Shown: in pieces, positions 1-64,000 of the stretch
Position numbering within the stretch: position 1 is the first letter of the stretch
Layout of the letters: every line of letters begins with the position of its first letter
Origin: Klebsiella phage Miami
Sequence record: MT701590.1
Length of the DNA stretch: 64,000 nt
Strand: one strand, 5' to 3'
Notes under the pieces: model-generated
What the model was told of the DNA's origin: nothing
The model's database searches: none
The model's input: only the letters and a program-made list of their open reading frames with translations
Made by a program: the position numbers and the translations under genes

Positions 1-29
1 AACTCTTTATTTGGAATTAAGGGTGGGTT

Positions 30-1376
30 ATGATACCCGTTAATATTAGTAACGTCTTAGAACAGGCGAAGCAGGTTGCCGCAACCAAACGCGCTACCAT
101 CTCTACGCTCGAGCTAACTCTTATAACCCCGGAATTACATTATCCCGTTCCTAACGTTCAGAGGCTCTCTAAGAGCTCTAATTTCTTGGAGGACGGGACG
201 GATATTTGGGCGATTAACTTCTTGATGCAGCCTGGCGTTTTCTTAAAACAGATTCTTCCGTACAAAGATAACCTGCTCGTTGACTTAGTTGAGAGCACGG
301 GACTCAATAGAACACTTCGTCGCCTTCGCGCGACAATTCCAATGGACGTTAATCCTCAAACCAGTTCGGATAACAGTGTCTATATTGATCCAGGTGTATT
401 AGATCAAAACATGGTCGTTCCCGTCACGCTTATTTTGATCGATACAGTATACGAACAGTTACGTAACCAACCGCTACTTGATAATTACTTAATGGCTACA
501 ACCAAAGACGTTTTGCATAATGTCTGGAGTCAGCAAGGTCACGCCATTCAGTCTAACGGGGTTAACAAGTTTAAAGGAGTTGACATTGAAGAACCCACCG
601 ATAACCCTAGAGTTTATCGGCAGATTATGGTCAAGCACGGCACGCGTCTGACTCGTTTCGCGGACTATCTTCAGAATGAAGAAGGATTGGGAATTTATAC
701 CCGTGGGTGTGGGTCTTTCTATCGAGATGGAATTTGGTACGTCTTTCCTATTTGTAAACCCGAAAGATACGGTACGGTGAAGAAGTCCTTAGATATTTAT
801 AAGTTCCCTGAGGACGTTCTACCAGTAACGGAACAAACGTATGGGACGACGGCGAACTCCACGTTAATACTTTCTACAGGCCCATCTAAATTGCTTGACG
901 GCACTGATAACCTGAGACAGAATTTTGGTGCCGGTCAACAGATCATTTCTTCGGATGCGATTTCAGGAGAAGCTGGGTCGCACTATAACAACGGAGCGAG
1001 TGTCACTCTACGAGCAGAGAAAGTGACTGAATACAGAACCACGCAGCGTGCCTCAGGGCAGGAACTTATCGACATCAACCCCACTCCTACCAATAACGTT
1101 TTTAAAGAGATAACTAAAAACGCCATGAGGGACTGCAAAGTACTGGAATTGAATTGGAGTAACTCTAATCCTTTTCTCATTACCCCAGGGGCCCCGGTTA
1201 AGTACTATTTCCTTAACGAACAAGGAACACTCACTATTCAGGAAGGCACGGTAATATCGGAGCAGACCACCTATTACTCTGATTCTACCAGACCCCTCAC
1301 ACCGTTTAGAAAGAACTCTGTTCTGACCATACTCCTGCTCCCTATTCAAAATACCACGATAACCCCGAACAATTAA
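30..1376 (+). CDS. hypothetical protein (448 aa)
   Basis: Long ORF with ATG at 30 after a GGGTGGG purine stretch. No recognisable motifs. Convergent with the helicase gene. Confidence 0.5.
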   Translation: MIPVNISNVLEQAKQVAATKRATISTLELTLITPELHYPVPNVQRLSKSSNFLEDGTDIWAINFLMQPGVFLKQILPYKDNLLVDLVESTGLNRTLRRLRATIPMDVNPQTSSDNSVYIDPGVLDQNMVVPVTLILIDTVYEQLRNQPLLDNYLMATTKDVLHNVWSQQGHAIQSNGVNKFKGVDIEEPTDNPRVYRQIMVKHGTRLTRFADYLQNEEGLGIYTRGCGSFYRDGIWYVFPICKPERYGTVKKSLDIYKFPEDVLPVTEQTYGTTANSTLILSTGPSKLLDGTDNLRQNFGAGQQIISSDAISGEAGSHYNNGASVTLRAEKVTEYRTTQRASGQELIDINPTPTNNVFKEITKNAMRDCKVLELNWSNSNPFLITPGAPVKYYFLNEQGTLTIQEGTVISEQTTYYSDSTRPLTPFRKNSVLTILLLPIQNTTITPNN

Positions 1377-1463
1377 AATTCAACATGGAGTTTTTTATGG
1401 CACTATATAACCGCAGTGTATGAAAAACAAAATGTTATTTTTAATTTAATAGAGGAAATCATC

Positions 1464-1922
1464 ATGAAACGTTTTATCTCTGCGGCTATTCTTTCCGTTA
1501 TTGCTATGAGCGCTACCGCAACTGAAAATACCAACATCTGGGGCTGCGTCACAAATACAGGCAAAGTCGCTAGAGTCGACTTGGTAGAAGGAGCGGGTGG
1601 CGTTCAGGCGGTCTACACGTTCGGTAAGGCCGGGAGCAATCCAGAGCTCTCCGTTGTCAAGAAACCTTCTGACGTTAAGTATACTGAGAAAGAGGCTTAC
1701 GCCAACGGTATCCTGCAAACCACGTATTACCAGCTGACTTTTAATAACGGACAGTTCAGTTATATCGCTGAACAGTTTAACAAGATCGGGCGTCTTTATG
1801 TGCTCAAGAACGATAAAGTTATTTCGACCATTGAGTGCGAAGACATTATCGATGCCGGTGTTCTCGACAGCGAAAACATGATCAAAATCTTTCCTTACCA
1901 TGAAAAGGTAAAGGATGAATAA
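1464..1922 (+). CDS. secreted or periplasmic protein with cleavable signal peptide (152 aa from the internal ATG)
   Basis: AGAGGAAA Shine-Dalgarno 6 nt before ATG at 1464. N-terminus MKRFISAAILSVIAMSATA is a classic signal peptide. Two Cys residues. Moderately host-biased codons. Followed by a hairpin plus T-run. Confidence 0.6.
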   Translation: MKRFISAAILSVIAMSATATENTNIWGCVTNTGKVARVDLVEGAGGVQAVYTFGKAGSNPELSVVKKPSDVKYTEKEAYANGILQTTYYQLTFNNGQFSYIAEQFNKIGRLYVLKNDKVISTIECEDIIDAGVLDSENMIKIFPYHEKVKDE

Positions 1923-1923
1923 A

Positions 1924-1980
1924 CCTCCTACCTCCACCCATAAGGGTGGAGGTAGGGCAACCTAATTTATTTTTTTTTTT
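1924..1980. terminator. bidirectional intrinsic terminator
   Basis: Stem cctcctacctccaccc / gggtggaggtagg with loop ataa, followed by a T-run of at least 14 nt. Lies between convergent genes. Confidence 0.6.
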
Positions 1981-3520
1981 ATCCTGCAAAATCGAAATCA
2001 GGAACTGATTCGCCGTTTTCGTCTAACATGTGTTTAAAGGATTTCTTACCAGCACACTTGGTGTTGATATCGTGAACTAACCCTAATACCGGATCGAGCG
2101 GATAGACCCAAAATCTTTCCGATAGAGGAGAACCCTCTCCTCTCATTTTGGATAAGTTGACGGTCCAGTAAGCTTTGTCGTCCACTGTTTTTGCAACATG
2201 CACTGTGATAACGCCATCACATTCGTTCGTTAATTTAGTCGAGCCTTCAGTCATGGACTTCCCGCCGACTTCTTTGGCGAAAGTCAGTTCTGCGTCGTCG
2301 TCTGATTCACGTAAGAACTTTTTAGCCTCTGGAGATAACTGGTGAGGTGTACAGAAACAAATACCGTGATTGACGATGAACCCACGGACACGCTTGTACA
2401 GGTCTTGTAAGCGATCAGAGCGAGATTCCCCAGAAGTCCCCTTGAGGTTAGCCATCCCTAAGTAATCGTAAGCCCAGAAAATGATTTCGTGACCTTTCAT
2501 CTGTAACTTACGAATACGGTCAGTCATCTCATAATAGTTATCATTGACGGGATCGACTCGGTTCATGATTAAGAACCAGCCATTCTTCCTAAACCCGTCT
2601 GCGATAACTTGAGCGATCGTTTCAGGCAACTCGTTCTTGAAGTCACCTTGGTGGCCGAACTGGTTGACCATGATGAGCTTATACATGCGTTCGATAATTA
2701 TGTCTAACGCATCCTCAGCGGAATCCAGTACGATGGTAGGTATTTTAGACTTATCACGCAGCAGGGGTTTGTTATAGAGACCTATCGATGATACGATGTG
2801 TCCCATGGTCAAGCTCTTACCCCTGTTTGTTAACGCCTCCCACATATAGAACTTGGAGCGACGCAACCCATTATCGGGATATAGCGCTTTGTTTAGTCCC
2901 TGAAGACCTGTCTTTAACACACCTTCTTCCGACGATTCGATTTTAGCACGTTCAATGATATTAACGATGCCACTCAAATCGTCTGTATTGACTTCTTCTA
3001 CCAAAGCGACGTTCTTGTCAGCCAATACAGCTTCCGTCAATTTGGTTTCAATCATGTCGGCTATTTTAGCCCAAGTGGTTTTATCCGTTTTACTCGGGTC
3101 GCCAAAATAAAGTTCTTTAATTTCGTTCTTAAAATCTTTATTGAACTTATCGTCACCCACTGCTTTTTTGACTTCTTGAATATGACGATAAATAATCTGC
3201 CGTGTTCTTTCTTCGCTAGGGTAGTCTTCTAATCCTGCTTCAATAGCTTTGGCTAACTCAGGTGCGTCCTTCATAAAGTCCATTACTCGTTGAGTGAGCA
3301 ATGATTTTATGATCGGCTCATCTTCGGGTTGAGCTAAAATCCAGTCGATGGTATCGCGAATAGCGGTTTCTATTTTTTTATCCTGCGTGAACAAATCACC
3401 TTTAGAAATCGGTATTCCATTCAAAAGATCTTTCGCTTCCCCTAACAGAGTGACGTCTTTTATTTTTTTAATTTGGTACATCGCACTGAGAATCTTAACC
3501 AGGATCAGTAACGTGCTCAT
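1979..3520 (-). CDS. DnaB-family replicative DNA helicase (T4 gp41-like)
   Basis: Walker A region GLRRSKFYMWEALTNRGKSLTMG parallels T4 gp41 G.HSKT...VGKSLGL. Motif IIFWAYDYLGMA...SRSDRLQDLYKRVRGF...TPHQLS parallels DnaB LIVIDYLQLM...EISRSLKALAKEL...LSQLNR. Confidence 0.75.
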   Translation of the reverse strand: MSTLLILVKILSAMYQIKKIKDVTLLGEAKDLLNGIPISKGDLFTQDKKIETAIRDTIDWILAQPEDEPIIKSLLTQRVMDFMKDAPELAKAIEAGLEDYPSEERTRQIIYRHIQEVKKAVGDDKFNKDFKNEIKELYFGDPSKTDKTTWAKIADMIETKLTEAVLADKNVALVEEVNTDDLSGIVNIIERAKIESSEEGVLKTGLQGLNKALYPDNGLRRSKFYMWEALTNRGKSLTMGHIVSSIGLYNKPLLRDKSKIPTIVLDSAEDALDIIIERMYKLIMVNQFGHQGDFKNELPETIAQVIADGFRKNGWFLIMNRVDPVNDNYYEMTDRIRKLQMKGHEIIFWAYDYLGMANLKGTSGESRSDRLQDLYKRVRGFIVNHGICFCTPHQLSPEAKKFLRESDDDAELTFAKEVGGKSMTEGSTKLTNECDGVITVHVAKTVDDKAYWTVNLSKMRGEGSPLSERFWVYPLDPVLGLVHDINTKCAGKKSFKHMLDENGESVPDFDFAG

Positions 3521-3534
3521 TTAAAAACTCCAAG

Positions 3535-4092
3535 GTGATGATAATGAATTTAATTTTTCAAGAGTCTCCTGACCGCCACCAGGTATGGTTATTAACTAAT
3601 GATATGGTGAAAGCGGTTGAGAGATCTCGTATAAGATTCGATCAGTTAAATCGAATCCCAGAATATCGAGATCGTTTTGCGGAATCCGATATTATTGCTA
3701 TTGCTGTTTTACAATACAGTATGAGCCTTAAATTGGGTCGTCCGCTCCAGGACGTGTTTGATCCAGACGCTTATGTGGGTGACGAAGGACTTGTCCTCAA
3801 GAGTAAGATTAGCAATGTATTAGCAGAACTCCCTCGTCTGACCGTTATAGCGGCGTTGAGCAATCCTGCTCGTTATTACATTAAGAAAGTGGGTAATGAC
3901 GTTATTTTATGTCAAGGTGAGCTGGTTAAACCAGACACTAGCTGGACTGAGCTAAACGAATCTCTCTTCACTCACGCATTATTAAAAGGGATTTATAGCC
4001 AATACGGCTACCATCAATTGCATTTCCGAGAATTGAACCGACCGCAACGAGATAGCTTTACGTTAGCCGACGTTCTCCGCGTATTGTCTTAA
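3535..4092 (+). CDS. hypothetical protein (185 aa)
   Basis: ORF with GGTGATGA purine stretch upstream. No recognisable motif. Confidence 0.45.
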   Translation: MMIMNLIFQESPDRHQVWLLTNDMVKAVERSRIRFDQLNRIPEYRDRFAESDIIAIAVLQYSMSLKLGRPLQDVFDPDAYVGDEGLVLKSKISNVLAELPRLTVIAALSNPARYYIKKVGNDVILCQGELVKPDTSWTELNESLFTHALLKGIYSQYGYHQLHFRELNRPQRDSFTLADVLRVLS

Positions 4093-4180
4093 TCCCTGAT
4101 GCATAAGGGGTTAAGTACATTTTATGTACTAGTGCCGTAAACAAATATTTGTTTAAAGCTTTGAATAAAGGAAATTATCG

Positions 4181-6367
4181 ATGAAGCGTACAATTAACGT
4201 CCGCAAAGGCTCCACTGCTGTAAAACCCCTGAACCTCGCGATGAGCGACATGTTTAGTCAGGGCGGCTTTAAATCTTTTACTGGTGTTGAAAACCTGGAT
4301 ACTGCGACCGACCAGTTCAATGCCATGTTTGCTGGCACCGAGTCACTGGCTAACGGTATTAGCCCAGAGTCTTCCAAACTGCTCAGCAACCTGACCAACT
4401 CTCAGCGTTTCGCGACCATCTCCAGCATCGCGTCGATGCAAAATGCATTCCCGACCGTTGATCGCCGCCTGGCTGACTTCGCCGGTACCGAAGGTTTCTC
4501 AATGGCGCAGTTTGCCGGTGAGTCCGCTAAAGTTAAAGGCGTGAACATCACTCTGAACGCCCTGTCTCACCGCCAGACCGACGCTGCTGAAGCTCTGTTC
4601 ACCACCGTCACCATTCCGTACGCGGAAGAGTACCTGGAGTTCTCCGTGCGTACCGCTGGCCTGGGTCGTTACATCTACGGTGCTGCTGCTGGCGAACGTG
4701 CCTCTGAGCTGGTACCGGTAATGAGCCTGATCCGCAAAGGTAAAGCTTTCATGGCTGATACCCTGCGCATGTATCCGGTTTATCCGACCGACTCGGCTGA
4801 TCCGAACCGTAAATACTTCATGGCTGAGTCTGTAGCTGCTGCTACCGAAGCCACTTACGACAGCGCTGATCCGCTGAACCGTCAAGCTCACAAGACCCAA
4901 TACCTGAAAGTTCCGGTATCCGTACCGAACCTGGTTGGTCTGTCTGAAGCCCCGGGTCAGAACCCGTTCGAAACTTCTGATGAAGTTGAATCCAACTCCA
5001 TCCAGATGACCAACGTCGCACTGACCGCCAACGTCGGCGCTTCCGGCTCTGCTACCGCAGTCGTACTGCGTATGCCGACCGTGAACATGTCTCAGGCGCA
5101 TTTCGGTATCGCTGCAATGGGTGCTTCTTCTGACGATCGTCAGATGGACTTCCAGGTACAGGGTCTGCCGGCGTCTGCACTGTTCAACATCGGTAGCGAT
5201 ACTGTTACCACTGCACTGGATGCACTGAAAGCGAATGGCGCTCAGCCGTTCTTCTCTCTGAGCATCACCGGTACTTACCAGCGTCAGACCAATACCCTGA
5301 AAATCCAGGGCGGTTCTTTCGAACTGGAGTACATCAAAGATGCGGCCGGCAACAAACATCTGCCGACCACCTCCAGCGCAACGATCAAAGCTCTGTTCGG
5401 CCTGTTCGCTGATGGCGAAATCGCCGGTGTTGAACTGCGTTACAACCACACCAACATCAACCGCGTGAACTTCGGTTACCGTGTTGAAGTGTTTGACGCA
5501 CGTAAAACTCTGACCACTCATCGTCAGACTCCGATCTCTGTTCGCTACCCGGTCAGCAAAGAAGATACCAATGAGGAATCTCTGAGCTACGCGATCGATC
5601 AGATGGCGATCATCCTGAACGCACAGACCACCGCAAACGCGTTTACCAAAGCTGAAGAGCACGTTGATTACGTGACCTCCATCAACGGTTCCGCGATCGT
5701 AGGTAACGAACAGGCGTCTAACGTCCTGGCTGGTATGCACTACGCTAACGCTGCTGCGATCAACCGTACTCTGAAACTGTCTGACATCGTGTCTACTCAG
5801 GACAGCGTCGGTGTAGTTGACAACATCTCTGCGGCACTGTGCAACACCCTGAGCGAAATGGCAGCAGCGCTGGCCACTAACTCCGGTCTGGCTGCTATTG
5901 CCGAATACACCCGTGAAAAACTGAAATGGCAGGTTGTTGCCCATCAGAACATGGGTCGTTACCTGATGCGTTCTGGCGACGCTCGTACCATGGGTGCGTA
6001 TACCGACTTCGCGGTTGAACTGACTAACGTCGAAACCATGATCGGTAAATTCTACCTGGTACCGCAGTCCGAAACCGACGGCAACACCATCGACCCGCTG
6101 GGTGGTATGGGCGTGTGCGTTGATAAAGAGCACGTTGTTGTACAGGGCGACGTCACTCGTACCGATCGTCAGTTCGGTATCCTGATGACCATGCCGATCT
6201 TCCAACACCACTCTGTATGTCCGATCGTCGGCGTACTGACCGTTGAAGACGCTGTACTGGCTCTGAACGACGAAGGCCTGATCGACGCTCTGGCTAAACA
6301 GCGCGTTGTGGTTAACGGCGTTGTACAGTCTGAAGTCGACGCTGTAGACGACGGTCAGCTGCCGTAA
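4181..6367 (+). CDS. putative major capsid protein (728 aa)
   Basis: Extreme enterobacterial high-expression codon usage (CTG, CGT, GGT, ACC, AAC) that contrasts with neighbouring genes. AGGAAAT Shine-Dalgarno. Strong terminator immediately downstream. Head-module context. Size fits jumbo-phage capsid proteins. The 570-aa antisense ORF inside it is a codon-bias artefact. Confidence 0.55.
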   Translation: MKRTINVRKGSTAVKPLNLAMSDMFSQGGFKSFTGVENLDTATDQFNAMFAGTESLANGISPESSKLLSNLTNSQRFATISSIASMQNAFPTVDRRLADFAGTEGFSMAQFAGESAKVKGVNITLNALSHRQTDAAEALFTTVTIPYAEEYLEFSVRTAGLGRYIYGAAAGERASELVPVMSLIRKGKAFMADTLRMYPVYPTDSADPNRKYFMAESVAAATEATYDSADPLNRQAHKTQYLKVPVSVPNLVGLSEAPGQNPFETSDEVESNSIQMTNVALTANVGASGSATAVVLRMPTVNMSQAHFGIAAMGASSDDRQMDFQVQGLPASALFNIGSDTVTTALDALKANGAQPFFSLSITGTYQRQTNTLKIQGGSFELEYIKDAAGNKHLPTTSSATIKALFGLFADGEIAGVELRYNHTNINRVNFGYRVEVFDARKTLTTHRQTPISVRYPVSKEDTNEESLSYAIDQMAIILNAQTTANAFTKAEEHVDYVTSINGSAIVGNEQASNVLAGMHYANAAAINRTLKLSDIVSTQDSVGVVDNISAALCNTLSEMAAALATNSGLAAIAEYTREKLKWQVVAHQNMGRYLMRSGDARTMGAYTDFAVELTNVETMIGKFYLVPQSETDGNTIDPLGGMGVCVDKEHVVVQGDVTRTDRQFGILMTMPIFQHHSVCPIVGVLTVEDAVLALNDEGLIDALAKQRVVVNGVVQSEVDAVDDGQLP

Positions 6368-6391
6368 GCAACATTAGTACCGTGAAATAAT

Positions 6392-6436
6392 AACCCCCTA
6401 CCCTTAACGGGGTAGGGGGTTATACTTCGTCTTCTT
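6392..6436 (+). terminator. intrinsic terminator after capsid gene
   Basis: Stem aaccccctaccc / ggggtagggggtt with loop ttaac, followed by a U-rich tail. Confidence 0.6.
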
Positions 6437-6546
6437 AAATTTTTTAAGGACTATATTATCTCTGGGTAAAGGGTTGGTATAAGGGACCGCGCATCCCATA
6501 CCAGATGAAGCTCTAGTCTAAAAATAAACCTTAAGGAAATTAACAA

Positions 6547-7569
6547 ATGAGTCTTTCGTCTTACGGCACGCAAAATGCCTTATCTTATCAGTTATTTAAT
6601 AACACGAGCAAGGAGCTCTTGCTACGTAATAACGGCGGAATGAACAATATTATATCCGCGTGTCCTAAAAGCGGATATAATAACACTATTGTTCTGCGGG
6701 TTACGCTTACTGTACATAATGTTCACAATGTATTATTTGATTTGGAAGGCATGACCAACGCTTTAGATAGGGAGATCGCAACTGAATTCATCACTCAGTT
6801 AAATGCCCGTAAGAAGAACGACTTTGTTTATTTAGAAATTAACGACACCATTTGTATGACACACACAGTCACCCTAGGGCAACGTCACGCGAGTGGATTA
6901 AAAAATGAAATTAAAAGTGACCTGCTCAATTTCACTTTAAGTCAAGAGGTCAATAAGTATAAAGACAGGTTCGTTGGTAAGACCGCAACCGCAATCACCC
7001 AAGAGATAAAAAATGATTTAACTGAAGAAGAATCAGAAAACCTCATTGTGTGTATGAGAGTTAATGATCCCCTTTCCATTGTAAATAATCTCTGGACCAC
7101 AGCGGGCGGTGAAGCAGTTTTAATACCGAAAACTACCAATGAAGACGAACCAGCGGGCCTGTATATTGTGAAAGGTCATAACGCTTATAACCGTGGAAGT
7201 GAATATCATGATATCGCTAAGTGCAGTAAGGAATTCCTTAACGCACTAGGGGTTTATCACAGTAAACACGAAGCCGATATTGGCGGTAACAGTAAATTGT
7301 TACACGACCTTACATCTAAAGTATCAGAAATGAAGAAATCCACTGAGAAAGCTCAACGGGAACTAAACACCGCAGAAGTTAAAGCAACCACTCTAAATAA
7401 TCGGTTGGAGCATGCAAAGATGGTGCAACTGTTCGATAAAGAACGGGCTAAGTTCAAGGAAGATATATCCAAAAGCGCGAATACCGGTAGTGGATGGGGG
7501 GATGCATTTAAATCTGCAGGGGGGTTCTTGTCGACGCTGTTCTCGATATTTAAACTCCTTCCCATTTAA
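6547..7569 (+). CDS. hypothetical protein with C-terminal coiled coil and hydrophobic tail (340 aa)
   Basis: AAGGAAAT Shine-Dalgarno. Markedly AT-rich and non-optimal codons compared with the flanking genes. Lys/Glu-rich predicted coiled coil near the C-terminus ending in FLSTLFSIFKLLPI. Confidence 0.5.
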   Translation: MSLSSYGTQNALSYQLFNNTSKELLLRNNGGMNNIISACPKSGYNNTIVLRVTLTVHNVHNVLFDLEGMTNALDREIATEFITQLNARKKNDFVYLEINDTICMTHTVTLGQRHASGLKNEIKSDLLNFTLSQEVNKYKDRFVGKTATAITQEIKNDLTEEESENLIVCMRVNDPLSIVNNLWTTAGGEAVLIPKTTNEDEPAGLYIVKGHNAYNRGSEYHDIAKCSKEFLNALGVYHSKHEADIGGNSKLLHDLTSKVSEMKKSTEKAQRELNTAEVKATTLNNRLEHAKMVQLFDKERAKFKEDISKSANTGSGWGDAFKSAGGFLSTLFSIFKLLPI

Positions 7570-7580
7570 CAAGGTGCGAC

Positions 7581-9251
7581 ATGGATCCTAAGTTACTGAA
7601 AGCGGTATCGGCTACGATGCCTAAGTTTAATGAAACGATAGCTTCAGGTTTCCATCAACGAGAATTTGAGCAAATACATAAACGTTATGAATATCTTTTA
7701 AGAATGACGTTTGAACCCATTGAAAAGAAAGGAGTATGGTTTGTTGGCGTCAGGTCGGTACGACCTCATGAAATGTATAACGTCATCGCGAAGAACACAC
7801 AGCAGAAAACCTTTGAAACAAACAAAGAAAGTCTTTATCCGGTTAAACTCGTCTTTAAATACGGGATGGATAAAAATACTGCCAGGGAGATGGATCCTGT
7901 TTACGTACTCCTTCCGTTCTGTGATCGGTATGGGGATGTTTGGATCAGGGGAAGTCAATACAGCTTACAGATCGTCCTCGCTGACCGAGGGTTGAGCGTC
8001 ACTAAAGACGATCAGATCTTCGTAAGGCTCCTGGGATATAAATTCAAAGTAGGAACTGAGCAATATGAATACACTCAGATCCACAATGAAATAAATCCTG
8101 TCAGGGAAACTAACCTTCCTATTAACCTTCCGGCTAACCGCTTCTACGTGGCCAGTGAAGCACGTCGTCCAAACCCAACTAAAACCCCCACACCTTTATT
8201 GGCGTGGTATGTGTTTGCGGAGTATGGTTTTAGCGAAACCATGCGTAAGTTTGGGGAATGCGATTATGCGATAGGTGATCGTGATGCGATCATTCAGCAA
8301 TATAGTGAAGATAAAGGTTGGAAGCTGTTTGGCAGTAAAGGATTGGCGATTGGCAAAAGTATCACGCCATATGTGAATTGCGGGTTAGCTATAGCGGCTA
8401 AACCATTAAACGAAAAACGAAGAGGGGAAATACCTAACGTTGCACAACAGTATATTGCGGCATTGCTTTATCTGTGTGATGTTGGCGGAGAATTTATTGA
8501 TTTGGATAAACTCGACGATAAATATTTTTGGCGTATGATGGTCGGACACGCCAGTATTAAAGCCGGAGGAAATCTCACCCATTTGGAAAAACAGATGGCG
8601 GATCACTTCGATTCCATGAACGAAGGTTTAGACCAAACAAGTATCCAACGATTCGCTGAGCAACGAATTGTGGTTAAAGATCGTTATGAATTGTTTAATT
8701 ACATCATAGCGAACCGGGCTGAAATCGTTAAGACTTCCGATAAAGCCAATATGTTACATAAAGAAATTAGTTCTAGTGAGTTCACATTAGACAAACTGAT
8801 TACTGCGGCTAACCGCTTTAAACACGACGTCAAAAACACAACAGAACTCAACTATGAACGTGTTAAGTCATTCATGTCATCTCATTTCAAATTACGCGAT
8901 ATCGAATCGGCTGCTTGGGAATCTAACATGATCCAAGAAGCTACGCCGACAGATTGCCCTATCGCCGATTATGGCTTTGGGGTGATGTCTCAGGCGAAAG
9001 TATTCGGTCCTCGTAATAACGGGAGAAACAGTGACTTTAACCCCAACGATCCCGCTAACTGCATACATGGCTCTGTACCTTTTGTGATGAGTTTCCAACG
9101 GGTAACTAAACCCGACCCAAACGCTTGCGGATTCTTAGCCCCCTGCGTGTATTTGATCAACGACAAATACTTGGGACTCAGACCAGAAGATGTGGAACTG
9201 TACGAAGCCACTGTGAGCAGACTTACTAAGTCTGAGGTTAAAATTAAATGA
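7581..9251 (+). CDS. hypothetical virion or assembly protein (556 aa)
   Basis: Long ORF in the head module. Stop codon overlaps the next start (ATGA at 9248). Confidence 0.5.
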   Translation: MDPKLLKAVSATMPKFNETIASGFHQREFEQIHKRYEYLLRMTFEPIEKKGVWFVGVRSVRPHEMYNVIAKNTQQKTFETNKESLYPVKLVFKYGMDKNTAREMDPVYVLLPFCDRYGDVWIRGSQYSLQIVLADRGLSVTKDDQIFVRLLGYKFKVGTEQYEYTQIHNEINPVRETNLPINLPANRFYVASEARRPNPTKTPTPLLAWYVFAEYGFSETMRKFGECDYAIGDRDAIIQQYSEDKGWKLFGSKGLAIGKSITPYVNCGLAIAAKPLNEKRRGEIPNVAQQYIAALLYLCDVGGEFIDLDKLDDKYFWRMMVGHASIKAGGNLTHLEKQMADHFDSMNEGLDQTSIQRFAEQRIVVKDRYELFNYIIANRAEIVKTSDKANMLHKEISSSEFTLDKLITAANRFKHDVKNTTELNYERVKSFMSSHFKLRDIESAAWESNMIQEATPTDCPIADYGFGVMSQAKVFGPRNNGRNSDFNPNDPANCIHGSVPFVMSFQRVTKPDPNACGFLAPCVYLINDKYLGLRPEDVELYEATVSRLTKSEVKIK

Positions 9252-11641
9252 GCAGCATTCGCCCTACCAATCGCGGTAATGGAGTGAGTATTCCTAACGA
9301 AGATCCGAGCATGGGTAATGGTTTCGGTTCACTGGCTACAGGAATGCAACAAAATAGCATGTACGGTCAACCGCAACAAATGTTTGATCCGTCTGCGATG
9401 ATGAAAATGATTTCAACAGGAGGTATGAGCAATAACCCAGCCTCCGGCGGTTGGGATTGGTCGAACGTAGATAGGCCGAAAAACCCTAATGCTGCATTCT
9501 TGGATGAGTTTTTAGGGCATCAGGAAGATGAACTCGAGCACGCGTTGAAAATGGAAGCGCAAGCTTACGCAACTAAATTCGCAGCGCGTATTATCAACGA
9601 CATTAAAACGAGAAACACAAGCGGGTATTATAAGTTCTTCCTTAACGCGTATAATATCTTTGCACTGGTCCCCGACGCCCCTCCTATGATGTGTCCTATC
9701 AGGGGGCGGTTCATAGAGGTTATCAAGAATACTCAGGCGGCGCAGTTGCGTATTGCGGGCCGTGGTGTGACATTCGGTGGTCGTGATTTCGCTTTACAGA
9801 TCATGGCGCAGAATCCACTTGATCAACGTCTGGTAGAAAACCTCTTCAGTACTGGTATTGCGAACGCCATGTTTTTAGAAATGGTGGATTGGTTTGCTAA
9901 AACGGCTGATGGCAGAGACGCATATAGCAAGCTAACTAATGAACTTAAGTTGACATTGACTAAATTACCTAAGTTCATTACTTACGCAGCGGAATGCTTC
10001 CAGTTCTTCAATATGGATAGCCCGTATAATGACCTGAGTCCAGTCCCTAAAACTTCCCCAAACCCAGATCAGAACATGAGTCAGTATGTGGTCAGATCGA
10101 CGTCAGGGAGTGGAGCGGAGTGGTTAGGGTTCCAGCATTCTACAGAATCTCAACAGCAGAAGGAGATCAGGGAGATCAACGAATGGGTAGCGAATAATCT
10201 TCGCCAACGCCAAGAGTACCAATACCAGCAAGCCCAGCAACAAACTCCCGACGCGGCATATTGGTGTGGTCAGCAGACTCAGCAACAGTATAGTTTTGGG
10301 GAACTTCATACTAAACGTGTTGATTTCGAAAACGTTAATCCCGATAACGTGGCGGATTTCTCTTTAGAGAACTTCAAACGTATCCCGGGGACAGATAAAT
10401 ACGTTGTCGATGAAACCACTTGGAGTTATTTCTCCAAGGCGTTCAAACGAGCCTATCGTCCCTATGGTGAACTTTTTGCCGGAACATACGGAATACGAGT
10501 CGTCAAGATCAATTTCGAGCTCAACGACGGTTGGGTGGACAATGTTCTGTTTATAGAAGGAGTGACTCCAGCCATGGCTTTAGCCAACCCAGCGATGCTA
10601 CTTCCGCATCTCGAGACTGACCAGCAAGGCAACGTGGTCATCGTCGATGAAGTGGTCCTACCAAAAGAGAAGGACGAAGAAACTGGCATTGAAATGGTTC
10701 CGTTACAGAAAGTTAAAGTGATGGAACACGCCCCGACAGCGGTTGTTGTTCCCGAGGTTGTCACAGGTGATAGCTTTGGAAATATCGAGACCGTAATCGA
10801 CACCATGTTCGATACCGTTAAACCGTCAACATCCGGATTGTTCGGTGTTGCCATCCCGGTAGAGAACTGGAAACGTTTCTTCGTAGAAGACAGCACAATC
10901 GTAGAAGAAATCTACCTTCGTTTACCTTGGCTGGTTAAAGGTAACGGCGGCGGTACTCCACCTACGTTCTTTGATTTCGTTTCAGAGATACAAAAGACGA
11001 TGGATCATTATATCGGTTGTGATGAACTTCGTGGATTTGTTGAAACTCATATCACTGACACGGTTAACCGTTGGTTGGTTGATACGAGAGGTTACGGCGG
11101 CAATCGTGACGATCAATATCGCTTCAGAATTAATGGGATCTTCAGCAATCTCAAGAATCTGATTAATCACTTAGAGAAAAACGATCCCGACACGTTCAGT
11201 GTTTTGATCGATCCTAAGCGGTTTAAGCGACTCTTTACTAAGTGTAAACTGTTTGCACCGCGTGAGACACGTTCAGCGCTCTTGAATGGCGCTCTGCCGA
11301 GTTCTCCAACTCAGGCTGCGATAGCTAAGGAAAATGATAAGAAAGCTATGGTCGTCCTTACAGACGTCGTAGTGACCCGTATCGGCAATATCCTCGCACC
11401 TAATACACAAAAGACCGTTATCAACGTAAAACGTTCAGCGTTCCCAGAGATGTTCTCTTTAATCGAACGTTCATTTGGGAAAACCTCCGATCTGTTACCA
11501 GAAGGTGTTGAACAGGTACTGTCTTTTGTCAGTGACGATAGTCTTTGGACTTTCAACACATCAGGATTTGATTCCAACGTCGCAGTTATGCGTAAGGTAC
11601 CCAGAACCCAAGGCATGCTTAATTTTAAATTAATTGAATAA
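9248..11641 (+). CDS. hypothetical large structural protein with Gly/Gln/Met-rich N-terminus and a short Q-rich tract (797 aa)
   Basis: Translationally coupled to the upstream ORF. Low-complexity N-terminus (GNGFGSLATGMQQNSMYGQPQQ) and a QEYQYQQAQQQ...GQQTQQQY tract. Confidence 0.5.
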   Translation: MSSIRPTNRGNGVSIPNEDPSMGNGFGSLATGMQQNSMYGQPQQMFDPSAMMKMISTGGMSNNPASGGWDWSNVDRPKNPNAAFLDEFLGHQEDELEHALKMEAQAYATKFAARIINDIKTRNTSGYYKFFLNAYNIFALVPDAPPMMCPIRGRFIEVIKNTQAAQLRIAGRGVTFGGRDFALQIMAQNPLDQRLVENLFSTGIANAMFLEMVDWFAKTADGRDAYSKLTNELKLTLTKLPKFITYAAECFQFFNMDSPYNDLSPVPKTSPNPDQNMSQYVVRSTSGSGAEWLGFQHSTESQQQKEIREINEWVANNLRQRQEYQYQQAQQQTPDAAYWCGQQTQQQYSFGELHTKRVDFENVNPDNVADFSLENFKRIPGTDKYVVDETTWSYFSKAFKRAYRPYGELFAGTYGIRVVKINFELNDGWVDNVLFIEGVTPAMALANPAMLLPHLETDQQGNVVIVDEVVLPKEKDEETGIEMVPLQKVKVMEHAPTAVVVPEVVTGDSFGNIETVIDTMFDTVKPSTSGLFGVAIPVENWKRFFVEDSTIVEEIYLRLPWLVKGNGGGTPPTFFDFVSEIQKTMDHYIGCDELRGFVETHITDTVNRWLVDTRGYGGNRDDQYRFRINGIFSNLKNLINHLEKNDPDTFSVLIDPKRFKRLFTKCKLFAPRETRSALLNGALPSSPTQAAIAKENDKKAMVVLTDVVVTRIGNILAPNTQKTVINVKRSAFPEMFSLIERSFGKTSDLLPEGVEQVLSFVSDDSLWTFNTSGFDSNVAVMRKVPRTQGMLNFKLIE

Positions 11642-11749
11642 CCCCACCATCCTAGAACCATTTAATCGATTAAGTAGTTACTATCGGATATCCTTCCTTA
11701 ACGGGAGGGTATCCCTTAATAACCATTTCCCACAAAAAAGGAATACGAA

Positions 11750-12385
11750 ATGAATCGTCCAATTTTTAAAATTAGTCAGCACGCGCAGTTGTCGATCCCG
11801 GCCCTCATCGATGTTACAGAAAATGAAGCGGAATGCTCGTCACTTGTTTACGGCCTCCATCCTTCCATGACCGGGGTATTCTCTGAACGCCAGAAGGATT
11901 CAATGGCAGAGAGTCTTTACCTAATGGGTCAGTACGCCGAAATCATTCCCAGGAATAAGCCGGAGTGTACGATTGATTATCATCCCATCACTAACGAGCA
12001 TTACCTTAAATCGTTTAAACATTATTACGAAGCATGGGTTGCTTTGGGTAGAGATGAAGTGGTGATGCAGGGAGCTACTGTTAGGGTTTCGTCGTTTTTA
12101 TTATTAAGGACTATGTTCAATGGGGTCATAGGAATTCTACCTTATCTCGACCCCAAAGGACATCGGATGCAAGCAAAGGAATACGCTAAATTAGACGATT
12201 TGGTTAAACTGACCTACGGCGTGCCCGCTGGGTCATTCTCGGCGACCCCCGATTACCAGGTTGTTCCTAAAATAGAGGTGCGGGAACAGATCGTGATGAG
12301 TTTTACTGACAAATACGGTAATGCAATCACCATCACCGGGAACGACAGAGAAAAGATGATCGAACAGATAGAAAAATTAAAGTAA
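11750..12385 (+). CDS. hypothetical protein (211 aa), head-module context
   Basis: ORF with AAAAGGAATA Shine-Dalgarno. Followed by a hairpin. Confidence 0.5.
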   Translation: MNRPIFKISQHAQLSIPALIDVTENEAECSSLVYGLHPSMTGVFSERQKDSMAESLYLMGQYAEIIPRNKPECTIDYHPITNEHYLKSFKHYYEAWVALGRDEVVMQGATVRVSSFLLLRTMFNGVIGILPYLDPKGHRMQAKEYAKLDDLVKLTYGVPAGSFSATPDYQVVPKIEVREQIVMSFTDKYGNAITITGNDREKMIEQIEKLK

Positions 12386-12391
12386 TCGTCT

Positions 12392-12447
12392 TCCCTACCA
12401 CTCCTTAACTGGGGTGGTAGGGAGTAAGAAAGCTTTAATTTTTTAAC
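12392..12447 (+). terminator. intrinsic terminator-like hairpin
   Basis: Stem tccctaccactcc / ggggtggtaggga with a 6-nt loop. T-rich stretch about 15 nt downstream. Confidence 0.45.
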
Positions 12448-12527
12448 ATGAAGATTTTTATAAGTCGATATCATTCAGGTGTATAAACAACAAGTATTTT
12501 AATTCTTATTCACTAAAGAGGTCCAAA

Positions 12528-13100
12528 ATGGAAATTCGTAAAGATATGATCAATGAAATCGCTGCTCGTATCATCTCTGGTTGCAACGACGTGGAAGCCA
12601 GTGTCCGCGAAAAGCTGCTGCGTAATTTGGTTAATGGTGAGATCTGGCAGTTCGAGCTCAATGAAACTGAGCAAGCGGAACTGATCGCGATCGTAAGCAA
12701 AGAGTTCGGTATTTCCGATCTGGTCTACGTCGAACCGCAGAAAAACATTTCTGAAGAAGATGTCGCCAAAGTCGCCGCCAGTGTTAACGGGCATGTCGAA
12801 CACAAATATCTGAATCTGCGAAATGCGATGGCGGTCGGTGCAGTACTCGGTGCTGGCGCGGCCATCTTAAAAGAAGGTGCGAACGCAATTAATGCCGGCG
12901 CTGGTGTGGTCGGCGCTGCTGTTTCTTACGGCGTGGGTTATCTGGCTGACAAGAAACAGATCGGTATGGGTAATCAGTACGCTGATGTCGCGGCAGGTAT
13001 TGTTGCCGGTGGCGTTATCGGTGGCGGCGCTGTATTTGGCGCGGGCTTTGTCGCCAAACGTTTCTTCAGCAATGAAGAAGTTGAAGTTGTTGCAGAGTAA
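12528..13100 (+). CDS. glycine-zipper protein 1 (190 aa): acidic N-terminal domain plus Gly/Ala-rich GxxxG hydrophobic C-terminal half
   Basis: AAAGAGG Shine-Dalgarno. Host-optimal codon usage like the capsid gene. C-terminal segment GAVLGAGAAILKEGANAINAGAGVVGAAVSYGVGYLADKK...GIVAGGVIGGGAVFGAGFVAKRF. Confidence 0.7.
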   Translation: MEIRKDMINEIAARIISGCNDVEASVREKLLRNLVNGEIWQFELNETEQAELIAIVSKEFGISDLVYVEPQKNISEEDVAKVAASVNGHVEHKYLNLRNAMAVGAVLGAGAAILKEGANAINAGAGVVGAAVSYGVGYLADKKQIGMGNQYADVAAGIVAGGVIGGGAVFGAGFVAKRFFSNEEVEVVAE

Positions 13101-13163
13101 TAAACGCATCTGAAATATCCGATGCATCTTAAATTAAACTATCAATAGTAAGGAAATACGATC

Positions 13164-13556
13164 ATGAAAAAAGAAAACACTGAACTGACTGGCGCTGAAC
13201 TCGACGAAGCTAAAGCAATGCTGGCTGTTGATGCAGAAACTTCCCTGTTCGACGACATCTGTGAAAAACTCGGTGGCTACGTAGCTACCGACAAACAGAA
13301 AAGCCACGTGAAAGCCGCAGTGATCGGTGGTGTTATCGGCACCGCTCTGAGCATGGCGACCAAACCGTCGGTCGGGACACTGGTCGGTGGCGTGGTTGGT
13401 ACCGCAGGCGGAGCTTATATCGGTAGCCGTCTCGCCGATGATCTGAGCGATCGTTTCATTGACAAACTACTCACCGGTGACATCGGCTTCGTGTGTAGCG
13501 CTATCGGCGCATCCATCGGCGGGGCATTAACCCCGAGCAAAGTCGAAGCGGACTAA
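13164..13556 (+). CDS. glycine-zipper protein 2 (130 aa), paralogue of protein 1
   Basis: AAGGAAATA Shine-Dalgarno. Same architecture and codon bias as protein 1. Segments AAVIGGVIGTALSMA...VGGVVGTAGGAYIGS...IGASIGGAL. Confidence 0.7.
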   Translation: MKKENTELTGAELDEAKAMLAVDAETSLFDDICEKLGGYVATDKQKSHVKAAVIGGVIGTALSMATKPSVGTLVGGVVGTAGGAYIGSRLADDLSDRFIDKLLTGDIGFVCSAIGASIGGALTPSKVEAD

Positions 13557-13624
13557 ATCATCCAGTTCGTTCCACTATCGTTAAATTTTAGGCAACTCAA
13601 CATCAAAACGTAAGAGGTAATATC

Positions 13625-14020
13625 ATGGATATGGCAAACAAACCTGCAGTTAACAAAGCTACCTTGTCAGAAGAAGAAATTCTGAAAATGCTGGCTGGTC
13701 ACAAATCCACCGATGCCAACTATCGCGTTGGTCGAATCGCTGGTGTGCTGGGCGCAGTCGTCGGCGGCGCACATCGCACTATCACTCAAGGCATCAAACC
13801 ATCAACTGTCGTCGGCGCAGTCGTCGGCGGATTAGTTGGATACAAAACCGGCAAGCTTGCGGATGGCTTCAGTGGCCTGACGGGAACGCATTCCCCGATC
13901 GCAGATGTCGGCGCATTCACGGCAGGTTACGGCGTGACTCTGGGCATGAGCGCCCTGGCGGCCACCTTCGATCAGTACATCACACCGCTGTACGAATCAG
14001 AAGAAGAAACCGAAGAATAA
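13625..14020 (+). CDS. glycine-zipper protein 3 (131 aa), paralogue of proteins 1 and 2
   Basis: AAGAGGTAA Shine-Dalgarno. Segments IAGVLGAVVGGAH...VVGAVVGGLVGYKTG. Acidic tail YESEEETEE. Biased codons. Confidence 0.7.
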   Translation: MDMANKPAVNKATLSEEEILKMLAGHKSTDANYRVGRIAGVLGAVVGGAHRTITQGIKPSTVVGAVVGGLVGYKTGKLADGFSGLTGTHSPIADVGAFTAGYGVTLGMSALAATFDQYITPLYESEEETEE

Positions 14021-14027
14021 GAAAGTT

Positions 14028-14078
14028 AACTCCTCTACCCTTACGGGTAGAGGAGTTACTTAATTACTTATTTTTTTA
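14028..14078. terminator. bidirectional intrinsic terminator
   Basis: Stem aactcctctaccc / gggtagaggagtt with loop ttac, followed by a T-run. Lies between convergent genes. Confidence 0.6.
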
Positions 14079-17042
14079 CTCTGGAAGGGTGTCATCAACT
14101 TGGAAGTCGTCTTTCTTATTGCCGTCTTCTTCTGTCTCTGTTTCTTCCTCGGTTTGGTTTTCTTCTTCGGAAGTGCCTGTTCCCGTCTCTTCTTCCTCAG
14201 TCGTTCCCCCTTCCCCAGGCAAATCTTCCTCTATAGAGAAATCGTCGTCTGTCTGAGTTCCCTCTTCAGGGGCACCCTCATCATCAGGTGGGGCGCCGAA
14301 CTCATCCGCCGGAGGCTGTTCCGCAGGCATGATCTTTTCCAAACGTTTAGCCAGTCGATCAGTCTCTTTATTCCAGGCCTTCATGAACTGTTCTAAGAAC
14401 ATTCCACTGTTGTCCACGTACTGAGATATGTTGTGGATTAACGAATAGACCCCGCCCTCTTTACCCTTGTTACCGATAAGATCGAACGGCATAGGGAGGT
14501 TGAATCGATCATAAAGTTCAATTAGATAAGTACTGCGAATAATGGATTTGACTTTCTCAATATCCAACCCGCCGCTACCATCAGTTTTGTTCATGATCTG
14601 TTCAATCAGACCGGAAGTCCCTGACATTTCAACCCACGAGTTTACAAACTGATTGACCGTATCGATTTTATCTTTCAGTTTGGTTACTGATTCCTGAGTA
14701 GCCGGAGTCGGTAAGGTCACGGTGAGGTTGTTGATAAAGTCAGCCAGGATAACTTCAACGATGTGCTCGTTAGTTCCCTCTATCTCTTCGCCGTTATCAG
14801 GTTTCCACAACGATTTGTTCTCGTTAATGGTGTCGACCAAACGATTCAACATAACCTGGTTAACCAACATATCCTTACGTTCGATCTCAGCAACAAAGTC
14901 GCCCAATACCTTCTGCCAGATCAATGTTTGGTTGCGGAGCATTTCCTGCTCGGCCAATGCTTCGACCTGGAAGTTGGTTCCTTCTTCTTTATCGTCCAAC
15001 CAAGTACGTTGGAGTTTAAAAGTGGAGGCGATGTTGTTGAGGAGGTTCTGTCTGGAGGTTTCGTCGATAGCTTTGAAGTTACCGCGTTCAACCGGTTCCA
15101 GAGTTATCTTGGGTCCGACCATCCACGGGTTACCGTTACTATTAACCTCAACGATCAGGGATTGAGTCTTCATTGCTTCAACAATGTCGGGCACTGAAAC
15201 AGTACCGGAGTTTACCACGTTGTGAAGCGTTGGGTTTACCCTGAAGAACTGCGCCCTGGCCGTAGCAATCGTACCATCCGGATCAACGTCGTCTTCTTCC
15301 AGATCAACCACTAAACGCTGACGGGTTTGAGCCTGATCCAAGTTAGCCAGAATGTCAGCAGTATCCAATGCTGCCAGACGACCGATATGGAGTTTAGCCT
15401 GGTTGGTTAAAGAAGAACCAATACCAAAGCTATTGTAGTCAAACGCGACGTAGGTGAAGTACTCTGCCGGAATGTAAAGAACCCGAACACCCTGTTGCTT
15501 GAAAGAACGAGCCAGGAAGATCTTCAGGTTAGCTTCAACCAATTCAACAGAAATATTTTTCCCACTCACCCCGGAAGCAATAGCCTGGATAAGGGATTTT
15601 TCTATTTGATCCTTCGATAACAGGGTGAATTCTGACATATCGAAGTCACAATCGGCACCTTGCTGAACTTTCTTCAGGTTAGCGATAAGTGCGTTGGTTC
15701 CACCTGTTTTATTAGGCGTGTCGATCTTATCTTTCTGACCCTTAGAAGACTGATAGAAGTTAAAGTCCCTTGTACTTTTTAAGAACTCTCCGTTAGACGG
15801 ATCAAGCAAAGCGAACCCACCAATGAGCTTAGTCCGATCACCTTCCATATGGACGGGAATAAAGGCTTCACTCGGAATATGGTACCGTAACGGAATTCCA
15901 TAAACTGAGGTGTCGTAAACCCCTGGGCTGCGGACACTGATAGTTTGACGATGCGGGTAACTACGATGCGGATAAAACTCATTCTGAAGAACTTCCAGTT
16001 GGCTTTCCGACAAGATCTGAGTTTTAGTATCGGCGTTAGGCGTCCCGTTCTTACGTTTAGCCTTAGAGTCGTCAGGCTCCTTATTCGACTTCTTAGGATC
16101 TTCCTTTTTCTTATCCTTGGTCGCCGTAGTCTCTTCTTCGCCTTCCTCACCTTTTTTCTCTAGGCGAGATTTAATAAGGGAAGCGAGATCTTCTGTCCCA
16201 CCGATGTCATTGACGATCTTCTTCGTTAAAACCTGATTCACGGAACGAAGAGCCAGAACCGCCGGGTTGTCAGTCAAGGTAATCCCGAACCCTTCCCCTT
16301 CATCATTCTCGATCAATTCGAATTCAGTTGAGGTATCTGGGGTGGAGTGACTAAACAAAGCCTCTAGCCCATGAACGACGTTATTGAGCTGTTTAGGACC
16401 CCTCACCAATCCTTTGTTGATGGCAAGAAACTTGCCGTCCACATTTTTAAATTGCTTCTCAATCTCTGGTTTTATCTGAGTGTTAATGTAACTTTCGTTA
16501 CCTGTCACTCCGTCTTCCCCAAACTGCTGACCGTTGATAAGGTGATCCAGCGCAGGTCTAGAGATGTTCAAAAGCACGTAGGATCCTGTGCCGAATAACC
16601 CATCTTTGATGAACTCCGGTAACAGCTTCTCGATTTTATAGTCGCTGGTATAGTAGGTTTCCGTCTTACGGAGCAACTCTTCATGCAGCTTAGTATTTTT
16701 AAATTGAGACCGCAAAGTATCGTGAGTAAGGATCCTTTCCTGTAATCCGTTCGGGTAGAGGAGAAGCGTCTTCCAGATTAATTCCGCACGCGAAACATAA
16801 GGTGTGATTTCCCTTAAGTCAGTTGCCGCATTGATATTGTTGGCAATGATATCGCTGATCTTTTTTAATTTGGAAGGTTGGACTTTACGTTCTTTCTCAT
16901 CTGTATTTCTGGTATGATCTCTCTCGTCCCGAACGAGGTTCCGAACGACGCTTTTTAACGAGGGGCTGATATTGTTTAAATTACCCCTGAGTTTGGTTTG
17001 ATCGAGGTAATCATATCCTCGGGTTGAACGCGTTCTATTCAT
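14076..17042 (-). CDS. large structural protein (988 aa) with an extremely acidic C-terminal tail of about 80 aa; possible portal protein
   Basis: Long minus-strand ORF inside the head module. No P-loop, so not a terminase. K-rich linker near residue 300. C-terminus is Glu/Asp/Thr-rich (EEETGTGTSEEENQTEEETETEED). The portal assignment comes from context only. Confidence 0.45.
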   Translation of the reverse strand: MNRTRSTRGYDYLDQTKLRGNLNNISPSLKSVVRNLVRDERDHTRNTDEKERKVQPSKLKKISDIIANNINAATDLREITPYVSRAELIWKTLLLYPNGLQERILTHDTLRSQFKNTKLHEELLRKTETYYTSDYKIEKLLPEFIKDGLFGTGSYVLLNISRPALDHLINGQQFGEDGVTGNESYINTQIKPEIEKQFKNVDGKFLAINKGLVRGPKQLNNVVHGLEALFSHSTPDTSTEFELIENDEGEGFGITLTDNPAVLALRSVNQVLTKKIVNDIGGTEDLASLIKSRLEKKGEEGEEETTATKDKKKEDPKKSNKEPDDSKAKRKNGTPNADTKTQILSESQLEVLQNEFYPHRSYPHRQTISVRSPGVYDTSVYGIPLRYHIPSEAFIPVHMEGDRTKLIGGFALLDPSNGEFLKSTRDFNFYQSSKGQKDKIDTPNKTGGTNALIANLKKVQQGADCDFDMSEFTLLSKDQIEKSLIQAIASGVSGKNISVELVEANLKIFLARSFKQQGVRVLYIPAEYFTYVAFDYNSFGIGSSLTNQAKLHIGRLAALDTADILANLDQAQTRQRLVVDLEEDDVDPDGTIATARAQFFRVNPTLHNVVNSGTVSVPDIVEAMKTQSLIVEVNSNGNPWMVGPKITLEPVERGNFKAIDETSRQNLLNNIASTFKLQRTWLDDKEEGTNFQVEALAEQEMLRNQTLIWQKVLGDFVAEIERKDMLVNQVMLNRLVDTINENKSLWKPDNGEEIEGTNEHIVEVILADFINNLTVTLPTPATQESVTKLKDKIDTVNQFVNSWVEMSGTSGLIEQIMNKTDGSGGLDIEKVKSIIRSTYLIELYDRFNLPMPFDLIGNKGKEGGVYSLIHNISQYVDNSGMFLEQFMKAWNKETDRLAKRLEKIMPAEQPPADEFGAPPDDEGAPEEGTQTDDDFSIEEDLPGEGGTTEEEETGTGTSEEENQTEEETETEEDGNKKDDFQVDDTLPE

Positions 17043-17067
17043 AAATGTAGACTCTTAGAGAAGACTC

Positions 17068-19155
17068 ATGGAAAATATTGATTTTAATGCGTATGTGGCG
17101 GATACGATAAGTTTGGTCAGAACCATGGTCGTCAAATGTGAAGCCATAGCGACTATAGATAACTCGTTGCTGACCTCCGCTGGTTACCCCGTCAGTGACG
17201 ATAAACGCACTTGGCGGTACTACCTTAACTTAAACGGCCAATATCACGCTGCTGATGTAAAGATGTACGTGTCCTCACTGGATACGGGTGAAGAGATTCT
17301 TTTTAGTAAAGAATCGTTAGAAGAACACCTTATTACTAAAAAGGCGTATCTTTCTTCCGGTTATTGGTATAACCGATTGGTAACTGATTATCCCGCGCAA
17401 CGAGAGCTAATAAATGGGATATTGGATCCTATCGCGTTAGATGACGCCATTGGAGCCAAGAACTATAAAATCCTTCGGTATAACGAAGACTTAGTTTTGT
17501 GGAATGAAGATCAGGTTATTCCGAGACTCCAGGATTGGATTGACGCGTTCTGCCATCAGCATTTCGGGACAGAATACTTTTACACAGATAACTTAATGCT
17601 CCCAGTAGTATTGGCTACGCTGTACGGATTAATGCCAGGGGCGTTAATGACGATCCGTGAAGAAGCCATAGGAACGAGGTACGTCCACGACTTCCATATC
17701 TGGGGGCGGTTAAATTCCTACGGTGATTTCACTCAGTATAAAAATGTGCTGAATGGGGTTCAGACTCTTTGGCTTTATCGCAATATTGAATGGTTGGCGG
17801 ATAATGCCGGGAAGAACTACACACTCGGTTTGCTCATTCAAAATCTGCTGACGGTAAGAGGGATACCTATCGCTGAGTTCGAGGTAACCTACAATACTGA
17901 AAATCAAATTGAAGATCTATCTCCAACGGTCGCCTTCATTAAGAACAACTTAAACTTACTCGATCGATATACCGACAAGCACAAAATTTATACTGCGGAA
18001 GAAATCATCGATAAAGAATCTCTTTTGGCTAAAGATAATCCGGCTCAACAAGAAATATATCTGGATGACATCAAAGCCAAGGGTAAGTTCGCGTTATTCT
18101 CCAGCATCCCGTCCAAGTTACTGGAATCGGAAATGGAGGACTATACCACTCGTCACGCTATTACGCTGATGAACTCCGCATATCACCATTGGGTTTATCT
18201 TGTCAAGAACGGTTATTACAACGCTGTTATTGACGTCCCTAACCCTAAAGAGGCGACTACCTTCAGATTGACCGTTAAAGAAGGCTTGATACTCTGGACG
18301 TATCTGACCAGAAGGATACGTGGCGAAGATCTCTCTTTAATGGAAGGTGTTTTTTATCAGAACGTATTAAAGATCACCCCGCCCACTTATTCCGAGTTAA
18401 GGGAAAAGGGTTCAAATTCCTTTTTATACGATTACCAGATAAAAGATGCCATCGAACTTCACGTCCCGTACGAAAAGATAATTTCTACTGATGCTTTTTA
18501 TCAAAAAGCAAAAGAGAATTATTTGCTGGCTTGGAAATACCAAAAGTTCTACGCTCAGTACCACGATCAGTTCCGTCAGGCGGTAGTTAAAAACGTAACG
18601 GACTCTTTCTTTGAGCGGGGCAAATGGGATATCAAAAGTGAAGTAACCTCTTTTGATACCTGGCTGGCTAACAAGGAATTGGATTTCTCTAATTATACTG
18701 ACGATGAGTTATTAGGGCTGGCTTGGGATACGTTCTCGTTAGCAACTGGCTGGGATAGTTCAAACGTAACGTTACGCACGCTGCAATCTAGTCTTATTAA
18801 GCTGATGCTGGAACTTTCTAGTTACACCATCCACGTTTACACGACTATTGACGACGGTAATAATACTATTGAAGCAGGGTCCCGCATAGATTTGGGGATC
18901 CGTAAGGATTCCTTCACCTCTACTATGGATAGTAGGGCGGTTCTGCTTCCGGCTATGTTGCACGTCGTACCTAATATCGACATGAAGGGCAAAACAACAT
19001 CCATCGTTGATTTTAATACTTACGGTGGTGTTGACACGGGGTCTGTTGGCGAAGCCACGTTGCCTCTCGATCCCGAGTTAGTAGAGAATACAACAAGGAA
19101 ATCCTCTTCCTACGGATTACTCCCCATGTTCTTTACACTCACTAACTCGGAATGA
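17068..19155 (+). CDS. hypothetical structural protein (695 aa)
   Basis: Long ORF divergent from the 988-aa gene. Unbiased codons. No motif recognised. Confidence 0.5.
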   Translation: MENIDFNAYVADTISLVRTMVVKCEAIATIDNSLLTSAGYPVSDDKRTWRYYLNLNGQYHAADVKMYVSSLDTGEEILFSKESLEEHLITKKAYLSSGYWYNRLVTDYPAQRELINGILDPIALDDAIGAKNYKILRYNEDLVLWNEDQVIPRLQDWIDAFCHQHFGTEYFYTDNLMLPVVLATLYGLMPGALMTIREEAIGTRYVHDFHIWGRLNSYGDFTQYKNVLNGVQTLWLYRNIEWLADNAGKNYTLGLLIQNLLTVRGIPIAEFEVTYNTENQIEDLSPTVAFIKNNLNLLDRYTDKHKIYTAEEIIDKESLLAKDNPAQQEIYLDDIKAKGKFALFSSIPSKLLESEMEDYTTRHAITLMNSAYHHWVYLVKNGYYNAVIDVPNPKEATTFRLTVKEGLILWTYLTRRIRGEDLSLMEGVFYQNVLKITPPTYSELREKGSNSFLYDYQIKDAIELHVPYEKIISTDAFYQKAKENYLLAWKYQKFYAQYHDQFRQAVVKNVTDSFFERGKWDIKSEVTSFDTWLANKELDFSNYTDDELLGLAWDTFSLATGWDSSNVTLRTLQSSLIKLMLELSSYTIHVYTTIDDGNNTIEAGSRIDLGIRKDSFTSTMDSRAVLLPAMLHVVPNIDMKGKTTSIVDFNTYGGVDTGSVGEATLPLDPELVENTTRKSSSYGLLPMFFTLTNSE

Positions 19156-19161
19156 TAAAAA

Positions 19162-19569
19162 ATGACTAATACACAGCAATGGCCTATCAATCTCGTTAAA
19201 AACGAATACTTCAAAGACAACGGAATACGTGGAGAAAGATTGCAGCAACTCATCTCCTTTATTCCGTTAGGCAGGACAGAAGAAGGCAATTATCTTTATG
19301 AGGTCACCAAATCAGGAAGCTGTCCGAATACTGAACAGTGGGAATTAGAACGATACGATCTTTCTTTTATCTCAAGAAAACATCTGATAAGTGATAGCGA
19401 AACCGTAAATCATTTGAACATGCTAATCCCTTTTATTAGTAAGGCGACGGGTTATCACTTATTACCGGGTGACATCGGTGGCGTGACCTTTCATAAAACA
19501 TACTGGATTATCGACGTAGCGAGAGACTCGTTGAGATTCACCGGCTCTTTCTCAATCATGAAGAAATAA
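19162..19569 (+). CDS. hypothetical protein (135 aa)
   Basis: ORF 4 nt after the previous stop. Confidence 0.45.
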   Translation: MTNTQQWPINLVKNEYFKDNGIRGERLQQLISFIPLGRTEEGNYLYEVTKSGSCPNTEQWELERYDLSFISRKHLISDSETVNHLNMLIPFISKATGYHLLPGDIGGVTFHKTYWIIDVARDSLRFTGSFSIMKK

Positions 19570-19580
19570 GGATTTATTCA

Positions 19581-20486
19581 ATGGCAACTGACACTCAACA
19601 ATCTTCCAACTCCAGACTGCCCAGTCAGATTGTTACCGCAACAGCATTTGGTGTGAAGATCGCGATCGCCGCTATTACCAAACAAAACGTGGAAGTCGAA
19701 CAATACACCACGCTCAACGAAATACATTCCGTCCTGGCCGATGAAAGTTTGGGTGTAAAAGCTGGTTCTGACTTTACCCTGAAGTATTATGGGTTAGGTG
19801 TTAAGGGTTCTCAATTCATTGGTAACGACGCCAACGGCATCGCCCGTATGTTGGTTAACCAACATCAGCCGATCGACTGTAACGCGTTCTATCCCATTCC
19901 GCTTGTCGTAAGAGAGCTCTCCGACGACCTCACCGCGGATCAACGTGCTAACTACCGTATGCGTGTTGTTTTTACTAAAGATAGTGTGACTTACGTCGCT
20001 TACTATCTGCGGGTCATCAGTTTTGCGGCGTTCAGTCCGTCGATTGTAAAAATCACGAAGGATCCTACAACGGGTAACGAAGATCCTGATGTTTACGTTC
20101 CGACCTCTGACTATCAGCACCCGACTCCGATCACGCCTAATAGCGACGGTACCGTTCCGCTTTCCAATCAGTATGTTTCGGCAACGGGTAAACTGGATCT
20201 CAGTATCGATGCTTCAGGTCTGGCTGAACTTCGCAACGCCTGTTCAATTATGTTCGGCGATGAGTCTTACGCCGCTCCAAACGAATATTACGTTTGCACC
20301 GGTATCGATACCCCGAGCTCTGGTCAGACGTCCGGTTCCATTAATGTTTCCTATACAGAAGCTGTCAGCGCAATCATCGCTTACTTCATTACGGAAACTC
20401 ATCCTCGCGATGCTAATGCGAACGGCGCAATTGAAATGTTCTTTGATATCGGAGCAAGTGCCCCGTTGTTGCTGGCTTCTAGCTAA
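19581..20486 (+). CDS. putative abundant virion protein (301 aa), possibly a tail component
   Basis: AAGGAT Shine-Dalgarno. Moderately host-optimal codons (CTG, CGT, GGT) suggest high expression. No motif recognised. Confidence 0.45.
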   Translation: MATDTQQSSNSRLPSQIVTATAFGVKIAIAAITKQNVEVEQYTTLNEIHSVLADESLGVKAGSDFTLKYYGLGVKGSQFIGNDANGIARMLVNQHQPIDCNAFYPIPLVVRELSDDLTADQRANYRMRVVFTKDSVTYVAYYLRVISFAAFSPSIVKITKDPTTGNEDPDVYVPTSDYQHPTPITPNSDGTVPLSNQYVSATGKLDLSIDASGLAELRNACSIMFGDESYAAPNEYYVCTGIDTPSSGQTSGSINVSYTEAVSAIIAYFITETHPRDANANGAIEMFFDIGASAPLLLASS

Positions 20487-20497
20487 GGAGAAACATC

Positions 20498-21145
20498 ATG
20501 CTCTTTAAAGAGTTATCTCCTACTGGGGGTGTTCTTCAACTCCCTAAGCTAGTCGTTGGTAAGTTATCCACGGATTACTTTGAGACGATTACCGATTTCT
20601 ATGAAGTCGTTCTGGATCAAAGTGTTTACAAAGTTTCCCAGGTTTATCTCGGCAGTGACGGCAAGCCCAAACTCGAACTCGTTCCCAATGAAATCAATGT
20701 GTTTAACGACATACTTTATTTCACTGGTAAAGGAGTGACGGGATTAACTTCTCAAGATGTTGTTACAACTATCGCCAACCCTATGCAGACCGTTGCTGAT
20801 GCGTTTTTGGATCAGTCCCCTGTTTGGGTGCCGGCTATAGAAGAGCTGAGTTTCTTTTCTAATATCGAACTCAATACCCCACGTGACATCTTCACCGTGA
20901 CCGATCAATATCCTCGTAAACTTGCTAATTTGTTGAGCGGGGGAAGGAATCACGTGAAGTGGGGTGTGGGGTCTTTGAACGAGTATTCCACTGCGGGATT
21001 CTCTTTACTGTATTACGGTGATGTGAGTAACGCGCCATCGTCTTACGCTTATCCGCCTGCTGCTAAAACAATTGCTATTGTTTCGCTTAATTCAGGCAAT
21101 AACAAAGGAATGGTAATGCTGTGCTCGGACAAAAAGATCGAATAA
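20498..21145 (+). CDS. hypothetical protein (215 aa)
   Basis: AAGGAGAAA Shine-Dalgarno. Overlaps the next ORF. Confidence 0.45.
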   Translation: MLFKELSPTGGVLQLPKLVVGKLSTDYFETITDFYEVVLDQSVYKVSQVYLGSDGKPKLELVPNEINVFNDILYFTGKGVTGLTSQDVVTTIANPMQTVADAFLDQSPVWVPAIEELSFFSNIELNTPRDIFTVTDQYPRKLANLLSGGRNHVKWGVGSLNEYSTAGFSLLYYGDVSNAPSSYAYPPAAKTIAIVSLNSGNNKGMVMLCSDKKIE

Positions 21146-21720
21146 GAGAAAAAACGATTATTCGGATTATCGGGACCGACCCCAGTACAACGCACATGGG
21201 TAATGCCGTTATTGACGTCAACATTACGGAAACTCAAAAATTCCAATTACGTTACGTCAATACGGTTATCGGCGACAAGGTCGATTTTTACGAGAAGCTG
21301 AACTACGCTGAGAGACCCGTTACCAAACGCACATTGGGGATGTCAAGGTCATATAAGGATCTCTTAGAGATCTTTGAGCCTGACATCGCCATTTGCGAGG
21401 ATAACTTCTTAGGGGCTTCTGCGGATACGTATAAACGATTAGTTGAAACCGTTTCTATGTTGCGCGATACTGTTAAAGAGCACAGTAAATCACTGTTCTT
21501 TATGAGCGTTCTCCCTAATCTTGCTAAGGCTATCGTTGGTGCTAATTTTAAAGGTACTCAAAAAGAAGACGTGCTGAAGGGTTTAAAGAACTATCCGCAC
21601 TTAGATCTTAACGGTATCGATCTTGACACCCTCGATGACCACAGCGTTGACAGTATCGTTATCGCATTATATCTTTGTGAAATGGTCGCAAAAGACTATA
21701 AGGTATTTCCTCATGACTGA
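21121..21720 (+). CDS. RuvC-like Holliday junction resolvase (putative)
   Basis: N-terminal IIRIIGTDPSTTHMGNAVID resembles the RuvC ILGIDPGSRVTGYGVI motif. Acidic candidates ICEDNF and DDHSVDSIVIALY. The exact start is uncertain. Confidence 0.4.
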   Translation: MLGQKDRIREKTIIRIIGTDPSTTHMGNAVIDVNITETQKFQLRYVNTVIGDKVDFYEKLNYAERPVTKRTLGMSRSYKDLLEIFEPDIAICEDNFLGASADTYKRLVETVSMLRDTVKEHSKSLFFMSVLPNLAKAIVGANFKGTQKEDVLKGLKNYPHLDLNGIDLDTLDDHSVDSIVIALYLCEMVAKDYKVFPHD

Positions 21721-22114
21721 AACTAAAGCACCGGGGGATGAAACTACCGAAGAGGACCCGATACTCGAGGTCCAACATCCCCAGGGGTTGGAGGGAAAGG
21801 TATTTGGTAAATGGACGGTAAGGTTGCGCAACGTCTGTGGCGTGGTTGCGTGCCTTTCGGTTTGTTATAATTCCATTAACTACACAGATACCATAAAGAA
21901 AGCAGTCCTGGCGGGATACGGTTATCCAGACAGGACGAGCTTAGGGATCGTCTTCATCGGTCCGATTATCATCGCCCTTGTTTTCATGAACGCCAGCAAA
22001 ATCTTGCAGGTTATCATGAAGATTCCTGGTGTGGCGGAAAAGCTGCGCAAAGGAACTATCGGGGTGCTGACTCGACCTGGAGATAATCCTCCACCGCCTC
22101 CACCACAGAAATAA
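21713..22114 (+). CDS. small membrane protein with Pro-rich C-terminus (133 aa)
   Basis: ATG at 21713 overlaps the upstream stop (ATGACTGA). One predicted transmembrane segment (GIVFIGPIIIALVFM). PPPPPPQK tail. Terminator follows. Confidence 0.4.
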   Translation: MTETKAPGDETTEEDPILEVQHPQGLEGKVFGKWTVRLRNVCGVVACLSVCYNSINYTDTIKKAVLAGYGYPDRTSLGIVFIGPIIIALVFMNASKILQVIMKIPGVAEKLRKGTIGVLTRPGDNPPPPPPQK

Positions 22115-22120
22115 GAAAGT

Positions 22121-22175
22121 TATACTCCTCCTACCCTAGGGTAGGAGGAGTATATTTATTTTATTATTATTTTTG
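22121..22175. terminator. bidirectional intrinsic terminator
   Basis: Stem atactcctcctaccct / agggtaggaggagtat, followed by a T-rich run. Lies between convergent genes. Confidence 0.6.
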
Positions 22176-22700
22176 CTCGGTAGTCGTCGAAGAAGTGACT
22201 TTCGTTACAACAGATTTAGTTGCTGCTTTGGCTTTGGTCATTAGGAATTTAGGATCAAAGACATTGACCGTTCCTGAAGCCTGATCGACAATTTGATCAA
22301 TGTTGCCGAGTAGGCCTTTGATGGCAACTTGCGAAGCATAAACCAAATCGTTGGCGTTATCTAAATCCCTCGTAGTCGTAATAAGTTTTAAACGAGTGAG
22401 CTTGTAGCATCTAACATAGTCAGTATTCTGATCCAAGCAATCATTCGCCTTAAGCCATTCATCGAGTACGATGAGTTGACTAATTGGCTCTACCGGATTA
22501 TCAGAAACGAGTTCCTTTGGGACGGTATGGGCGGCTTCTTTCAATTGCTGAAGATTGATTCCCATACTACTGACTTGAGCGGCTTGAGCCTCCACCTGAA
22601 GTTTGGTGTTGGCTTCGCTGACTGTGGTCTTGTGGCTGCACCCCGTCACTAAGATCATCAGCGCCGTAACGGCTAAGCATTTCATTATACGTTTTTTCAC
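22167..22700 (-). CDS. lipoprotein (lipobox LVTGC); outer-membrane spanin candidate
   Basis: N-terminus MKKRIMKCLAVTALMILVTGCS is a lipoprotein signal peptide. Its 5' end lies inside the 3' end of the upstream membrane-protein gene in another reading frame. Confidence 0.45.
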   Translation of the reverse strand: MKKRIMKCLAVTALMILVTGCSHKTTVSEANTKLQVEAQAAQVSSMGINLQQLKEAAHTVPKELVSDNPVEPISQLIVLDEWLKANDCLDQNTDYVRCYKLTRLKLITTTRDLDNANDLVYASQVAIKGLLGNIDQIVDQASGTVNVFDPKFLMTKAKAATKSVVTKVTSSTTTEQK

Positions 22701-22959
22701 GATCTTGACCTCGACGATCTAACATAAGAGCAAGTTGAGCGTTAAGTTTAGTTTGGCTGGCTGTGGAGACCTCGATAGCCTCCCGTAAACTCTTCATTTG
22801 GTCAGTGATTTTTGCCATCTGACCCACGGTTTCTTGATCGACTGTATCCTTAGGGAAAAACCGATTAACCCCAAGAATAATCATGATGACCAATAATAAT
22901 AAAATAACGATCCCATCTTTAACTACACTTCCGACATTATCTTTAGTAATAACCGACAT
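22567..22959 (-). CDS. type II membrane protein with periplasmic coiled coil; inner-membrane spanin candidate
   Basis: N-terminal transmembrane segment IVILLLLVIMIILGV followed by a helical region (ITDQMKSLREAIEVSTASQTKLNAQLALML). Overlaps the lipoprotein gene by 134 nt. Confidence 0.4.
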   Translation of the reverse strand: MSVITKDNVGSVVKDGIVILLLLVIMIILGVNRFFPKDTVDQETVGQMAKITDQMKSLREAIEVSTASQTKLNAQLALMLDRRGQDREKTYNEMLSRYGADDLSDGVQPQDHSQRSQHQTSGGGSSRSSQ

Positions 22960-22970
22960 GACGAATACCT

Positions 22971-24233
22971 CTAAACTAGAGCATGGATTTTGAACACAAA
23001 GCCAGTCACAAGGTCATCGCTAAAGTAACGGTTACGGAAAGCATGATAGAGATCCCCCCCGTTATCGACGCCCGTGAGGCCATTAACGTAATCCGGGGTT
23101 AACCGGATATCGGTACTCCACAGCATTTGGTTACCGCCTCTTTTAGAAATATAAGAGGGGAACAGGCCGTTGCTCAACATAAGAGGATGAGCGTAGGTGT
23201 CGTTAACCAAGAAGACTGTAGGGTAGCGATAGGTGATCAGTGGGGTTATCGTAATCCCGAAGTCTGGATTATCAAACACCACAAAGAAACTATTTTGATT
23301 TAAAAGAAGCGCTTTAAACGTTTCCGCAGTATAAAGCTTATCTTTAGCAATGACTTTACGTTCCTTAGGATAAAGGTTACTTAAGTCAACGTAATTAAGA
23401 GATTCGAAAATTCGCTCGGGCCATTTATAATGACGGTAGTCGATACGTAGTCTTTTCTCACCCGTTCTTGTAACCAGGGGAGAACCTGTGACTAATCTTC
23501 CAGCGATAACTAACCAAACCTTCTTATCTTTGATAGGAACGTCTAGTTCGACTTCTAAACCAGTGAATCCATCTTCGTCAATGAACTTTATCATGTCTTC
23601 GGTAAATGGACGTGTCTCTAAAGCAGACACTTTGGAGAAGTCATAGATATCAACGTGACTACTATCATTAATGCGGTAATTCTTCCCACCGTTTAAAAGA
23701 TAGATCCCGTCGTCTCTACTTATTCCTCTAATGAAATGCCCGTTGAGATTAAAAAGACATTTCGTGATAAGGTCGTCATATTTGCGCGTTGTTACGATAG
23801 TAGTTAGTAACAGATCCGGGGCTTCACTAACACTAACCAGCGCTTGACGGTCAGCAGACAACAGATGATTAGCAGGAGCGATACGATAGCCGCTTAATTG
23901 AGCGTCACCACGTTGAACATAAACCAACTTCTCTCCCGGGAGTTCCGAAGAGAGAGTAAGCGGATCATTCTCTTTTGTCAACAGCCAGGCTTCAATGGTC
24001 CCATCGAAAGTTTGAAACTCATATTGATAATCGAAGGCGTTTAAACAAAGCTGTTTACCCACTAGTTCGTCGAGAATAACTATTCGTAATTTACTGTAGG
24101 TTTTAAAGTACTGGTTGGTCTTTAAAGTGCTTAAATCTACAACGGCTTCTCCAGCGTGCCCTGTGAGAGCAACACCTACGGCTCGTACATACTGATAAGA
24201 CATAGCGCCCTCTTCCGGAATTCTATGGTTCAT
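22971..24233 (-). CDS. hypothetical baseplate or fiber-adaptor protein (420 aa)
   Basis: Divergent from the tail-fiber cluster. No motif recognised. Confidence 0.4.
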   Translation of the reverse strand: MNHRIPEEGAMSYQYVRAVGVALTGHAGEAVVDLSTLKTNQYFKTYSKLRIVILDELVGKQLCLNAFDYQYEFQTFDGTIEAWLLTKENDPLTLSSELPGEKLVYVQRGDAQLSGYRIAPANHLLSADRQALVSVSEAPDLLLTTIVTTRKYDDLITKCLFNLNGHFIRGISRDDGIYLLNGGKNYRINDSSHVDIYDFSKVSALETRPFTEDMIKFIDEDGFTGLEVELDVPIKDKKVWLVIAGRLVTGSPLVTRTGEKRLRIDYRHYKWPERIFESLNYVDLSNLYPKERKVIAKDKLYTAETFKALLLNQNSFFVVFDNPDFGITITPLITYRYPTVFLVNDTYAHPLMLSNGLFPSYISKRGGNQMLWSTDIRLTPDYVNGLTGVDNGGDLYHAFRNRYFSDDLVTGFVFKIHALV

Positions 24234-24304
24234 TATTTAAATTCATTCATAGGATCGGGCCGCTTAGCGTGGCGAGGTCTTCTAACCGCCAAACAGGATT
24301 CGAT

Positions 24305-27076
24305 ATGTCAGAATATTTATATCCTTGGAATCCCTTCCAAGATGATGATGACGCCCGTATCACTGGAGAGCTCGCGAGTGTACCCGGGGGAACCCGTGTG
24401 CTGGTCGTTCCTAGAGCCGCTCCTTTCTTTTCCGAAAACTTAACTATTGTCAATTCGGATACTAATGCCCCGTTGGTATTAGGTGAAGACTACGTCTTCA
24501 GTTATCCGTTTATGGATTTTATCAAGAATTATTCCAAAAACGTTTATGGTGGGATAATTCTTCTCAAAGCAACCACTGCTTTGAACATTTCAATAAGTTA
24601 TGACACCATCGGCGGGCCGTTCGTTTTAGATGACGTTGCGTACGCTGAAGCTGTGGCCAATATCATCTCATCCGGGAGATTGGCAGATTGGAGTCAGGTC
24701 GTTAATCTCCCTTCTGGTTTCCCAGCCGATCCCCACGACCATCCAGAAAGTCAGACTTATAACTACAACGAGTTCATGGCTAACCTCACTCTGATGATTG
24801 AGGCGATGAACAATGAAACGAATAACCCAACTGTCCAGACACAGCTGACACAGCACAGTGCCGATAACTTAAGAATCGCGCATCCCAACGGCGAGCCAGA
24901 GGATGTGGGATTAAGCAATCTTCACGATTACCCGGTGGCTCAAGAAAGTGATTTCGACGGTAATTCCAACCAGTTATATATGGTTCTTGGTATTACGAAG
25001 AAACTCATCGATAAAATGTTAGCCGAGTTCTTGAACGGATCGTTACCCGCTGACTTCGAAGAAACGGTTCAAGAAATCTACGATCAAATGAACTCTTACC
25101 TGCAGCAAACGGCTACGCTCGCTGGGCAAGTTGATAACAAGCTGTCGAACACCATCAACGGTTTGGAAACCTTCGATAATGGCGCGACACTGAAGTCAAC
25201 CAAGGATATGTTATTCCATACCCCAACTAACAGCTGGTACTATTGGGGTGGGACTTATCCTACTGGCGGTTACGTTGTCAGCGGCGGGGCTTCCCCTTAC
25301 GATGCTTCAGGTAATCTGATAGCCGGTTGGAAAGTGGCTGGTGCAGTTGAGCTTGAAACCAGACTCTCTTCGAAAACCATCGGCCTGGGTGGGGATATCG
25401 TAGGTTACACGGCAGTGGCTGGAGCAATAGCCCGTACTGTGAATGACCGACTCCGGGATACGATTAGTGTAAGGGACTATTATCAAAGTAGTGATAATGG
25501 TAACTGGGCCTTGGCTTATAACCGAGCTAAAGCGGTCAACCCTAAAGTTTGGTTCCCGAGATCCGATTCTGCGTACATCGTTACTTCAACGTTGGCTCTG
25601 TCCGCTGGAGGTGGGATATACTCAAACGGCGCAACTATAAGCTCTCCTCCTGCGGCTGACGCCACGGGTACAGCACTGATAAAGGTTATTTCGGCGACAA
25701 GTGTTTCCGACATCGAGCTAAGTGGGATAACTATCGATGGTGGGGTTAACGAAACACTGACGTCTAAAAACTACACTCGGCCTGTTCAGATGACCGGATG
25801 CACCAATATTCGGTTTAGGAACGTCAGGATCGTAAACAATCCGGATTGGAGTTTTTCACTAGAATCGTGTAAACAGATCATTATTGACAATTACTATCAA
25901 CGTTCTTTCGTCTATGCCAACAGTGCGACGACTACATCGTTAGCTGGCGGTCGAGACGGCGGTCACCTGATGGACTGTGTCGACGCAACATTAACGAATC
26001 TGGATATCGAGTCTGGTGACGATTGCATTGGGATCACATCTAAACTTTCCGGCTGTGCCAACATCACAGTGAGAGGGCTTAAAGGAAGCTCGGTTATCGC
26101 CAGCCTCCTCATTTATAACGAAGAACAGGACGCTTCACTGAATTATTATTCGCAACCTTGTTCTCGTTTAAAATTCTCCGAGATCCATGTAAAAGATGGA
26201 GCTAACTGTCGCAACATCGTTCGAGTTAAGAAATACGGTTCTACTTCTGTCATTAACGATGTCTCAATAACGGGAGTGAGTGGGAAAGCCAATAACAGCT
26301 ACGGTGTATGGGTGGGTGGTGTTAATAACGTTTACCTCAACGATATTAACGTCGAATCAACCCAGGTTCATGGGGCGTATATTGAGAACTGTTCAAGAGT
26401 GAGAGGCAACGTAAAAGCGAAAGCCAATGTTTCCACTTACCACGGCGTTATCGTATACAACTCCAACAACTGTGACCTGATACTGGATTCCGATCAATCA
26501 GCCGGGTATGGTATCTATCTCGATACTGTGAGCTATTCCGTCATCAAACCGTATTCCTATAACTGCGGGGCTGGTTTGTTCTCTACCTCGGCAGGTGGCG
26601 GATGTAGGATGGTGAACTGTACCAACGTGAACATGCCGGAAGGTAATCTCTACGGTACAACCACAGTATCCTATTATGGTTTGAACTACTCCACTGGCAA
26701 CACCGGATGTACGTTTGGTCTGGATCTGATGTTCTACGGCCTGGTTCCGTCTACCCGTCTCCCTACGGCGTATTACCTTAAAACCCCAGCGGTCAGTCTT
26801 AAGTTTAAGGAAGATTCTGCGGGAACGTTGTCGGTTTATTCCAACATCGGGTGTACGTTAACCAGAAACGCGGCGGGTAACTACACGGTTGCTTTTTCAA
26901 GTAACATGAACTCAACTGGGTTCCAATGGGTTCTAGAAGCCTATCACAACGGCGCACGTAGGACGGTTCAATTGTCCTCAGCGGTGACTGTCGGTGGATT
27001 TAGTTTCTTAACTCAGGACGCAGCGGGAACAACGACTTACGCCGATCACGTCAGTCTGGTCGCCTGGAACACTTAA
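24305..27076 (+). CDS. tail fiber or tailspike protein 1, with a right-handed beta-helix region
   Basis: AGGA Shine-Dalgarno before ATG 24305. The longer frame starts at 24269 and lacks a Shine-Dalgarno. N-terminal VVPRAAPFF domain shared with the next two fibers. GLSNLHDYP collar-like motif. Mid-region Asn/Gly/Ser/Thr-rich repeats (DCIGITSKLSGCANITVRG...) typical of a beta-helix. Confidence 0.7.
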   Translation: MSEYLYPWNPFQDDDDARITGELASVPGGTRVLVVPRAAPFFSENLTIVNSDTNAPLVLGEDYVFSYPFMDFIKNYSKNVYGGIILLKATTALNISISYDTIGGPFVLDDVAYAEAVANIISSGRLADWSQVVNLPSGFPADPHDHPESQTYNYNEFMANLTLMIEAMNNETNNPTVQTQLTQHSADNLRIAHPNGEPEDVGLSNLHDYPVAQESDFDGNSNQLYMVLGITKKLIDKMLAEFLNGSLPADFEETVQEIYDQMNSYLQQTATLAGQVDNKLSNTINGLETFDNGATLKSTKDMLFHTPTNSWYYWGGTYPTGGYVVSGGASPYDASGNLIAGWKVAGAVELETRLSSKTIGLGGDIVGYTAVAGAIARTVNDRLRDTISVRDYYQSSDNGNWALAYNRAKAVNPKVWFPRSDSAYIVTSTLALSAGGGIYSNGATISSPPAADATGTALIKVISATSVSDIELSGITIDGGVNETLTSKNYTRPVQMTGCTNIRFRNVRIVNNPDWSFSLESCKQIIIDNYYQRSFVYANSATTTSLAGGRDGGHLMDCVDATLTNLDIESGDDCIGITSKLSGCANITVRGLKGSSVIASLLIYNEEQDASLNYYSQPCSRLKFSEIHVKDGANCRNIVRVKKYGSTSVINDVSITGVSGKANNSYGVWVGGVNNVYLNDINVESTQVHGAYIENCSRVRGNVKAKANVSTYHGVIVYNSNNCDLILDSDQSAGYGIYLDTVSYSVIKPYSYNCGAGLFSTSAGGGCRMVNCTNVNMPEGNLYGTTTVSYYGLNYSTGNTGCTFGLDLMFYGLVPSTRLPTAYYLKTPAVSLKFKEDSAGTLSVYSNIGCTLTRNAAGNYTVAFSSNMNSTGFQWVLEAYHNGARRTVQLSSAVTVGGFSFLTQDAAGTTTYADHVSLVAWNT

Positions 27077-27085
27077 GGAAAAAAT

Positions 27086-27340
27086 ATGCCTGTTACAGCA
27101 GTACTTGCCGCCACTGTTAATCTCACTACTCTGAAAGATAAGAGTTTGGAAAATGAGGTTCTCCAAACCATTAAAGAAAGAATGGCTTACGAGAAACCAG
27201 ACATTGAACTGACCTTATCTAAAGATGACAGTGTTGTTAACAGTTACACCTTTGTTAGTGGCGACGCTCTAACCGTTTCCGATGATTTCAGTTTTGTTTT
27301 TAACGGGATCGTCGCGGACGTAATCAGCAACGTTAACTGA
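27086..27340 (+). CDS. small protein (84 aa); possible fiber assembly factor
   Basis: AAGGAAAAAAT Shine-Dalgarno. Lies between fiber genes. Terminator follows. Confidence 0.4.
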   Translation: MPVTAVLAATVNLTTLKDKSLENEVLQTIKERMAYEKPDIELTLSKDDSVVNSYTFVSGDALTVSDDFSFVFNGIVADVISNVN

Positions 27341-27351
27341 GTAACCTAATA

Positions 27352-27395
27352 AGGTAGGGGAGGGCGTCAGCCCTCCCCTACCTAGTCGATTTTAT
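27352..27395 (+). terminator. intrinsic terminator-like hairpin
   Basis: Stem aggtaggggagggc / gccctcccctacct with loop gtca. Weak T-stretch. Confidence 0.5.
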
Positions 27396-27451
27396 GATTC
27401 AGGCTTAATATTCGTGGAGTGTGATACTCACTCCATCACGAGGTGAGATCA

Positions 27452-30400
27452 ATGAACTATCCTAATATTCCCGAATACCGTTTGGATATCACGGGGAAGA
27501 ACCCAGAAAACTTGATTCCTTTCGAGCATCTTCAAAGGGAAGATAATGATCGAAAAATGATCGTCGTCCCACGTCACGCTCCCTTCTTTATCGACAGCGT
27601 GATTTTGAGCTTCCCTGACGGCACCCCAATGGTTTACGGAACCCATTATGAATTCTTCAACATCATGGGTGAGCTTTCCAGAAGAACCGGTAAGGCGGTC
27701 GGTTGTTTTATTCGCATTTTGGATAAAACCATAACTCGGTTTAACGCCCGCTATCAAACAGTAGGTTCGGTATCTCTCTTTGATAAGAGTTTCCTGGATC
27801 TCTATAATACCGTCATAGACGATGAGCGAGCTGTTTGGTTCGACGATATCGCCAACAAGCCTATATTGTTTGATCCAGAGCAGCATGGTCATGACGTCAG
27901 GTACGGAGTATACGCATTTAAAGACCTTGCAGATGCTTTCGAGCAGATGGTCGCTAACACCGTAGGTGGGGAAGGTTATCACGCCCCGTACGAAGAATTC
28001 TTTGTTCAGCGTATCAACAACGCCATTAGTTACCTTTCACAAGTACAGAGTCGTTGCATCGCACTCATTAACGAACACGCCAGTAACAAGATCAACGTGC
28101 ATGGGATCGATAATGTTAAAGTGGGATTGGGTAACGTTGATAACATCGGGACTTATACTTCCGATAATTGGGGAGATCCTATCGATGATAAACATCGCAT
28201 AACCCCAGGGTATCTGAAAAAGTTAGCTGAAAACACCACTGTGGATCTCAGTAACTTGGTCCAACCCGGAGTTCTCCCAATTGCACGCTACGGTGAAAAC
28301 TTTTACATCCCTCCGGTCATCGATGGATCTTTTAAAGGTGTCGGGACCCGTCAACCTTGGCGAGTGGCCTGTTTAGAAAGAAACGGTTATTTAGTAGCAA
28401 TAGGTAATTACAAGGATGTCAATACGGACGTTTTGATGTACATGTATAACAAAACCCCGTTTGTTTCCCCGGCCAATTCTGCTAACTGGATAAATACACG
28501 TTACGAATATAAACCCACTCGTGCCGTTGAAGATGACGTTAAACTCACCACAGTTATTAAAGGCGGTGATTACCGTTGGATGATCGTAGGTAACGACCAA
28601 ACCAACAAGTGGTATGTAGTTAACTGCAATTCCACATTCAATCCGGTTAGTCACGTTCTCACGCCAATCAGCAATGTGGACTTTTTCTCCAACATTAGTC
28701 ATATCAGAATGTCCGTTTGCGGAGAGAGTATTTATCTGTTCAAGATCACGGATACTCAAGCTGATGGACGTAAATATGTGACGATGAGGAAGATCGACGT
28801 AAGCTCTGTTGATGTTAACACAGAGAGTGTCGCTCTGACCACACCTTCTCTTATTTACACCGATTCATCTAACGCCAGTAAAACATCCACCACCGGCGTT
28901 TTCGATCCTTTCGTTGTTACCAAAGACGGGTCTAATAAAGTCACTAAAGTGTTGGGTAGCTTTAACCCAGTACTGGACTATATTGAAATGGAAAGGGATA
29001 TTCATATTGAAATGATTCCTGATCCAACTAACCCCACAGTAAGTTATATGCGTTGGTGGACCCCCTGTATGCATCATCTGGGGACTAAGGCAGTAACGAC
29101 GACTTACTCCCCGTCCTGGAAATTGCAGGAGAGTGGTGGGTTTACAACGATGACGTGGACAAAAGGACTGGGGTCCGCTACGATGAACATCACTGCGTGG
29201 GATTTAAATTACGCGCCGTGGATGGGTAATCAAAATACAGCGAATACCGACTTCTTCAAGCAAACCTCATCGTGGTTCCACTCACCGGCAATGGGTAACG
29301 GGTTTACTGGTTCGTCTTCAATACTGTCCAATGATGCAAGATTCTCATGCGCGTCGACTCACTGGAACTTCTTCCCGTTATTGACAGCAACGAGCATGTC
29401 GGACTTCTTTACGTCTAGTGACCCTTCCACATTTACGACTGCCGATCCGGCAATAACAAATATGGATGTTAATGAAGCCGGTGGTTATAACCTGAGAACT
29501 TTACAGTGTGGTATTACCAATACCACCGTGTACGGGTCAGCTCCCGCTTCCAGTTGCCACTCTACTTTACCCTTTACTGAGGCGAATAACTCGATAACAC
29601 ATTATGAACTTATTAAGTCAGAAGTTAATGACGATACCTTTGTTCATACGGCTAAATTGAGAACGGGTGATAGAACAACGGCTTCTGTATACGACGCCAA
29701 CACTTATTACCATATGAGTTACACCAACGACATTTATAAAACCAACATCCCTCCAAGGGGTGTACGTGTTTCTTACGTTGATGAAATGAATACGACTAAT
29801 AAGGGAGAGACGTTCTTCTCAGTGACTGGCGGGACGGTTTATAGTCTTGGTACCGGGCTTCAGGATAATCTGTTAACTCACTCTTTCACTACGACCAGAG
29901 ATTCTTCTACCAGGACGTTGTCGTTTAATCCATCTCTGTATGTTCAAATTACTAATGCTTTGGTTTTGTCTTTAGTAACAGCGAACTTCCCAAATGCAGC
30001 GGCTTACTATCAGAAAGCTTGGACTTTGTTATGGGTGCCAGGGAAAGAGAGTATTATAGCTCCTATGCTGATCGTAGAGTGGATGGGTACGGGTTCTGAT
30101 ACTAATGCTTATATCGGCGTGATGACGTTAAACGTGGTTAAAAACCCAACGCTGGCTGCTAACCAAACTACGACTGTGAATGGTGTAAAAACCTGCGTAA
30201 TGAATGTAGGTGATTTGACAGTAGTCAACAAATATACTGTGACGAACGGAACCTATTCTGGTGATCGTTCTTGGTTTGATGCGATTGGTAACCACTACAT
30301 CAACTCAGGATATTTTACTGTTTATCGCAATGCGTCTGGCGAAGTCTCTTTCTATTGGGGTTCTACCAATTCTAAGAACTACGGAAGCGCGACCAGTTAT

Positions 30401-31066
30401 GGTGTTGCTAAAACGGCGTACCTGTCTGGTAAAATGTCGTCAGCAACCGTCATTTCCGCTATTAACAATTACCCTGGCGGAAGAGATATGTTGGGGTCTG
30501 TCGTCTATGCATTAAAAGGCGTCGGTCTATTACTGATTTCCGATACGATGGCTACCGATATCTTTGTGGGTGGCGGCATTACTCCGGCTAAGCTGGCGGG
30601 TAGTACCTACCAGTCAGTTCTGGATGGATATGCTAACACAGCGCTGTTAGGATCGTTCTACATCGTTGCCGACATCATCCCGGTCAATCAATGGACGTTG
30701 TTCTTCTCAGCGAGTAAGATCGTTTTGAAAGGAACCTATTTCGAACTCCCCGTTGGTACTCTGACATTAACAGATTACTTCACCAATGTTCAAAATAAAA
30801 CGTTCTACTTGTTTTTAAAACTCACTGAAGGTAGTCCTGTGTATGAACTGTCATCAACCATGTTGTCGGAAACTTCGACATGTATGTTGATAGCGACGGT
30901 TACTACTGACGCCTTAAGCATTGTTTCTGTAGATACACAAAAGGTCTTTTCAATGACCGGCTATCGCGTGTCGTCTCAAGCTATCGGTTCGATCATACCT
31001 GGGTCGACCGGGGGGATCAACGAATTGGGCGAGACACCGTGGCTGTCGTCTACCTTGGTTGATTAA
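27452..31066 (+). CDS. tail fiber protein 2 (about 1204 aa)
   Basis: AGGTGA Shine-Dalgarno before ATG 27452. N-terminal VVPRHAPFF domain. GLGNVDNIGTYTSDNWGDPIDDKHRITPGYLKKL collar motif. Ser/Thr/Asn-rich distal region. Confidence 0.7.
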   Translation: MNYPNIPEYRLDITGKNPENLIPFEHLQREDNDRKMIVVPRHAPFFIDSVILSFPDGTPMVYGTHYEFFNIMGELSRRTGKAVGCFIRILDKTITRFNARYQTVGSVSLFDKSFLDLYNTVIDDERAVWFDDIANKPILFDPEQHGHDVRYGVYAFKDLADAFEQMVANTVGGEGYHAPYEEFFVQRINNAISYLSQVQSRCIALINEHASNKINVHGIDNVKVGLGNVDNIGTYTSDNWGDPIDDKHRITPGYLKKLAENTTVDLSNLVQPGVLPIARYGENFYIPPVIDGSFKGVGTRQPWRVACLERNGYLVAIGNYKDVNTDVLMYMYNKTPFVSPANSANWINTRYEYKPTRAVEDDVKLTTVIKGGDYRWMIVGNDQTNKWYVVNCNSTFNPVSHVLTPISNVDFFSNISHIRMSVCGESIYLFKITDTQADGRKYVTMRKIDVSSVDVNTESVALTTPSLIYTDSSNASKTSTTGVFDPFVVTKDGSNKVTKVLGSFNPVLDYIEMERDIHIEMIPDPTNPTVSYMRWWTPCMHHLGTKAVTTTYSPSWKLQESGGFTTMTWTKGLGSATMNITAWDLNYAPWMGNQNTANTDFFKQTSSWFHSPAMGNGFTGSSSILSNDARFSCASTHWNFFPLLTATSMSDFFTSSDPSTFTTADPAITNMDVNEAGGYNLRTLQCGITNTTVYGSAPASSCHSTLPFTEANNSITHYELIKSEVNDDTFVHTAKLRTGDRTTASVYDANTYYHMSYTNDIYKTNIPPRGVRVSYVDEMNTTNKGETFFSVTGGTVYSLGTGLQDNLLTHSFTTTRDSSTRTLSFNPSLYVQITNALVLSLVTANFPNAAAYYQKAWTLLWVPGKESIIAPMLIVEWMGTGSDTNAYIGVMTLNVVKNPTLAANQTTTVNGVKTCVMNVGDLTVVNKYTVTNGTYSGDRSWFDAIGNHYINSGYFTVYRNASGEVSFYWGSTNSKNYGSATSYGVAKTAYLSGKMSSATVISAINNYPGGRDMLGSVVYALKGVGLLLISDTMATDIFVGGGITPAKLAGSTYQSVLDGYANTALLGSFYIVADIIPVNQWTLFFSASKIVLKGTYFELPVGTLTLTDYFTNVQNKTFYLFLKLTEGSPVYELSSTMLSETSTCMLIATVTTDALSIVSVDTQKVFSMTGYRVSSQAIGSIIPGSTGGINELGETPWLSSTLVD

Positions 31067-31072
31067 CCCTTT

Positions 31073-31105
31073 AAAAGGAGGGAGTTTCCCTCCTTTTATT
31101 TTCAT
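31073..31105 (+). terminator. intrinsic terminator
   Basis: Stem aaaaggaggga / tccctcctttt with loop gttt, followed by tattttc. Confidence 0.55.
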
Positions 31106-31114
31106 AGGTGTAAT

Positions 31115-34100
31115 ATGTCTGACTTTAAAATCCTATCTTTCGATCCCAGAGGGGATAACGCAGATAATCTGTTAACCGAGCAGGTGACGTTGGATGACAC
31201 CACCCTCGATTACATTAAACCGGATTACAGTCCATTTTATTCTAACACTGTGGTTATTACTGATAAAGATGGTCAAGTGAGGAATGAAGGGACAGATTAT
31301 GTTCTGGAAGGTTTAGTCGTCCCACTGGTAAAAACTTCCGGTAAGGATGTAAAGGCTTACATCAGAATCGTCAATACAGAACTCTATGCTAAGTCTCCAC
31401 TGAGCATTCGGTATCATTCTTGCGGGATTAACCACTTTCCGAGAGATATGGTTAAGAACACTCCAACCGGGTCAGAAGGTAACAACCTCCCCGTCGATTG
31501 GAATACGCAAGTTTTAGGCAAGCCCGATTCTTATCCTTTTAAACCGCATATTCATAACGTTGAAACTGAAATAGCGGCGTGGACTGATTTGGCCGATGAA
31601 ATAGAAGAAATTTATCAGTACAGAAAAAATCACATCCTCAGCAAATACCAAGAGTTAAAAGGTCTGAGCGATGCAGTTTGGACTGCGACTGATCTCACCG
31701 CCAAGCAGCTCCGCGATAATGTGATGAATCACGATCGTGATCTCGATAACCCTCATGACGTTGATGCGGCTGACGTTTTACTCGGTAACGTAGACAACTT
31801 TGCTACAGCAACCGCCAATGACGAACTCCTGGGCTCGGCTGATAAGTTCTCTACCCCCCTAGGAGCGCAGTCTATACTTAATAATTCATTACAAAGTACG
31901 GACAGTTATCATCACATTGGTCGTCTTCCCCTTTCTTATTACGGAACTGATTTTTATATCCCCCCTCCGATAGAGGGAGACTTTAAAGGGATGTGGACTA
32001 ACTGTGAAACGGCCGGATTCTGTTTGGAAGATAACGGAACGTTAATGATGCTCGCCAATGCGTCTGACGGAAAGCACAACGGTCTGTTTTACACCACTAT
32101 TGAAAATTGGGATAGCACCAATCCAAAAGTCAGATATACCGGCTATCCTTACCAATGGGGGAATTTGGATTACCGTAAACTCAACGCCATTGTTGAAGGC
32201 TCTGGTAAAGACGTGATGATCGTAGGGAACCGTGTTTCTCAGGATTGGTACATTACTCTGACCAAAGGGACCTTCGACCCAGCGAAACACAATCTGCACA
32301 AAATCTCTTTCGATACCACCCCTCCTGGGATGTGGGACAATTATGTCGTTAACGAAAGATTCCCTTGGTTCGATATCAGCAAGGTTTTTGTTGCAGGGAA
32401 CTATGTTTGGCTGATGTATCTCAACCATCAGTATTTTAGCAATGAGTTGAGGATGGCTAAGGATCTTTATTTTTATCGCATCCCTTTATCAGCCTTTGAT
32501 ACTGACGGTCCGTTGGTATTCCAGGCGGTAACTCTGACAAGCGCGCATAACGTTTTCGGGACATTATTCTCTAACGTTAAACCGCTTAGAATGACGGATC
32601 CTGTTAAGAAGTCCAACGGGTATTATAACAATAGTTGGTGCAGAACTTCCCTGGATCTAACGTCTTCATTCCAGTGGATAAAATCAGTTATTATCCCGAC
32701 AGATTACGATACAACGTCTAACAAGAAGCTGATCTATTTAGAAACTAGAATGCATGACTATTATTATAATGGTTCTGTTTATAGTTTCTATTCTCCGGCC
32801 CTGCAGTTCATTTATATCTTTGATCCTGACAATAATACGTTTTTACTCCATCCTGATAGCGGAAGAAACTACCTAATTGATTTGGGGAATACCTCCAATA
32901 ATCCCCAGAGAGTAGAGGGAAGAATGGGTAATGGGGATGACTGGGTCAACATAGGTAGGAACCAAAGACCTAGTATCTACGCGATGAATGGCTATATTCT
33001 TAAGTCACAAATAAATCAGACTTACACCACCTTTAAATTAAAAACTGATTTACTCAGTTGGTTCAAAGACCCTTATTCGGGAGCAACGGGTGGGACTAAT
33101 GCTCTGACGGTAGTTAAAAAGTCTTATCCGATGGTAGAGCCCCCTGGCGCGGTTCAATCAAGCTATTTCGATGGCGCTGAAATATATGGAGTTTATGGTC
33201 CCCTTCCATCCAGCTCCACCAACGTCGCGACCAAAATGGGTTTATACCTCAGAACCGGATTGGGGGACTACGCCAATCACCCTGAGATGAGATGGGACAA
33301 CACTAATCTCATGATACGTCTGCCCAGCAACCAGGACTTTAAGATAGCGGGTGGTGGAAACTATGCAAGATGCAGTGTGACCGGTGATGCCGCAGCATTA
33401 ACCGCAGCAGGGACAACGATAGGGTGGACTGGATTCAGCGTTTATGAGGATAGGGGTGTTTTCGATAAATTCACCAACTGGCCCGCTCAGCCAAGTAATC
33501 AGGTTGCTTTACCCGGGAACATCACCTGGGATACAAGTGTTCCTGGAGTAGCGACAGCCCAGGTGAATTCTACAGTAAATTACCCAACCACCATTATCAA
33601 CCAGATTAAAGCGGTGTTGACTAATGGTATCGGGGCGACGAAATATTCGTCGTTTACACTTTACGATTTCACCTATTCCCCGTTTGCGGACGTCTATTCG
33701 GTAGCCACCCTTTTCTATACGAAGCCGGGATCTGCTGGACTGTGGACAAGGTTTATTTTGTTTAAACCTACGGTAACAACGTCCGGTACCGTAAAAACTG
33801 TGACCGCTTATTCCGTTCTGTACAACTCCGGTGAAGTGGTTAACGATGGTCCGAGGTTCTTCGCGAACATTGACATGAGCTATTCTAGAGGATTCGACAC
33901 TTATCCCATAGTGGAAGTCTATGTCAATCGAACCACCGGGATCCATTATTACAACATTTATCCGGGCGTTTGTTTCTATCCGGCAGGAAGTACTGGGGCG
34001 TACGCGGTTTCTTATATCGTACAGTCTCGTATACAGCTACAGCGGGCGACATCCAATAACGCGATTACTGTTACCGAAAACACAACAAGACCTACTTGGT

Positions 34101-34627
34101 ATAACGACGAATATTACGTTACCATGATTCCTAAGGTAGGGAGGGTCACTGTTTACGGCATTGATGTGCTAACTGAGATGGCGAATACTGGATCGATCGC
34201 AACAGTAAATGGAACGCGATATGTGACCGCTCACACTTATCCGGCGGATAACTGGTATGTGTATTTTACCAATGCGATTAACGTAACGATAGAAGGCGGC
34301 AGTTATCTCATGCCGACGGGCAGTATATCACTTTACGACATTGTAAGTAATCCCGTTGATAAGACGTTCTACGTTTATATCAGGTTGAACGGAACCAAAG
34401 CGGAATATTTCGTTACTACCAAAAAGCTTTACGTTTCTAGCAAAATGTTGTTTGTTGCAACGATAACGACTAACGATAAAGGGATCAGCAGCATCGATCT
34501 TCTCCAACCGATGATGGTGGGGGATTTGGTTCTCTCTAACGTACGTCGTGGTCAAGCAATTCCTGTTGTGGACGGGTCGCTGGGTCAAGAAGCAACTGTG
34601 GTATGGAAACGCAGCCAAGATAATTAA
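31115..34627 (+). CDS. tail fiber protein 3 (1170 aa)
   Basis: Related N-terminal domain (VVPLVK...). LLGNVDNFATATANDELLGSADKFSTPLGAQSIL collar motif. Similar length and composition to fiber 2. Confidence 0.7.
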   Translation: MSDFKILSFDPRGDNADNLLTEQVTLDDTTLDYIKPDYSPFYSNTVVITDKDGQVRNEGTDYVLEGLVVPLVKTSGKDVKAYIRIVNTELYAKSPLSIRYHSCGINHFPRDMVKNTPTGSEGNNLPVDWNTQVLGKPDSYPFKPHIHNVETEIAAWTDLADEIEEIYQYRKNHILSKYQELKGLSDAVWTATDLTAKQLRDNVMNHDRDLDNPHDVDAADVLLGNVDNFATATANDELLGSADKFSTPLGAQSILNNSLQSTDSYHHIGRLPLSYYGTDFYIPPPIEGDFKGMWTNCETAGFCLEDNGTLMMLANASDGKHNGLFYTTIENWDSTNPKVRYTGYPYQWGNLDYRKLNAIVEGSGKDVMIVGNRVSQDWYITLTKGTFDPAKHNLHKISFDTTPPGMWDNYVVNERFPWFDISKVFVAGNYVWLMYLNHQYFSNELRMAKDLYFYRIPLSAFDTDGPLVFQAVTLTSAHNVFGTLFSNVKPLRMTDPVKKSNGYYNNSWCRTSLDLTSSFQWIKSVIIPTDYDTTSNKKLIYLETRMHDYYYNGSVYSFYSPALQFIYIFDPDNNTFLLHPDSGRNYLIDLGNTSNNPQRVEGRMGNGDDWVNIGRNQRPSIYAMNGYILKSQINQTYTTFKLKTDLLSWFKDPYSGATGGTNALTVVKKSYPMVEPPGAVQSSYFDGAEIYGVYGPLPSSSTNVATKMGLYLRTGLGDYANHPEMRWDNTNLMIRLPSNQDFKIAGGGNYARCSVTGDAAALTAAGTTIGWTGFSVYEDRGVFDKFTNWPAQPSNQVALPGNITWDTSVPGVATAQVNSTVNYPTTIINQIKAVLTNGIGATKYSSFTLYDFTYSPFADVYSVATLFYTKPGSAGLWTRFILFKPTVTTSGTVKTVTAYSVLYNSGEVVNDGPRFFANIDMSYSRGFDTYPIVEVYVNRTTGIHYYNIYPGVCFYPAGSTGAYAVSYIVQSRIQLQRATSNNAITVTENTTRPTWYNDEYYVTMIPKVGRVTVYGIDVLTEMANTGSIATVNGTRYVTAHTYPADNWYVYFTNAINVTIEGGSYLMPTGSISLYDIVSNPVDKTFYVYIRLNGTKAEYFVTTKKLYVSSKMLFVATITTNDKGISSIDLLQPMMVGDLVLSNVRRGQAIPVVDGSLGQEATVVWKRSQDN

Positions 34628-34672
34628 TCGTTTTCACACGGGGGAGTAACCCTCCCCCTAAGAGGTCAGATA

Positions 34673-37600
34673 ATGATCATTTTAGATGAAACCATTCCTC
34701 CTAATGGTCAAGAGGATGAGCGCTTCGGTCTTTTACTTTACGCGTTAACCGACTACGGGATTAAAAGGGAGTTACAACACGTCGCCAGTGTGGCGGTGTT
34801 GACCGATAAAGTTGCCGAAGCGAATGCTAAGATGACATCGGTCAGCTCAGCGGTAAACGATGCTCTTGACGCCCACATTGCGACAAAAGGCCCCATCCAT
34901 GGGGAGACCAAGGAAACGATAGGTCTGGGTCTTGTTGACAATTTACGGACAGCCACGTTAGAAGAACATGTTGACGGTAGCGACGACCTGTTCTGTACTC
35001 CTGCTGGAGTAAAATACGCGGCTCAGTTTTTGGTTGAACCTGATTACACCGGGTTTATTCCACAGACTGTACTCCCTATTGCTTATTTCAAAAGACTGAC
35101 TGGGGATCTGAGCATTAACTCAATCTCTTTCAGTCCATGGACTCAGAGTAATAAGAAAGGTAACCTGTACATCACAGACGGTGCTTATTACGTCAGCTTG
35201 TTAAGTAAGAACGGCGGCGGGGTTAATTACCTGAGTGATCTTTTAACATCAAGGGATTTGATGTACTTCACACCTAGTGGCGGTACGATTGTACCTAAAC
35301 TGGCATACGGCTGGAACGCTAAGACGGGATACCAAACCCTGAGTGATGGTTCGAAACAGCTTACCTTTTTCGATTACACTCATAATGGCACTGGTGGGGA
35401 GTTCGCTCTTAATTTTTCGGGGTCTGTAACAGGCGACTATCTGTCGACCTTATTCGATCCTTTACTCGACACGTCTTCTTTAATAGGCGGGCTACGCTTA
35501 ACTCAGGCTGGATTAAATGTCACACTGACGACCATTACCCAGCCAGATGAGTCGGTCGCAACGCTACTGGTGGACAACACTACCGGTTTCAGTTTTAACG
35601 CCACGGGACCGAAGGGAACGGTTAGAACAGGGACGATTAATAACCTCATTCCTTTAGCCGACTTCATCACGGTAACTGACGCTACGGCGGTTACAATTGA
35701 CCCGACCTACACAGCCATTGACCAAACCCACGGCTATGGGAATATGGAATGGGAGGTTAAAGGGAAATCTGCGATTCTTTACACAGATGCTATCCTGAGG
35801 ACAACATTCCAAGGAGTCGTTAAGAAGATCGTCGCCAGAATAGCGTTAAGGTTGACGATAAGTGGGTCCACTTACACGATCGCTCCCTTATCTCAAGTGA
35901 GTATGGCGACGATAACTGCTGGCGCTGTTGCTGTATCCGGGAACATCCTTTTTGAAGAAGAAATTGATGGCGCTTTACACCCAGTTTACGGAAAAGGTCC
36001 GTTCTTAAGCGAGGGCGGGCACGCTACGTCAATGGCTTCCAACCAAAGCTTCTTCTTAAGGGCATTTACTCACGATCTAACCAGCCTCGTTGACCTGGCT
36101 AAAAACTATCACGAAACCCTTTCTCTCTCTGGAGAGTATACAAAGGAATATCCGGGTAGTTTTGCGGCTCCGATAGGGGTGAACATTAAACGCTTCATAC
36201 CGTTTAATAGTACCGCTTCGGGGTTAAAGGTTTTAACCTATCCGATGGCCAATACCTCAGAAGACTACTACGGGGTATTAAGTTGGGATAGTCCTCAGAT
36301 TCTCCAGTCGTCTAAGAACAAGCCGCTGTATTATCGGTTCAAGCAGGCGAGCTCTTTAACCAACTTTACATTAAGCTCCACCATACCGACCAGGCTGATT
36401 GTTAACTCCGGTGCTGATGGCAGCGTTACTGTGAGGGGGTTGAGTTTCTTACGCAGTGATTATACCGCCGGTACGGGTAAACTGGTCATTACGGAGAATG
36501 AGGTTAAAGCGTCTGAAACTTGGGCGTTGGACGCCGACTCCATTACCACAATGGAATCTATCTTGTCGACGTTCTCCACCAGAAGCCACACAGCGTATAC
36601 TTCTGCTGGGGTGGCGTACGACGCAAGTAAACAGTCAATGAGTTGGTCTGTTGGGATTTTGACGACCTCTGACGACATTACCGCAGTAACAAGATGTGTT
36701 GTGTTATTATCGGATGGTTGCGGTTATGTGGGGTGTCAAATCGTTCCTACGACGCCTAATAGCGGAACAAGAACGTTTACCATCAACAGAGCGTCATTGG
36801 GCACACTGACATCCATGACTTTTGGGATGGCTGCTGTTCCTGATTTTAGTGCGGCCGAATATCTGACACCGCCGGCGTACAACGACATAATGGTATTAAC
36901 TCGTTCCGATAATTCGTTAGAGATCGCATTTAATAACGCGTTTAAAACGAAATACGGGATGGCGTCATTCTTATATTCCGGAACAACGCTGGCACTGGAT
37001 AAAATAGAAAATCCAAGAGTCAGTGTAGGGAATTTCCCCATCATCGGGAAACGTGGGTGTTGCCCTATCAGTATTCCTTACTACGGTATTTTCAGGATGA
37101 CGGATAACGAGGAGGAGTTTTTCAACGCCAACCTCAATCGTTATCTTAACCAGTATGGCGATTTAACGGACGACGTAGTCACTATGGGGGGTTCGGATTA
37201 TCACCTAATCAGAATCCCTGCCGGGACCAAAGTGTTCTTGGATGGTCGAGAATTCCAAATGATCTCCGGTTTAGTCGTCTACGCTCAGGTAGGAGTGACG
37301 TCGTATATTTATCTCACAGCGGCGGCCGATAACGTGATGGCCGAGGCCAGAACCGTAAAATCAGAACCTGCCGTTGATGAAATCATTTACGCAGTAATGG
37401 ATGAAGCAGGGAATCTCGTTATCAACGACACGTACACTGTCATTGATGGGTTCGCGGTATCCTACACTCGTCAGGGTAGTTCTATCCCGTATACTACGGG
37501 TTACCCTATGGATCTTGGCGAAACACTCTTCTTTAAAACAACCTTCGGGGATCCTGATCTTGATGTAATCATGAACTCAACCATGCCAGAGTTTGGCGGG

Positions 37601-37888
37601 ATGGAGTACATGCCTGACCTTGATGAGGAGATCAACGACATTATTCCTTCTTGGGATAATCTCGAAGATCAAGCCATGGACCTCATGATGAACCAGATTC
37701 TCCCAGAGGATATTGGAACATTGGAGGAAAATATCGATGAGTGCATCAACGAAATTCAACCTGAGTACGTCGAAGACTACAGAGATTCCAACGACATCAT
37801 TGTTAACCAATTGATGCCGGAAATCGGTATGTCTCGATTTGTATTGACGGATTATATCGTTAACCAGATCTTACCTGATTCGGAATAA
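34673..37888 (+). CDS. tail fiber protein 4 (1071 aa) with a C-terminal acidic repeat array
   Basis: AAGAGGT Shine-Dalgarno. GLGLVDNLRTATLEEHVDGSDDLFCTPAGVKYAAQF collar motif. The last 110 aa or so carry four or five repeats of (V/M)N(Q/E)(I/L)(L/M/Q)PE. Confidence 0.65.
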   Translation: MIILDETIPPNGQEDERFGLLLYALTDYGIKRELQHVASVAVLTDKVAEANAKMTSVSSAVNDALDAHIATKGPIHGETKETIGLGLVDNLRTATLEEHVDGSDDLFCTPAGVKYAAQFLVEPDYTGFIPQTVLPIAYFKRLTGDLSINSISFSPWTQSNKKGNLYITDGAYYVSLLSKNGGGVNYLSDLLTSRDLMYFTPSGGTIVPKLAYGWNAKTGYQTLSDGSKQLTFFDYTHNGTGGEFALNFSGSVTGDYLSTLFDPLLDTSSLIGGLRLTQAGLNVTLTTITQPDESVATLLVDNTTGFSFNATGPKGTVRTGTINNLIPLADFITVTDATAVTIDPTYTAIDQTHGYGNMEWEVKGKSAILYTDAILRTTFQGVVKKIVARIALRLTISGSTYTIAPLSQVSMATITAGAVAVSGNILFEEEIDGALHPVYGKGPFLSEGGHATSMASNQSFFLRAFTHDLTSLVDLAKNYHETLSLSGEYTKEYPGSFAAPIGVNIKRFIPFNSTASGLKVLTYPMANTSEDYYGVLSWDSPQILQSSKNKPLYYRFKQASSLTNFTLSSTIPTRLIVNSGADGSVTVRGLSFLRSDYTAGTGKLVITENEVKASETWALDADSITTMESILSTFSTRSHTAYTSAGVAYDASKQSMSWSVGILTTSDDITAVTRCVVLLSDGCGYVGCQIVPTTPNSGTRTFTINRASLGTLTSMTFGMAAVPDFSAAEYLTPPAYNDIMVLTRSDNSLEIAFNNAFKTKYGMASFLYSGTTLALDKIENPRVSVGNFPIIGKRGCCPISIPYYGIFRMTDNEEEFFNANLNRYLNQYGDLTDDVVTMGGSDYHLIRIPAGTKVFLDGREFQMISGLVVYAQVGVTSYIYLTAAADNVMAEARTVKSEPAVDEIIYAVMDEAGNLVINDTYTVIDGFAVSYTRQGSSIPYTTGYPMDLGETLFFKTTFGDPDLDVIMNSTMPEFGGMEYMPDLDEEINDIIPSWDNLEDQAMDLMMNQILPEDIGTLEENIDECINEIQPEYVEDYRDSNDIIVNQLMPEIGMSRFVLTDYIVNQILPDSE

Positions 37889-37893
37889 CGTTT

Positions 37894-37937
37894 ATAGCGG
37901 AGAGGGGCTCACGCCCCTCTCCGCTATATTTATTGTT
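37894..37937. terminator. bidirectional intrinsic terminator
   Basis: Stem atagcggagaggggc / gcccctctccgctat with loop tcac, followed by atttattgtt. Lies between convergent genes. Confidence 0.6.
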
Positions 37938-38922
37938 AACCGCCGCCAACCGGCATACCGCCTGTACCGCTGCCACCTGAATTGCTATGACGATGTTTCA
38001 ATAGGGATACTGCTCCGCCCCCTGCTGTTACATCACCTTTCGCATTTATAGATTCTTCTGCGTTAATGCTTCCAGAACATTCCATAGTTCCATCGCCACC
38101 TTCACCCGCAATTGTGGTAATGTTACCCGCCACACCCAAGTTACCGATAACTGACGTGTTAGCCTTTATGTTTACGCCTTCTGGGGCGACGACGTTGACG
38201 TCTTGCGCACTAACTAGCATTTGTTTACAGATTATGCTTAATAGTTTATCGGCACTAATTCCAAATGTGTCCGCGCACTTAATTAAGATGTTCATCTTAG
38301 CCAGTGTAATTTCTGACCCATCCTGATTTCGTACGCTCGTGGTGTGTGACATCGAATCAGTAGCGATAATGTTGCCTTCGCCATCCCCTAGGAGAACAGT
38401 ACCTGCCTGAGCATCTACCTGGAACTGATATTTGGTCTTCTCTCCATTAGCTTGGGATGTCATAAACCCAACCTTACCCGTATGAGTGGAGATCTCAAAC
38501 GTGTAATAGTTATCCAGAGAGAATTCAGCATTCTCGTCTAAATTAGGATTGGCGGAAAATCCCCAAACTACTGTCTCCAATCGTTTAGTCTTCGTATCGA
38601 CCCCATGGAGTGTCCAGAGTAATTGATCCGAATCCCCATACCGATATATGGCGACCGGGGTCCCTTCTCTGACATCCGGAGCCGTCATTCGGTTACCGCC
38701 GTCACCCATCCACTTAGCCGTAACTGAGTTAGATCCCAAAACCTGAGAAGTTTTGTTAGTTCCGTCGGCAGTTTGCGAAGTTTGAACAGAGGTTTGGGCT
38801 GTGGCCACTTCCCTACCGTCAGCCATCATGTTATACGATGGAAGGGAAACGGTAATTTCTTTTGAGTCAGTTTGTTTAGTCGATGTTACCGTTCCGACAC
38901 CTAAACAATTCAGTAAATTCAT
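37936..38922 (-). CDS. baseplate central spike-like protein (gp5/VgrG-like OB-fold N-terminus plus Gly-rich beta-helical C-terminus), putative
   Basis: C-terminal VxGxxxxx-type repeats (GVNIKANTSVIGNLGVAGNITTIAGEGGDG...INAEESINAKGDVTAGGGAV) ending in a Gly/His-rich tip. Lies beside the fiber cluster. Confidence 0.4.
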   Translation of the reverse strand: MNLLNCLGVGTVTSTKQTDSKEITVSLPSYNMMADGREVATAQTSVQTSQTADGTNKTSQVLGSNSVTAKWMGDGGNRMTAPDVREGTPVAIYRYGDSDQLLWTLHGVDTKTKRLETVVWGFSANPNLDENAEFSLDNYYTFEISTHTGKVGFMTSQANGEKTKYQFQVDAQAGTVLLGDGEGNIIATDSMSHTTSVRNQDGSEITLAKMNILIKCADTFGISADKLLSIICKQMLVSAQDVNVVAPEGVNIKANTSVIGNLGVAGNITTIAGEGGDGTMECSGSINAEESINAKGDVTAGGGAVSLLKHRHSNSGGSGTGGMPVGGG

Positions 38923-38972
38923 ACCCTGTCCCTTTATTTATAAGACTTTGTCATTTAAAAAATGGTTACTAT

Positions 38973-41447
38973 ATGATCGTTAAGCTGATATTAAAAGGTT
39001 ACATTCCTTTGAACACCAAAGGAGTAGAATATTTTGAAACGGATCAATTGGGCTTAATGAATATCCTGATTGGACGCAATGGGCATGGGAAGAGTTCCAT
39101 ACTCAACGAGGCGTCGCCGATGCCTCCTGAAAACGCCGACTATGTAGAAGATGGCTATAAATACGTCGAAATAATTAATAAGGGAAAACGGTATTATTTG
39201 GAATCTTTCACGGGATCAAAAAGCAAACACTCGTTTAAAGATTCAGAAGGTAACGAACTTAATTCAGGCGGTACCCAAGCGGTACAAAAAGAACTGGTTA
39301 AACAGTATTTTGACCTCACCCCGTTGTACTTTAAAGTTCTTACTGCAATCAACGAAAACTATCGTTTCACGGCATTAGGGGTGGCAGAAAGGAAGTTCCT
39401 CTTAATGGACCTCTACCCTAACGATACCAAATACGCGCTGATTGTCTATAACAAAATCAAATCGGCGTATAGCGATACCGTAGGGGCGTTAAAGAACCAA
39501 AGTCAGAGATTGATTGAGGAACAGCAACGCGTAAGTGCCTTAGGAGGAAAAACCAAAGAAGAACTTCTTCACGATATTTCTCAGCTCGATAAACGCATTA
39601 ACGAAATTGTTTACCTGCAAGGAGAACTCAACGGAACTGCTAACGTTAGCGGGGATCTTCGTTTAGAAATTGAGGATTTCAATAGCAAAGTAAAATCTCT
39701 GCTCGTGATGGGAATGACCACAGGGACACTGTCACGTCAACAGTTAATAGCGAGCATTGAGAGTTTAAAAGCCTCGTTGGTTTATCACGAAACCCAGCAG
39801 AAGATGTATCAGACACAACTCAATGATATTTCATCCGCGATGAGTGGGCTAGAGTTGAAGGACCACGACCCTAAACAATTTGAAACGCAACTGTTGGATC
39901 TCGAGTATCGTCATGCCGTACTCGAAACGGTATTGAACGACTCGGAAGAACTCATCAAACGAGAACCGTTTATATCTGAACACCGGGAACGGCTGATTAA
40001 CCTCGCTCCTGGTTTTAGAACCTTGATAGATCGGATAAACTTAATCCCCCTTTGTTCTAATCCAGAGTTAACCACGAGTCAGTACCAAAACTGGTTAGAT
40101 AAGTCCGAACAGATTTTTAACGAAGGTAAACAATCCAGGGTTGAGTTGGAACACGTCCAACATCAACTCAAACATTATCGTGATGCTTCGGAAGTCCAGT
40201 GTCCTGAATGCTCTTCTCAGTTTAAACCTGGGTTCGATAAGACCTACGAATCTAAATTGATTAAACAGGAAGATGGATTAAAATCGACCATCGCTCATCT
40301 AACGAGTAAGTATAAGCAATACAAACAAACCCTCGCTTTGGATCAAGAATGGTTCAGTCAAATGAGGGCTTTGGAACAGTACGTAGAAAGCAGTCATGAA
40401 GCGAAATTCTTGCTTCATCTGTTAAGCGAGTATAAGGTAGGTTATGAACCAGCCGATAGGCTCATAAACGTCATTAAAACGCTCACTACGACGCTGGATT
40501 ATAAGAAACAACAGGATGCCTTGACCGAAGAAATAAACGTCTTAAAAACCCGTATAAACGTGTTTAAAACGAATAATATGGAAGAGGCTCTGGCCGCGTA
40601 CTCACTCAGCGAAGAAAGGCTGGGTGATAGTAATCGTGCAATTCGTCGTTGTATGACGTTGATGAGGGAGCATCAGAAGACCTTAAAGGATTATGACGCT
40701 TACGAAATAACGATTGATGCGGTCAGAGAAGGTCAGGCAAGAATCCTTGATTTGTTACGGGATGAGGGTAAAGTCAGTTTGCATAGAAGACTCAACGAAG
40801 TAATGTCAAGTCTTCTCCCTCAGAAAGATGAAGTCATGTCTCTGATGATCAGACAGGAGTCGTTAAAGACTCTGGTCGGGTCTATCGAAGATAACATCGC
40901 GAACCTTAAGAAAAGACAATCTGATCTTAAGATCTTGATGGACGGACTCTGCCCTAAGAAAGGATACATCGGGGAATTGATGAAGGACTTTATTACCGCG
41001 ATTTGTGCGAACATGAACGCGGTAATACGGGACATATGGAGTACGCCTCTCTTTGTTAAACCGTGTGTTAATAAGAAAGGTGAAATGGATTATAACTTCC
41101 CAGTTATTAATGGCGACTCTAGCAGAACAGCTTCTGACGTGGCTAAATGTAGCGGGGGAGAAAAGGAGATTATTAACTTCGCATTTCGGTTAGTTGTCTC
41201 TCGGTACGTGAAATACGACAGTCCTCTTTTCTTGGACGAGGTTGGCGTTAACATGGACGAATACCATCGAGGTCGATTCTTTGATTATGTCAAGCGGCTG
41301 ATGGCGACGGGTAAGATTGATCAGTGTTTTATGATCAGTCATTACTCTTCACAGTATGGGCTCATGGACAATGCCAACATTATTGCTTTAAATACAGAAG
41401 GTTTAACGGTTCCCCCTAACGTCAATCTCAGTACAACGATAAGGTAA
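38973..41447 (+). CDS. Rad50/SbcC-family recombination ATPase (T4 gp46-like) with CxxC zinc hook
   Basis: Walker A ILIGRNGHGKSSIL near the N-terminus. Long coiled coil containing CPECSS (zinc hook). ABC signature KCSGGEKE. Walker B/D-loop LFLDEVGVNMDE. First in-frame ATG after the divergent gene. Confidence 0.8.
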   Translation: MIVKLILKGYIPLNTKGVEYFETDQLGLMNILIGRNGHGKSSILNEASPMPPENADYVEDGYKYVEIINKGKRYYLESFTGSKSKHSFKDSEGNELNSGGTQAVQKELVKQYFDLTPLYFKVLTAINENYRFTALGVAERKFLLMDLYPNDTKYALIVYNKIKSAYSDTVGALKNQSQRLIEEQQRVSALGGKTKEELLHDISQLDKRINEIVYLQGELNGTANVSGDLRLEIEDFNSKVKSLLVMGMTTGTLSRQQLIASIESLKASLVYHETQQKMYQTQLNDISSAMSGLELKDHDPKQFETQLLDLEYRHAVLETVLNDSEELIKREPFISEHRERLINLAPGFRTLIDRINLIPLCSNPELTTSQYQNWLDKSEQIFNEGKQSRVELEHVQHQLKHYRDASEVQCPECSSQFKPGFDKTYESKLIKQEDGLKSTIAHLTSKYKQYKQTLALDQEWFSQMRALEQYVESSHEAKFLLHLLSEYKVGYEPADRLINVIKTLTTTLDYKKQQDALTEEINVLKTRINVFKTNNMEEALAAYSLSEERLGDSNRAIRRCMTLMREHQKTLKDYDAYEITIDAVREGQARILDLLRDEGKVSLHRRLNEVMSSLLPQKDEVMSLMIRQESLKTLVGSIEDNIANLKKRQSDLKILMDGLCPKKGYIGELMKDFITAICANMNAVIRDIWSTPLFVKPCVNKKGEMDYNFPVINGDSSRTASDVAKCSGGEKEIINFAFRLVVSRYVKYDSPLFLDEVGVNMDEYHRGRFFDYVKRLMATGKIDQCFMISHYSSQYGLMDNANIIALNTEGLTVPPNVNLSTTIR

Positions 41448-41451
41448 TACC

Positions 41452-41736
41452 ATGTTGACCTTTACCACCACGGTGCGTAACAAAGCCGATAAGCTCGCAG
41501 CGGAACTCGATAAGGTTATCAGTAACTCATCGATAAACACCCGTAAAGCGACTTGGTTATTGCGTTACGCCAATGTCATTAACTACGCAAACGTCAATGG
41601 ATTAAAATTAGTTGAATTCAATACCAGAGCCGAAACTATTCGCAAATGGATAGCGACGGGGCATGTTTTCTTTGAGGGTAACAAAGCCATCTCTCTTGAA
41701 GAAATCGGTATGGATTTCAATACCGGTCGCCGGTAA
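41452..41736 (+). CDS. hypothetical protein (94 aa)
   Basis: ORF 4 nt after the Rad50-like stop. Hairpin plus T-run downstream (41767-41812). Confidence 0.4.
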   Translation: MLTFTTTVRNKADKLAAELDKVISNSSINTRKATWLLRYANVINYANVNGLKLVEFNTRAETIRKWIATGHVFFEGNKAISLEEIGMDFNTGRR

Positions 41737-41766
41737 AATAAGACAGATCTATATTATCTTAGAGAA

Positions 41767-41812
41767 CCGTGAAGGGTGTCTCATTTTCTCTTACACCCTT
41801 CACTTTTTACTA
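41767..41812 (+). terminator. intrinsic terminator
   Basis: Perfect 11-bp stem gtgaagggtgt / acacccttcac with a 13-nt loop, followed by tttttac. Confidence 0.55.
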
Positions 41813-41826
41813 CGAGGAAATAAAAA

Positions 41827-42495
41827 ATGAAGACCGCATTTGGTTTAATGTTCATTCTTATCATGGGGATAAGTAGCGCATTCGCATCAGTGAGTACATC
41901 TCAGTCGGATTACCACTATTTTAATAAACAGAAAACTTATATTTTCGAAGCATCCAAACTTACGGGGATCTCCCCTGAATTAGTTACCGCAATAGGTTCC
42001 ATTGAAAGTGGCCTGGGGCGTAATAAAGTTAATCGGTATTCTAAAGTCAAAGGTGTGATGCAAACCACCAAGCGGACTTATAACTCTAACCTTAAGAAAC
42101 ACCACGAAAGACTTGGGTTATCTCCTAACGCTTCTATCAAAAACGATAGAGCAAATATCTTAGTTGCTACCGCAGCATTAGCAGATAACAAACGTTACTT
42201 AGAGAAAGTCACGAATAAAAAAATCACAGATGGGGATGTGTTCATTTCTCATCTGGTAGGTTTAGGTGGCGCAGCTAAAATAATCAAAGGTAAACCCAAC
42301 GCCCCTATAAGCCGTTATATCACGCTTCATAAAGGTAACATGCGACTCTATACTGACAAAGGACGGGTATTGACCGTGGCGCAGTTTAGGAGGAATATGG
42401 ATCGGTTGGTAAAGAGAGAAAGCGCGAAGTATGCCGTGGTTATCAATCAGAACAAGTTGGATCGTTTGATAACAGCTGTCGCGTATAATCAATAA
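41827..42495 (+). CDS. lytic transglycosylase (SLT domain) with N-terminal signal peptide or signal-anchor; putative endolysin or virion-associated muralytic enzyme
   Basis: GAGGAAATAAAAA Shine-Dalgarno. N-terminus MKTAFGLMFILIMGISSAFASVS. Catalytic-region motif GSIESGLG...VKGVMQTT matches the family-1 ES-G-MQ pattern. Confidence 0.7.
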   Translation: MKTAFGLMFILIMGISSAFASVSTSQSDYHYFNKQKTYIFEASKLTGISPELVTAIGSIESGLGRNKVNRYSKVKGVMQTTKRTYNSNLKKHHERLGLSPNASIKNDRANILVATAALADNKRYLEKVTNKKITDGDVFISHLVGLGGAAKIIKGKPNAPISRYITLHKGNMRLYTDKGRVLTVAQFRRNMDRLVKRESAKYAVVINQNKLDRLITAVAYNQ

Positions 42496-42585
42496 ATTTC
42501 CACCGATCGAATCCTTTATATAGGAGGATGTTTACTGTGGGTTGAGCGTGGTAACTTAACCCACTCTTTTTAAAGAGGCAGTATT

Positions 42586-42843
42586 GTGAACAAGACAATG
42601 CAATTTTCCCTTAACGACAAAGGGGTTTTAGTACAAGACGACAACGGTAACATTCCCGTTCAAATTATTGAAAATCAGACTGAGGACGGGCGTAAAACAG
42701 CCGCTATCGTATTCGGTGGAGAAACCCAAGGTTTCGCTTGTTTCGATTCTAATCAGAATAAACCGATAAGCGTAATCCCCTCCAAACCGTTTCAAGATCC
42801 AAATCTCGATGAATCGCTGTACAATATTTGTAAAGCCATCTGA
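42586..42843 (+). CDS. hypothetical protein (85 aa, GTG start)
   Basis: AAGAGG lies 7 nt before the GTG. Hairpin follows. Confidence 0.4.
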   Translation: MNKTMQFSLNDKGVLVQDDNGNIPVQIIENQTEDGRKTAAIVFGGETQGFACFDSNQNKPISVIPSKPFQDPNLDESLYNICKAI

Positions 42844-42902
42844 TTTAATAGGGGAGGTTCTTCCTCCCCTATCCCTTATACCGCATTTTCGGAATTCTAA
42901 GA

Positions 42903-43313
42903 ATGAATAAAAATGAAATTATTGACCTCCGTTTTGGTCGCAGCGAATTCAAAGTCAATGGGTATTTCGTAGCCTTTACTGCCGGGATGACTAAGCAATT
43001 CGGCAGGGTTGTTAAAATCGAATTTAAAATTAAAAACTCTGCCTCTCGTTTTAGGCTGATCGCTCACGCATTGACGGTTATTGAAGAAACCGATCTCATT
43101 CTTTTGCATGGCGGAGATTCAAATATTATGGAATTTGTACTCGACGCTTGTGAGCAAAGCAAGAGTATTGTTGAATACGGCGGTGAACAGTTCGAAGCCT
43201 TTAATGTTTTGGAACGTGCTATCAAAGAAGACCCCGTTAATTGGGAACGGATGTTAAGTAAAGTGCAGTCGTCCTTGTTAACTAATAGTCCTTTGAGACA
43301 ACATTATCACTGA
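42903..43313 (+). CDS. hypothetical protein (136 aa)
   Basis: ORF. No motif recognised. Confidence 0.4.
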   Translation: MNKNEIIDLRFGRSEFKVNGYFVAFTAGMTKQFGRVVKIEFKIKNSASRFRLIAHALTVIEETDLILLHGGDSNIMEFVLDACEQSKSIVEYGGEQFEAFNVLERAIKEDPVNWERMLSKVQSSLLTNSPLRQHYH

Positions 43314-43332
43314 CTTTAGATGGGAGTGTGCT

Positions 43333-43803
43333 ATGGATACGACGGTTGCTTCAGAGATACCATTAGATCAGACCCCTCAGTACGCAGACGATGTAGAGTG
43401 CACGGATGCGTATATTTTTGAAACCGACGAAGACGGAGTAGGTTTAGAACTCGCTTTGTTCTCTCCCCTGCCCGATAGCTTTACTCCCGTATTAAGAATG
43501 GCTCTGGTCAAGTTGGATACCGCTATGCCTATTGACGGTATAGAGGGTTTATACCGGGATCTTGACCAGACATTTGTTAACAATTACATGACCGGGTATC
43601 TGGAAGATGATTTCGAACGCTTCTTTATCCATTTAGCGGAGCATCTAGAAAGATATGGCGGGGATACTCACCCGGCGATGATTGCGACGATTGAACAGAT
43701 AGCCTGCATGACTGAGATCTACGAGCTAAAGGATTTCAGAGAGTTCATTTACGGCGTGACCGTTATGGTCAAACTCTTTAATCCAGAACCCACCATCCAC
43801 TAA
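43333..43803 (+). CDS. highly acidic protein (156 aa)
   Basis: Asp/Glu-rich throughout (DDVECTDAYIFETDEDGVGLELA...). No enzymatic motif. Confidence 0.4.
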   Translation: MDTTVASEIPLDQTPQYADDVECTDAYIFETDEDGVGLELALFSPLPDSFTPVLRMALVKLDTAMPIDGIEGLYRDLDQTFVNNYMTGYLEDDFERFFIHLAEHLERYGGDTHPAMIATIEQIACMTEIYELKDFREFIYGVTVMVKLFNPEPTIH

Positions 43804-43811
43804 AGGTTTTT

Positions 43812-44438
43812 ATGGACACCAAATCCCCGGATTTTTATTTTGATTTAGACGACACCCTGACCGGCACCAACCCTTATTTATATCGCCGCGCTAAAACGTT
43901 TACTAAGCTGAATGGAGAACATGACGTTCACGACGTTCTCGTTCAATCAGAAAAGAATGGATTAACGACCCTACAACTACCTAAACCAATAGGTGATTAC
44001 ATTTTTACCCACTTCCTGGAAGACGGTAACTTTATGTTATCTGTTAACCGGTCTCCGTTATTAGAAGGGAATCTGGGTGCTTTTATTTGCTTGCTTAAAA
44101 CGATAAGAGCCAAAGGTGGGAAGGTAGGTGTTTGTACTCATCGCGGGTTTCATCCCAAAGCCAAGTCTTACTCCGAATATTGGCTAGATGCCAATATTGG
44201 AATGAAGTATTTTGACGAAGTTCATGTCCTCGACCCCAAGGCTCATCCTGATAAGCTGAAGTACCTCGAGACACAGTCAGAATCCTTTAAGTTGGTTGAT
44301 GATAATCCGTTCCATGATTTGAACAAAGTTCATCCCAGGGATAATCGAATCTTGCATTATAACGGGATTTCGGATTACTCAGGTTACCGCTTTCAACGCA
44401 AAGTCAAATCCGTTTCTGATATCATGCAATTGCTTTAA
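43812..44438 (+). CDS. HAD-superfamily phosphatase (nucleotidase-like)
   Basis: Motif I FDLDDTLTG (DxDxT). Motif II VGVCTHRG. Motif IV KLVDDNPF. Confidence 0.6.
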   Translation: MDTKSPDFYFDLDDTLTGTNPYLYRRAKTFTKLNGEHDVHDVLVQSEKNGLTTLQLPKPIGDYIFTHFLEDGNFMLSVNRSPLLEGNLGAFICLLKTIRAKGGKVGVCTHRGFHPKAKSYSEYWLDANIGMKYFDEVHVLDPKAHPDKLKYLETQSESFKLVDDNPFHDLNKVHPRDNRILHYNGISDYSGYRFQRKVKSVSDIMQLL

Positions 44439-44516
44439 ATTTAAACGATACCTACTATCTCTTGGGAAACCAAGAGATAGTAAAACCACTATTTTTGCAT
44501 TTAGGAAATTTTTACC

Positions 44517-46421
44517 ATGAGAGAGCAACTAGCTGAACAAATCAGGTATCATAATAAACGTTATTTTTTAGATAACGATCCGGAAATATCCGACGATCAA
44601 TACGACGAATTAAAACGGCAATACGACGCGTTGGGCGGTAATAAAAGTACTTCCCCCATCTTGTTAGACATGGAGGGGAGTGCTCTGCACAAGGTAGGGT
44701 TAGACATCCCCATGCTATCTTTATCTAAGAAATTGAACTTATCGGAATACGAAGCCTGGGAATCCGATTACGAAGATAAGGATAAATATCATTCTTACAA
44801 ACTGGACGGTCTGGCGATTGAAGCCTGTTACGAGTTTGGTTTGTTGACTAAACTCCGTACACGAGGAGATGGGTTAACTGGCGAAGATATCTTAGATAAT
44901 GCCGGGGTCTTCTCACCAGATCAACTCCCTTTAGAAAATCCAGCTTTAAAGGATTTCCACCGAGTTTGGTTACGAGGGGAAGGGTATGTCAGACTCGACG
45001 ATCTGGTTGTTATCAATGAGATCAACGCCAAGAGTTATCCCAATTGTCGTAGTGCGGCATCGGGCCTTATTCGTAGAAATCCAAAAGACAACGAAGATCT
45101 GGCAGGTAAGATTTCTTATAACGTTTATTGGTGCAGTGAACGTTTTGGTTTAGAGACTTACTCCGCCGTTATGGATAAACTCCGTGACTTCGGTTTCAGT
45201 ACTGCCCCGGAATGTCAGTATGAAGACATTGTCAATAATAACCGTCCCCCACTTCTTCCTACTGACGGAATCGTTTCCGTTATCGATAGTTTTTCTGATC
45301 AAGATGAATTGGGTTCGACTAATGAATACCCTCGCTGGGGCGTTGCTTATAAGTTCCCCCCAGAGCAAGCGGAAACCATTGCCGAAAACGTTTCGTGGGA
45401 AACGGGTAGAACAGGTCGGGTCACTCCTGTCCTCACCTATAAGGCGGTCACATTAGGTGGTAACACAAATACGGAATGTTCTTTGTTTAATTATCGTCAC
45501 TTCATCAAAACGGGTGTGCGTAAAGGGAGTCGGATTATCATTGCCCGTAACGGTGACGTCATTCCTTATTTCGTTAAGGTTGTGGAAGCCGGATTAGGGG
45601 ATGAGTTTAAAACCCCTAAAGTCTGTCCGTCGTGTTCGTCCATCCTGATGTACGAAGGGAAAGACGAGAAGAACATCTTCTTAACCTGTAAAAATACCGC
45701 GGATTGTCCAGCGCAGCATATCCAGCGATTCATTAATTTTGTCAGTCGTAAGGGATTGGATATCAAAGGTTACGGCGATAAGATGATGGAGAAACATGTC
45801 GGGGAAGGGAAAGTCAGCACGCTTTCTGACATTCTTAACTTAGGAGAAATCCTTTCAGGGGAGGGTTTGGATAGGAATACTGAGAAGGTTATTGAGAAAC
45901 TCAATAACTTAGGAAGTTACCCGGCATATAAGGTACTGGGTGCTTTGGGTATTCCTGGTGTCGCCGAAGGAACAGCTAAACTCATTACCGCTCAAGTCGG
46001 CAGTGTGGAAGATCTAATCGCTCTGCTTAAAGACGTTAAACGTTTGCTGGAGATTGAAGGTGTTGGAGTGAGTACCGTAAATGAGATCCAATCGTTTTTA
46101 AGTAACCCGGCTCTCCTTACGGATGTCGAAAACGTACTGAATAAACTCACGTTAACATTTGAAAAAGGGCAAGAACACGATATCAAAGTTTGCGTTACCG
46201 GGGGGTTATCCATTCCGAGAAAAGCAGCAGAAGAGAAGTTCAATCTTTCTGGGATTGAGTTACTGGACGGTGTAACTAAAAAGATGGATGTTCTCGTCTT
46301 CGCACCTGGAGGGAGCCAGGGTAAGAAGGATAAAGCTATCGCCATGAATAAAGTGGTTATAGAAGCAACCGACGTTCACACTGTAGAACAAATTATCGAT
46401 CAAATATTAACAGCCATTTAG
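44517..46421 (+). CDS. ligA: NAD-dependent DNA ligase (LigA family)
   Basis: Ia domain. Adenylation motif YKLDGLA (KxDG). OB domain. Four-Cys zinc finger CPSCSS...CKNTADCPAQ. Helix-hairpin-helix region. C-terminal BRCT (KVCVTGGLS...MDVLVFAPGG). Confidence 0.9.
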   Translation: MREQLAEQIRYHNKRYFLDNDPEISDDQYDELKRQYDALGGNKSTSPILLDMEGSALHKVGLDIPMLSLSKKLNLSEYEAWESDYEDKDKYHSYKLDGLAIEACYEFGLLTKLRTRGDGLTGEDILDNAGVFSPDQLPLENPALKDFHRVWLRGEGYVRLDDLVVINEINAKSYPNCRSAASGLIRRNPKDNEDLAGKISYNVYWCSERFGLETYSAVMDKLRDFGFSTAPECQYEDIVNNNRPPLLPTDGIVSVIDSFSDQDELGSTNEYPRWGVAYKFPPEQAETIAENVSWETGRTGRVTPVLTYKAVTLGGNTNTECSLFNYRHFIKTGVRKGSRIIIARNGDVIPYFVKVVEAGLGDEFKTPKVCPSCSSILMYEGKDEKNIFLTCKNTADCPAQHIQRFINFVSRKGLDIKGYGDKMMEKHVGEGKVSTLSDILNLGEILSGEGLDRNTEKVIEKLNNLGSYPAYKVLGALGIPGVAEGTAKLITAQVGSVEDLIALLKDVKRLLEIEGVGVSTVNEIQSFLSNPALLTDVENVLNKLTLTFEKGQEHDIKVCVTGGLSIPRKAAEEKFNLSGIELLDGVTKKMDVLVFAPGGSQGKKDKAIAMNKVVIEATDVHTVEQIIDQILTAI

Positions 46422-46431
46422 GAGAAAAGCA

Positions 46432-46758
46432 ATGCGAATTATTAAAATCGTAACTGTTTTTGTAGATGCGACTATGGAGGAGATCAAAGCGATCGTGAAA
46501 CAACACGTCGAGCGTAATTTATACGAAGATCATATCCTCGAATACAAAGAAGGTTCGGCCGTTTTCTTGGTTGCCGAAAACCAAGCCGGATTGGTTGCGA
46601 CCTCTTTGCAAGGCGCTTTCGATAATTCGGAATACACGCCTCGCTCTACGTTAACGGATACTGACAAGGGATTGATCGTATTGCGTTACACCAAACTCAC
46701 TGGGGACCTGCGCGCTTCTAACGGTACTCGTAATCAAGCCAAAGCCATGTTTAACTAA
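46432..46758 (+). CDS. hypothetical protein (108 aa)
   Basis: ORF with GGAGAAAAG Shine-Dalgarno. Confidence 0.4.
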   Translation: MRIIKIVTVFVDATMEEIKAIVKQHVERNLYEDHILEYKEGSAVFLVAENQAGLVATSLQGAFDNSEYTPRSTLTDTDKGLIVLRYTKLTGDLRASNGTRNQAKAMFN

Positions 46759-46773
46759 TCGGATATCAACAAA

Positions 46774-48054
46774 ATGACCAAAGAAACTAAAGCAGAAAAC
46801 AAATCTGACGTTATCTTTTTCGGAGATGAGAAAAAAGAGGCGGATGGATTTAAAGTTCGAGAGAAACAGATACAGGTTGCTAATCCTAAACGCGACTATC
46901 ATCTGATGATCGACGGAGAGGATAAAACTTCCGAATTAGTTGACGTGGATAAAGCGGGCATGGACGATTTCCAATTTCGGTTCGGATTCTTTATGTACAT
47001 CCGCGATAAAAACAAGAAGCTAAAAAGACTCTTTGAATACGGTTCTGCTGAGGGTTTGAAAGAGTTTACGTTTAAGCAATCTGATAAAGAATATCGGATC
47101 GTTTTAAGCAAGGGCTCCTCCGTGACACTTCAGACTAAATCTGGTGGCGGGATGTTCGATGAGGACTTCATGCCCATGGGAGAGGACGTCTCAGTGAACG
47201 ATTACCGATTACGTGATGCGTTCCACCCCTCTTTTAACCTTAAACCTGAGACAGGAAACAAAACTACTCTGGTAGTTCTTAACTCCACTGTTTCACTCAA
47301 ATATGTTTACGGGATTAATCTCGTTATCAATCAGGATATCACAGAAGGAACGCTGATATCCTCCTATGTTTACAATTCTCGGTATTCGGATTACCATAAG
47401 CTGGTTAACCCGACCATTGTGCGGTCAGAGATTGATGAAGGGTCGTTATCCGAATCACCTTATATTGTAAAAAGTGTTATTCGTGACTCCGGACTGAGAG
47501 GAAAGAGGGTTTCCGTCGTCAACTCTGTGTTTCTTAAAACCAGAATTAATGCCGAAGGTGGGATCACAGCAAGTAAAGTTAGTTTAGAAAACTCCAACAT
47601 CAGCTCCAGAAGTTCTAACGTAGATTTCGACGGGAGCTCTTTCAACGTTTACTCAGGCGTACAGCTTAATACGGTCGCCGGCGTTCTAATCAAACGTAAA
47701 GTAGATTTTTTAGAGTACTCCATCGGTGATGTCACTCTGATAGCGGTACGTAAAGGCGGGCTTTATCCTCGCACCTATGAATCCGACAAGGGTGTTGAAA
47801 TGATTATCTCGACACCTTATCGTTACGTCGATATTAGGGATGAAATTGTTGTTAGAGAGAAAGATTCCCGCAGTGAAATCACGGCTAAAGTAGCTAAGCT
47901 CATTTTCAATAGGGATACTGAACAGACTATTTATCAGGGTCCGTTCCAGAGTAACACTGTGGAGTCGACTATCGTTGAATCTTTCTCTGACGCCATTATG
48001 TCCCGTCTTCGTCTGTTGGGGATGATTGATACAGCTTTAAGTGTGGGGATTTAA
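46774..48054 (+). CDS. hypothetical protein (426 aa)
   Basis: Long ORF. No motif recognised. Confidence 0.45.
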   Translation: MTKETKAENKSDVIFFGDEKKEADGFKVREKQIQVANPKRDYHLMIDGEDKTSELVDVDKAGMDDFQFRFGFFMYIRDKNKKLKRLFEYGSAEGLKEFTFKQSDKEYRIVLSKGSSVTLQTKSGGGMFDEDFMPMGEDVSVNDYRLRDAFHPSFNLKPETGNKTTLVVLNSTVSLKYVYGINLVINQDITEGTLISSYVYNSRYSDYHKLVNPTIVRSEIDEGSLSESPYIVKSVIRDSGLRGKRVSVVNSVFLKTRINAEGGITASKVSLENSNISSRSSNVDFDGSSFNVYSGVQLNTVAGVLIKRKVDFLEYSIGDVTLIAVRKGGLYPRTYESDKGVEMIISTPYRYVDIRDEIVVREKDSRSEITAKVAKLIFNRDTEQTIYQGPFQSNTVESTIVESFSDAIMSRLRLLGMIDTALSVGI

Positions 48055-48057
48055 ACC

Positions 48058-48663
48058 ATGTTAAAAATTCGTTTCGAAGAATTAAAGACGTTTAACAAAC
48101 TCATTGTTAACGACTTTACCATTAAGGTCGATAAAGGCCACGAGAACCTTCCTGCTGAGCTTTACGAAGGTAAGACGCTCATCGCTACCATACCGACAAC
48201 AAAATCGTCCTCAGGCGTTCCTATTAAGCCTATGGGGTTATTCCCGTTCGTTACTTTAATGGCCATGGGTGGGGCTATTATCAGTCAACAGAAAGAAGGC
48301 GTCTTTGATAAACTCCAGGGTTTATCCGAAGAAATCTTTTCTCACGCGGTTCATCGTCAAACGATGGGGGAACAGTTCTGCGACGATCCTAAGAATCACA
48401 AGTACCTTCGTGTGTGCTTGGATAATGGGGCGTGGTCAACTGAGAAGGAAATCCAACCCGGTATTTTTGTGAATAACGAGTTTTACGTGTCGTCCAACGT
48501 TAATTCGAAAAATCAGCGTTTTATGAAGGTTATTTCTATAACCGACGTCGCCTCCCCTAATCGTAAAAATATCGTTAGGCAGGAACTCCGTCAGGTTTAC
48601 GTCTTCACTGTACCGTTTGGGGAATTCGGATTTAAACACGAATTGGTCCAGTCGATTAAATAA
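48058..48663 (+). CDS. hypothetical protein (201 aa)
   Basis: ORF 3 nt after the upstream stop. Hairpin downstream. Confidence 0.45.
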   Translation: MLKIRFEELKTFNKLIVNDFTIKVDKGHENLPAELYEGKTLIATIPTTKSSSGVPIKPMGLFPFVTLMAMGGAIISQQKEGVFDKLQGLSEEIFSHAVHRQTMGEQFCDDPKNHKYLRVCLDNGAWSTEKEIQPGIFVNNEFYVSSNVNSKNQRFMKVISITDVASPNRKNIVRQELRQVYVFTVPFGEFGFKHELVQSIK

Positions 48664-48715
48664 CGTTGAGAGGGGAGATTAAGTTCTCCCCTATTTAACC
48701 AACGAGGATAAGATT

Positions 48716-49237
48716 TTGGATCAAATTATTATCTACACCGACGGCAGTTGTCTTGAGAATAGCGCGGCCGGAGGACCGGGAGGATGGGCGTACATTATCG
48801 TAGGCAAGGATGAAAAATATTCGATAGAGCAAAACAAAGGTTATTTTAAAACCACAAATAACCGAATGGAAATGATGGCGTGTTTAGAAGCGTTATTGGA
48901 GTTCGATTACCCGAAAAGAATTATCATTCATACCGATAGCCAATATCTCATCGACGGGATGACCAAATGGATTTACGGTTGGAGAAAAAGGAATTGGGTG
49001 ACGGGTTACGGAGAAGCAGTTAAAAACAAAGACCTTTGGCAGGCGTTGATTGACGCAAGCAAATTTCATAAAGTCACCTACGTGAAAGTTAAAGCACACA
49101 ACGGCGATAAGTATAATGAACGTTGCGATGTTCTCGCTAAAGAAGCGGCGAGAAATCCAGAACTCGACGACGTAGGTTTCGTCCCCGTACACAACCCACC
49201 CAAAATTAAATATCCTTATTACTTTAGGAAAAGATAA
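48716..49237 (+). CDS. rnhA: ribonuclease HI
   Basis: IYTDGSC...GGWAY...TNNRMEMMACLEAL...HTDSQYL...W...VKAHNG matches the RNase HI DEDD catalytic core. TTG start preceded by GAGGA. Confidence 0.85.
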   Translation: MDQIIIYTDGSCLENSAAGGPGGWAYIIVGKDEKYSIEQNKGYFKTTNNRMEMMACLEALLEFDYPKRIIIHTDSQYLIDGMTKWIYGWRKRNWVTGYGEAVKNKDLWQALIDASKFHKVTYVKVKAHNGDKYNERCDVLAKEAARNPELDDVGFVPVHNPPKIKYPYYFRKR

Positions 49238-49239
49238 TC

Positions 49240-50580
49240 ATGGTTTCAATTGATGATGTGCAGAAAAAACTCACTGCTTATTTTGACGACCGTTTAATCG
49301 GACAACCTGAATTAGTAGAGGGTATTGTAACCAATATCAAACTACGAGAAATCTACCATAACAATTTAGCCTTTGCTAAAGAAACTGGGATTTATATCCC
49401 CCCTTTAAATATGCTGGTTAGGGGGAAATCTGGCAACGGTAAAAGTCATTCGATTAACTTTATTTGTCGATCTTTGGGATTACCTTTCGTCAGCGTCAAC
49501 GCCACGGATTTTACTTCTTCCGGTTACGTTGGCGCTTCGTTGTCAGATATTCCTAAAATGCTGATCGATGAAGCGGAAAGGATTCTTAAAGAGAAAGATC
49601 AAATTAAGGGTGGGTTCGACGTTCCCCCTCCTACACAGGACGATAAAGATATTGAGGAAGCCGACAATCGTTTTAAAGCGATAGAAAAAGAATTAATCGA
49701 CTTGGGCGTTCGTATGGATAAAATGGGCCCTAAGCGACCTGCCTTCGCCCACTCTATACGTTTGTATGAAAAGGGGATACCGTACAGAATCAGACTTTGT
49801 TTCCGTAACAAAACACCTAAGAAACTTTATGCCGAATTAACCGAAGGGAAGGAATTTACGGATAAAGAGAGGACTAAGATTAATAGTCTTTTAAACAAGC
49901 TATCCACCCCATATAAACCCTACTCGTTTAAATTCGATACAAGTTTCATTGATAAGTTCAGGTTAGGTGGAATAAAAGATTCTAATCCTGGAGTCAAAGA
50001 GTATGCCCAAAATAAGGGCATCGTTATGATCGATGAGATCGATAAAATCCTTATGGGTAAGAACGGACAATACAACGTTGGCACTCACGGAATCATTAGG
50101 GAGATTTTAGCGTATCTGTCCGGATCGAACATTATGTGCGGAGGGGATATGTTTGATACGTCAAACATCATCTTTATCTGTGCTGGCGCTTTTGACATGG
50201 TTGACTTTAAAGACATCCCCACCGAACTCTTAGGTCGGCTCCCTACACGTTTAACTGTTAAGGACCCTACTGAAGATAGTCTTTACCGGATGCTGACTTC
50301 CCAGGTAGTCGACCCGTGGGGTATGGTCAAACTCATTCTTCGTAATAAAGGATGTGAGAATTTTATCATTAGTGATGAAATCTCTAGGCATATCGCCAAA
50401 CGTGTTATTGAGGACGAAAAGATCAAACCCATTGGGGTCAGACGTTTAATGGCCGTGATTAGCGAAATAGCTAAAATCTATTATCTCATGGACGAGATAG
50501 ATAAAGAGATAACTTTATCAGAGTTCGTAGCGGATAAAGCACTTAAAACGATTAGAGACGGTTTATTAGAATCGGTTTAA
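49240..50580 (+). CDS. HslU-like AAA+ unfoldase (ClpX/HslU family) with a divergent intermediate domain of about 190 aa
   Basis: IGQ motif. Walker A LVRGKSGNGKSH followed by PFVSVNATDFTSSGYVG (HslU: PFIKVEATKFTEVGYVG). Walker B IVMIDEIDKI. Sensor NIIFICAGAF. LLGRLPTRL (HslU: LQGRLPIRV). Confidence 0.85.
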   Translation: MVSIDDVQKKLTAYFDDRLIGQPELVEGIVTNIKLREIYHNNLAFAKETGIYIPPLNMLVRGKSGNGKSHSINFICRSLGLPFVSVNATDFTSSGYVGASLSDIPKMLIDEAERILKEKDQIKGGFDVPPPTQDDKDIEEADNRFKAIEKELIDLGVRMDKMGPKRPAFAHSIRLYEKGIPYRIRLCFRNKTPKKLYAELTEGKEFTDKERTKINSLLNKLSTPYKPYSFKFDTSFIDKFRLGGIKDSNPGVKEYAQNKGIVMIDEIDKILMGKNGQYNVGTHGIIREILAYLSGSNIMCGGDMFDTSNIIFICAGAFDMVDFKDIPTELLGRLPTRLTVKDPTEDSLYRMLTSQVVDPWGMVKLILRNKGCENFIISDEISRHIAKRVIEDEKIKPIGVRRLMAVISEIAKIYYLMDEIDKEITLSEFVADKALKTIRDGLLESV

Positions 50581-50584
50581 ACTT

Positions 50585-50612
50585 ATATCCTGGGCGGATC
50601 CGCCCAGGATAT
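50585..50612. repeat. perfect 28-nt palindrome centred on GGATCC (terminator-like hairpin)
   Basis: atatcctgggcggatccgcccaggatat is its own reverse complement. Lies after the HslU-like gene with only a weak T-stretch. Confidence 0.5.
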
Positions 50613-50643
50613 AATCTGTTAATTTAACTTTTGGAAACTCATC

Positions 50644-51162
50644 ATGCTTTTAGACGAATGGGCCAGAGAGTTTAACGTTCTACTACCACGGGAGGGTAAA
50701 ATGGATTTTATCGATTATCTTAAAGTACATGAAAGGACCATCGATTTATGTTTTTTAGGGGTTTTTATTATTTTGTTGGGAGCGTTAGGATTTTTCCTAA
50801 TGAAAATTAGAATTGACCTCGACAAAGAATATAAAAAGTATATGGACAGACGCGATTTTAAACTGGTTCAATCTATTCGTTTTTATTTGGCCTTTAAAGA
50901 ACCTCCGTCGGAATGCGACCGGACTAAACTCCTTATAAAGAATGAAAAAGAGCTTCTTATCGTGCTAGACCATTTTTTGAGAAAAGACGTTGTGTTACGC
51001 AAGAAGCTTAGGTTTAAAAGGCTCGGGGTTAAATTGTCAGACGGCAATTTCGAGATAAAAATCAAATCAATTTTTAGAACAAACCAATATGTGTTGGTCG
51101 CGGATTCCTCAAAGTTATTAATCTTCTTAGGTCTATTACTGGAGAAAAATAAAAATGGTTGA
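50644..51162 (+). CDS. membrane protein (172 aa), AT-rich gene
   Basis: One transmembrane segment (LCFLGVFIILLGALGFFLM). Lys-rich. Composition differs from the neighbouring genes. Confidence 0.4.
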   Translation: MLLDEWAREFNVLLPREGKMDFIDYLKVHERTIDLCFLGVFIILLGALGFFLMKIRIDLDKEYKKYMDRRDFKLVQSIRFYLAFKEPPSECDRTKLLIKNEKELLIVLDHFLRKDVVLRKKLRFKRLGVKLSDGNFEIKIKSIFRTNQYVLVADSSKLLIFLGLLLEKNKNG

Positions 51163-51541
51163 ATTGTCGTTAGTCTCTATCATTTTTGGAATTGGGTTAG
51201 GTATACTGCTGACTCTTTTTTGGATTAAATTTTTAAAGGGAGTGCTGGAGAAGAAAGAAGCTGAAAGGAAACTTAAAGAGGAAATAGATGAAAAATCTAA
51301 GGAGTTGGATTTACTGGTGTCTAAATTAAGAAAAGAGGTTCGTAGTCTTGATGAGTTACTTAACCATCCGGACTTCGCCGAACTGTACAGTTTTCTTAAA
51401 TGTTCGATAATAGTAAGGTCCGACGCCCTTTTCATTATTTCGCCGTATTGGAGTAATACCAAAGAATGCTTTGAACATATTCCGATTCATTTAAAGCGGG
51501 TTGACCGGATCTCCTCGCGCATTTTAGGCGAACTTATCTAA
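51155..51541 (+). CDS. membrane-anchored coiled-coil protein (128 aa), AT-rich gene
   Basis: N-terminal transmembrane segment (LSLVSIIFGIGLGILLTLFWI) followed by KEAERKLKEEIDEKSKELDLLVSKLRKEVRSLDELL. Confidence 0.4.
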   Translation: MVELSLVSIIFGIGLGILLTLFWIKFLKGVLEKKEAERKLKEEIDEKSKELDLLVSKLRKEVRSLDELLNHPDFAELYSFLKCSIIVRSDALFIISPYWSNTKECFEHIPIHLKRVDRISSRILGELI

Positions 51542-51577
51542 GTTCGATTTCTAAAACATACACTCATTAGGCAAATT

Positions 51578-51817
51578 ATGAAACTCGAAGACTATCAGCA
51601 TCACGTTTCCATCGTCCAACACGAAGATGGAAAGGAACTCCCCTATTTCAAACAAAAGACTTACTGTGGCGCTAAACCAGAACCTTGGATGTTTCAAGGG
51701 GCTGGACACGCCATACTGGCGATTTCTAATCAAAGCTACACACAACCCTGCCCGGAATGTATTAAAGCCATACAGGCGATTACAGAAGGGTATTTAAAGG
51801 AAAATTCCAATGACTAA
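51578..51817 (+). CDS. small Cys-containing protein (79 aa)
   Basis: YCGAKPEPW...QPCPECIKAI could form a zinc ribbon. Confidence 0.35.
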   Translation: MKLEDYQHHVSIVQHEDGKELPYFKQKTYCGAKPEPWMFQGAGHAILAISNQSYTQPCPECIKAIQAITEGYLKENSND

Positions 51818-52703
51818 AAGTTGCGGTAAAAACGTTCTTTCAGCAAAACAGGTCAAGAAAAATCTCGAACATTTACACGACACCCACCTAGTCAAATTAG
51901 GGGCGGTGTCCGACCAACTATTCAGCGTGCAATCTTTAAAAGCCTCATTATCTCGATTATTTGAAGCGGGTGAGTTGGGTGAAGTTATTGCCGACCCGGA
52001 TTATTTTAATGACGGGGTTTGTTTGGATCGTGATACCATTGAGTTTAAGAACCTCTGCGGGTTTATGGTGTCTGATTGCTTTTTCGATCTTGACGATGGC
52101 TTTTTCCATATTGGGTGTAAAGTAAGGTTTTTAAATAGCTTTAATGTCAGAACTGAAGACGAAATAGAATTCATTCCTAGGGTTTTGTTCGATGGCCAGG
52201 GAAGACCTAAGATCGTCGCATTTGATGTTAAGATTCATCCATTTATCGACGCTATAACCGAAGCAGTTAAAAGCCATTCTTACGGTTACACCCATGTCAA
52301 GAACTTCCTGTCCCAAACCGATTCCAACACACATACTTTAATACTAGGTTATTTTGATAAAAATAAAATCGCCCCTATCGAGCTCGAGAGAGTGTTGTCT
52401 CGCCTTTCCTTAAGTGGGGCGCCTATAGGGGAAGGTTCTAGACCGCCTACCGGAAGATCTAAGAAGAGATGGAGGACAGTAGATCATAATAATTCGCTTG
52501 GGCGAGTTATTTCATATGCGATAAATGACCATAGCGAAGACGCTTATTTTGTGGCGGGCGTTATTGAATTGAACTTGAATAATCCTCTAGTACTAGAGAC
52601 CTTTAAACAAGGGGCATTAACTATCGCCCCCAGAGTTTCTATGAATGTGGATATCTTTTCTTCCTGCACGGAACTTATCTGCTTTGATCTCATTCAGGAA
52701 TAA
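51810..52703 (+). CDS. hypothetical protein (297 aa)
   Basis: ORF overlapping the upstream stop. Confidence 0.45.
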   Translation: MTKSCGKNVLSAKQVKKNLEHLHDTHLVKLGAVSDQLFSVQSLKASLSRLFEAGELGEVIADPDYFNDGVCLDRDTIEFKNLCGFMVSDCFFDLDDGFFHIGCKVRFLNSFNVRTEDEIEFIPRVLFDGQGRPKIVAFDVKIHPFIDAITEAVKSHSYGYTHVKNFLSQTDSNTHTLILGYFDKNKIAPIELERVLSRLSLSGAPIGEGSRPPTGRSKKRWRTVDHNNSLGRVISYAINDHSEDAYFVAGVIELNLNNPLVLETFKQGALTIAPRVSMNVDIFSSCTELICFDLIQE

Positions 52704-52706
52704 GTT

Positions 52707-52811
52707 ATGGCTAAATCCAAAATGTCCGACTTTATTGATATTGCCGTGCTGTTCCTGGTAATATCTCTCGTCTTAACCTTTTTCTTTTACGCTATTATTA
52801 AATATGGATAA
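52707..52811 (+). CDS. small hydrophobic peptide (34 aa), below the cutoff of the ORF track
   Basis: ATG 3 nt after the upstream stop. Sequence MAKSKMSDFIDIAVLFLVISLVLTFFFYAIIKYG has a single transmembrane helix. Overlaps the next start. Confidence 0.3.
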   Translation: MAKSKMSDFIDIAVLFLVISLVLTFFFYAIIKYG

Positions 52812-53154
52812 AACTACTATGTTTGACCTTATTAAGCTTCTCGAGATCTTCCTGGGATTCTTTATTTGTATTCTGCTGATCGTTCTGCTCATCATAACGG
52901 TACGGAAAAACAAATACCCTCAACTACCGCCCACCCATGAAACGATACGTTACATCATCTCTGGGGCTCTCCAGACGAAGAAATACGACACGCCTGATCT
53001 TTATACCTATCTCGGTATAAAACTCTCTAAAGAGTATGGAGAGTTCTTAAACATAAAGATAGAGTACGATCTATTATCCCCTCCCGGGCAAGTAACCTTT
53101 TACATAAAGGATTATAGGCTTAAACGAGTTTACCCGCTAACCTTTAACGCATAA
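52804..53154 (+). CDS. membrane protein (116 aa)
   Basis: Transmembrane segment FLGFFICILLIVLLIITV. Strong terminator follows. Confidence 0.4.
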   Translation: MDKTTMFDLIKLLEIFLGFFICILLIVLLIITVRKNKYPQLPPTHETIRYIISGALQTKKYDTPDLYTYLGIKLSKEYGEFLNIKIEYDLLSPPGQVTFYIKDYRLKRVYPLTFNA

Positions 53155-53164
53155 AACATAGTCC

Positions 53165-53218
53165 TACTCCTACTCCCGTAATAGGGAGTAGGAGTACTCT
53201 TATGAATTTATTTTTAAT
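53165..53218 (+). terminator. intrinsic terminator
   Basis: Stem tactcctactccc / gggagtaggagta with loop gtaat, followed by a T-rich run. Confidence 0.55.
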
Positions 53219-53530
53219 TAATTAATGTTAAACCTAGGATAGTATAGTATAAATAGCTCTAGCGTAATATATTAGGCCTTCGGCCTAAAGGGCTAGGGTA
53301 AGTCAATTCGTTCGTTTCAGCATCAATCAAGGTATTCGCTACGCTCATACTTTCTTATGCTTACACTCACCCATGCAACCTGGAGAGAAACCCCGACTGA
53401 ACAAAGTTGTTTATTCCTTCTCAGGGGAATAAACAGTTCGTCGGCTAAAGACATAGGATGTTTTATGATCAGTAAAGAAATACGATAATCTAAACTTATT
53501 AGTTCAAACACTGTAATCTAGGAGATAACC

Positions 53531-53647
53531 ATGAATATCGTAATGCCATTAAAGTTACTCGGAGGGTTACTTATCCTGGGGGTGAGTTTTGGATTACTGG
53601 TTTATCTCATTGTTAAACTCTCCGTTAAAATGGCGTATAAAAAATGA
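53531..53647 (+). CDS. small transmembrane peptide (38 aa), below the cutoff of the ORF track
   Basis: AGGAGATAACC Shine-Dalgarno. Sequence MNIVMPLKLLGGLLILGVSFGLLVYLIVKLSVKMAYKK. Stop overlaps the next start (ATGA). Confidence 0.35.
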   Translation: MNIVMPLKLLGGLLILGVSFGLLVYLIVKLSVKMAYKK

Positions 53648-54111
53648 GTGAAGAAGAGCTGTCATTAGGTTATATTTCGGTTAAAGTCATTCCCACTCAG
53701 GAAGGGATTCTTAAAGATAAGGTGTTGGATGCAGGCTGTCTTCCGTTAGATGAAGGGTCGTACCACGCTACGCTTATTTTTGATATTCATCAGGATGGTG
53801 TCATTCCCAACGTACCTATGATTCCTGAAAAGATCTTCGAGGGAAAGGTTATTGGAATCAAGGAACTCGGAGAGCGTAAAGGAGATATTATCTCAGCCGT
53901 TGTACTCGAACTGGATTCTCCTGAACTGATAGAAGAACACGATCGGTTAATACAATGTGGGTATGGTCATTCCTATCCGGATTACATCCCCCATATTTCG
54001 CTCGCTTACAAGGTCACAGAAGAGCAAATGGAAGATCTCAAACGACAGTGTGAGTCGCTTATTGGTAAAACGTTCTACTTATCCGGAGAAAGCATCGACT
54101 GGATAGATTAA
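53644..54111 (+). CDS. 2H-phosphoesterase superfamily protein; Acb1-like candidate anti-CBASS nuclease
   Basis: Two HxT/S motifs at the spacing expected for the 2H fold: YH41-A-T43LIF and PH117-I-S119LAY. About 155 aa, similar to T4 Acb1 (about 152 aa). Confidence 0.5.
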   Translation: MSEEELSLGYISVKVIPTQEGILKDKVLDAGCLPLDEGSYHATLIFDIHQDGVIPNVPMIPEKIFEGKVIGIKELGERKGDIISAVVLELDSPELIEEHDRLIQCGYGHSYPDYIPHISLAYKVTEEQMEDLKRQCESLIGKTFYLSGESIDWID

Positions 54112-54124
54112 GAGGTAAAGGGGT

Positions 54125-54553
54125 ATGTCTGATAAACTTACTGTATCACTTTTTAAGCTTATAAAAAACCACACTGGGTTAACGTTAAAGGAAGGCGAAT
54201 TCTCTTTAACGGGAGAAAGACCCTTTTGGTTCAGAATACCTCCTTTTCCCCTTAACCCCAGTTCAAGAGAGAGATTGAGAGATCTCTTTCAAGATAACTT
54301 TGATGTGACTGTAGTTGATTATGTTGACGATTACCAGATCATATTCAGCCAAATTGAACCAACAACTTCTCGTCGTATAAAACGCGTCAGGAACATCCTA
54401 GATGTGTTAGAAAGAGAGTACGGTAGAAACTGTCTCAGACCAGAAACCGGTAGAATCTTGAGCGGATATTACTCTACTCATAAAGACAGAATAGAACAGG
54501 AAGAACTTGCTTATAATAAAAAGATTTTAAATGAAGCGTTACGAAGACGCTAA
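54125..54553 (+). CDS. hypothetical protein (142 aa)
   Basis: ORF with GAGGTAAAGGGGT Shine-Dalgarno. Confidence 0.4.
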   Translation: MSDKLTVSLFKLIKNHTGLTLKEGEFSLTGERPFWFRIPPFPLNPSSRERLRDLFQDNFDVTVVDYVDDYQIIFSQIEPTTSRRIKRVRNILDVLEREYGRNCLRPETGRILSGYYSTHKDRIEQEELAYNKKILNEALRRR

Positions 54554-54594
54554 TCTTATGCGATATTTTTAATCTTAAAACGTGGGGTGGGTAA

Positions 54595-54918
54595 ATGACG
54601 TACGATGAAGTCGAGAAATATCTGGAAATGGGAGAGGCTATCTCTAAGGGTAGTTGGAAAGCTAACGAAGCGGTTTATTTAGAGCCGACAACGTTACTTA
54701 ATCCAGCTCACTATCCTGAGTGTTTAAAAGCCGCAGGTATTAACTCCCTTTTGAGAGTCGATCGGCATTTAGTGCGTGTTACCGCGAGTAACACTGTTGA
54801 GCGTTTTATTCCCAACATTGTAGAAAGAAAAGAAAACGATTGGTACGTTAAGAGTTACACCTTCGAACAAAATAAAGCATTGCCAGAACACAATCAAACC
54901 CAAGAAGAAGCTGCATAA
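54595..54918 (+). CDS. DUF2829-type small protein; Tad2-like candidate anti-Thoeris sponge
   Basis: N-terminal YDEVEKYLEMGEAISKGSWKANEAVYLE matches the DUF2829 pattern (F.EAL.aLK.GkkV.RkgW....a.i.L). C-terminal ENDWYV matches its terminal DW motif. Confidence 0.4.
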   Translation: MTYDEVEKYLEMGEAISKGSWKANEAVYLEPTTLLNPAHYPECLKAAGINSLLRVDRHLVRVTASNTVERFIPNIVERKENDWYVKSYTFEQNKALPEHNQTQEEAA

Positions 54919-54923
54919 TAACA

Positions 54924-54935
54924 CCCCCCCCCCCC
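54924..54935 (+). repeat. C12 homopolymer tract
   Basis: Twelve consecutive C residues, 6 nt after the stop codon and 14 nt before the terminator hairpin. Confidence 0.9.
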
Positions 54936-54949
54936 TACACTTAGATTTT

Positions 54950-54988
54950 AACCAGGAGAGGCGTAAGCCTCTCCTGGTTTATTTTACA
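54950..54988 (+). terminator. intrinsic terminator
   Basis: Stem aaccaggagaggc / gcctctcctggtt with loop gtaa, followed by tattttac. Confidence 0.65.
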
Positions 54989-55053
54989 TGTATTCTTTTT
55001 TGGATCGATATTATTAAAGTGTAAACCTCAATAACTTTTTAGGAATTAACATC

Positions 55054-55269
55054 ATGAATGGTCTTTTTGGAACAGGTTGTTTGCTGTTAGGTGCTGCGGT
55101 GTATTTCTTCCTGAAGTACCTGGAACTGCGTAAAGATTTTAAAGAGAATAAGATTAAAGACAAGGGTCGGGCGTCTGGGTATAAAAATGCCTATTTCTCT
55201 TTAACCATTTGCGTTTTGGGCCTGGGCGTCTTTTTAATGGTTAATGGGACTCTGTTGGAGATCAGATAA
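55054..55269 (+). CDS. small membrane protein (71 aa)
   Basis: Two hydrophobic segments (LFGTGCLLLGAAVYFFL and YFSLTICVLGLGVFLMV). Confidence 0.35.
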   Translation: MNGLFGTGCLLLGAAVYFFLKYLELRKDFKENKIKDKGRASGYKNAYFSLTICVLGLGVFLMVNGTLLEIR

Positions 55270-55736
55270 TGGATATCGTTATGCTGACCGACGCAGAAAC
55301 AGTTTTGGATGTCGTCGATGCAGAGGAATACTATCTTCCTACGGGAATTATGCGGCATTGGATACAGATGGCTATCCGAAGAGGGCCTGGGCATTGTAGG
55401 GCATTTTGGTTTGAAGGTGGGATCTTTGTTTTGACCAAAATACCCTTAACGAATAGTAATACCTGGAACGCTTCGATTTGGATTTCTGAAGATTACAGGC
55501 GAAAAGGACTGGCCAAGCGAATAACCGTTTTGGCTTTGGATATGTTCAGACTGGCTAACGCGACTCTACGTTTCCATCCTTGGGATCAGCGTAGCGTTGC
55601 ATTCTTTTCTAATTTGGTTAACGAGGGATTGTTGACCGGGAAGAATTTTGGGGATATTGGGTCAAGACGTCTTTTATCTTCTGAACTCCTTAAAGACCCT
55701 GAGACTTTTACATCCCAGCGCGTTGAGTTAGTTTAA
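55269..55736 (+). CDS. possible GNAT-type acetyltransferase (155 aa)
   Basis: RRKGLAKRI fits the GNAT motif A pattern (R/Q-x-x-G-x-A/G). Otherwise weak. Confidence 0.3.
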   Translation: MDIVMLTDAETVLDVVDAEEYYLPTGIMRHWIQMAIRRGPGHCRAFWFEGGIFVLTKIPLTNSNTWNASIWISEDYRRKGLAKRITVLALDMFRLANATLRFHPWDQRSVAFFSNLVNEGLLTGKNFGDIGSRRLLSSELLKDPETFTSQRVELV

Positions 55737-55760
55737 TCTTTCATAGTAAGAGGTAATAAA

Positions 55761-56141
55761 ATGGACCGTAACGAATTAGCGATTATTCTCATCGATCAAC
55801 TTAACAAATTCCTTTACCCTAAACTTGAGAAAACCAATATGACGAAATTTTGTCTATTGGGAACGCTGAGCCTTGAGGTCGTCACCGGTCAGTTTTATGA
55901 TCATAAAACATGCGTGGGGTCGGAGGATATCCTTGCATTGCTCAAAGAGCACGGGATTAACAACGACGGATTCTTAAGCGTAGAAAAACGACTATCGGCC
56001 TTTGGCGACATTTTGACATCCTATTCCTATAGAGTTCTAGGGGATCGTTATGGCGATTCTTTTGTTACTGTGAATTTCAATTTGAATTTAACCAATCTTA
56101 ACATGCTTGAGTTTACTAACGAACTAGCGCGGTACGAATAA
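55761..56141 (+). CDS. hypothetical protein (126 aa)
   Basis: ORF with GAGGTAATAAA Shine-Dalgarno. Confidence 0.4.
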   Translation: MDRNELAIILIDQLNKFLYPKLEKTNMTKFCLLGTLSLEVVTGQFYDHKTCVGSEDILALLKEHGINNDGFLSVEKRLSAFGDILTSYSYRVLGDRYGDSFVTVNFNLNLTNLNMLEFTNELARYE

Positions 56142-56186
56142 ATCATAGTCCCGCCAATTTATTTTATACTTTTAGGAAACGCCATC

Positions 56187-56927
56187 ATGAACATCAATCA
56201 GTTGCCAGAGAACCATCACGTCATTTCTTCTATGGTCAATCCGTTTGACGCTAATGAGGAATTGTTCTTCGTTACCCATGCTCGTGTAAATACTTACTTG
56301 GATCTCGATGTTTGGTTCTGCGATATGGGTACCGGGGATATGAGAGTTGTCGAGCCCTACGGCAAAGTATCCGACGTTCGGTTGCATGATTACATGGAAA
56401 GACATGTTGCGAACAATTCGGATCAATTTCTTTATCCCACCGTGATCGCCCCGCTGAGTTTGCAGGATACCGTTCTAAAGGTGGAGGGTATTCTCGGTGG
56501 TGATAAACTTAACCCATTTCCGTTATCTGGAAGCGGCGCCGACCCGATGACCGGATGGTACACCGACCCTCACGGAGTGAAAAGGAATATTCGAAAATTA
56601 CCGGATATTTTTGATTTATTAAAGGATGAACAACAAGAAAACACTCACCCTCTCGAAAGTACTAACACCAGTAAATCCCTTCATCGCCCTTCGCCAGAGG
56701 AAATATCAGCTGGAGCGACTAAGGAGTACGAAGCGAGGAAAGCGGCTTTAAAAGAACTTCTGGAAACCGGAGGTGAAATTAAAGCCATTCCTAAAATTGT
56801 TCATTACACTAAATTGGTGAGTTACGATGAAAAGGCTCATATCCCTACTCCAAGAAAAGGGAAGCTCAAGAAACCAAACCATAATCTTAACGCGATCATG
56901 GGGTTGTTAGCGAGGACCAAGAAGTGA
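56187..56927 (+). CDS. hypothetical protein (246 aa)
   Basis: ORF with AGGAAAC Shine-Dalgarno. Confidence 0.4.
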   Translation: MNINQLPENHHVISSMVNPFDANEELFFVTHARVNTYLDLDVWFCDMGTGDMRVVEPYGKVSDVRLHDYMERHVANNSDQFLYPTVIAPLSLQDTVLKVEGILGGDKLNPFPLSGSGADPMTGWYTDPHGVKRNIRKLPDIFDLLKDEQQENTHPLESTNTSKSLHRPSPEEISAGATKEYEARKAALKELLETGGEIKAIPKIVHYTKLVSYDEKAHIPTPRKGKLKKPNHNLNAIMGLLARTKK

Positions 56928-57298
56928 CAGAAGCGTATCAGAGTTGGGCTGCTGATTTTAAAAAATCCGTGGGTCGACTCAAGGAAGTAAAATCGGCCGG
57001 CTACGGTAAATATCGTTTAGGTGTGCAGGATCCGCCAGGAAAGCCCTACGTTCTGGTGGAAGTAAAAACTTCCGATTGTGCGTACACGCCCAACTATTCG
57101 TTGGATCTTGTGAAAACGATTAAGATTCCAAAACCTAAAGGGTTGCGGTTATCGGTAGAACGTCGTATTCGATTAGTAGGGTACCTTTTACAAATCGGCG
57201 TGTTTGATTTACTCACTCAGGCAGAATGGGGGATGGTCTTTAATGTCTCTCGTGGGTCCATCTGGCATTATAAGAAACAGTACGAGGAATCGTTATGA
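56924..57298 (+). CDS. small protein with C-terminal helix-turn-helix-like segment (124 aa)
   Basis: The segment LTQAEWGMVFNVSRGSIWHYKKQ resembles a sigma region-4 or HTH DNA-binding helix pair. Coupled to the flanking ORFs. Confidence 0.35.
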   Translation: MTEAYQSWAADFKKSVGRLKEVKSAGYGKYRLGVQDPPGKPYVLVEVKTSDCAYTPNYSLDLVKTIKIPKPKGLRLSVERRIRLVGYLLQIGVFDLLTQAEWGMVFNVSRGSIWHYKKQYEESL

Positions 57299-57609
57299 AG
57301 ATTTATGCTGTAGTTAGTAAGGAAACCGATAATGTGATCGCTCAGTTTCTCGATCACGGGACGGAGAAAGTCAAGTTCAATGGGATCAAATTGGGGATCT
57401 TGGATCAACAGGTTCATCCAGATGAAAGAGAACTGCTGAAAGTTGTAGAGGTTTATCTTTCGTCGTCAAAAGGAAAGATGGATCAGACGAAACAACTCGA
57501 TCCAGACACGTTTATTGTTGAGACGCTCAGTTATTATGAGGAGGTCGATTTTGTCTATCTATCTCGTAACCCTGAGCATGACATCGCTCTGTGCACACCA
57601 AAGGAATAA
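57295..57609 (+). CDS. hypothetical protein (104 aa)
   Basis: ORF overlapping the upstream stop. Confidence 0.4.
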   Translation: MKIYAVVSKETDNVIAQFLDHGTEKVKFNGIKLGILDQQVHPDERELLKVVEVYLSSSKGKMDQTKQLDPDTFIVETLSYYEEVDFVYLSRNPEHDIALCTPKE

Positions 57610-57611
57610 CG

Positions 57612-57977
57612 ATGCCCGAGATTGTAACCGCTTTTAGTGCTTGGGAATCGAAGTTCGTCTCCAGCTTAAATGAAATGGAGAATTTTCTGAAGACTCCGCC
57701 CGAGCACACCAAAATCGAATCGATGATCAAAGGGACGAAACACGGTGTTTGGATTACGTTACTTTATTTCAAAGACCGGGACGTTGTTCTAGGGAGAAGT
57801 TTCTCTATCACCAAGTGCCCTATCTACGTTGCGAATAACGTCGTGAGAACCAAACTGATTCGTCATATCGCCGACCGTGGATTAGAGTCAATTGTTTCGA
57901 TGACTCGGTGGGGCGGTATCTTAGGAATGAGTTCCGCCACCACCATTCGATGTTTTAAAGAAACTAAAGCACAATAA
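57612..57977 (+). CDS. small protein with C-terminal HTH-like segment (121 aa)
   Basis: AAGGAATAACG Shine-Dalgarno before ATG 57612. SMTRWGGILGMSSATTIRCFKE resembles the C-terminus of the 56924 protein. Confidence 0.35.
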   Translation: MPEIVTAFSAWESKFVSSLNEMENFLKTPPEHTKIESMIKGTKHGVWITLLYFKDRDVVLGRSFSITKCPIYVANNVVRTKLIRHIADRGLESIVSMTRWGGILGMSSATTIRCFKETKAQ

Positions 57978-58008
57978 CCTTTCAATACCTTTATTTAGGA
58001 AAAATATC

Positions 58009-58536
58009 ATGGTCAAACATTTTGCAGAAGATTTTAAATTAATGCTAGATCTTCACCAGCGCGTACCAGTTGAAGTGCTCAGGACCTCAGACCAGGTTAA
58101 AGCCGCAGTTAAGGTTATCGTAGACACTGTGTCTAAAATCAACGAAGCTCACCCTAGCAAACTCTTACAATCAGGGTTTGCTATCACGGGATCTCATATT
58201 GCAAAAAATACTGATTTTGTTATTGAGCAAACCGAACTTAAGTTGGCATTATCAGAAATAGTGAGTTCTTCTTGTTACCGTGTAAAGATTGATCTGGTGA
58301 ACACGAAAAATGACTGTCCTTCCTCGGCGGACCACCACATCTTATCCGAAGCTATTTTACTAGCTTTGGATATTTATGCCGTCTCCCCCTCTGGGGTTAG
58401 AGTGAATGATAAGCCTAAACCCAGCCTGTGTTTAGCAAATCATTTACAAGAAAGTTTTAAAATGTATTCTTGCGAAGCTTTCGTCAATATCAACCCCTAC
58501 GCGATAGACATCCTCTTCCCTATCGTTTCATTATAA
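58009..58536 (+). CDS. hypothetical protein (175 aa)
   Basis: ORF with AGGAAAAATA Shine-Dalgarno. Confidence 0.4.
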   Translation: MVKHFAEDFKLMLDLHQRVPVEVLRTSDQVKAAVKVIVDTVSKINEAHPSKLLQSGFAITGSHIAKNTDFVIEQTELKLALSEIVSSSCYRVKIDLVNTKNDCPSSADHHILSEAILLALDIYAVSPSGVRVNDKPKPSLCLANHLQESFKMYSCEAFVNINPYAIDILFPIVSL

Positions 58537-58567
58537 TCAAAAATCTCCGTGCCCTACCTAAATAAGG

Positions 58568-58921
58568 ATGAATAAAATGAGTACATTTCTGTTAGTTGTA
58601 TCCGGCTGGTTCGCTCTGTCTGTTATCTGTGTCGCTGGCTACTCCTTCGTAAGAGAGGGGTGGAAAAAAGAAGATCTCTCTTGGTCGGAGTTTATTAAAC
58701 AAAGCACGATCTGCGCTAACGTCATTAAAGACAAAGCGGCACATAAACCTCACGATGTGACGTTGGCGGATTTCTTAAGCTCCGAAGAAGTTAAACCTTG
58801 GTTAAAAGGTTTTGACTACGACGTTGAAGAGAAAACCGATTCTTACGTTATTACGTTGAGAACCCCGTCTCACGCAAGAGATTTTCTGTTACCACGACAG
58901 CTCTTTCCTAATGCCGCATAA
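58568..58921 (+). CDS. membrane-anchored protein (117 aa)
   Basis: N-terminal transmembrane segment TFLLVVSGWFALSVICVAGYSFV. Terminator follows. Confidence 0.4.
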   Translation: MNKMSTFLLVVSGWFALSVICVAGYSFVREGWKKEDLSWSEFIKQSTICANVIKDKAAHKPHDVTLADFLSSEEVKPWLKGFDYDVEEKTDSYVITLRTPSHARDFLLPRQLFPNAA

Positions 58922-58924
58922 AAC

Positions 58925-58979
58925 AGTATAGTCCATCCCCTAGGGGATGGACTATACTCAACATTTCATTTTTTTTTTC
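58925..58979 (+). terminator. intrinsic terminator
   Basis: Stem agtatagtccatcccc / ggggatggactatact, followed by a T9 run. Confidence 0.55.
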
Positions 58980-59070
58980 ACTAACGAATTTTATGCTTTG
59001 AAAACCGAGTATGTGGGACGCCGCATAAACGTAATCATACATGTATGCTTATTGGTGAAAAGAGGACATT

Positions 59071-60708
59071 ATGACCACACCAACCAAATTACCGATTCCC
59101 AGCAATAACTTGCTGGATTCGAGATTTAACTTTGAGAAGTTAGACCAGATAGTTAATTCCGATGCCAATTATTATACCGATAGATTCGGTAAGAAAAGAT
59201 TTACTTTTAATGGAATATATCTCGCTTTAAAAGGATACTTTGATACTTTAAAATCAAATTTATCTTCAGACGAAGGATATAAAGAAATAGGCGGGTTTTT
59301 TAGTGCTGAGGGACCGGAACAGATAGGCTATCAAAAATATTCCATTTTTGATAGAGTTTTCAAAAGAGGGATGTATGAAATTGATCAAGGGCCTGGAGAT
59401 CCAAAAGGAATTGCCGGAATAACATTTGGTGGGGAAAATAATAAAGGGACGATCCTACTGGATGAAAGAGGGCGTATTCAAACCTATTCCGTAAAAGAAA
59501 ATGTTATTACCGCCGCAAGGGTAGCCATTCCCTATGGAGAACTCTTTGGTCAAGGACCTAATGCCAGTAACTACGACGGGCACATCGTCCATTTCCCTTT
59601 TCCAGGAGGAGAAGACGACAGCCTACATTCGTCTTTAGTTTTTATTCCAAACCAATTAGGCGGTTCTGACGTATGGGTGCGGGGACCGGGGGCGTACGGA
59701 AATTACGACGTTCCTTATCCTAATGCTAAAAAAGTGATGTCTAAACTCGCCAAAGTTAATGATCTTCCACCGGCTATATTAAAATCGAGTACCAACTATA
59801 GCAGCTTTGTTAGCTCGGTAAGTTGGAGCCTGCTTTTTGTTTTAAGAACCGATACTGTTGGACCTATTTTTACCGGTGTTTATATTTCTGGAAACGTTCT
59901 TAGTAATGCGGTATATAGTTATCTCATAGAGGTTAACAATGTCGGAACTTTAGCCCCAACTACAGCGACAGCTAAAGATGTGATGAGGGTGACTTGTCTT
60001 AGGGACCGAGGCGACGCCCAGTGGAGTACCGATAACCAGACTAAATTCGGTTACGTTTACGATAGTGCTAATAACACGCTTTCTTTTTATGCTAAAGATG
60101 CGATACGCAGCGATAACGCGACCTTTATTCCTTGGCGTTACACCGATCAAAATAGTGCAGGTGTTTTAGGCGTAGATGTTAAACAACCTAATAACACTTA
60201 TGTTAGCGTGGAGCCCACTGGAATTGTTTATTTAGATGTCAACGACGCATTAACGAACAACACTTATGTGGATCTAAATGATGGGACTGTCGTAAAGACC
60301 ACCGGTGCAGTGATAAGACTCACTAATGGCATTACTTCAAGCACCAAAACACCCATCACGGGATTATTCAAAAAGAACGATGATTATTGCGCTATTAACC
60401 GAGGATATTCCGGGTTAAATATTGTAACGGCAACGAAATTATCTACGGGAACCTATCAAATTACTGGGGCGACAACTAATAAGACGGGTATAGGGTGGAA
60501 ACTCAAATCCCCGGTTTTTTCTGGTGGGAGCGGGATTCAAAATATAGTTGGGAACATAGTTTCTGATACGGGAACTGTGATTACAATCGAAGTAAGACAA
60601 GTGGTCTACACACTTAATACTACGACTAATGCGATCACCCAATCTCTTGGTGATTTGATTGATATTCCTGCTGATTCATGGGTTGATATCCACACGTCAT
60701 TGAGGTAA
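59071..60708 (+). CDS. tail fiber or tailspike protein with conserved N-terminal anchor domain (545 aa)
   Basis: N-terminus PIPSNNLLDSRFNFEKLDQIVNSDANYYTDRFGKKRFTFNG is paralogous to the N-terminus of the 62513 protein (DIPSNAAVDLKFNSEQFDRVMNSDDLTYTDRFGKKRITMKG). Ser/Thr/Asn/Gly-rich body. Confidence 0.6.
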   Translation: MTTPTKLPIPSNNLLDSRFNFEKLDQIVNSDANYYTDRFGKKRFTFNGIYLALKGYFDTLKSNLSSDEGYKEIGGFFSAEGPEQIGYQKYSIFDRVFKRGMYEIDQGPGDPKGIAGITFGGENNKGTILLDERGRIQTYSVKENVITAARVAIPYGELFGQGPNASNYDGHIVHFPFPGGEDDSLHSSLVFIPNQLGGSDVWVRGPGAYGNYDVPYPNAKKVMSKLAKVNDLPPAILKSSTNYSSFVSSVSWSLLFVLRTDTVGPIFTGVYISGNVLSNAVYSYLIEVNNVGTLAPTTATAKDVMRVTCLRDRGDAQWSTDNQTKFGYVYDSANNTLSFYAKDAIRSDNATFIPWRYTDQNSAGVLGVDVKQPNNTYVSVEPTGIVYLDVNDALTNNTYVDLNDGTVVKTTGAVIRLTNGITSSTKTPITGLFKKNDDYCAINRGYSGLNIVTATKLSTGTYQITGATTNKTGIGWKLKSPVFSGGSGIQNIVGNIVSDTGTVITIEVRQVVYTLNTTTNAITQSLGDLIDIPADSWVDIHTSLR

Positions 60709-60711
60709 ATA

Positions 60712-62391
60712 ATGAATTTTTATTATGTCGATCCTTCTCTTAAAGTAGATGGAAACGGAACGCTGTCATCTCCTTTTAATTCGATGGATTCCTTGGTTGC
60801 TTCCAGCTGGGCGCATCCGATGACCATTCTTATTAAAAGAGGGACATCTTTTAAATGGTCGTATTTAAATAATTCCTTAGCTAATCTTAACTCTGTCTTA
60901 TTTTGTAACCAATCTGGAACGCAAAGCGTTCTTTCTTCTTATGGCGATGGTCCTCTGCCAATATGGTATCCGGCAGATGAAACAAAAAGACACACTTATA
61001 CCATATTTCAAAATTTTTACATAGGTGATCTTCAACTATCTCCTACCCCTGGCGTGGTGCAAACAATGGGGTATCTTTATGGTTGGATAAAGGGAGACAG
61101 TAATGGGTTATGTAACATGGAAATCGGTAATTTAAGATTTATAGGAACGCCTGAATCTATCGGTAAGTCTGCTGGAATGAATGAGGTGGCGTGTATATTG
61201 TTACAGGCGGATTACGTCAGTAGGACGAATATCGCGCACAAAATTTACATCCATGACATATACGGAGACCATGTTAATTGTGGAATAATGGTAAGAGGAA
61301 ATCCACATCTTTCCGATACCACTACTTTTTATGGTGATCAAAGAAAAAGTTATGGGGTAAGAATACTGGATATCTCTTTTACAAACATAATCAATTACGG
61401 CATCAAGCTCTGTGGCGCAACCAGTAAAAATAAAAATAAAAATGTGAGGGGGGATGAATGGGAATCCGGATTCGATGGGGTTTATTACTCTTCTTACAAA
61501 ACAAACGTTTATAATCCAAACACCGATCCAAAAGGTTCAACTGGTCGTGCCGATGTTCCCATTTGGATTACTATGTGTTCTTATATCACGGGGCAGAATT
61601 TCGAGATTCACGGATCAGGGCCTGGTCTTCCCGATAGACAATCGTTGGATTTTGATTATCATACCAACAATTGTACTTTTCGATATGGGTATTGTACTAA
61701 CAACGCCAGAGGTCCGATGTTTATACAAGGCCCTTATAGCAACTCTTGGTATGCTGCACAAGGATATACTGCGCCGAGCTCGGATCCGTACACTTTATAT
61801 AAGACATTAGGGTGCGGTGTAATAAATAATGTCATTGAATACGTGACGTTCTATAACGACGGAATCGGCAGAACCGACGAGGTTAGTACATTTAAATGGA
61901 CGAAACCACAAGTTTATCGGTATTGCTATGACAACACCATCAGAAACTGTCTTTTTATCGATTCAGCCACCAGAACGGGTGATAACATTGTAGGGGCGAA
62001 CCCTCAGACTGATGATGATGCAACCGCTAATTCTCTTAGCATCGATAGCTGTATTTTTTATTGGAGAATAAGAGACGAAAGCGATTTAATCTCATCGTCT
62101 GTTGTGACGTCATTTGGAGCCTTACTCCAAAAAATCAGTTTCAAAAACTGTTTGATTTTTTCTAAGTCGTGGGCTACCACGCCATCATTACCTGGCGTGG
62201 TTACATCGGGAATCCTTTACGCAGATCCTAAATTTAAAAATGAAATCCCAACTGTTCCTCCTTCCGGATTTAAAGAAGCGATGAATATTTTGAGGTTATC
62301 AAGTAGTTCTCCTGCTTTATCCGCGGGTACCATTAATCCGAATCCAGATAGTTGGGGCAACACAGGAAAAAATATAGGGTGGGAACAATAA
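60712..62391 (+). CDS. right-handed beta-helix (pectate-lyase-fold) protein; depolymerase-like tailspike lacking its own anchor
   Basis: Starts 4 nt after the upstream stop. N-terminus YYVDPSLKVDGNGTLSSPFNS is the canonical YYV-GNG-PF start of pectate-lyase-fold proteins. Asn/Gly-rich repeats (NCGIMVRGN..., NNCTFRYGYCTNN). Confidence 0.55.
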   Translation: MNFYYVDPSLKVDGNGTLSSPFNSMDSLVASSWAHPMTILIKRGTSFKWSYLNNSLANLNSVLFCNQSGTQSVLSSYGDGPLPIWYPADETKRHTYTIFQNFYIGDLQLSPTPGVVQTMGYLYGWIKGDSNGLCNMEIGNLRFIGTPESIGKSAGMNEVACILLQADYVSRTNIAHKIYIHDIYGDHVNCGIMVRGNPHLSDTTTFYGDQRKSYGVRILDISFTNIINYGIKLCGATSKNKNKNVRGDEWESGFDGVYYSSYKTNVYNPNTDPKGSTGRADVPIWITMCSYITGQNFEIHGSGPGLPDRQSLDFDYHTNNCTFRYGYCTNNARGPMFIQGPYSNSWYAAQGYTAPSSDPYTLYKTLGCGVINNVIEYVTFYNDGIGRTDEVSTFKWTKPQVYRYCYDNTIRNCLFIDSATRTGDNIVGANPQTDDDATANSLSIDSCIFYWRIRDESDLISSSVVTSFGALLQKISFKNCLIFSKSWATTPSLPGVVTSGILYADPKFKNEIPTVPPSGFKEAMNILRLSSSSPALSAGTINPNPDSWGNTGKNIGWEQ

Positions 62392-62401
62392 TCTAACAAT
62401 T

Positions 62402-62450
62402 ACTACTGGTCGGTATTTCCGACCAGTAGTAACCTTCTCGATTTTATGCT
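62402..62450 (+). terminator. intrinsic terminator-like hairpin
   Basis: Stem actactggtcgg / ccgaccagtagt with loop tattt. U-rich stretch about 15 nt downstream. Confidence 0.45.
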
Positions 62451-62512
62451 GATCTAAATTCAGTAGACTTGCGCAAGTCTTTACAATTTATTTATTCATA
62501 AGGAGTAACCTC

Positions 62513-64000
62513 GTGGCTACAACTCCAACTACGGGTGATATCCCCAGCAATGCTGCGGTGGACCTCAAGTTTAACTCGGAACAATTCGACCGAGTGATGA
62601 ATTCTGACGATCTGACTTATACAGATCGGTTTGGTAAAAAACGCATTACGATGAAAGGTGTACAAGAACTAGCTAACGGGTTCCAGGATACTTTCACTAA
62701 TCTGCTGGGTTCTCCTGACGGGTTCAAATTAATCGGCGGAGTTAAATCTTTTGATACTTTAAGATCGACCCCGGTGAAAACGGAAGGCCAGCGTATTTTT
62801 CTTAAGTCTTATTATGAAAACGGCTCTACCGGCGGTGGTATTTTTATTGGTCATATCGGCACTAAGTTAGATGACGGCGGTACTGTTGCCCAGGGCGTGG
62901 GCTTTTATTGGGAAAGGGTTGGGTCAGAAATAAAACTCGCCGATTACGGGATTTACCAGCAAAATATTTCCGTGGGAACCCCCGTCGACATGTCCGGATT
63001 ATTGCAGAGTGCAATAAATCAAGCGATTTCTCGCAAAACCCATATCGTTACAGGCATGGGAAACGAAAACCATTATATAAAATCAGGGATTTATATAAAA
63101 AATGGGATTACCATAACAGGACTCAAAGGGATCACGGGTCCGCTCCCATTATTTCTAGACTCATCTGTTTTCTCAGGAATAACAGCGCCTGGGTACAGTG
63201 TTCCATGGGCCCTAACTAACCTTAACGCCACGTACGACGCTACAGGAATGATCTTCGGGACATCGATAGGAAACCAGTTAATCGATTCAATAACGATAAG
63301 AGATATTAACTCAAGACATTCCAAATTGGGCGGGCAGCTTCATACATTTAGCGGAACGGTAATTAGAGGGGCTTTATGTTCAACTGGTTTCGACGGGCCA
63401 GGGGTTTACTTGTCGAGCTGTTATGATTCGTCAATTCTTGATGTCCGGGCCATCAGTTGCGGTAACACGTCTTATTGGGGTGTTTCTTTCGAGAGTTATC
63501 CGGCATCAACAGCGTCAACATTGGATACTTCCAATCACTTAACCGTTGGGTCTGTTGAAGTTCACGATTGTTACGACAAATGTTTAAACCTGAATGCTTC
63601 TTCAAGCATGATATCTCATATCCATGAAGAGGCTTCTTACGTCACCGACACCACTACTTGGTCTTCGGCGACGGTCTCGACTAATGGATTTGGATGGACC
63701 AACACCATTCTTTCCGGAGCCTGGTCCGTTTATGGAACAGTTAGAATTCTTCCTACTTCTTCTACTGACAGTAATCACGTAACGACGATCGTTTCTGATC
63801 AGCTAGAAATAGGGTCGATTAACACCACGGGTAATGTCAGTCTCCATTTCTCGTACACGACCGTAAAAAGGGGAATCTCCATAGGTACGGCGGATATAGC
63901 AAAGAATCTCTATGTTACTTCCGATGTTCCTGGAGAAATAGGTTACTGTCAATTGATAGGCGATGCGTCCGTAGCCACCATCTTATCTAACTCATTAAAT
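62513..64000 (+). CDS. tailspike or depolymerase with N-terminal anchor and pectate_lyase_3-like domain; 3'-truncated by the window end
   Basis: GTG start 7 nt after AAGGAG. Anchor-domain paralogue of the 59071 protein. DYGIYQQNISVGTPVDMSGLLQSAINQA matches the DDTxAIQxAI-type motif of pectate_lyase_3 tailspikes. Open to the end of the window. The ORF-track entries 62908-63219 (+) and 63091-63324 (-) overlap it in other frames. Confidence 0.6.
   Translation, partial: MATTPTTGDIPSNAAVDLKFNSEQFDRVMNSDDLTYTDRFGKKRITMKGVQELANGFQDTFTNLLGSPDGFKLIGGVKSFDTLRSTPVKTEGQRIFLKSYYENGSTGGGIFIGHIGTKLDDGGTVAQGVGFYWERVGSEIKLADYGIYQQNISVGTPVDMSGLLQSAINQAISRKTHIVTGMGNENHYIKSGIYIKNGITITGLKGITGPLPLFLDSSVFSGITAPGYSVPWALTNLNATYDATGMIFGTSIGNQLIDSITIRDINSRHSKLGGQLHTFSGTVIRGALCSTGFDGPGVYLSSCYDSSILDVRAISCGNTSYWGVSFESYPASTASTLDTSNHLTVGSVEVHDCYDKCLNLNASSSMISHIHEEASYVTDTTTWSSATVSTNGFGWTNTILSGAWSVYGTVRILPTSSTDSNHVTTIVSDQLEIGSINTTGNVSLHFSYTTVKRGISIGTADIAKNLYVTSDVPGEIGYCQLIGDASVATILSNSLN

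Follow-up and report, generated by a model that had tools for sequence, protein, structure and literature searches.

What kind of protein is encoded by three small adjacent genes near the capsid gene of Klebsiella phage Miami, and at what stage of infection would such proteins act? The genes (P1, P2, and P3) lie in a 64,000-nucleotide stretch of sequence record MT701590.1, which we analyzed as a whole and refer to as the window. The phage is phiKZ-like and nucleus-forming, encoding both chimallin and PhuZ, and phage KPN8 is a close relative of it. A first-pass annotation, made from the letters alone, had placed the triplet inside the head module. The position itself is as described, since the triplet sits between the capsid gene (4181-6367) and the portal gene (14076-17042, minus strand), but its nearest co-directional neighbors are an nvRNAP subunit gene and a JADA-like gene. 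The coordinates of the features are collected in Table 1.

Table 1. Positions in the window of the triplet and of the elements around it
Feature	Position	Strand	Details
797-aa JADA-like protein	9248..11641	+	directly 3' of nvRNAP subunit (7581-9251)
Hairpin terminator of upstream 211-aa gene	12391..12424	+	14-bp stem, -27.4 kcal/mol, z -5.2
Promoter-like element	12455..12491	+	core GATATCATTCAGGTGTATAAACAAC at 12467-12491, 37 nt before P1 ATG
P1 Shine-Dalgarno AAAGAGG	12515..12521	+	direct sequence reading
P1, 190 aa	12528..13100	+	ORF; three apolar helices 100-114, 123-140, 154-176
P2, 130 aa	13164..13556	+	ORF; apolar helices 51-66, 68-88, 107-125
P3, 131 aa	13625..14020	+	ORF; family's most widely conserved type
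Terminator common to operon and convergent portal gene	14027..14058	.	14-bp stem, -26.8 kcal/mol, z -6.2

To judge from sequence comparison, P1, P2, and P3 are distant paralogs, and the paralogy is weak but real: P1 and P3 share 31% identity across 108 aa (E = 8e-4), P2 and P3 match with E = 0.005, and a single profile recovers all three. A Shine-Dalgarno-like motif (AAGAGG/AAGGAAA) stands 6-9 nt ahead of each ATG, so that ORFs, paralog E values, and ribosome-binding motifs all agree with the earlier view of three adjacent paralogous genes, each with its own Shine-Dalgarno sequence. As measured by dN/dS against KPN8 (0.04-0.20 across the triplet; 0.04 for P1), the three genes are under purifying selection. 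P1 has a helical N-terminal domain of ~95 aa, after which come three apolar helices rich in Gly and Ala and then an acidic tail; the N terminus of P2 is likewise acidic. Three runs of 12-23 uncharged residues, rich in Gly and Ala, occur in each protein, and inside these runs lie 9 to 14 overlapping starts of [GAS]xxx[GAS]xxx[GAS] per protein. All three thereby show the signature of a glycine zipper, i.e., (G/A/S)xxxGxxxG repeats in short apolar helices. The net charges are -9, -6, and -4 for P1, P2, and P3, and the C-terminal tails are acidic (ESEEETEE, NEEVEVVAE, and SKVEAD). Charge, apolar-run, and repeat counts thus bear out the description of an acidic N terminus followed by Gly/Ala zipper segments.

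The N termini of P1-P3 are acidic and hydrophilic, and neither sequence nor hydropathy revealed a hydrophobic leader, a signal peptide, or a lipobox cysteine in them. The 19-residue Kyte-Doolittle values of the apolar helices (1.2-1.9) are marginal for classical transmembrane helices. AlphaFold predicted three long helices, with pLDDT of 48.5 and 45.3 in two models, and a Foldseek search retrieved family members together with many small three-helix holins; because pLDDT is low, we treat the fold searches as suggestive. Given the marginal hydropathy and the low AlphaFold confidence, membrane insertion is a property that we infer, and from their sequences P1-P3 are probably glycine-zipper, membrane-inserting proteins.

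To place the triplet among known proteins, we searched 1.84 billion sequences, among which the family comprises ~15 representatives. P3-type members (RisingSun gp87, EL gp82, P0013, P0015, P0016, P0017, P0019, and P0020) share the motif GR[IV]AG..GA.V..KPS...GGVVG..VGY..GK.AD..[ST]HSP..D..G[YF]G. P1 has an ortholog in P0012/L012 (44% identity), P2 has orthologs in P0014/L010 and in L012, and the OBP homolog is gp131. In other genera the homologs are single or double (EL and VP4B), with a single one in EL and RisingSun. Homologs were undetected in phiKZ, Goslar, and Agricanvirus phages, where they are either absent or beyond detection, which rules out a universal function in Chimalliviridae. 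Only relatives of >90% identity were returned by tblastn of P1, P3, and RisingSun gp87 against 50,697 phage records and by word-seeded searches of 5.8 billion proteins. A pattern search of IMG/VR gave no relatives, the PDB gave none by sequence profile and no fold match by structure search, and the PADLOC defense models gave no matches. The glycine-zipper family is thus small, conserved, and previously uncharacterized, and the earlier statement that it belongs to no described phage component family stands, as profile and PDB searches provide no assignment.

The closest known models are bacterial. No family member reached a Pfam gathering threshold, and none of nine P3-type members reached that of a Pfam glycine-zipper model; the sub-threshold matches were to glycine-zipper 2TM, Omp, YMGG, and YiaD models. 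The best Pfam match of P2 was Gly-zipper_YMGG (PF13441; 23.7 versus 28.9 bits), the best score to PF13488 was 22.2 versus 25 bits, and PF05433 (17.5 versus 24.2 bits) and NCBIfam YiaD_Gzip (19 versus 175 bits) followed. Like proteins of the PF13441, PF13488, and PF05433 families (SlyB/Pcp, OsmB, and the YiaD N terminus), the triplet combines a pair of short, neighboring apolar helices, rich in Gly and Ala and spaced as (G/A/S)xxxGxxxG, with a short polar loop between them, from which tight packing and membrane oligomers would be expected. Unlike these bacterial families, which are mostly outer-membrane lipoproteins, the phage-encoded triplet lacks a signal peptide and lipobox, scores below the thresholds, has a third helix and acidic N- and C-terminal extensions, and carries family motifs of its own (KPS, LAD, and SHSPxxD).

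Another proposal was that the triplet encodes phage-borne peptides of the microcin or colicin V kind, exported by means of a double-glycine leader. The segment of P3 on which it rested, TLSEEEILKMLAG, is present as quoted, and LSEEEILKMLAG resembles the leader consensus LSxxELxxIxGG. The Gly-rich hydrophobic core and the LSxxE(I/L)xxxxAG-like motif of P3 do recall class II microcins and colicin V, and Pfam Bacteriocin_IIc (PF10439) yields weak matches (E = 0.03-0.05), but at 14.1-14.6 bits these fall below the cut-off of 27.1. A genuine leader spans 15-30 aa at the extreme N terminus and ends in GG, GA, or GS, an arrangement that the family does not share: the motif extends to residue 25 in P3, occupies residues 75-88 in P1, is C-terminal in P0019, and is absent from RisingSun gp87 and EL gp82. 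Given its internal position in P1 and its C-terminal one in P0019, the motif is not a secretion leader. Neither a C39-peptidase ABC exporter nor an immunity gene is annotated among 298 KPN8 features, and a lytic phage lyses the producer cell in any case. The microcin reading is effectively refuted, and we find it scarcely credible.

Codon usage sets the triplet apart from most of the genome. With the capsid gene as the reference, the codon adaptation index (CAI) is 0.57, 0.55, and 0.45 for P1, P2, and P3, compared to a mean of 0.267 (SD 0.045, maximum 0.395) for the other 49 ORFs in the window. Genome-wide in KPN8, the triplet ranks #4, #5, and #14 in codon bias among 283 ORFs, and the top class also holds the MCP, an internal head protein, chimallin, the sheath, and PhuZ. 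The bias is retained in the diverged L012 and L010 orthologs and is strong in EL gp82, RisingSun gp87, and VP4B as well, across hosts; in these last three phages it runs toward the capsid gene of each phage itself. Horizontal gain from a GC-richer host, which we considered as the source of this GC/codon island, is ruled out because the bias persists in orthologs of 39-50% identity and in EL, RisingSun, and VP4B. Capsid-grade codon optimization is therefore even stronger than had been claimed, and the codon bias supports very high expression of the triplet.

Since virion proteins also populate the top codon-bias class, such abundance would be compatible with packaging. The triplet might then encode internal head or ejection proteins: carried in the capsid and expelled along with the DNA, they would form a channel at infection, in the host membrane or in the membrane of the early-infection (EPI) vesicle. 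Its place between the capsid and portal genes and a codon bias on par with virion proteins are in keeping with this role, and borderline hydrophobicity between acidic flanks is what one would expect if the protein were soluble inside the head and entered a membrane later. Very high expression, occurrence as a paralogous set, and proximity to head genes are also features of phiKZ-type internal head and ejected proteins. Furthermore, since transcription in the EPI vesicle starts ahead of all new protein synthesis, the vesicle would need pores delivered by the virion, as we deduce from a review (PMC13282480).

The transcriptional context points elsewhere. The triplet is one terminator-bounded operon. 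None of 200 shuffles folded as well as the upstream hairpin, which is kept in KPN8 and insulates the operon, and hairpin and folding analysis found no intergenic structure between P1, P2, and P3. An apparent extra paralog site among megablast matches turned out to be the terminator hairpins matching themselves. The core of the promoter-like element has a single match in the window, where 0 are expected, and just three in the 256-kb KPN8 genome: ahead of P1, of the chimallin gene (chmA), and of a gene for a 41-aa TM peptide. At P1 and chmA the 25-nt core fits a pattern with 4 degenerate positions with 0 mismatches. The element is kept in the diverged phage L012, in which ~75 nt 5' of P1 are conserved despite saturated synonymous sites. 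Moreover, EL gp82 and VP4B gp150 each have an upstream element in common with the chmA of the same phage (0/300 shuffles each). For RisingSun gp87 and chmA, 21/31 upstream positions agree by eye, with an alignment test that is not significant, and a cross-genus matrix built without the Klebsiella-phage sites scored the P1 site at 10.4, under the shuffle maxima of 12-17.

The TTTTATG element that we found ahead of the capsid, tail-fiber, and other structural genes is absent ahead of the triplet operon. Within the window, ATTTTATG is not enriched significantly (6 matches versus 4.1 expected); it is informative only genome-wide, as TTTTATG preceding structural genes. Two other candidate elements were discarded: TTAAATT as a common promoter of P2 and P3 (25 matches versus 24 expected), and a chmA-type element ahead of the 340-aa/nvRNAP operon, which looks alike by eye but fails to score with the matrix. 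The promoter, of the same rare type as that of chimallin, suggests that the operon is probably early and not transcribed alongside the late head genes. Because chmA is early in other Chimalliviridae, as known from phiKZ and Goslar (PMC13282480), we infer by analogy that the triplet operon is probably transcribed early and, given its codon bias, at a very high level. The first-pass expectation of late expression with the head genes thus gives way to a chmA-type promoter of the operon's own, one without the TTTTATG of structural genes.

This promoter also counts against a packaged head or ejection protein, as do several other observations, all of them indirect. P1-P3 match neither PF12699 nor PHROG internal head protein families, whereas KPN8 4920-6185 matches phrog_5750 (internal head protein) at 9e-76. 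Virion proteomes reportedly exist for EL and OBP, and the records of EL gp82 and OBP gp131 read "hypothetical" rather than "structural". Mass spectrometry of a crude RisingSun lysate shows chimallin gp28 but not gp87. The triplet evolves 2-3x faster than the portal, and its products are much smaller than phiKZ-type internal head proteins, and apolar. We also considered a conserved prohead-protease site: [SAG]-x-E tripeptides are present but uninformative, because they are out of register among orthologs. Without head-family similarity, with "hypothetical" labels, and with gp87 missing from the RisingSun lysate, an internal head or ejection role is unlikely, albeit the reading with most to recommend it among those that we do not favor.

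A small three-helix membrane protein of a lytic phage could instead act in lysis. The triplet would then be holin- and antiholin-like proteins that permeabilize the inner membrane and set lysis timing, the paralogs perhaps serving as holin and antiholin. Small holins of class I or the LydA type account for approximately 10 of the best 50 Foldseek matches in BFVD, but with E of 0.1-2 and from a low-confidence model (pLDDT 48). The size, the three apolar predicted helices, marginal in hydropathy as transmembrane domains, the phage origin, and likely inner-membrane oligomers recall class I holins (lambda S105) and LydA-type holins; glycine zippers line the pores of pinholins, and the annotations of this phage group include no holin. 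The triplet nevertheless differs from these holins in its acidic rather than basic C-terminal tails, its long acidic N-terminal extension, its promoter shared with an early gene, and its capsid-grade codon optimization, which is atypical of holins. Nor is it linked to lysis genes: the spanins (~22.2-22.9 kb in the window) are 8 kb off and the endolysin-like gene (41.8 kb) is 28 kb off. The window ORF at 55054-55269 (71 aa, 2 TMDs) is the better pinholin-like candidate. A holin function is therefore improbable.

The link to chmA raises another possibility, namely that the triplet encodes abundant proteins outside the membrane that are co-expressed with chimallin as partners of the nuclear shell, their small-residue helices packing with the shell or with a junction between vesicle and shell. 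The promoter element in common with chmA across three genera, a codon-bias rank near that of chimallin, and hydropathy that is marginal for TM helices speak for such a partner, and ChmA nucleation requires further phage factors (PMC13282480). Helices that are wholly apolar and lack an amphipathic face, however, would probably not be stable off the bilayer; the family is undetected in phiKZ and Goslar, both of which have well-studied shells; and chimallin was seen in the RisingSun lysate with no gp87 beside it. We regard a soluble shell partner as a poor prospect.

Instead, we propose that the triplet encodes very abundant early glycine-zipper proteins that act at the inner membrane or the EPI vesicle, a reading to which we give about even chances. 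P1, P2, and P3 would be made in the cytoplasm in very large amounts early in infection, from the chmA-type promoter. Each would have a cytoplasmic acidic N-terminal part, a glycine-zipper hairpin (H1-H2), a small-residue helix (H3), and an acidic tail. The apolar helices would enter a lipid bilayer, that of the host inner membrane or of the EPI vesicle derived from it, and GxxxG faces would pack to form homo- or hetero-oligomers, the latter of P1, P2, and P3 in this phage; phages with a single copy (EL and RisingSun) would form homo-oligomers. These oligomers may alter the membrane early in infection, for example keeping out a superinfecting phage, or may remodel or open the EPI vesicle beside the nascent nucleus. 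T4 Imm and Sp, which act in superinfection exclusion, offer an analogy as small, early, abundant, accessory, and fast-evolving inner-membrane proteins; unlike the triplet, they have no glycine zippers or acidic tails, and we found no sequence or profile similarity to them.

The neighboring genes bear on where such proteins could act. The 797-aa protein matches phrog_13213 and aligns with the gp124 group in hhalign (71% probability, E = 3.7e-5), which makes it a probable ortholog of JADA/phiKZ gp124; we followed the positional rule for assigning JADA genes (PMC12931631). JADA/phiKZ gp124 is an early, abundant protein associated with the EPI vesicle. In EL and RisingSun the glycine-zipper gene is directly 3' of the JADA-like gene, and a location just downstream of the nvRNAP subunit and JADA-like genes is kept in five genera. 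In a more specific version, the triplet and its EL and RisingSun homologs would form pores or lesions in the EPI vesicle beside the JADA-like protein, passing nucleotides or mRNA or releasing the genome; we hold this to be a long shot. If it were true, the family would be machinery for handing over the genome to the nascent chimallin nucleus, a step for which we know of no protein machinery.

In nucleus-forming jumbo phages the genome leaves a lipid vesicle for a protein shell, a stage to which, to our knowledge, no membrane protein of phage origin has yet been linked. In the EL/RisingSun/OBP/Tidunavirus/Miami branch of Chimalliviridae, the family is a candidate actor in membrane events of early infection, for example the handling of the vesicle, superinfection exclusion, or counter-defense at the membrane. 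The analysis also corrects a tempting mis-annotation of these genes as head proteins or microcins, and it yields two promoter signatures, the chmA-type element and the late TTTTATG, that are useful for annotation and engineering. Elements similar to the former precede two other small TM-peptide genes, one at 224368-224493 in KPN8 and the other the pinholin-like window ORF at 55054-55269.

The tandem glycine-zipper genes P1, P2, and P3 (the triplet) are co-directional, and a good ribosome-binding site precedes each. Pairwise comparison aligned P1 with P3 (31% identity over 108 aa, E = 8e-4) and P2 with P3 (E = 0.005), and one profile picks up all three proteins and no other open reading frame (ORF) of the window. 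The first-pass annotation had described three adjacent paralogs, each with a Shine-Dalgarno sequence; the ORFs, E-values, and single profile bear this out and, judged by sequence, the paralogy is distant. The proteins have a common plan: an acidic N-terminal part (~95 aa and partly well predicted as helical in P1; ~35–50 aa in P2 and P3), three apolar segments, and an acidic C-terminal tail. Each apolar segment is an uncharged, Gly/Ala/Val-rich stretch of 12–23 residues with dense small-xxx-small repeats, so the acidic N terminus and Gly/Ala-rich repeats claimed earlier recur in all three. The genes are under purifying selection (dN/dS against KPN8, a close Klebsiella phage relative: P1, 0.04; P2, 0.20; P3, 0.10). 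An ENA protein (P0003, 158 aa) is identical to P1 over residues 1–42 and continues as unrelated UTRA-domain sequence; most likely, assembly of a metagenome produced this chimera.

Features of the window and of KPN8 considered here
Feature	Coordinates	Strand	Remark
152/168-aa ORF	1392–1922	+	N-terminal signal-like segment; codon adaptation next after the triplet and ORF 19581–20486 (CAI 0.385)
Weak match to chimallin/P1-type matrix	1392–1426
(cga)TTTTATG sites	4119–4126; 27389–27396; 58988–58995
Major head protein	4181–6367		phiKZ-type
nvRNAP subunit	7581–9251
797-aa ORF	9248–11641	+	directly 3' of nvRNAP subunit
JADA-like-to-portal interval	12386–14075		plasticity zone
GATATCATTCAGGTGTATAAACAAC	12467–12491		thirty-seven nucleotides 5' of P1 start
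P1	12528–13100		190 aa
P2	13164–13556		130 aa
P3	13625–14020		131 aa
Portal	14076–17042	−
Spanin pair	about 22.2–22.9 kb
Lytic transglycosylase-like, 222 aa	41827–42495	+	hydrophobic N-terminal signal or SAR-like segment
GATCGATATTATTAAAGTGTAAAC	54995–55029		5' of 71-aa ORF
71-aa ORF	55054–55269	+	two strong TM segments
GroEL-like large subunit	L015:46434–48011 (KPN8 146434–148011)
Third core site with the 41-aa peptide gene	L017:24304–24493 (KPN8 224304–224493)		core has four mismatches

Five jumbo phages, each about 252–257 kb long, share 92–96% DNA identity with the window: Klebsiella phages KPN8, phiKp_32, and YC1, Raoultella phage VB_ZK_P1, and one labelled a Stenotrophomonas phage. The last (OR529409.1, "Stenotrophomonas phage BUCTxx100") has 96% DNA identity to Klebsiella and Raoultella phages of the Miami genus and a chimallin (nucleus shell protein) 100% identical to that of KPN8; its host label looks doubtful. 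A BFVD match with 100% identity to a Klebsiella phage Miami protein points to Miami or a nearly identical isolate as the source of the window. Miami is a phiKZ-like, nucleus-forming phage; genes for chimallin, PhuZ tubulin, and split RNA polymerases are present in KPN8. KPN8 and phage EL both have a GroEL-like chaperonin, which fits an affinity of the Miami genus with EL. The P1–P3 genes go unmentioned in the published genome note on Miami.

Outside the Miami genus, sequence searches returned almost nothing, and an exhaustive HMMER search of 1.84 billion representatives gave 15 matches only. Synteny told more: wherever a related genus carries the family, its gene lies 3' of, and co-directional with, genes for an nvRNAP subunit and an ~800-aa protein. 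RisingSun gp87, VP4B gp150 and gp151, Serratia phage Yubaba 00230, OBP gp131, and EL gp82 occupy this syntenic place, with a 20-gene insertion (gp83–102) between gp82 and portal in EL; two metagenomic phages carry the full triplet there. Different genes fill this position in phiKZ, Goslar, and Agricanvirus phages, so the family is an accessory of one Chimalliviridae branch, in one to three copies. Its rate of evolution is two to three times that of portal (39–44% versus 77% identity). Certain positions are clearly conserved in the P3 type, which makes this a true family, more than composition alone. No family member reaches a threshold of Pfam, NCBIfam, or PADLOC (the best Pfam/NCBIfam matches are sub-threshold glycine-zipper models), nor do PDB chains include a relative, in agreement with the claim that these proteins are undescribed.

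With the capsid gene as reference, the codon adaptation index (CAI) is 0.57 for P2, 0.55 for P1, and 0.45 for P3, against a mean of 0.267 and a maximum of 0.395 for the other 49 window ORFs. When the 283 ORFs of KPN8 were ranked by codon bias, P2 and P1 came fourth and fifth, behind the major capsid protein, an internal head protein, and chimallin (first to third); P3 was 14th, between the tail sheath (12th; a tube-like virion protein is 10th) and PhuZ (16th). The earlier claim of capsid-like codon usage is correct and had been understated. Recent import from a GC-richer host is ruled out as the source of this bias, since it is kept in diverged orthologs (L012 and L010) merely 39–50% identical and in two single-copy homologs, RisingSun gp87 (CAI 0.67, top of its region) and EL gp82 (CAI 0.64 with the capsid gene of EL as reference), and VP4B gp150 and gp151 are sharply distinct in GC3.

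The triplet is one transcription unit: strong hairpins lie 3' of the upstream 211-aa gene (−27.4 kcal/mol) and 3' of P3 (−26.8 kcal/mol), and both internal spacers are unstructured. The 25-nt core upstream of P1 has only three sites in KPN8 (256 kb), those of P1, chimallin, and, just downstream of the third, a 41-aa hydrophobic peptide (MSIIASIAIVVIITAVVYT...), apparently a further small membrane peptide of this putative regulon. About 75 nt 5' of P1 are kept in L012 despite saturated synonymous sites. EL gp82 and VP4B gp150 each have an upstream element in common with the chimallin gene of the same phage (both significant, 0/300 shuffles); the RisingSun gp87/chimallin pair matches by eye at 21 of 31 positions and is not significant in the shuffle test. 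A weight matrix of all eight sites found 12 sites in KPN8 versus 1 in the shuffle; of the 12, ten lie between genes, and the top scores belong to chimallin and P1. Without the Klebsiella-phage sites, the matrix was too weak for significance. In the window, the element before the 71-aa ORF resembles this promoter class; the ORF product is possibly pinholin-like or another early membrane protein.

A second motif, (cga)TTTTATG, stands 30–150 nt 5' of large structural genes, among them those for capsid and tail fibres, in the window and across KPN8. It resembles the late TATG signature of phiKZ and is a candidate late promoter signature; none precedes the triplet. Given this absence and the chimallin-type element at P1, the late expression first proposed is probably not correct. 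Chimallin is early and vRNAP-transcribed in studied Chimalliviridae; on the simplest interpretation, the triplet would likewise be an operon that is expressed early and at a very high level.

Internal head or ejection proteins were one hypothesis of the annotation; the top codon-bias class has members from inside and outside the virion, so abundance by itself is silent on packaging. Weak evidence speaks against packaging: the chimallin-type promoter, no similarity of P1–P3 to internal head protein families, the label "hypothetical" for family members in EL and OBP records, and mass spectrometry of a RisingSun lysate, in which gp87 was absent and chimallin gp28 detected, with portal also missed. 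The triplet proteins are probably not head components. The proposal of microcin-like peptides with a leader fails: the leader-like motif lies inside P1, stands at the C terminus of the homolog P0019, and is missing from gp87 and gp82; the Pfam score is half of threshold; and KPN8 has no annotated exporter.

The apolar segments lack an amphipathic face and are of only marginal hydropathy, a combination typical for hairpins of the glycine-zipper kind; in a bilayer, such hairpins are stable as tightly packed oligomers. AlphaFold gave three long helices at low confidence, and Foldseek with this model retrieved family members and many small three-helix holins, the latter with non-significant scores. 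We therefore favor, at about even chances, abundant early membrane proteins that would oligomerize in the inner membrane or the early-infection (EPI) vesicle derived from it. Superinfection exclusion, vesicle remodelling or opening, and membrane-level counter-defence are candidate roles. The triplet would be a new, lineage-restricted variety of small glycine-zipper membrane protein. Of the first-pass annotation, the observation itself, the undescribed status, abundance (from codon bias), and probable membrane activity (from the glycine-zipper-type segments) stand; late, head, and microcin assignments probably do not.

JADA (phiKZ gp124) is an activator of Avs5. It is essential, early, highly abundant, and located at the EPI vesicle, and its gene "invariantly" directly follows that of an nvRNAP subunit (PMC12931631). 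The 797-aa ORF sits at this position. Its pairwise alignment with gp124 gives no significant similarity and the two fall in different PHROGs (13213 versus 15010), yet hhalign profile-profile comparison matches them (71% probability, E = 3.7e-5); the protein is therefore only a probable JADA ortholog. This regulatory and positional tie of the triplet to chimallin and the JADA-like gene was unexpected, and singles out the triplet as a specific candidate for a part in what happens at membranes early in infection by nucleus-forming phages. Compared with sections L002, L004, L005, L006, L008, and L009, the JADA-like-to-portal interval holds small genes that differ between genera; OBP_129 and Yubaba_00200 within it are a common, conserved 60-aa highly acidic protein. 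Elsewhere in the window, the spanins lie far from the transglycosylase-like gene, and lysis genes are therefore dispersed.

Follow-up and report, generated by a model that had tools for sequence, protein, structure and literature searches.

The window, a 64,000-nt stretch of Klebsiella phage Miami (MT701590.1), is filled between positions 24305 and 37888 by four co-oriented ORFs on the plus strand, F1 to F4, of 923/935, 1204/1207, 1170, and 1071 aa, the double lengths reflecting alternative starts. The ATG starts of F1 and F2 were backed by the alignment with EL gp113 and gp114 and by the annotation in four of the five close relatives. Intergenic gaps across the module were of 9–111 nt. The features are as follows:

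22971–24203 (ORF extendable to 24233), minus strand: platform gene, divergent, homolog of phiKZ gp130 and EL gp112, putative outer-baseplate fiber docking
24305 (ATG) or 24269 (GTG)–27076, plus strand: F1, gp131/EL gp113-type stub followed by a GH28-type tailspike
24305–24763, plus strand: F1 N-terminal docking domain, gp131-like, with VPRAAPFF and ending in W..P..FP..PHDH (HxH motif)
24776–25054, plus strand: F1 helix and "collar" unit
25502–26554, plus strand: F1 variable beta-helix core with GH28-like motifs
27086–27340, plus strand: 84-aa ORF between F1 and F2
27452 (ATG) or 27443 (GTG)–31066, plus strand: F2, EL gp114 ortholog with N-domain, helix and collar, variable core, and C-terminal domain
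28349–30601, plus strand: F2 core (aa 300–1050), variable among relatives
31115–34627, plus strand: F3, EL gp115 ortholog
31115–31564 and 31652–31954, plus strand: F3 N-domain; F3 helix and collar
~31994–32854 and 34247–34624, plus strand: F3 propeller-like domain, followed by more beta domains; F3 C-terminal domain
34673–37888, plus strand: F4, EL gp116 ortholog, paralog without N-domain
34715–35092, plus strand: F4 long helix and collar, then the middle region
37205–37552 and 37553–37885, plus strand: F4 C-terminal domain; six acidic 19-aa repeats
37936–38922, minus strand: central spike gene of the baseplate, convergent, EL gp117 ortholog, end of the module

Positions 24269–37888 were 89–95% identical at the DNA level to five phages of ~250 kb. 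Judged from sequence, the Miami region is that of a Klebsiella phiKZ-like (Chimalliviridae) phage of ~250 kb with KPN8, YC1, and phiKp_32 as nearest relatives, EL, OBP, Joad, N1M2, Goslar, and phiKZ-like phages being more remote. The gene order 5' of the module (major head protein, polymerase, virion structural proteins) parallels phiKZ gp120–gp130. The platform gene, F1–F4, and the central spike gene corresponded one-to-one to EL gp112–gp117, with 21–43% identity and with order and orientation kept. In phiKZ, gp130 lies on the minus strand and is followed by gp131–gp135, which gave significant matches to the Miami module; gp130–gp135 form a peripheral fiber module (Sycheva, 2012, as cited in Xiao et al., 2026; PMC13250141). 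The first-pass annotation had taken F1–F4 for tail-fiber genes, and a reading as tail-fiber and tailspike genes was supported. From gene order and homology, the four genes appear to be the Klebsiella jumbo-phage version of a set of tail-fiber genes that phiKZ and its relatives are known to carry, not a novel array.

The flanking genes were recognized by several searches. The platform protein shared 35% identity over 410 aa with EL gp112 and 24% over 282 aa with phiKZ gp130 (BLASTP), matched PDB chain 9xqd_L ("PHIKZ130"; E = 1e-16) and phrog_3337 (E = 6e-97), and was 99–100% identical in five relatives. A gp130-type gene thus adjoins F1 upstream in divergent orientation, as expected for gp131-like fiber genes. 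The spike protein, with an HRH motif at its C-terminus, was 36% identical to EL gp117 over 309 aa and matched phrog_3216 ("baseplate assembly protein"; E = 2e-81). The 84-aa ORF, overlooked by the first-pass annotation, was 75–100% conserved and annotated in all five relatives, whereas EL encodes no small ORF behind its stub. It occupies the position of phiKZ gp132, yet it is unrelated to that protein (helix and collar only), lacks the collar motif, and leaves gp132 without a Miami counterpart. Pfam and PHROG searches returned no match for it; one guess is a fiber chaperone.

An N-terminal VPRxAPFF domain had been proposed for three of the four proteins. The motif is literal in F1 (VPRAAPFF, aa 48) and F2 (VPRHAPFF, aa 43) and degenerate in F3 (KPDYSPFY, aa 36), but the domain behind it is genuine. 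In BLASTP, F1 and F2 shared 25% identity over 144 aa (46 bits), and F2 and F3 28% over 410 aa (124 bits) as well as 27% over the C-terminal 150 aa (63 bits). The profile phrog_2163 matched the first ~250 aa of F1 (E = 3e-50), F2 (8e-30), and F3 (7e-29), and the collar region of F4 (3e-9). These significant alignment and profile matches mark the likeness of the N-terminal ~150 aa of F1–F3 as true homology, not chance. The same three proteins matched phiKZ gp131 by BLASTP (70, 51, and 43 bits for F1, F2, and F3), and a gp131-like N-domain was found in F4 neither by BLASTP nor in the EL alignment. Invariant P, PF, G, Y, P, and HxH positions characterize the N-domain, whose family comprised 3,349 cluster representatives at E ≤ 1e-3. 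Among the 150 matches listed, it was N-terminal, the full-length match beginning within the first ~40 residues, on proteins of 150–2056 aa. The domain is also present in a phiKp24 protein annotated "YomR", and no gp131-like N-domain chain was found among deposited PDB structures.

All four proteins have in common a long helix preceding an "NPH...GLGNVxN" unit, with GLSNLHD at aa 214 in F1, GLGNVDN at aa 228 in F2, LLGNVDN at aa 222 in F3, and GLGLVDN at aa 84 in F4, and the motif alignment takes in phiKZ gp131, gp132, and gp134. The helices were placed by AF2 at residues 155–208 in F3 and 15–71 in F4, with low pLDDT in both. Residues 145–283 of F2 matched residues 9–139 of F4 (BLASTP, 39 bits), and hhalign aligned the F4 family with the F2/F3 family collinearly at 99.2% probability (F4 11–957 with F3 149–1168). 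The collar motif reported for the four proteins was recovered; its collar-specific meaning was not. The motif forms the center of a widespread fiber-shaft repeat of ~60 aa, present in 3–4 copies in Goslar gp25 and gp29 and alone in phiKZ gp132.

F1 is a composite protein. Its residues 13–256 aligned with the entire EL gp113 (247 aa; 43% identity), and it was 26% identical to phiKZ gp131 over 249 aa. Pfam detected Tail_spike_N at aa 288–332 (26.5 bits, cut-off 25) and Glyco_hydro_28 (PF00295) at aa 473–603 (35.2 bits, cut-off 22.9), in agreement, as to fold and family, with the earlier suggestion of a beta-helix and possible enzyme in F1. We checked the GH28 Asp motifs, N-T-D and G/Q-D-D: F1 matched the plant polygalacturonases 7b7a and 8ikx (PDB; E ~1e-3), and its RDGGH (aa 562) and GDDC (aa 583) aligned with their NTDGIH and GDDC. 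The other F1 allele (KPN8, BUCTxx100, VB_ZK_P1) has RNG and SDDTC and has lost the first Asp. The distal 570 aa were 42% identical to GH28-annotated tail proteins of ~160-kb Klebsiella/Escherichia phages and 35% to podophage tailspikes. GH28-type tailspikes of unrelated Klebsiella phages (UPM 2146, KWBSE43-6; K5 ORF40, KMI1/2/4), 35–42% identical to F1 aa ~365–935, share its pectin-lyase-fold beta-helix and D/DD motifs but have their own T7-like or Ackermannviridae-type anchors, whereas the anchor of F1 is chimallivirus gp131-like. F1 can be read as a conserved 250-aa stub with a horizontally acquired Tail_spike_N domain and a GH28-type beta-helix in which the catalytic Asp motifs persist, and its probable activity is the hydrolysis of capsule or exopolysaccharide.

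Two relationships among the remaining proteins had escaped the first-pass annotation: F2 and F3 are homologous across their first 400+ residues, and a C-terminal domain of ~130 aa is common to F2, F3, and F4. The profile search found no PDB relative of this domain, and Pfam found no Peptidase_S74 in F2–F4 or in the aligned C-terminal domain. F2 matched EL gp114 (30% over 455 aa and 30% over the C-terminal 174 aa) and phrog_3573 (E = 1.5e-81), and F3 matched EL gp115 (30% over 507 aa and 33% over the C-terminal 165 aa). F4 corresponded to EL gp116 over two stretches (aa 1–116 with 1–117, 37%; aa 436–939 with 442–935, 21%). The AF2 model of F3 had a mean pLDDT of 56.8, with blocks at 70–88 (aa 10–110, 295–500, 790–910, and 1070–1130). 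Against the PDB, Foldseek returned only beta-propeller enzymes (glycosidases), at target-normalised TM of 0.36–0.42 and 7–12% identity; against BFVD it returned virion structural proteins, among them those of Joad, CBB, and SEGD1. F2 and F3 are accordingly predicted to be made of a stub, a large insert starting with a beta-propeller-like domain, and the conserved C-terminal domain. Since minimal relatives of 413–430 aa exist with the N-domain and C-domain and without the insert, the latter is probably the adaptive part, putatively glycan-binding. From its alignments, F4 appears to be a paralog with only the helix, collar, middle region, and C-terminal domain. Its AF2 model had a pLDDT of 35.5, with the C-terminal tail predicted disordered; the six acidic repeats were 100% conserved in close relatives and absent from EL. 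In OBP, N1M2, AH04, pEt-SU, and Aeromonas D6, the F2-like gene is followed, ~7.5 kb downstream, by the same N-domain-less start as in F4.

The EL-type modules (EL gp112–gp117, N1M2 gp114–gp118, Erwinia phage Joad) share with Miami the platform, the stub, two ~1200-aa paralogs, an N-domain-less protein of ~950 aa, and the central spike, the three long proteins bearing the same C-terminal domain. They differ in that the first protein of EL and N1M2 is the 247–254-aa stub alone, to which Miami F1 adds a ~670-aa tailspike, and in the absence of an acidic repeat tail on EL gp116. No experimental characterisation of EL-type fiber proteins was found in the literature searched. In phiKZ, the platform on the opposite strand is likewise followed by a run of paralogs, with homologous platform, N-domain, helix, and NPH..GLGNV, and the first paralog bears an enzyme-like distal domain, which is a seven-bladed propeller in gp131 and a GH28 beta-helix in F1. 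The proteins gp133–135 matched the F2/F3 family over residues 1–295 (hhalign probability 99.7%); they are of only ~460 aa, all have the N-domain, which the last Miami paralog, F4, lacks, and none has the Miami C-terminal domain (probability 0.1%).

Sequence variation in the module was compared among six near-identical phages whose hosts are Klebsiella, Raoultella, and (as annotated) Stenotrophomonas. The F1 core exists as two alleles, A and B, 43–45% identical, between flanks that are 91–100% identical. The F2 core has three, A, B, and C, 65–79% identical, between aa 1–299 (93–100%) and the C-terminal 154 aa (92–99%). Outside these cores (flanks, F3, F4, platform, spike), identity was 91–100%. 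Every A/B combination of F1-core and F2-core alleles occurs among the six phages, so that the alleles assort independently. Because only these cores vary, they are likely the host-range determinants, recombining independently between otherwise near-identical phages. The same role, as it had been attributed to F3 and F4, does not fit their identities of 91–99% and 96–99%. The F2 core, with its three alleles second only to the F1 core in variability, also argues against a reading that we consider very unlikely, in which F2–F4 are mainly struts or scaffold of the outer baseplate and host contact is made only by F1 and the tailspikes of a second cluster. The conservation of F3, F4, and the C-terminal domains would suit such a role, as would the annotation of the homologs solely as "virion structural protein", the absence of any Pfam carbohydrate-binding or adhesin family in F2–F4, and the fact that much of the peripheral baseplate of phiKZ and Goslar still lacks a protein assignment. 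Yet the propeller, as predicted, is similar to glycosidases and to propellers of the lectin-like kind (compare phiKZ gp131C), and the inserts, flanked on both sides by conserved assembly ends, are ones that minimal relatives can do without.

A possible attachment is suggested by the phiKZ virion, which bears 12 fibers: below gp130, cryo-EM located six copies of a "gp131-like" N-domain along with a bundle of six helices (PMC13250141). A hetero-hexameric fiber base of three gp131 with one each of gp133, gp134, and gp135 was proposed there as a "candidate" model, from a rigid-body fit at about 6 Å (PMC13250141). In Miami and the EL-like clade, the N-domain is on three of the four proteins; a 3+1+1+1 composition would give five N-domains, against six at the phiKZ site. 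By homology, the upstream divergent gene would encode an outer-baseplate platform of the gp130 type, the ~150-aa N-domain of F1–F3 would be the "gp131-like" docking domain, and the long helix of F1–F4 is a candidate for the bundle helix. F1–F4 would then share one type of attachment site, of which phiKZ has 12 per virion, and by analogy their co-assembly would most likely involve an F1 homotrimer with F2, F3, and F4. The common N-domain argues for one docking site, and probably co-assembly, against four separate fibers or branching; F1–F4 are thus most likely components sharing one kind of baseplate docking site and not four independent anchors.

Beta-helix tailspikes are normally homotrimers. 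F1–F4 might be four separate homotrimeric fibers or spikes, independent receptor binders on one kind of anchor, each hexameric docking site holding, for instance, two homotrimers of different kinds; the host range would then be broad or switchable. We regard this as rather unlikely. The six N-domains per phiKZ site are compatible with two homotrimers (PMC13250141), the F1 and F2 cores vary and assort as independent receptor-binding proteins would, and phages of Aeromonas and Edwardsiella, as well as probably N1M2, carry other distal domains, of the BspA-type LRR kind, in the F4 slot. However, F4 without N-domain could not dock in the same mode, F3 and F4 are nearly invariant though the annotated hosts differ, and F2, F3, and F4 form across genera a collinear paralog triad (helix, collar, C-terminal domain), as a heteromer predicts. 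In addition, a single complex type was fitted at both sites in phiKZ (PMC13250141). No virion proteomics or imaging for this phage group was found in the literature searched.

The first-pass annotation had counted F1–F4 together with a second cluster at 59–64 kb as at least seven large receptor-binding proteins, in keeping with a branched apparatus. The cluster of tailspike-like genes exists, runs past the window end (about eight genes in KPN8), and belongs to a clade with about 7–9 proteins sharing one N-terminal adapter. This adapter is unrelated to the F1–F3 N-domain and also occurs on tailspikes of ~46-kb siphophages. The branched systems of phiKp24, RaK2, CBA120, and G7C have, like Miami, many tailspike-like genes, and F1 has the Tail_spike_N (TSP1/gp66) domain; they branch, however, via T4gp10-like domains on a primary fiber, of which Pfam and PHROGs detected none in F1–F4, the common N-domain of Miami being a putative baseplate-docking domain. 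A count of seven independent binders could not be retained for a module orthologous and syntenic with phiKZ gp130–gp135 and EL gp112–gp116, and the different adapter of the second cluster did not support a link between the two clusters. That the F1–F4 complex is a trunk for the adapter-bearing tailspikes, for instance on the F4 repeats, seems extremely improbable, although these repeats are regular and conserved in a clade rich in adapters and are absent from EL, where a tailspike array is not apparent. Pfam and PHROGs detected no T4gp10-like docking domain, the siphophages with the same adapter have no F4-like protein, and the F4 tail is predicted disordered.

Taken as a whole, the region probably represents a peripheral module of tail-fiber genes from a phiKZ-like Klebsiella jumbo phage, with F1–F4 sharing one type of baseplate docking site. 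In the Miami copy, a predicted enzyme of the capsule-degrading type is fused onto the first gene, F1, and this hydrolase would probably bring the baseplate through the capsule.

The four consecutive tail-fiber genes (F1-F4, numbered 5' to 3') are flanked on both sides by genes of the opposite strand, upstream by a homolog of phiKZ gp130 and EL gp112 (the platform gene) and downstream by an ortholog of EL gp117 (the central spike gene).

Genes of the fiber module of Klebsiella phage Miami
22971-24203 or 24233, minus strand, platform gene (410 or 420 aa)
24269 (GTG) or 24305 (ATG)-27076, plus strand, F1
27086-27340, plus strand, 84-aa ORF directly after F1
27443 or 27452-31066, plus strand, F2
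31115-34627, plus strand, F3
34673-37888, plus strand, F4
37936-38922, minus strand, central spike gene (328 aa)

This 13.6-kb block was 89-95% identical to those of five ~250-kb phages, phiKp_32, KPN8, YC1, BUCTxx100, and the Raoultella phage VB_ZK_P1, whose records label the F1-F4-type genes "hypothetical", "minor tail protein" or "putative tail fiber". The distant protein matches (EL, OBP, Joad, RAY, N1M2, Goslar, PCH45, and phiKZ-like phages) were to Chimalliviridae, and the genes upstream (for the major head protein, a polymerase subunit, and large structural proteins of the virion) are arranged as in phiKZ gp120-gp129.

The first-pass annotation had described a collar motif, GL(G/S)N(V/L)DN, in all four proteins and an N-terminal VPRxAPFF motif in F1-F3. 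We recovered every listed motif in its place, the collar reading GLSNLHD in F1 and GLGLVDN in F4; the N-terminal motif is present in F3 at the expected position, but as a degenerate KPDYSPFY, so that the strict form did not hold. Alignments with BLASTP and PHROG confirmed that the similarity is true homology. F1 and F2 shared 25% identity over 144 aa; between F2 and F3 it was 28% over 410 aa and 27% in the last 150 aa. Residues 9-139 of F4 matched residues 145-283 of F2 and the C-termini of these two proteins also matched each other (BLASTP). The family phrog_2163 matched F1-F3 across their initial ~250 aa (E = 3e-50 to 7e-29) and also the F4 collar, and phrog_3573 matched F2 and F3 nearly end to end. 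In a profile-profile comparison, the F4 family was collinear with the F2/F3 family from the end of the N-terminal domain to the C-terminus (probability 99.2%). Two elements missing from the first-pass list were found here, a C-terminal domain shared by the long subunits and the small 84-aa ORF.

The ~150-aa gp131-like N-terminal domain of F1, F2, and F3 (hereafter N-domain) has invariant P, PF, G, and Y residues in the three window copies and ends in a W..KP..FP..HxH segment. A HMMER search of 1.84 billion cluster representatives returned 3,349 N-domain proteins at E <= 1e-3 (1,723 at E <= 1e-10). The best 150 of the 3,349 all had a full-length match at the N-terminus, in proteins of 150-2056 aa, a pattern typical of a constant anchor to which different distal parts are attached. 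In a few further proteins, just the last ~25 profile positions matched, up to 23 times each. Judging from sequence, the terminal segment forms an HxH fiber repeat in its own right; certain very long metagenomic proteins have 10-23 tandem copies of it, and PDB entry 9d93 ("tail collar fibers gp4") has two. The collar forms the core of a unit of ~60 residues (consensus H-x7-NPH-x-VTKAQVGLGNVxNY..AT..EA..G.....YMTP), present once in each of F1-F4, alone in phiKZ gp132, and in 3-4 copies in Goslar gp25 and gp29. This unit is a general fiber-shaft element following a presumed bundle helix (AF2 predicted helices at residues 155-208 of F3 and 15-71 of F4, the latter in an unusable model with pLDDT 35.5). 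The sequences of F2 and F4 and the profiles of the N-domain, the collar, and the C-terminal domain gave nothing significant in the PDB; the collar profile reached sub-threshold matches only, to T4 gp34/gp12 repeats and the SU10 fiber 7z47, and what the collar and HxH motifs matched weakly, 9d93 included (E = 0.004-0.4), may serve as leads only.

In phiKZ, gp130 lies on the opposite strand, ahead of gp131 (771 aa), gp132 (110 aa), and three proteins of ~460 aa, gp133-135. The platform protein was 24% identical to phiKZ gp130 over 282 aa and matched the solved chain 9xqd_L, "PHIKZ130" (E = 1e-16). F1-F3 matched gp131 and gp133-135 in the N-terminal ~250 aa of these proteins, and hhalign related gp133-135 to the F2/F3 family with 99.7% probability over residues 1-295. 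For EL we obtained a one-to-one gene map in an order identical to that of the window.

Correspondence between the window and EL
platform gene, EL gp112, 35% over 410 aa
F1 aa 13-256, EL gp113 (whole protein, 247 aa), 43%
F2, EL gp114, 30% over 455 aa
F3, EL gp115, 30% over 507 aa
F4, EL gp116, 37% over aa 1-116
central spike, EL gp117, 36% over 309 aa

The N1M2 layout is also the same as that of the window, whereas Goslar has the module in shuffled order. Orthology, synteny, and domain content of the F1-F4 module were shown directly by these comparisons. The 84-aa ORF could be ruled out as phiKZ gp132, having neither similarity to it nor a collar motif; it is the N-terminus of F4 that resembles gp132. 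This ORF is conserved and without a family match, and is absent from EL, itself without the depolymerase extension; it might encode a fiber or spike assembly factor, but it varies in sequence independently of the F1 allele.

Beyond the first ~250 aa (the stub), F1 carries a Tail_spike_N domain (aa 288-332) and then a GH28 beta-helix scoring above the Pfam cut-off, in agreement with the earlier suggestion of an enzymatic beta-helix. In alignment with plant polygalacturonases, RDGGH (aa 562) and GDDC (aa 583) of F1 fall on the catalytic NTD and GDD motifs. The distal 570 aa were 42% identical to tail proteins annotated as GH28 in ~160-kb Klebsiella/Escherichia phages and 35% identical to Klebsiella podophage tailspikes. 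This similarity to tailspikes of other phages, together with the GH28 motifs, identifies F1 as a chimera of a chimallivirus anchor and a horizontally acquired, predicted polysaccharide hydrolase.

No Pfam match was obtained for F2-F4. In metagenomic proteins of 413-430 aa, the C-terminal domain directly follows N-domain, helix, and collar; the ~750 aa that separate these parts in F2 and F3 are therefore an insert. The AF2 model of F3 had a mean pLDDT of 56.8, with blocks at 70-88 (aa 10-110, 295-500, 790-910, and 1070-1130), the AF2 alignments being shallow (5, 8, and 5 relatives from the homolog searches). With Foldseek, it matched only beta-propeller enzymes in the PDB (GH43, GH130, GH117, GH32, sialidase, and paraoxonase; target-normalised TM 0.36-0.42) and, among viral models, proteins of Joad, Aeromonas PS1, CBB, SEGD1, and PhiEaH1, several of them labeled virion structural protein. 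The shared C-terminal domain (~130 aa, signature NKTFYLY...ATITT...RG..IP.S.G) is carried by F2, F3, F4, EL gp114-116, N1M2 gp116/117, and Goslar gp26 and gp28, and also matches GAP32 and CBB proteins; it has no relative in Pfam or the PDB. Its identity with the C-termini of phiKZ gp133-135 was ruled out (hhalign probability 0.1%).

F4-type proteins start directly with the helix and collar and do not have the N-domain. Such a gene lies ~7.5 kb downstream of an F2-like gene in OBP, N1M2, AH04, pEt-SU, and Aeromonas D6; Joad and Shewanella SXP01 also have an F4-like gene downstream. Several F4-type proteins have other distal parts, annotated as BspA-like LRR. The F4 tail (aa 961-1071, 37553-37885; 30 D/E versus 2 R) consists of six tandem acidic 19-aa repeats, five with the strict core [LIVMC][LIVM]N-x-[LIVMT][LIVMQ]-P-[EDS] (aa 966, 1005, 1024, 1043, and 1062) and one more degenerate (near aa 985). 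The tail is 100% conserved in the close relatives and recognisable in a 45%-identical homolog, but EL gp116 lacks it.

We compared variation across six near-identical phages, the window and its five relatives. Identity was 91-100% for the platform, the spike, F4 (96-99%), F3 (91-99%), both ends of F1 (~400 N-terminal and ~170 C-terminal aa), and both ends of F2 (300 and 150 aa, respectively). Two alleles with 43-45% identity were seen for the F1 beta-helix core (aa 400-750, counted in the 923-aa form), and three with 65-79% identity for the F2 core (aa 300-1050).

Core alleles of F1 and F2
Window: F1 allele A, F2 allele A
phiKp_32: F1 allele A, F2 allele A
KPN8: F1 allele B, F2 allele A
YC1: F1 allele A, F2 allele B
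VB_ZK_P1: F1 allele B, F2 allele B
BUCTxx100: F1 allele B, F2 allele C

The two cores are swapped independently of each other. As variation is confined to them, F1 and F2 are likely the host-range-determining parts, and the conserved termini around the variable cores argue for assembly surfaces. Fiber tips are usually variable; here the C-terminus is conserved instead. BUCTxx100 is recorded as a Stenotrophomonas phage (OR529409.1), and its module is ~90% DNA-identical to those of the Klebsiella phages, with the F1 allele of KPN8; the annotated host genus looks surprising and may be worth a check.

In a 2026 cryo-EM atlas of phiKZ (PMC13250141), fibers attach to the outer baseplate at sites under gp130. 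From low-resolution rigid-body fitting, its authors propose a candidate hetero-hexamer of three gp131 with gp133, gp134, and gp135, the C-terminal propeller of gp131 being distal; each star lobe would have two fibers, and each virion twelve. A Goslar preprint reports a baseplate very similar to that of phiKZ, the periphery being beyond its resolution. A PDB sequence search retrieved no deposited N-domain chain. In the reading with the best support, F1-F4 are chimallivirus peripheral-fiber components docking on the gp130 homolog via the shared N-domain and helix. Their co-assembly at the docking site is probable, this and the stoichiometry being modeled on phiKZ; in the window clade the N-domain is limited to F1-F3, and a 3+1+1+1 complex would supply five copies, not six. 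The main rival is that F1-F4 form four independent homotrimers, perhaps two per site, which fits poorly with an F4 devoid of the N-domain, a conserved collinear F2-F3-F4 triad, and near-invariant F3 and F4. We consider it possible, if rather unlikely, that F2, F3, and F4 assemble obligately into one heterotrimeric fiber, co-anchored with a homotrimeric F1 capsule depolymerase in one hexameric base. Such a heterotrimer would be joined proximally by the helix and collar and distally by the shared C-terminal domain, displaying three different middle domains, and the acidic F4 repeats could in addition recruit further spikes.

These repeats as a dock for the adapter of the second tailspike-like cluster (59-64 kb) were weakened as a candidate, since siphophages with this adapter have no F4-like protein. 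That cluster comprises the following genes in the window.

59071-60708, 545-aa protein with Phage_tail_C_2
60712-62391, 559-aa protein with no family assigned and no N-terminal adapter
62513 (GTG) to past the window end, tailspike-like ORF

In KPN8 (72196-93225) it contains eight genes, with one more nearby. Most of its proteins share a ~50-aa N-terminal adapter, TTPT..IPS...D..FN.EK.D..VNSD...YTDR.G..R.T. Tailspikes of siphophages with ~46-kb genomes (Salmonella, Klebsiella, and Escherichia phages) carry it too, and it also occurs in a few Aeromonas jumbo phages. It bears no relation to the N-domain of F1-F3, so these spikes would be a system separate from F1-F4. The first-pass count of at least seven receptor-binding proteins therefore stands in that the phage probably carries many spikes, but not as a single apparatus.

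Other features of the region were also recorded. Long G+C-rich hairpins lie at 27352-27383 (14-bp stem, in the gap after the 84-aa ORF), 31072-31098 (12-bp stem, after F2), and 37893-37928 (16-bp stem, between the convergent F4 and spike genes), with none comparable after F3; the three may be terminators or RNA-stability elements splitting the module into parts. A sigma-70 promoter scan remained at chance level (29 found versus 29.1 expected); chimalliviruses rely on RNA polymerases of their own. The spike protein has a glycine-rich C-terminus with HRH, reminiscent of metal-binding spike tips. Two overlapping small ORFs at 22167-22959 (minus strand), annotated in KPN8 as i-spanin and o-spanin, adjoin the gp130 homolog on one side and baseplate genes on the other, as in EL and N1M2. 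G+C is 0.53 at 4001-6000, in the major head protein gene (4181-6367), versus ~0.43-0.46 elsewhere.

Our literature search found no paper on the virion structure or protein-level host range of KPN8-type phages. For phiKZ, the N-domain paralogs, their place in the baseplate, and the gene order were already published, and the EL-type long forms were already in databases; new are the stub-to-GH28 fusion, the F2/F3 insert architecture, a C-terminal domain common to the long subunits, the independent exchange of F1 and F2 alleles, and the F4 tail of six acidic 19-aa repeats. These results do not overturn current understanding and extend to another clade the structural studies of 2026 on phiKZ and Goslar; in this clade, five genes called "hypothetical" or "minor tail protein" in all public relatives receive the names and structural context of phiKZ gp130-gp135. 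What follows the gp131-like stub can be a propeller, a GH28 beta-helix, collar repeats, or an LRR, domains unrelated to one another. Placing the likely site of host-range evolution in the independently exchanged F1 and F2 cores is directly useful for the choice or engineering of therapeutic phages and for depolymerase cloning. If the heterotrimer reading were true, the module would be a "two-fibers-in-one-socket" device mechanically coupling an enzyme to a secondary-receptor binder.

What the first reader, a model, noticed from the sequence alone, without database searches (positions are those of the whole stretch)
49240..50580. Orphan HslU-like AAA+ unfoldase without an HslV partner in the window
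Clear HslU signatures: IGQ, Walker A followed by PF..V.AT.FT..GYVG, Walker B IDEIDKI, sensor FICAGAF and GRLPxR. The intermediate (I) domain is a different, lower-complexity insert of about 190 aa. No HslV-like (Thr1 Ntn) or ClpP gene is nearby. A phage HslU could hijack host HslV or ClpP to redirect proteolysis, for instance against host or defence proteins, or act as a standalone remodelling chaperone.
Basis: partly seen in the sequence, partly recalled or inferred. Interest (0 to 1): 0.6.

Follow-up and report, generated by a model that had tools for sequence, protein, structure and literature searches.

The report
Partner-less HslU-like unfoldase, nucleus-forming phage
A jumbo Klebsiella phage of the nucleus-forming kind encodes an intact protein-unfolding motor related to bacterial HslU that has lost the parts needed to dock onto a protease and has no protease partner in the genome, so it most likely works alone as a remodelling machine, probably on DNA-bound proteins inside the phage nucleus.

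Summary
The ORF (49240..50580, +, 446 aa) and every quoted motif are real. It is an HslU-fold AAA+ ATPase with all catalytic residues intact: TIGR00390 E 3e-33, and the top 50 PDB fold matches are all HslU. It is 100% identical to the 'ATP-dependent protease' of Klebsiella phage Miami.

Corrections: the insert is about 136-145 aa, not 190, and is not low-complexity.

The orphan status holds genome-wide. A 95%-identical complete relative has no HslV or ClpP by tblastn, phmmer or Pfam; its only peptidase is the phiKZ-type prohead protease.

It is not a bona fide HslU:
- It scores 115 bits against a cut-off of 362.
- Its I-domain is basic, where cellular ones are acidic.
- It has no ClpP-docking IGF loop.

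The phage is a chimallin-encoding (nucleus-forming) jumbo phage. The homologous gp116 of Erwinia phage RAY localises with phage DNA inside the nucleus. The gene is the last in a LigA to RNase HI block, and this linkage recurs in distant relatives.

Best reading: a stand-alone unfoldase or remodeller acting in the phage nucleus. Hijacking of host HslV or ClpP is disfavoured. This is a new variant of a known kind, of moderate interest.

The parts
49240..50580 (+). HslU-like AAA+ ATPase gene (446 aa), 100% identical to Klebsiella phage Miami 'ATP-dependent protease' A0A873WCQ0
49423..49446 (+). Walker A / P-loop GKSGNGKS (aa 62-69; K68 invariant)
49522..49533 (+). Pore-1 loop GYVG (aa 95-98), invariant across phage clade and cellular HslU
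49594..50001 (+). I-domain-type insert (aa ~119-254, 136 aa) at the HslU-specific site between the pore-loop helix and the Walker B strand. It is basic (pI 9.4, net +7) and fast-evolving, with only G156 and P224 invariant in the clade.
50020..50046 (+). Walker B IVMIDEIDK (aa 261-269; D265/E266 invariant)
50206..50208 (+). F323, the position equivalent to E. coli HslU Pro315 in the HslV-facing loop. The proline is lost (F or H throughout the clade).
50224..50238 (+). E329...R333 (ELLGR), equivalent to E. coli HslU E321 and the R325 arginine finger; invariant
50434..50448 (+). Sensor-2 GVRRL (aa 399-403; R401 is equivalent to E. coli R393)
50551..50577 (+). C-terminus IRDGLLESV (aa 438-446). 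This is a clade-specific conserved motif, IR-x-(S/G)-L-x-(D/E)-(F/SV), in place of the HslV-docking EDL(S/T)R(F/Y)IL tail.
48716..49237 (+). RNase HI gene. Its stop codon is 2 nt before the HslU-like ATG, and the Shine-Dalgarno-like AGGA lies inside its 3' end, so the two genes are probably co-translated.
44517..46421 (+). NAD-dependent DNA ligase LigA, first gene of the putative six-gene unit
46432..48663 (+). Three ORFs of unknown function (108, 426 and 201 aa) between LigA and RNase HI. None has a Pfam or PHROG family, and none resembles a peptidase.
44451..44484 (.). Strong palindromic hairpin (15 bp stem) just upstream of LigA; the left boundary of the putative transcription unit
50583..50614 (+). 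Strong hairpin (14 bp stem, 7 G-C pairs, 4-nt loop) starting 3 nt after the HslU-like stop codon. It is terminator-like or an RNA-stability element and marks the right boundary of the unit.
38883..42495 (+). SbcC-like nuclease subunit and an SLT transglycosylase-domain gene. In distant clade members (L038, L040) these two genes lie immediately upstream of the HslU-like gene.

Best explanation
The gene encodes a catalytically competent HslU-family AAA+ motor that is presumed to form a hexamer. It has been uncoupled from proteolysis and works on its own, using ATP to unfold or pull apart proteins through its GYVG pore.

It is an accessory gene of nucleus-forming (chimallin-encoding) jumbo phages. 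It is expressed as the last gene of a DNA ligase to RNase HI unit. By homology with Erwinia phage RAY gp116, it most likely acts inside the phage nucleus.

There, its basic I-domain would recognise DNA- or RNA-associated or acidic clients, such as replication, recombination or repair complexes and misfolded imported proteins. This would supply remodelling or quality-control activity in a compartment that host chaperones and proteases cannot enter.

Shown here:
- the fold
- intact catalytic residues
- loss of the HslV and ClpP coupling elements
- absence of a partner peptidase in the genome of a close relative
- chimallivirus identity of the phage
- the conserved gene linkage
- the charge inversion of the I-domain

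Inferred, not shown:
- hexamer formation
- nuclear localisation of this particular protein
- the identity of its clients
For: **Fold and active site.** TIGR00390 E 3e-33. PDB HslU E 8.5e-26. AF2 model pLDDT 78, with the top 50 Foldseek PDB hits all HslU. K68, GYVG, D265/E266, E329, R333 and R401 are invariant in the alignments.

**No coupling elements.**
- The C-terminus is GLLESV rather than EDLSRFIL.
- 0 of 15 clade members end in aromatic-I-L, against 95 of 161 other HslU-like proteins.
- Pro315 is replaced by F or H. The count is 0 of 21 Pro in the two phage clades against 86 of 94 in tail-bearing HslU. Tail and Pro315 co-vary, Fisher p 3e-13.
- These are the two determinants defined experimentally in PMC4106860.
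- There is no [ILVM]GF loop.

**No partner.**
- tblastn with HslV at E<=1 hits none of the five relatives.
- phmmer --max with HslV, CodW and ClpP seeds against all ORFs of the window and the complete phiKp_32 genome gives best E about 2.
- A Pfam scan of 121 ORFs of 130-300 aa finds only Peptidase_S80.
- No peptidase domain occurs in any neighbourhood of distant members.
- Positive control: the same seed finds an adjacent ClpP in three other viral loci.

**Chimallivirus identity.**
- PhuZ, split RNAP subunits, the gp250 helicase and the DNA polymerase lie in RAY order.
- The chimallin homolog matches phage EL nuclear shell protein at E 7e-87 and PDB PhuN at 1.8e-4.
- phiKZ_IP, PhiKZ_VTX and S80 are present.

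**Nuclear localisation of a homolog.** RAY gp116-GFP co-localises with phage DNA (PMC10299810). The gp116 ortholog is the best viral structural neighbour after self. It is also the NJ sister clade.

**Basic I-domain.** 11 of 11 window-clade and 9 of 10 RAY-clade inserts are basic, against 16 of 93 tail-bearing HslU.

**Linkage to DNA-metabolism genes.** The linkage to LigA, RNase H, SbcC and PhoH recurs in four lineages. The unit is bracketed by hairpins.
Against: - No experiment exists on this protein.
- Orthology with RAY gp116 is weak: about 31% identity over the two AAA+ halves only, the insert cannot be aligned, and tree distances are saturated at about 1.7. The sister grouping could therefore be long-branch attraction.
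- The two phages belong to different chimallivirus branches, so localisation may not transfer.
- The clade keeps its own conserved C-terminal motif (IRxSLxDF), so the terminus is under selection and could dock onto something not recognised here.
- A basic I-domain also occurs in 17% of tail-bearing HslUs, so charge alone is not diagnostic.
- The Pfam scan covered only ORFs of 130-300 aa in a 95%-identical relative, not the window's own complete genome.
- Gene linkage in phage genomes is weak evidence of function.
Confidence: 0.55

Rival explanations
1. Hijack of a host peptidase. The phage ATPase caps host HslV, or ClpP, and redirects proteolysis against host or defence proteins.
For: - It has a true HslU fold with an I-domain at the HslU site.
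- The C-terminal helix is about as long as in HslU and keeps the invariant Leu (L442, equivalent to E. coli L438).
- Enterobacterial hosts carry HslV.
Against: - The tail lacks the aromatic-I-L terminus, and Pro315 is lost. Both are required or co-evolving determinants of HslV activation (PMC4106860).
- There is no IGF loop for ClpP.
- The I-domain charge is inverted relative to cellular HslU.
- The homolog RAY gp116 is nuclear, away from cytoplasmic host peptidases.
- It scores 115 bits against the 362-bit equivalog cut-off.
Confidence: 0.1
2. It partners with an unrecognised phage-encoded peptidase. This could be a novel fold or one of the unknown ORFs in the same unit. The clade-specific C-terminal motif would serve as the docking element.
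For: - The C-terminal motif IR-x-(S/G)-L-x-(D/E)-(F/SV) is conserved across about 40% sequence identity.
- Most of the genome is 'hypothetical'.
- Three ORFs with no assigned family lie in the same unit.
Against: - None of the unknown neighbours is conserved next to the gene in distant members. Only SbcC, SLT, LigA, RNase H and the Acb1-like gene are shared.
- No peptidase family other than the prohead protease S80 was found.
- No Thr1-type N-terminus is evident in the 201-aa neighbour.
Confidence: 0.12
3. It is a motor of traffic across the chimallin shell. An unfoldase on the inner face would thread imported proteins into the phage nucleus, or strip proteins from exported mRNA.
For: [quoted passage not shown]
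- The homolog is nuclear.
- The pore loop and ATPase site are intact.
- The I-domain is basic.
Against: - It is an accessory gene, not a core gene.
- It is absent from phiKZ, PhiPA3, 201phi2-1 and Goslar, which import proteins without it.
- RAY gp116 was described as co-localising with DNA, not as a shell-peripheral ring.
- It is not among the genetically identified import factors discussed.
Confidence: 0.06
4. It is a decaying or non-catalytic relic of a captured hslU gene.
For: - It has lost its partner and its docking elements.
- The insert evolves fast.
Against: - All ATPase and pore residues are invariant across a clade that has diverged to about 38% identity.
- The ORF is full-length in all five isolated relatives at 79-98% identity.
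- The start is tightly coupled to the upstream gene, and a hairpin follows the stop codon.
Confidence: 0.03

Closest known systems
Bacterial HslU (ClpY), the ATPase of the HslUV protease (E. coli, H. influenzae; PDB 1g3i, 1do0, 5ji3)
   Same: - Same fold: Foldseek E about 1e-16, TM about 0.6-0.7.
- Same AAA+ HslU/ClpX-clade motifs: Walker A and B, GYVG, E321/R325 and R393 equivalents.
- Same overall length, and an insert of about 135 aa at the same topological site.
   Different: - About 22-26% identity, and 115 bits against the 362-bit TIGR00390 cut-off.
- No EDLSRFIL tail and no Pro315.
- A basic rather than acidic I-domain with no sequence similarity.
- No hslV in the genome.
Erwinia phage RAY gp116 and its orthologs (Ea35-70, MadMel, AH06; weaker relatives in SPN3US-like Salmonella phages, Machina/Wellington/Derbicus, CR5), the 'HslUV-family' accessory protein of chimalliviruses
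   Same: - A phage-encoded HslU-like protein in a chimallin-encoding jumbo phage.
- Tail-less, Pro315 lost (V), basic I-domain, and no HslV partner.
- Best viral structural neighbour (E 1.3e-16) and NJ sister clade.
- RAY gp116 was shown to co-localise with phage DNA in the nucleus (PMC10299810).
   Different: - 569 aa against 446 aa, with an insert of about 219 aa that cannot be aligned and a long C-terminal extension.
- Only about 31% identity over the AAA+ halves.
- Different genomic neighbourhood: thymidine kinase, MazG and DHFR rather than LigA and RNase H.
- A different chimallivirus branch: RAY/Agricanvirus against EL/RisingSun-like.
ClpX
   Same: - Sister AAA+ family.
- The N-terminal half aligns at E about 1e-11, and it has the GYVG pore loop.
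- ClpX has well-known protease-independent remodelling activity on DNA-bound complexes, such as MuA transpososome disassembly (established knowledge). This is the functional analogy proposed here.
   Different: - No zinc-binding N-domain (no PF06689 hit) and no IGF loop.
- ClpX has no insert at the I-domain site, only 2 residues.
- Much weaker score: 55 bits against 115 for HslU.
Viral ClpX/HslU-like ATPases that keep a partner (IMG/VR loci L023, L027, L031)
   Same: Phage-encoded AAA+ unfoldases of the same superfamily.
   Different: Those loci carry a ClpP gene immediately next to the ATPase. This clade never does.

Membership tests
HslU (ATPase subunit of the HslUV protease; NCBIfam TIGR00390 equivalog) | Scores above the curated equivalog cut-off | tested here: not met
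   115.4 bits against a cut-off of 362.45
HslU (ATPase subunit of the HslUV protease; NCBIfam TIGR00390 equivalog) | AAA+ HslU/ClpX-clade fold with Walker A and B, GYVG pore loop, arginine finger and sensor-2 | tested here: met
   All of these residues are invariant in the alignments. The top 50 Foldseek PDB hits are HslU.
HslU (ATPase subunit of the HslUV protease; NCBIfam TIGR00390 equivalog) | I-domain inserted between the pore-loop helix and the Walker B strand | tested here: met
   A 136-aa insert lies at that site, against 131-148 aa in cellular HslU and 2 aa in ClpX. It has no sequence similarity, however, and its charge is opposite.
HslU (ATPase subunit of the HslUV protease; NCBIfam TIGR00390 equivalog) | C-terminal HslV-docking and activating tail (EDLSRFIL type, with an aromatic residue third from the end) | tested here: not met
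   The protein ends in ...IRDGLLESV, and the residue third from the end is E444. 0 of 15 clade members have an aromatic-I-L terminus, against 95 of 161 others. The requirement is documented in PMC4106860.
HslU (ATPase subunit of the HslUV protease; NCBIfam TIGR00390 equivalog) | Conserved Pro315 in the HslV-facing loop | tested here: not met
   The window protein has F323. The clade has F or H. 86 of 94 tail-bearing HslUs have Pro.
HslU (ATPase subunit of the HslUV protease; NCBIfam TIGR00390 equivalog) | A cognate hslV gene in the same operon or genome | tested here: not met
   None in the window. None in the complete 251-kb phiKp_32 genome or the four other relatives. None near distant clade members.
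HslU (ATPase subunit of the HslUV protease; NCBIfam TIGR00390 equivalog) | Forms hexamers that stimulate HslV peptidase activity | not testable with these tools
   This needs biochemistry or multimer modelling.
ClpX | N-terminal C4 zinc-binding domain | tested here: not met
   No PF06689 hit. The AAA+ module starts at about residue 10.
ClpX | IGF loop for ClpP docking | tested here: not met
   The protein has no [ILVM]GF motif.
ClpX | Scores above the curated equivalog cut-off | tested here: not met
   55 bits against 359, and 40.5 bits against 370.75
Chimallivirus tail-less HslU-like accessory ATPases (RAY gp116 group; PHROG phrog_4339) | Encoded by a chimallin-encoding jumbo phage | tested here: met
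   The relative's genome has chimallin (E 7e-87 to the EL shell protein), PhuZ, split RNAPs, the gp250 helicase and the S80 protease.
Chimallivirus tail-less HslU-like accessory ATPases (RAY gp116 group; PHROG phrog_4339) | Sequence or profile membership | tested here: met
   - phrog_4339, E 1.3e-40, 141 bits
- MadMel ortholog, Foldseek E 1.3e-16
- NJ sister clades, with weak support because distances are saturated
Chimallivirus tail-less HslU-like accessory ATPases (RAY gp116 group; PHROG phrog_4339) | Shared derived characters: no HslV tail, no Pro315, basic I-domain | tested here: met
Chimallivirus tail-less HslU-like accessory ATPases (RAY gp116 group; PHROG phrog_4339) | Localises inside the phage nucleus | not testable with these tools
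   This has been shown only for RAY gp116 (PMC10299810).

The most novel reading that the evidence does not exclude
The tail-less, basic-I-domain HslU-like ATPases of chimalliviruses are dedicated unfoldases of the phage nucleus, a protease-free proteostasis and remodelling system for a compartment sealed off from host chaperones. In the strongest form, they are the ATP-driven motor that threads proteins or ribonucleoprotein cargo across the chimallin lattice in the enterobacterial and EL-like branches. That would give a first energy source for phage-nucleus transport.
Probability: 0.07. Interest if true: 0.85.

Novelty: new variant of a known kind. Interest (0 to 1): 0.45.

Why it matters
Nucleus-forming phages wall off their DNA from host enzymes. 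What provides protein unfolding, quality control or transport energy inside that compartment is an open question.

An intact AAA+ unfoldase has shed every protease-coupling element. It is co-expressed with DNA ligase and RNase H, and its homolog is known to be nuclear. That makes it a concrete, testable candidate for such a role.

The finding also shows that the database labels 'HslU' and 'ATP-dependent protease' on these phage genes are misleading. They imply proteolysis, and neither the protein nor the genome has the means for it.

The criteria used here are tail, Pro315 and I-domain charge. They give a simple way to separate protease-coupled HslUs from stand-alone HslU-like proteins in any genome.

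Tried and rejected
- **RAY chimallin query.** tblastn of RAY chimallin against the relative's genome gave nothing. This first looked like 'not a chimallivirus'. Synteny, a PDB PhuN hit and a search with the syntenic ORF itself then showed a clear EL-type chimallin, so that reading was rejected.
- **Literature searches by relative name.** Searches for phiKp_32, KPN8, BUCTxx100 and VB_ZK_P1 returned only unrelated papers.
- **IMG/VR scan.** The scan with the clade alignment found no close members, only 25-37% identical ClpX/HslU-likes. It was useful only as a positive control for ClpP detection.
- **Pseudomonas hits.** These first suggested a phiKZ homolog, but they are PA5oct-type ClpX-like genes.
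- **Tail regex.** A strict tail regex under-counted canonical tails and was replaced by the aromatic-I-L criterion.
- **First tree script.** It timed out and was redone with a faster distance calculation.
- **Sigma-70 promoter scan.** It is uninformative: 21 sites found against 19.6 expected. These phages also use their own RNA polymerases.
- **Low-complexity insert.** Rejected on entropy.
- **Fold search of the I-domain alone.** Considered and not run, because its pLDDT is too low in places (40-62) to give meaningful matches.
- **The 201-aa ORF as a cryptic peptidase.** The ORF at 48058..48663 has no Pfam or PHROG family, no Thr1-type N-terminus, and is not conserved next to the gene in distant members.
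Full report
**Observation.** The ORF at 49240..50580 (+) is real: ATG to TAA, 446 aa. The similarity is far beyond chance. Pfam gives AAA and AAA_2. NCBIfam hslU gives E 3e-33, against ClpX at 6e-15. Solved HslU chains give E about 1e-25 in two stretches that flank an unaligned insert. An AlphaFold2 model (pLDDT 78.4, pTM 0.66) returns HslU structures as all 50 top Foldseek PDB hits (E about 1e-16, TM 0.55-0.78).

Two details need correcting. The insert is about 136-145 aa (aa ~114-258), the same size as cellular I-domains (131-148 aa), not about 190 aa. It is also not low in complexity, at 3.97 against 4.07 bits.

**What genome this is.** The region is 88-96% identical to five jumbo phages of about 252-257 kb: Klebsiella phiKp_32, YC1 and KPN8, 'Stenotrophomonas' BUCTxx100, and Raoultella VB_ZK_P1. 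In these the gene is annotated 'hslU', 'ATP-dependent protease' or 'hypothetical'. The protein is 100% identical over 446 aa to 'ATP-dependent protease' A0A873WCQ0 of Klebsiella phage Miami. The genome announcement for Miami (253,383 bp, 300 genes, 47 with an assigned function) does not discuss the gene (PMC7844079).

I assembled the complete phiKp_32 genome (251,460 bp). The window maps to positions 66-127 kb of it at about 95% identity. That genome carries homologs of Erwinia phage RAY's PhuZ tubulin, DNA polymerase, three split RNA-polymerase subunits, the core gp250 helicase and SbcD, all in the RAY gene order. The ORF in the syntenic chimallin position matches the solved PhiPA3 PhuN (E 1.8e-4). 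It is also 34% identical over 87% of its length to the phage EL nuclear shell protein (E 7e-87), with many further 'nuclear shell protein' or 'chimallin' records matching. Pfam adds Peptidase_S80, phiKZ_IP and PhiKZ_VTX. The phage is therefore a chimallin-encoding jumbo phage of the EL/RisingSun/Aphroditevirus branch. This agrees with Prichard et al., who use Miami as 'a distant relative of RAY'.

**Is it really an orphan?** Yes, and genome-wide.
- tblastn with E. coli HslV at E<=1 hits none of the five relatives.
- phmmer --max with HslV, CodW and ClpP seeds, run against all six-frame ORFs of the window and the complete relative, gives nothing better than E about 2 and under 5 bits.
- A Pfam scan of all 121 ORFs of 130-300 aa in that genome finds no Proteasome or CLP_protease family. 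Its only peptidase is the phiKZ gp175-type prohead protease S80.
- No peptidase domain occurs within 10 kb of distant clade members.
- As a positive control, the same ClpP seed finds ClpP right next to the ATPase in three other viral loci.

**Is it an HslU?** It has the fold and the topology, but it fails the features that define an HslV-coupled HslU.
- It scores 115 bits against the 362-bit equivalog cut-off.
- Cellular HslUs end in EDL(S/T)R(F/Y)IL, whereas this protein ends in IRDGLLESV. Its relatives end in IRNSLSDF, IRMSLEDF and similar, a motif conserved within the clade but different from the HslU tail.
- None of 15 clade members has an aromatic-I-L terminus, against 95 of 161 other retrieved HslU-like proteins.
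- Sung & Song showed that the octapeptide EDLSRFIL activates HslV, and that Phe441 and Pro315 are strictly conserved and co-evolve (PMC4106860). Here the Pro315 position is F323.
- Across 169 sequences, Pro occupies that column in 86 of 94 tail-bearing proteins, in 30 of 75 tail-less proteins, and in 0 of 21 members of the two phage clades. Fisher p is 3e-13, not corrected for phylogeny.
- There is no IGF-type loop and no ClpX zinc domain.

All ATPase and pore residues are nevertheless invariant: K68, GYVG, D265/E266, E329/R333 and R401. The motor is intact; only the coupling to a protease is gone.

**The family.** An exhaustive phmmer run over 1.84 billion representatives finds only 8 proteins at E<=1e-30. 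The word-indexed search gives 12 clusters and then a gap from 1e-74 to 1e-25. One distant member sits in a 228.7-kb contig. Weaker homologs occur in other enterobacterial chimalliviruses: RAY/Ea35-70/Agricanvirus, SPN3US-like Salmonella phages, Machina/Wellington/Derbicus/Phobos, and CR5. They do not occur in phiKZ, PhiPA3, 201phi2-1 or Goslar, and the Pseudomonas hits are PA5oct ClpX-likes. In a ClpX-rooted NJ tree, the window clade (11 leaves) is sister to the RAY gp116 clade (10 leaves), and all 21 are tail-less. Distances are saturated at about 1.7, so this grouping is only suggestive. The gp116 ortholog of phage MadMel is, however, the best viral structural neighbour after self, and both clades share the same derived characters.

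**Clues to function.**
1. RAY gp116-GFP co-localises with phage DNA inside the phage nucleus, and it is classed as an accessory gene (PMC10299810).
2. The I-domain, which recognises substrates in HslU, is basic in 11 of 11 window-clade and 9 of 10 RAY-clade proteins (pI 7.8-9.6). It is acidic in 67 of 93 tail-bearing HslUs and basic in only 16. The charge is retained even though only two insert positions are invariant in the clade.
3. The gene starts 2 nt after the RNase HI stop codon. It is the last gene of a block made up of LigA, ORFs of 108, 426 and 201 aa, RNase HI and the HslU-like gene. The block is bracketed by 15-bp and 14-bp hairpins at 44451..44484 and 50583..50614.
4. The linkage recurs in distant members. 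One contig has SbcC, SLT, HslU-like..., LigA, 102-aa and 467-aa ORFs, and RNase H. Another has SbcC, SLT and HslU-like. Two more have RNase H 7-9 kb upstream and PhoH immediately downstream.

**Best explanation (confidence about 0.55).** This is a stand-alone, protease-free AAA+ unfoldase or remodeller. It probably acts inside the phage nucleus on DNA- or RNA-associated or acidic clients, much as ClpX acts without a protease on DNA-bound complexes. It would supply an activity that host chaperones and proteases cannot provide in that compartment. Fold, active site, loss of coupling elements, absence of a partner, phage type, linkage and charge inversion are shown here. Hexamer formation, localisation of this particular protein and its clients are inferred.

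**Rivals.**
- Hijack of host HslV or ClpP, about 0.10. Against it are the missing tail, Pro315 and IGF loop, and the nuclear homolog.
- An unrecognised phage peptidase docking on the clade-specific C-terminal motif, about 0.12. No conserved candidate neighbour exists.
- A motor for traffic across the shell, about 0.06. [quoted passage not shown] The gene is accessory, however, and is missing from the model phages that import proteins.
- An inactive relic, about 0.03. The invariant catalytic residues contradict this.

**Novelty and verdict.** The gene is already annotated as HslU-like in public records, and a homolog has been localised. The basic observation is therefore not new. What is new here:
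- the demonstration that these phage proteins are a distinct, tail-less, Pro315-less, basic-I-domain variant
- the absence of any peptidase partner in the genome
- the conserved linkage to DNA-metabolism genes

This is a new variant of a known kind. Interest is moderate (0.45). It bears on an open question about proteostasis and transport in the phage nucleus, but the most exciting reading has low probability.

Noticed in passing
window 53644..54111 (+): This 155-aa ORF is 32% identical (E 3.6e-19) to a gene in contig L038 that carries Pfam Acb1, the anti-CBASS protein. The phiKp_32 ORF set that includes its counterpart gives Acb1 at 2.8e-13. It is a likely anti-CBASS phosphodiesterase about 3 kb downstream of the HslU-like gene.
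   Followed up: partly
window 50662..53360, against phiKp_32 117963..121138 (L001 22645..25733): The segment directly downstream of the HslU-like gene is a variable spot. The window carries a 297-aa ORF (51810..52703) with no family. phiKp_32 lacks that ORF and instead has an IS200/IS605 TnpB insertion, with a second TnpB copy elsewhere in the genome.
   Followed up: partly
window 24269..37888 (+): Four consecutive very large ORFs (935, 1207, 1170 and 1071 aa) share an N-terminal module (phrog_2163, a virion structural protein). Three also share phrog_3573. They look like a tandem paralogous array of tail-fibre or virion proteins with swapped C-terminal parts.
   Followed up: no
Klebsiella phages phi1_175008, KP13-26, KP2025, FKP3 (about 142-150 kb; hits H79-H83): This is the converse orphan. 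These unrelated Klebsiella phages carry a gene annotated 'HslV family peptidase' (29% identity to E. coli HslV, E about 0.4), and no HslU-like hit was seen for them. The pSal-SNUABM-04 paper similarly reports HslV-like ORFs without HslU (PMC7823757), while my tblastn finds an HslU-like fragment in that phage annotated 'putative DnaA protein' (H63).
   Followed up: no
L006/L007/L008 (bacterial contigs encoding P0014): A cellular HslU with a near-canonical tail (DLSSYIL) sits between a phosphoribosyltransferase and DprA. No HslV-sized Proteasome-family gene is next to it; only an 88-100 aa ORF with no family overlaps its start. This may be a split or relocated hslV in that bacterium.
   Followed up: no
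P0123 (1238 aa; exhaustive search): A 1238-residue protein matches the query in 8 separate stretches (E 2.2e-40). This suggests a tandemly repeated or multi-module HslU-like AAA+ protein.
   Followed up: no
OR529409.1 'Stenotrophomonas phage BUCTxx100': This is the closest relative in the phage collection (95.5% DNA identity, 97.8% protein identity). It is recorded with a Stenotrophomonas host, while all its near-identical relatives infect Klebsiella or Raoultella. The host assignment may be questionable, or the host range may be unusually broad.
   Followed up: no
window 41827..42495 (+), and L038 1362..2030, L040 1390..2121: An SLT lytic-transglycosylase-domain protein (phrog_4067) is embedded in the DNA-metabolism block, between SbcC and the ligase or HslU-like genes. 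It is conserved there at about 50% identity in distant contigs. That is an odd location for a cell-wall enzyme.
   Followed up: no
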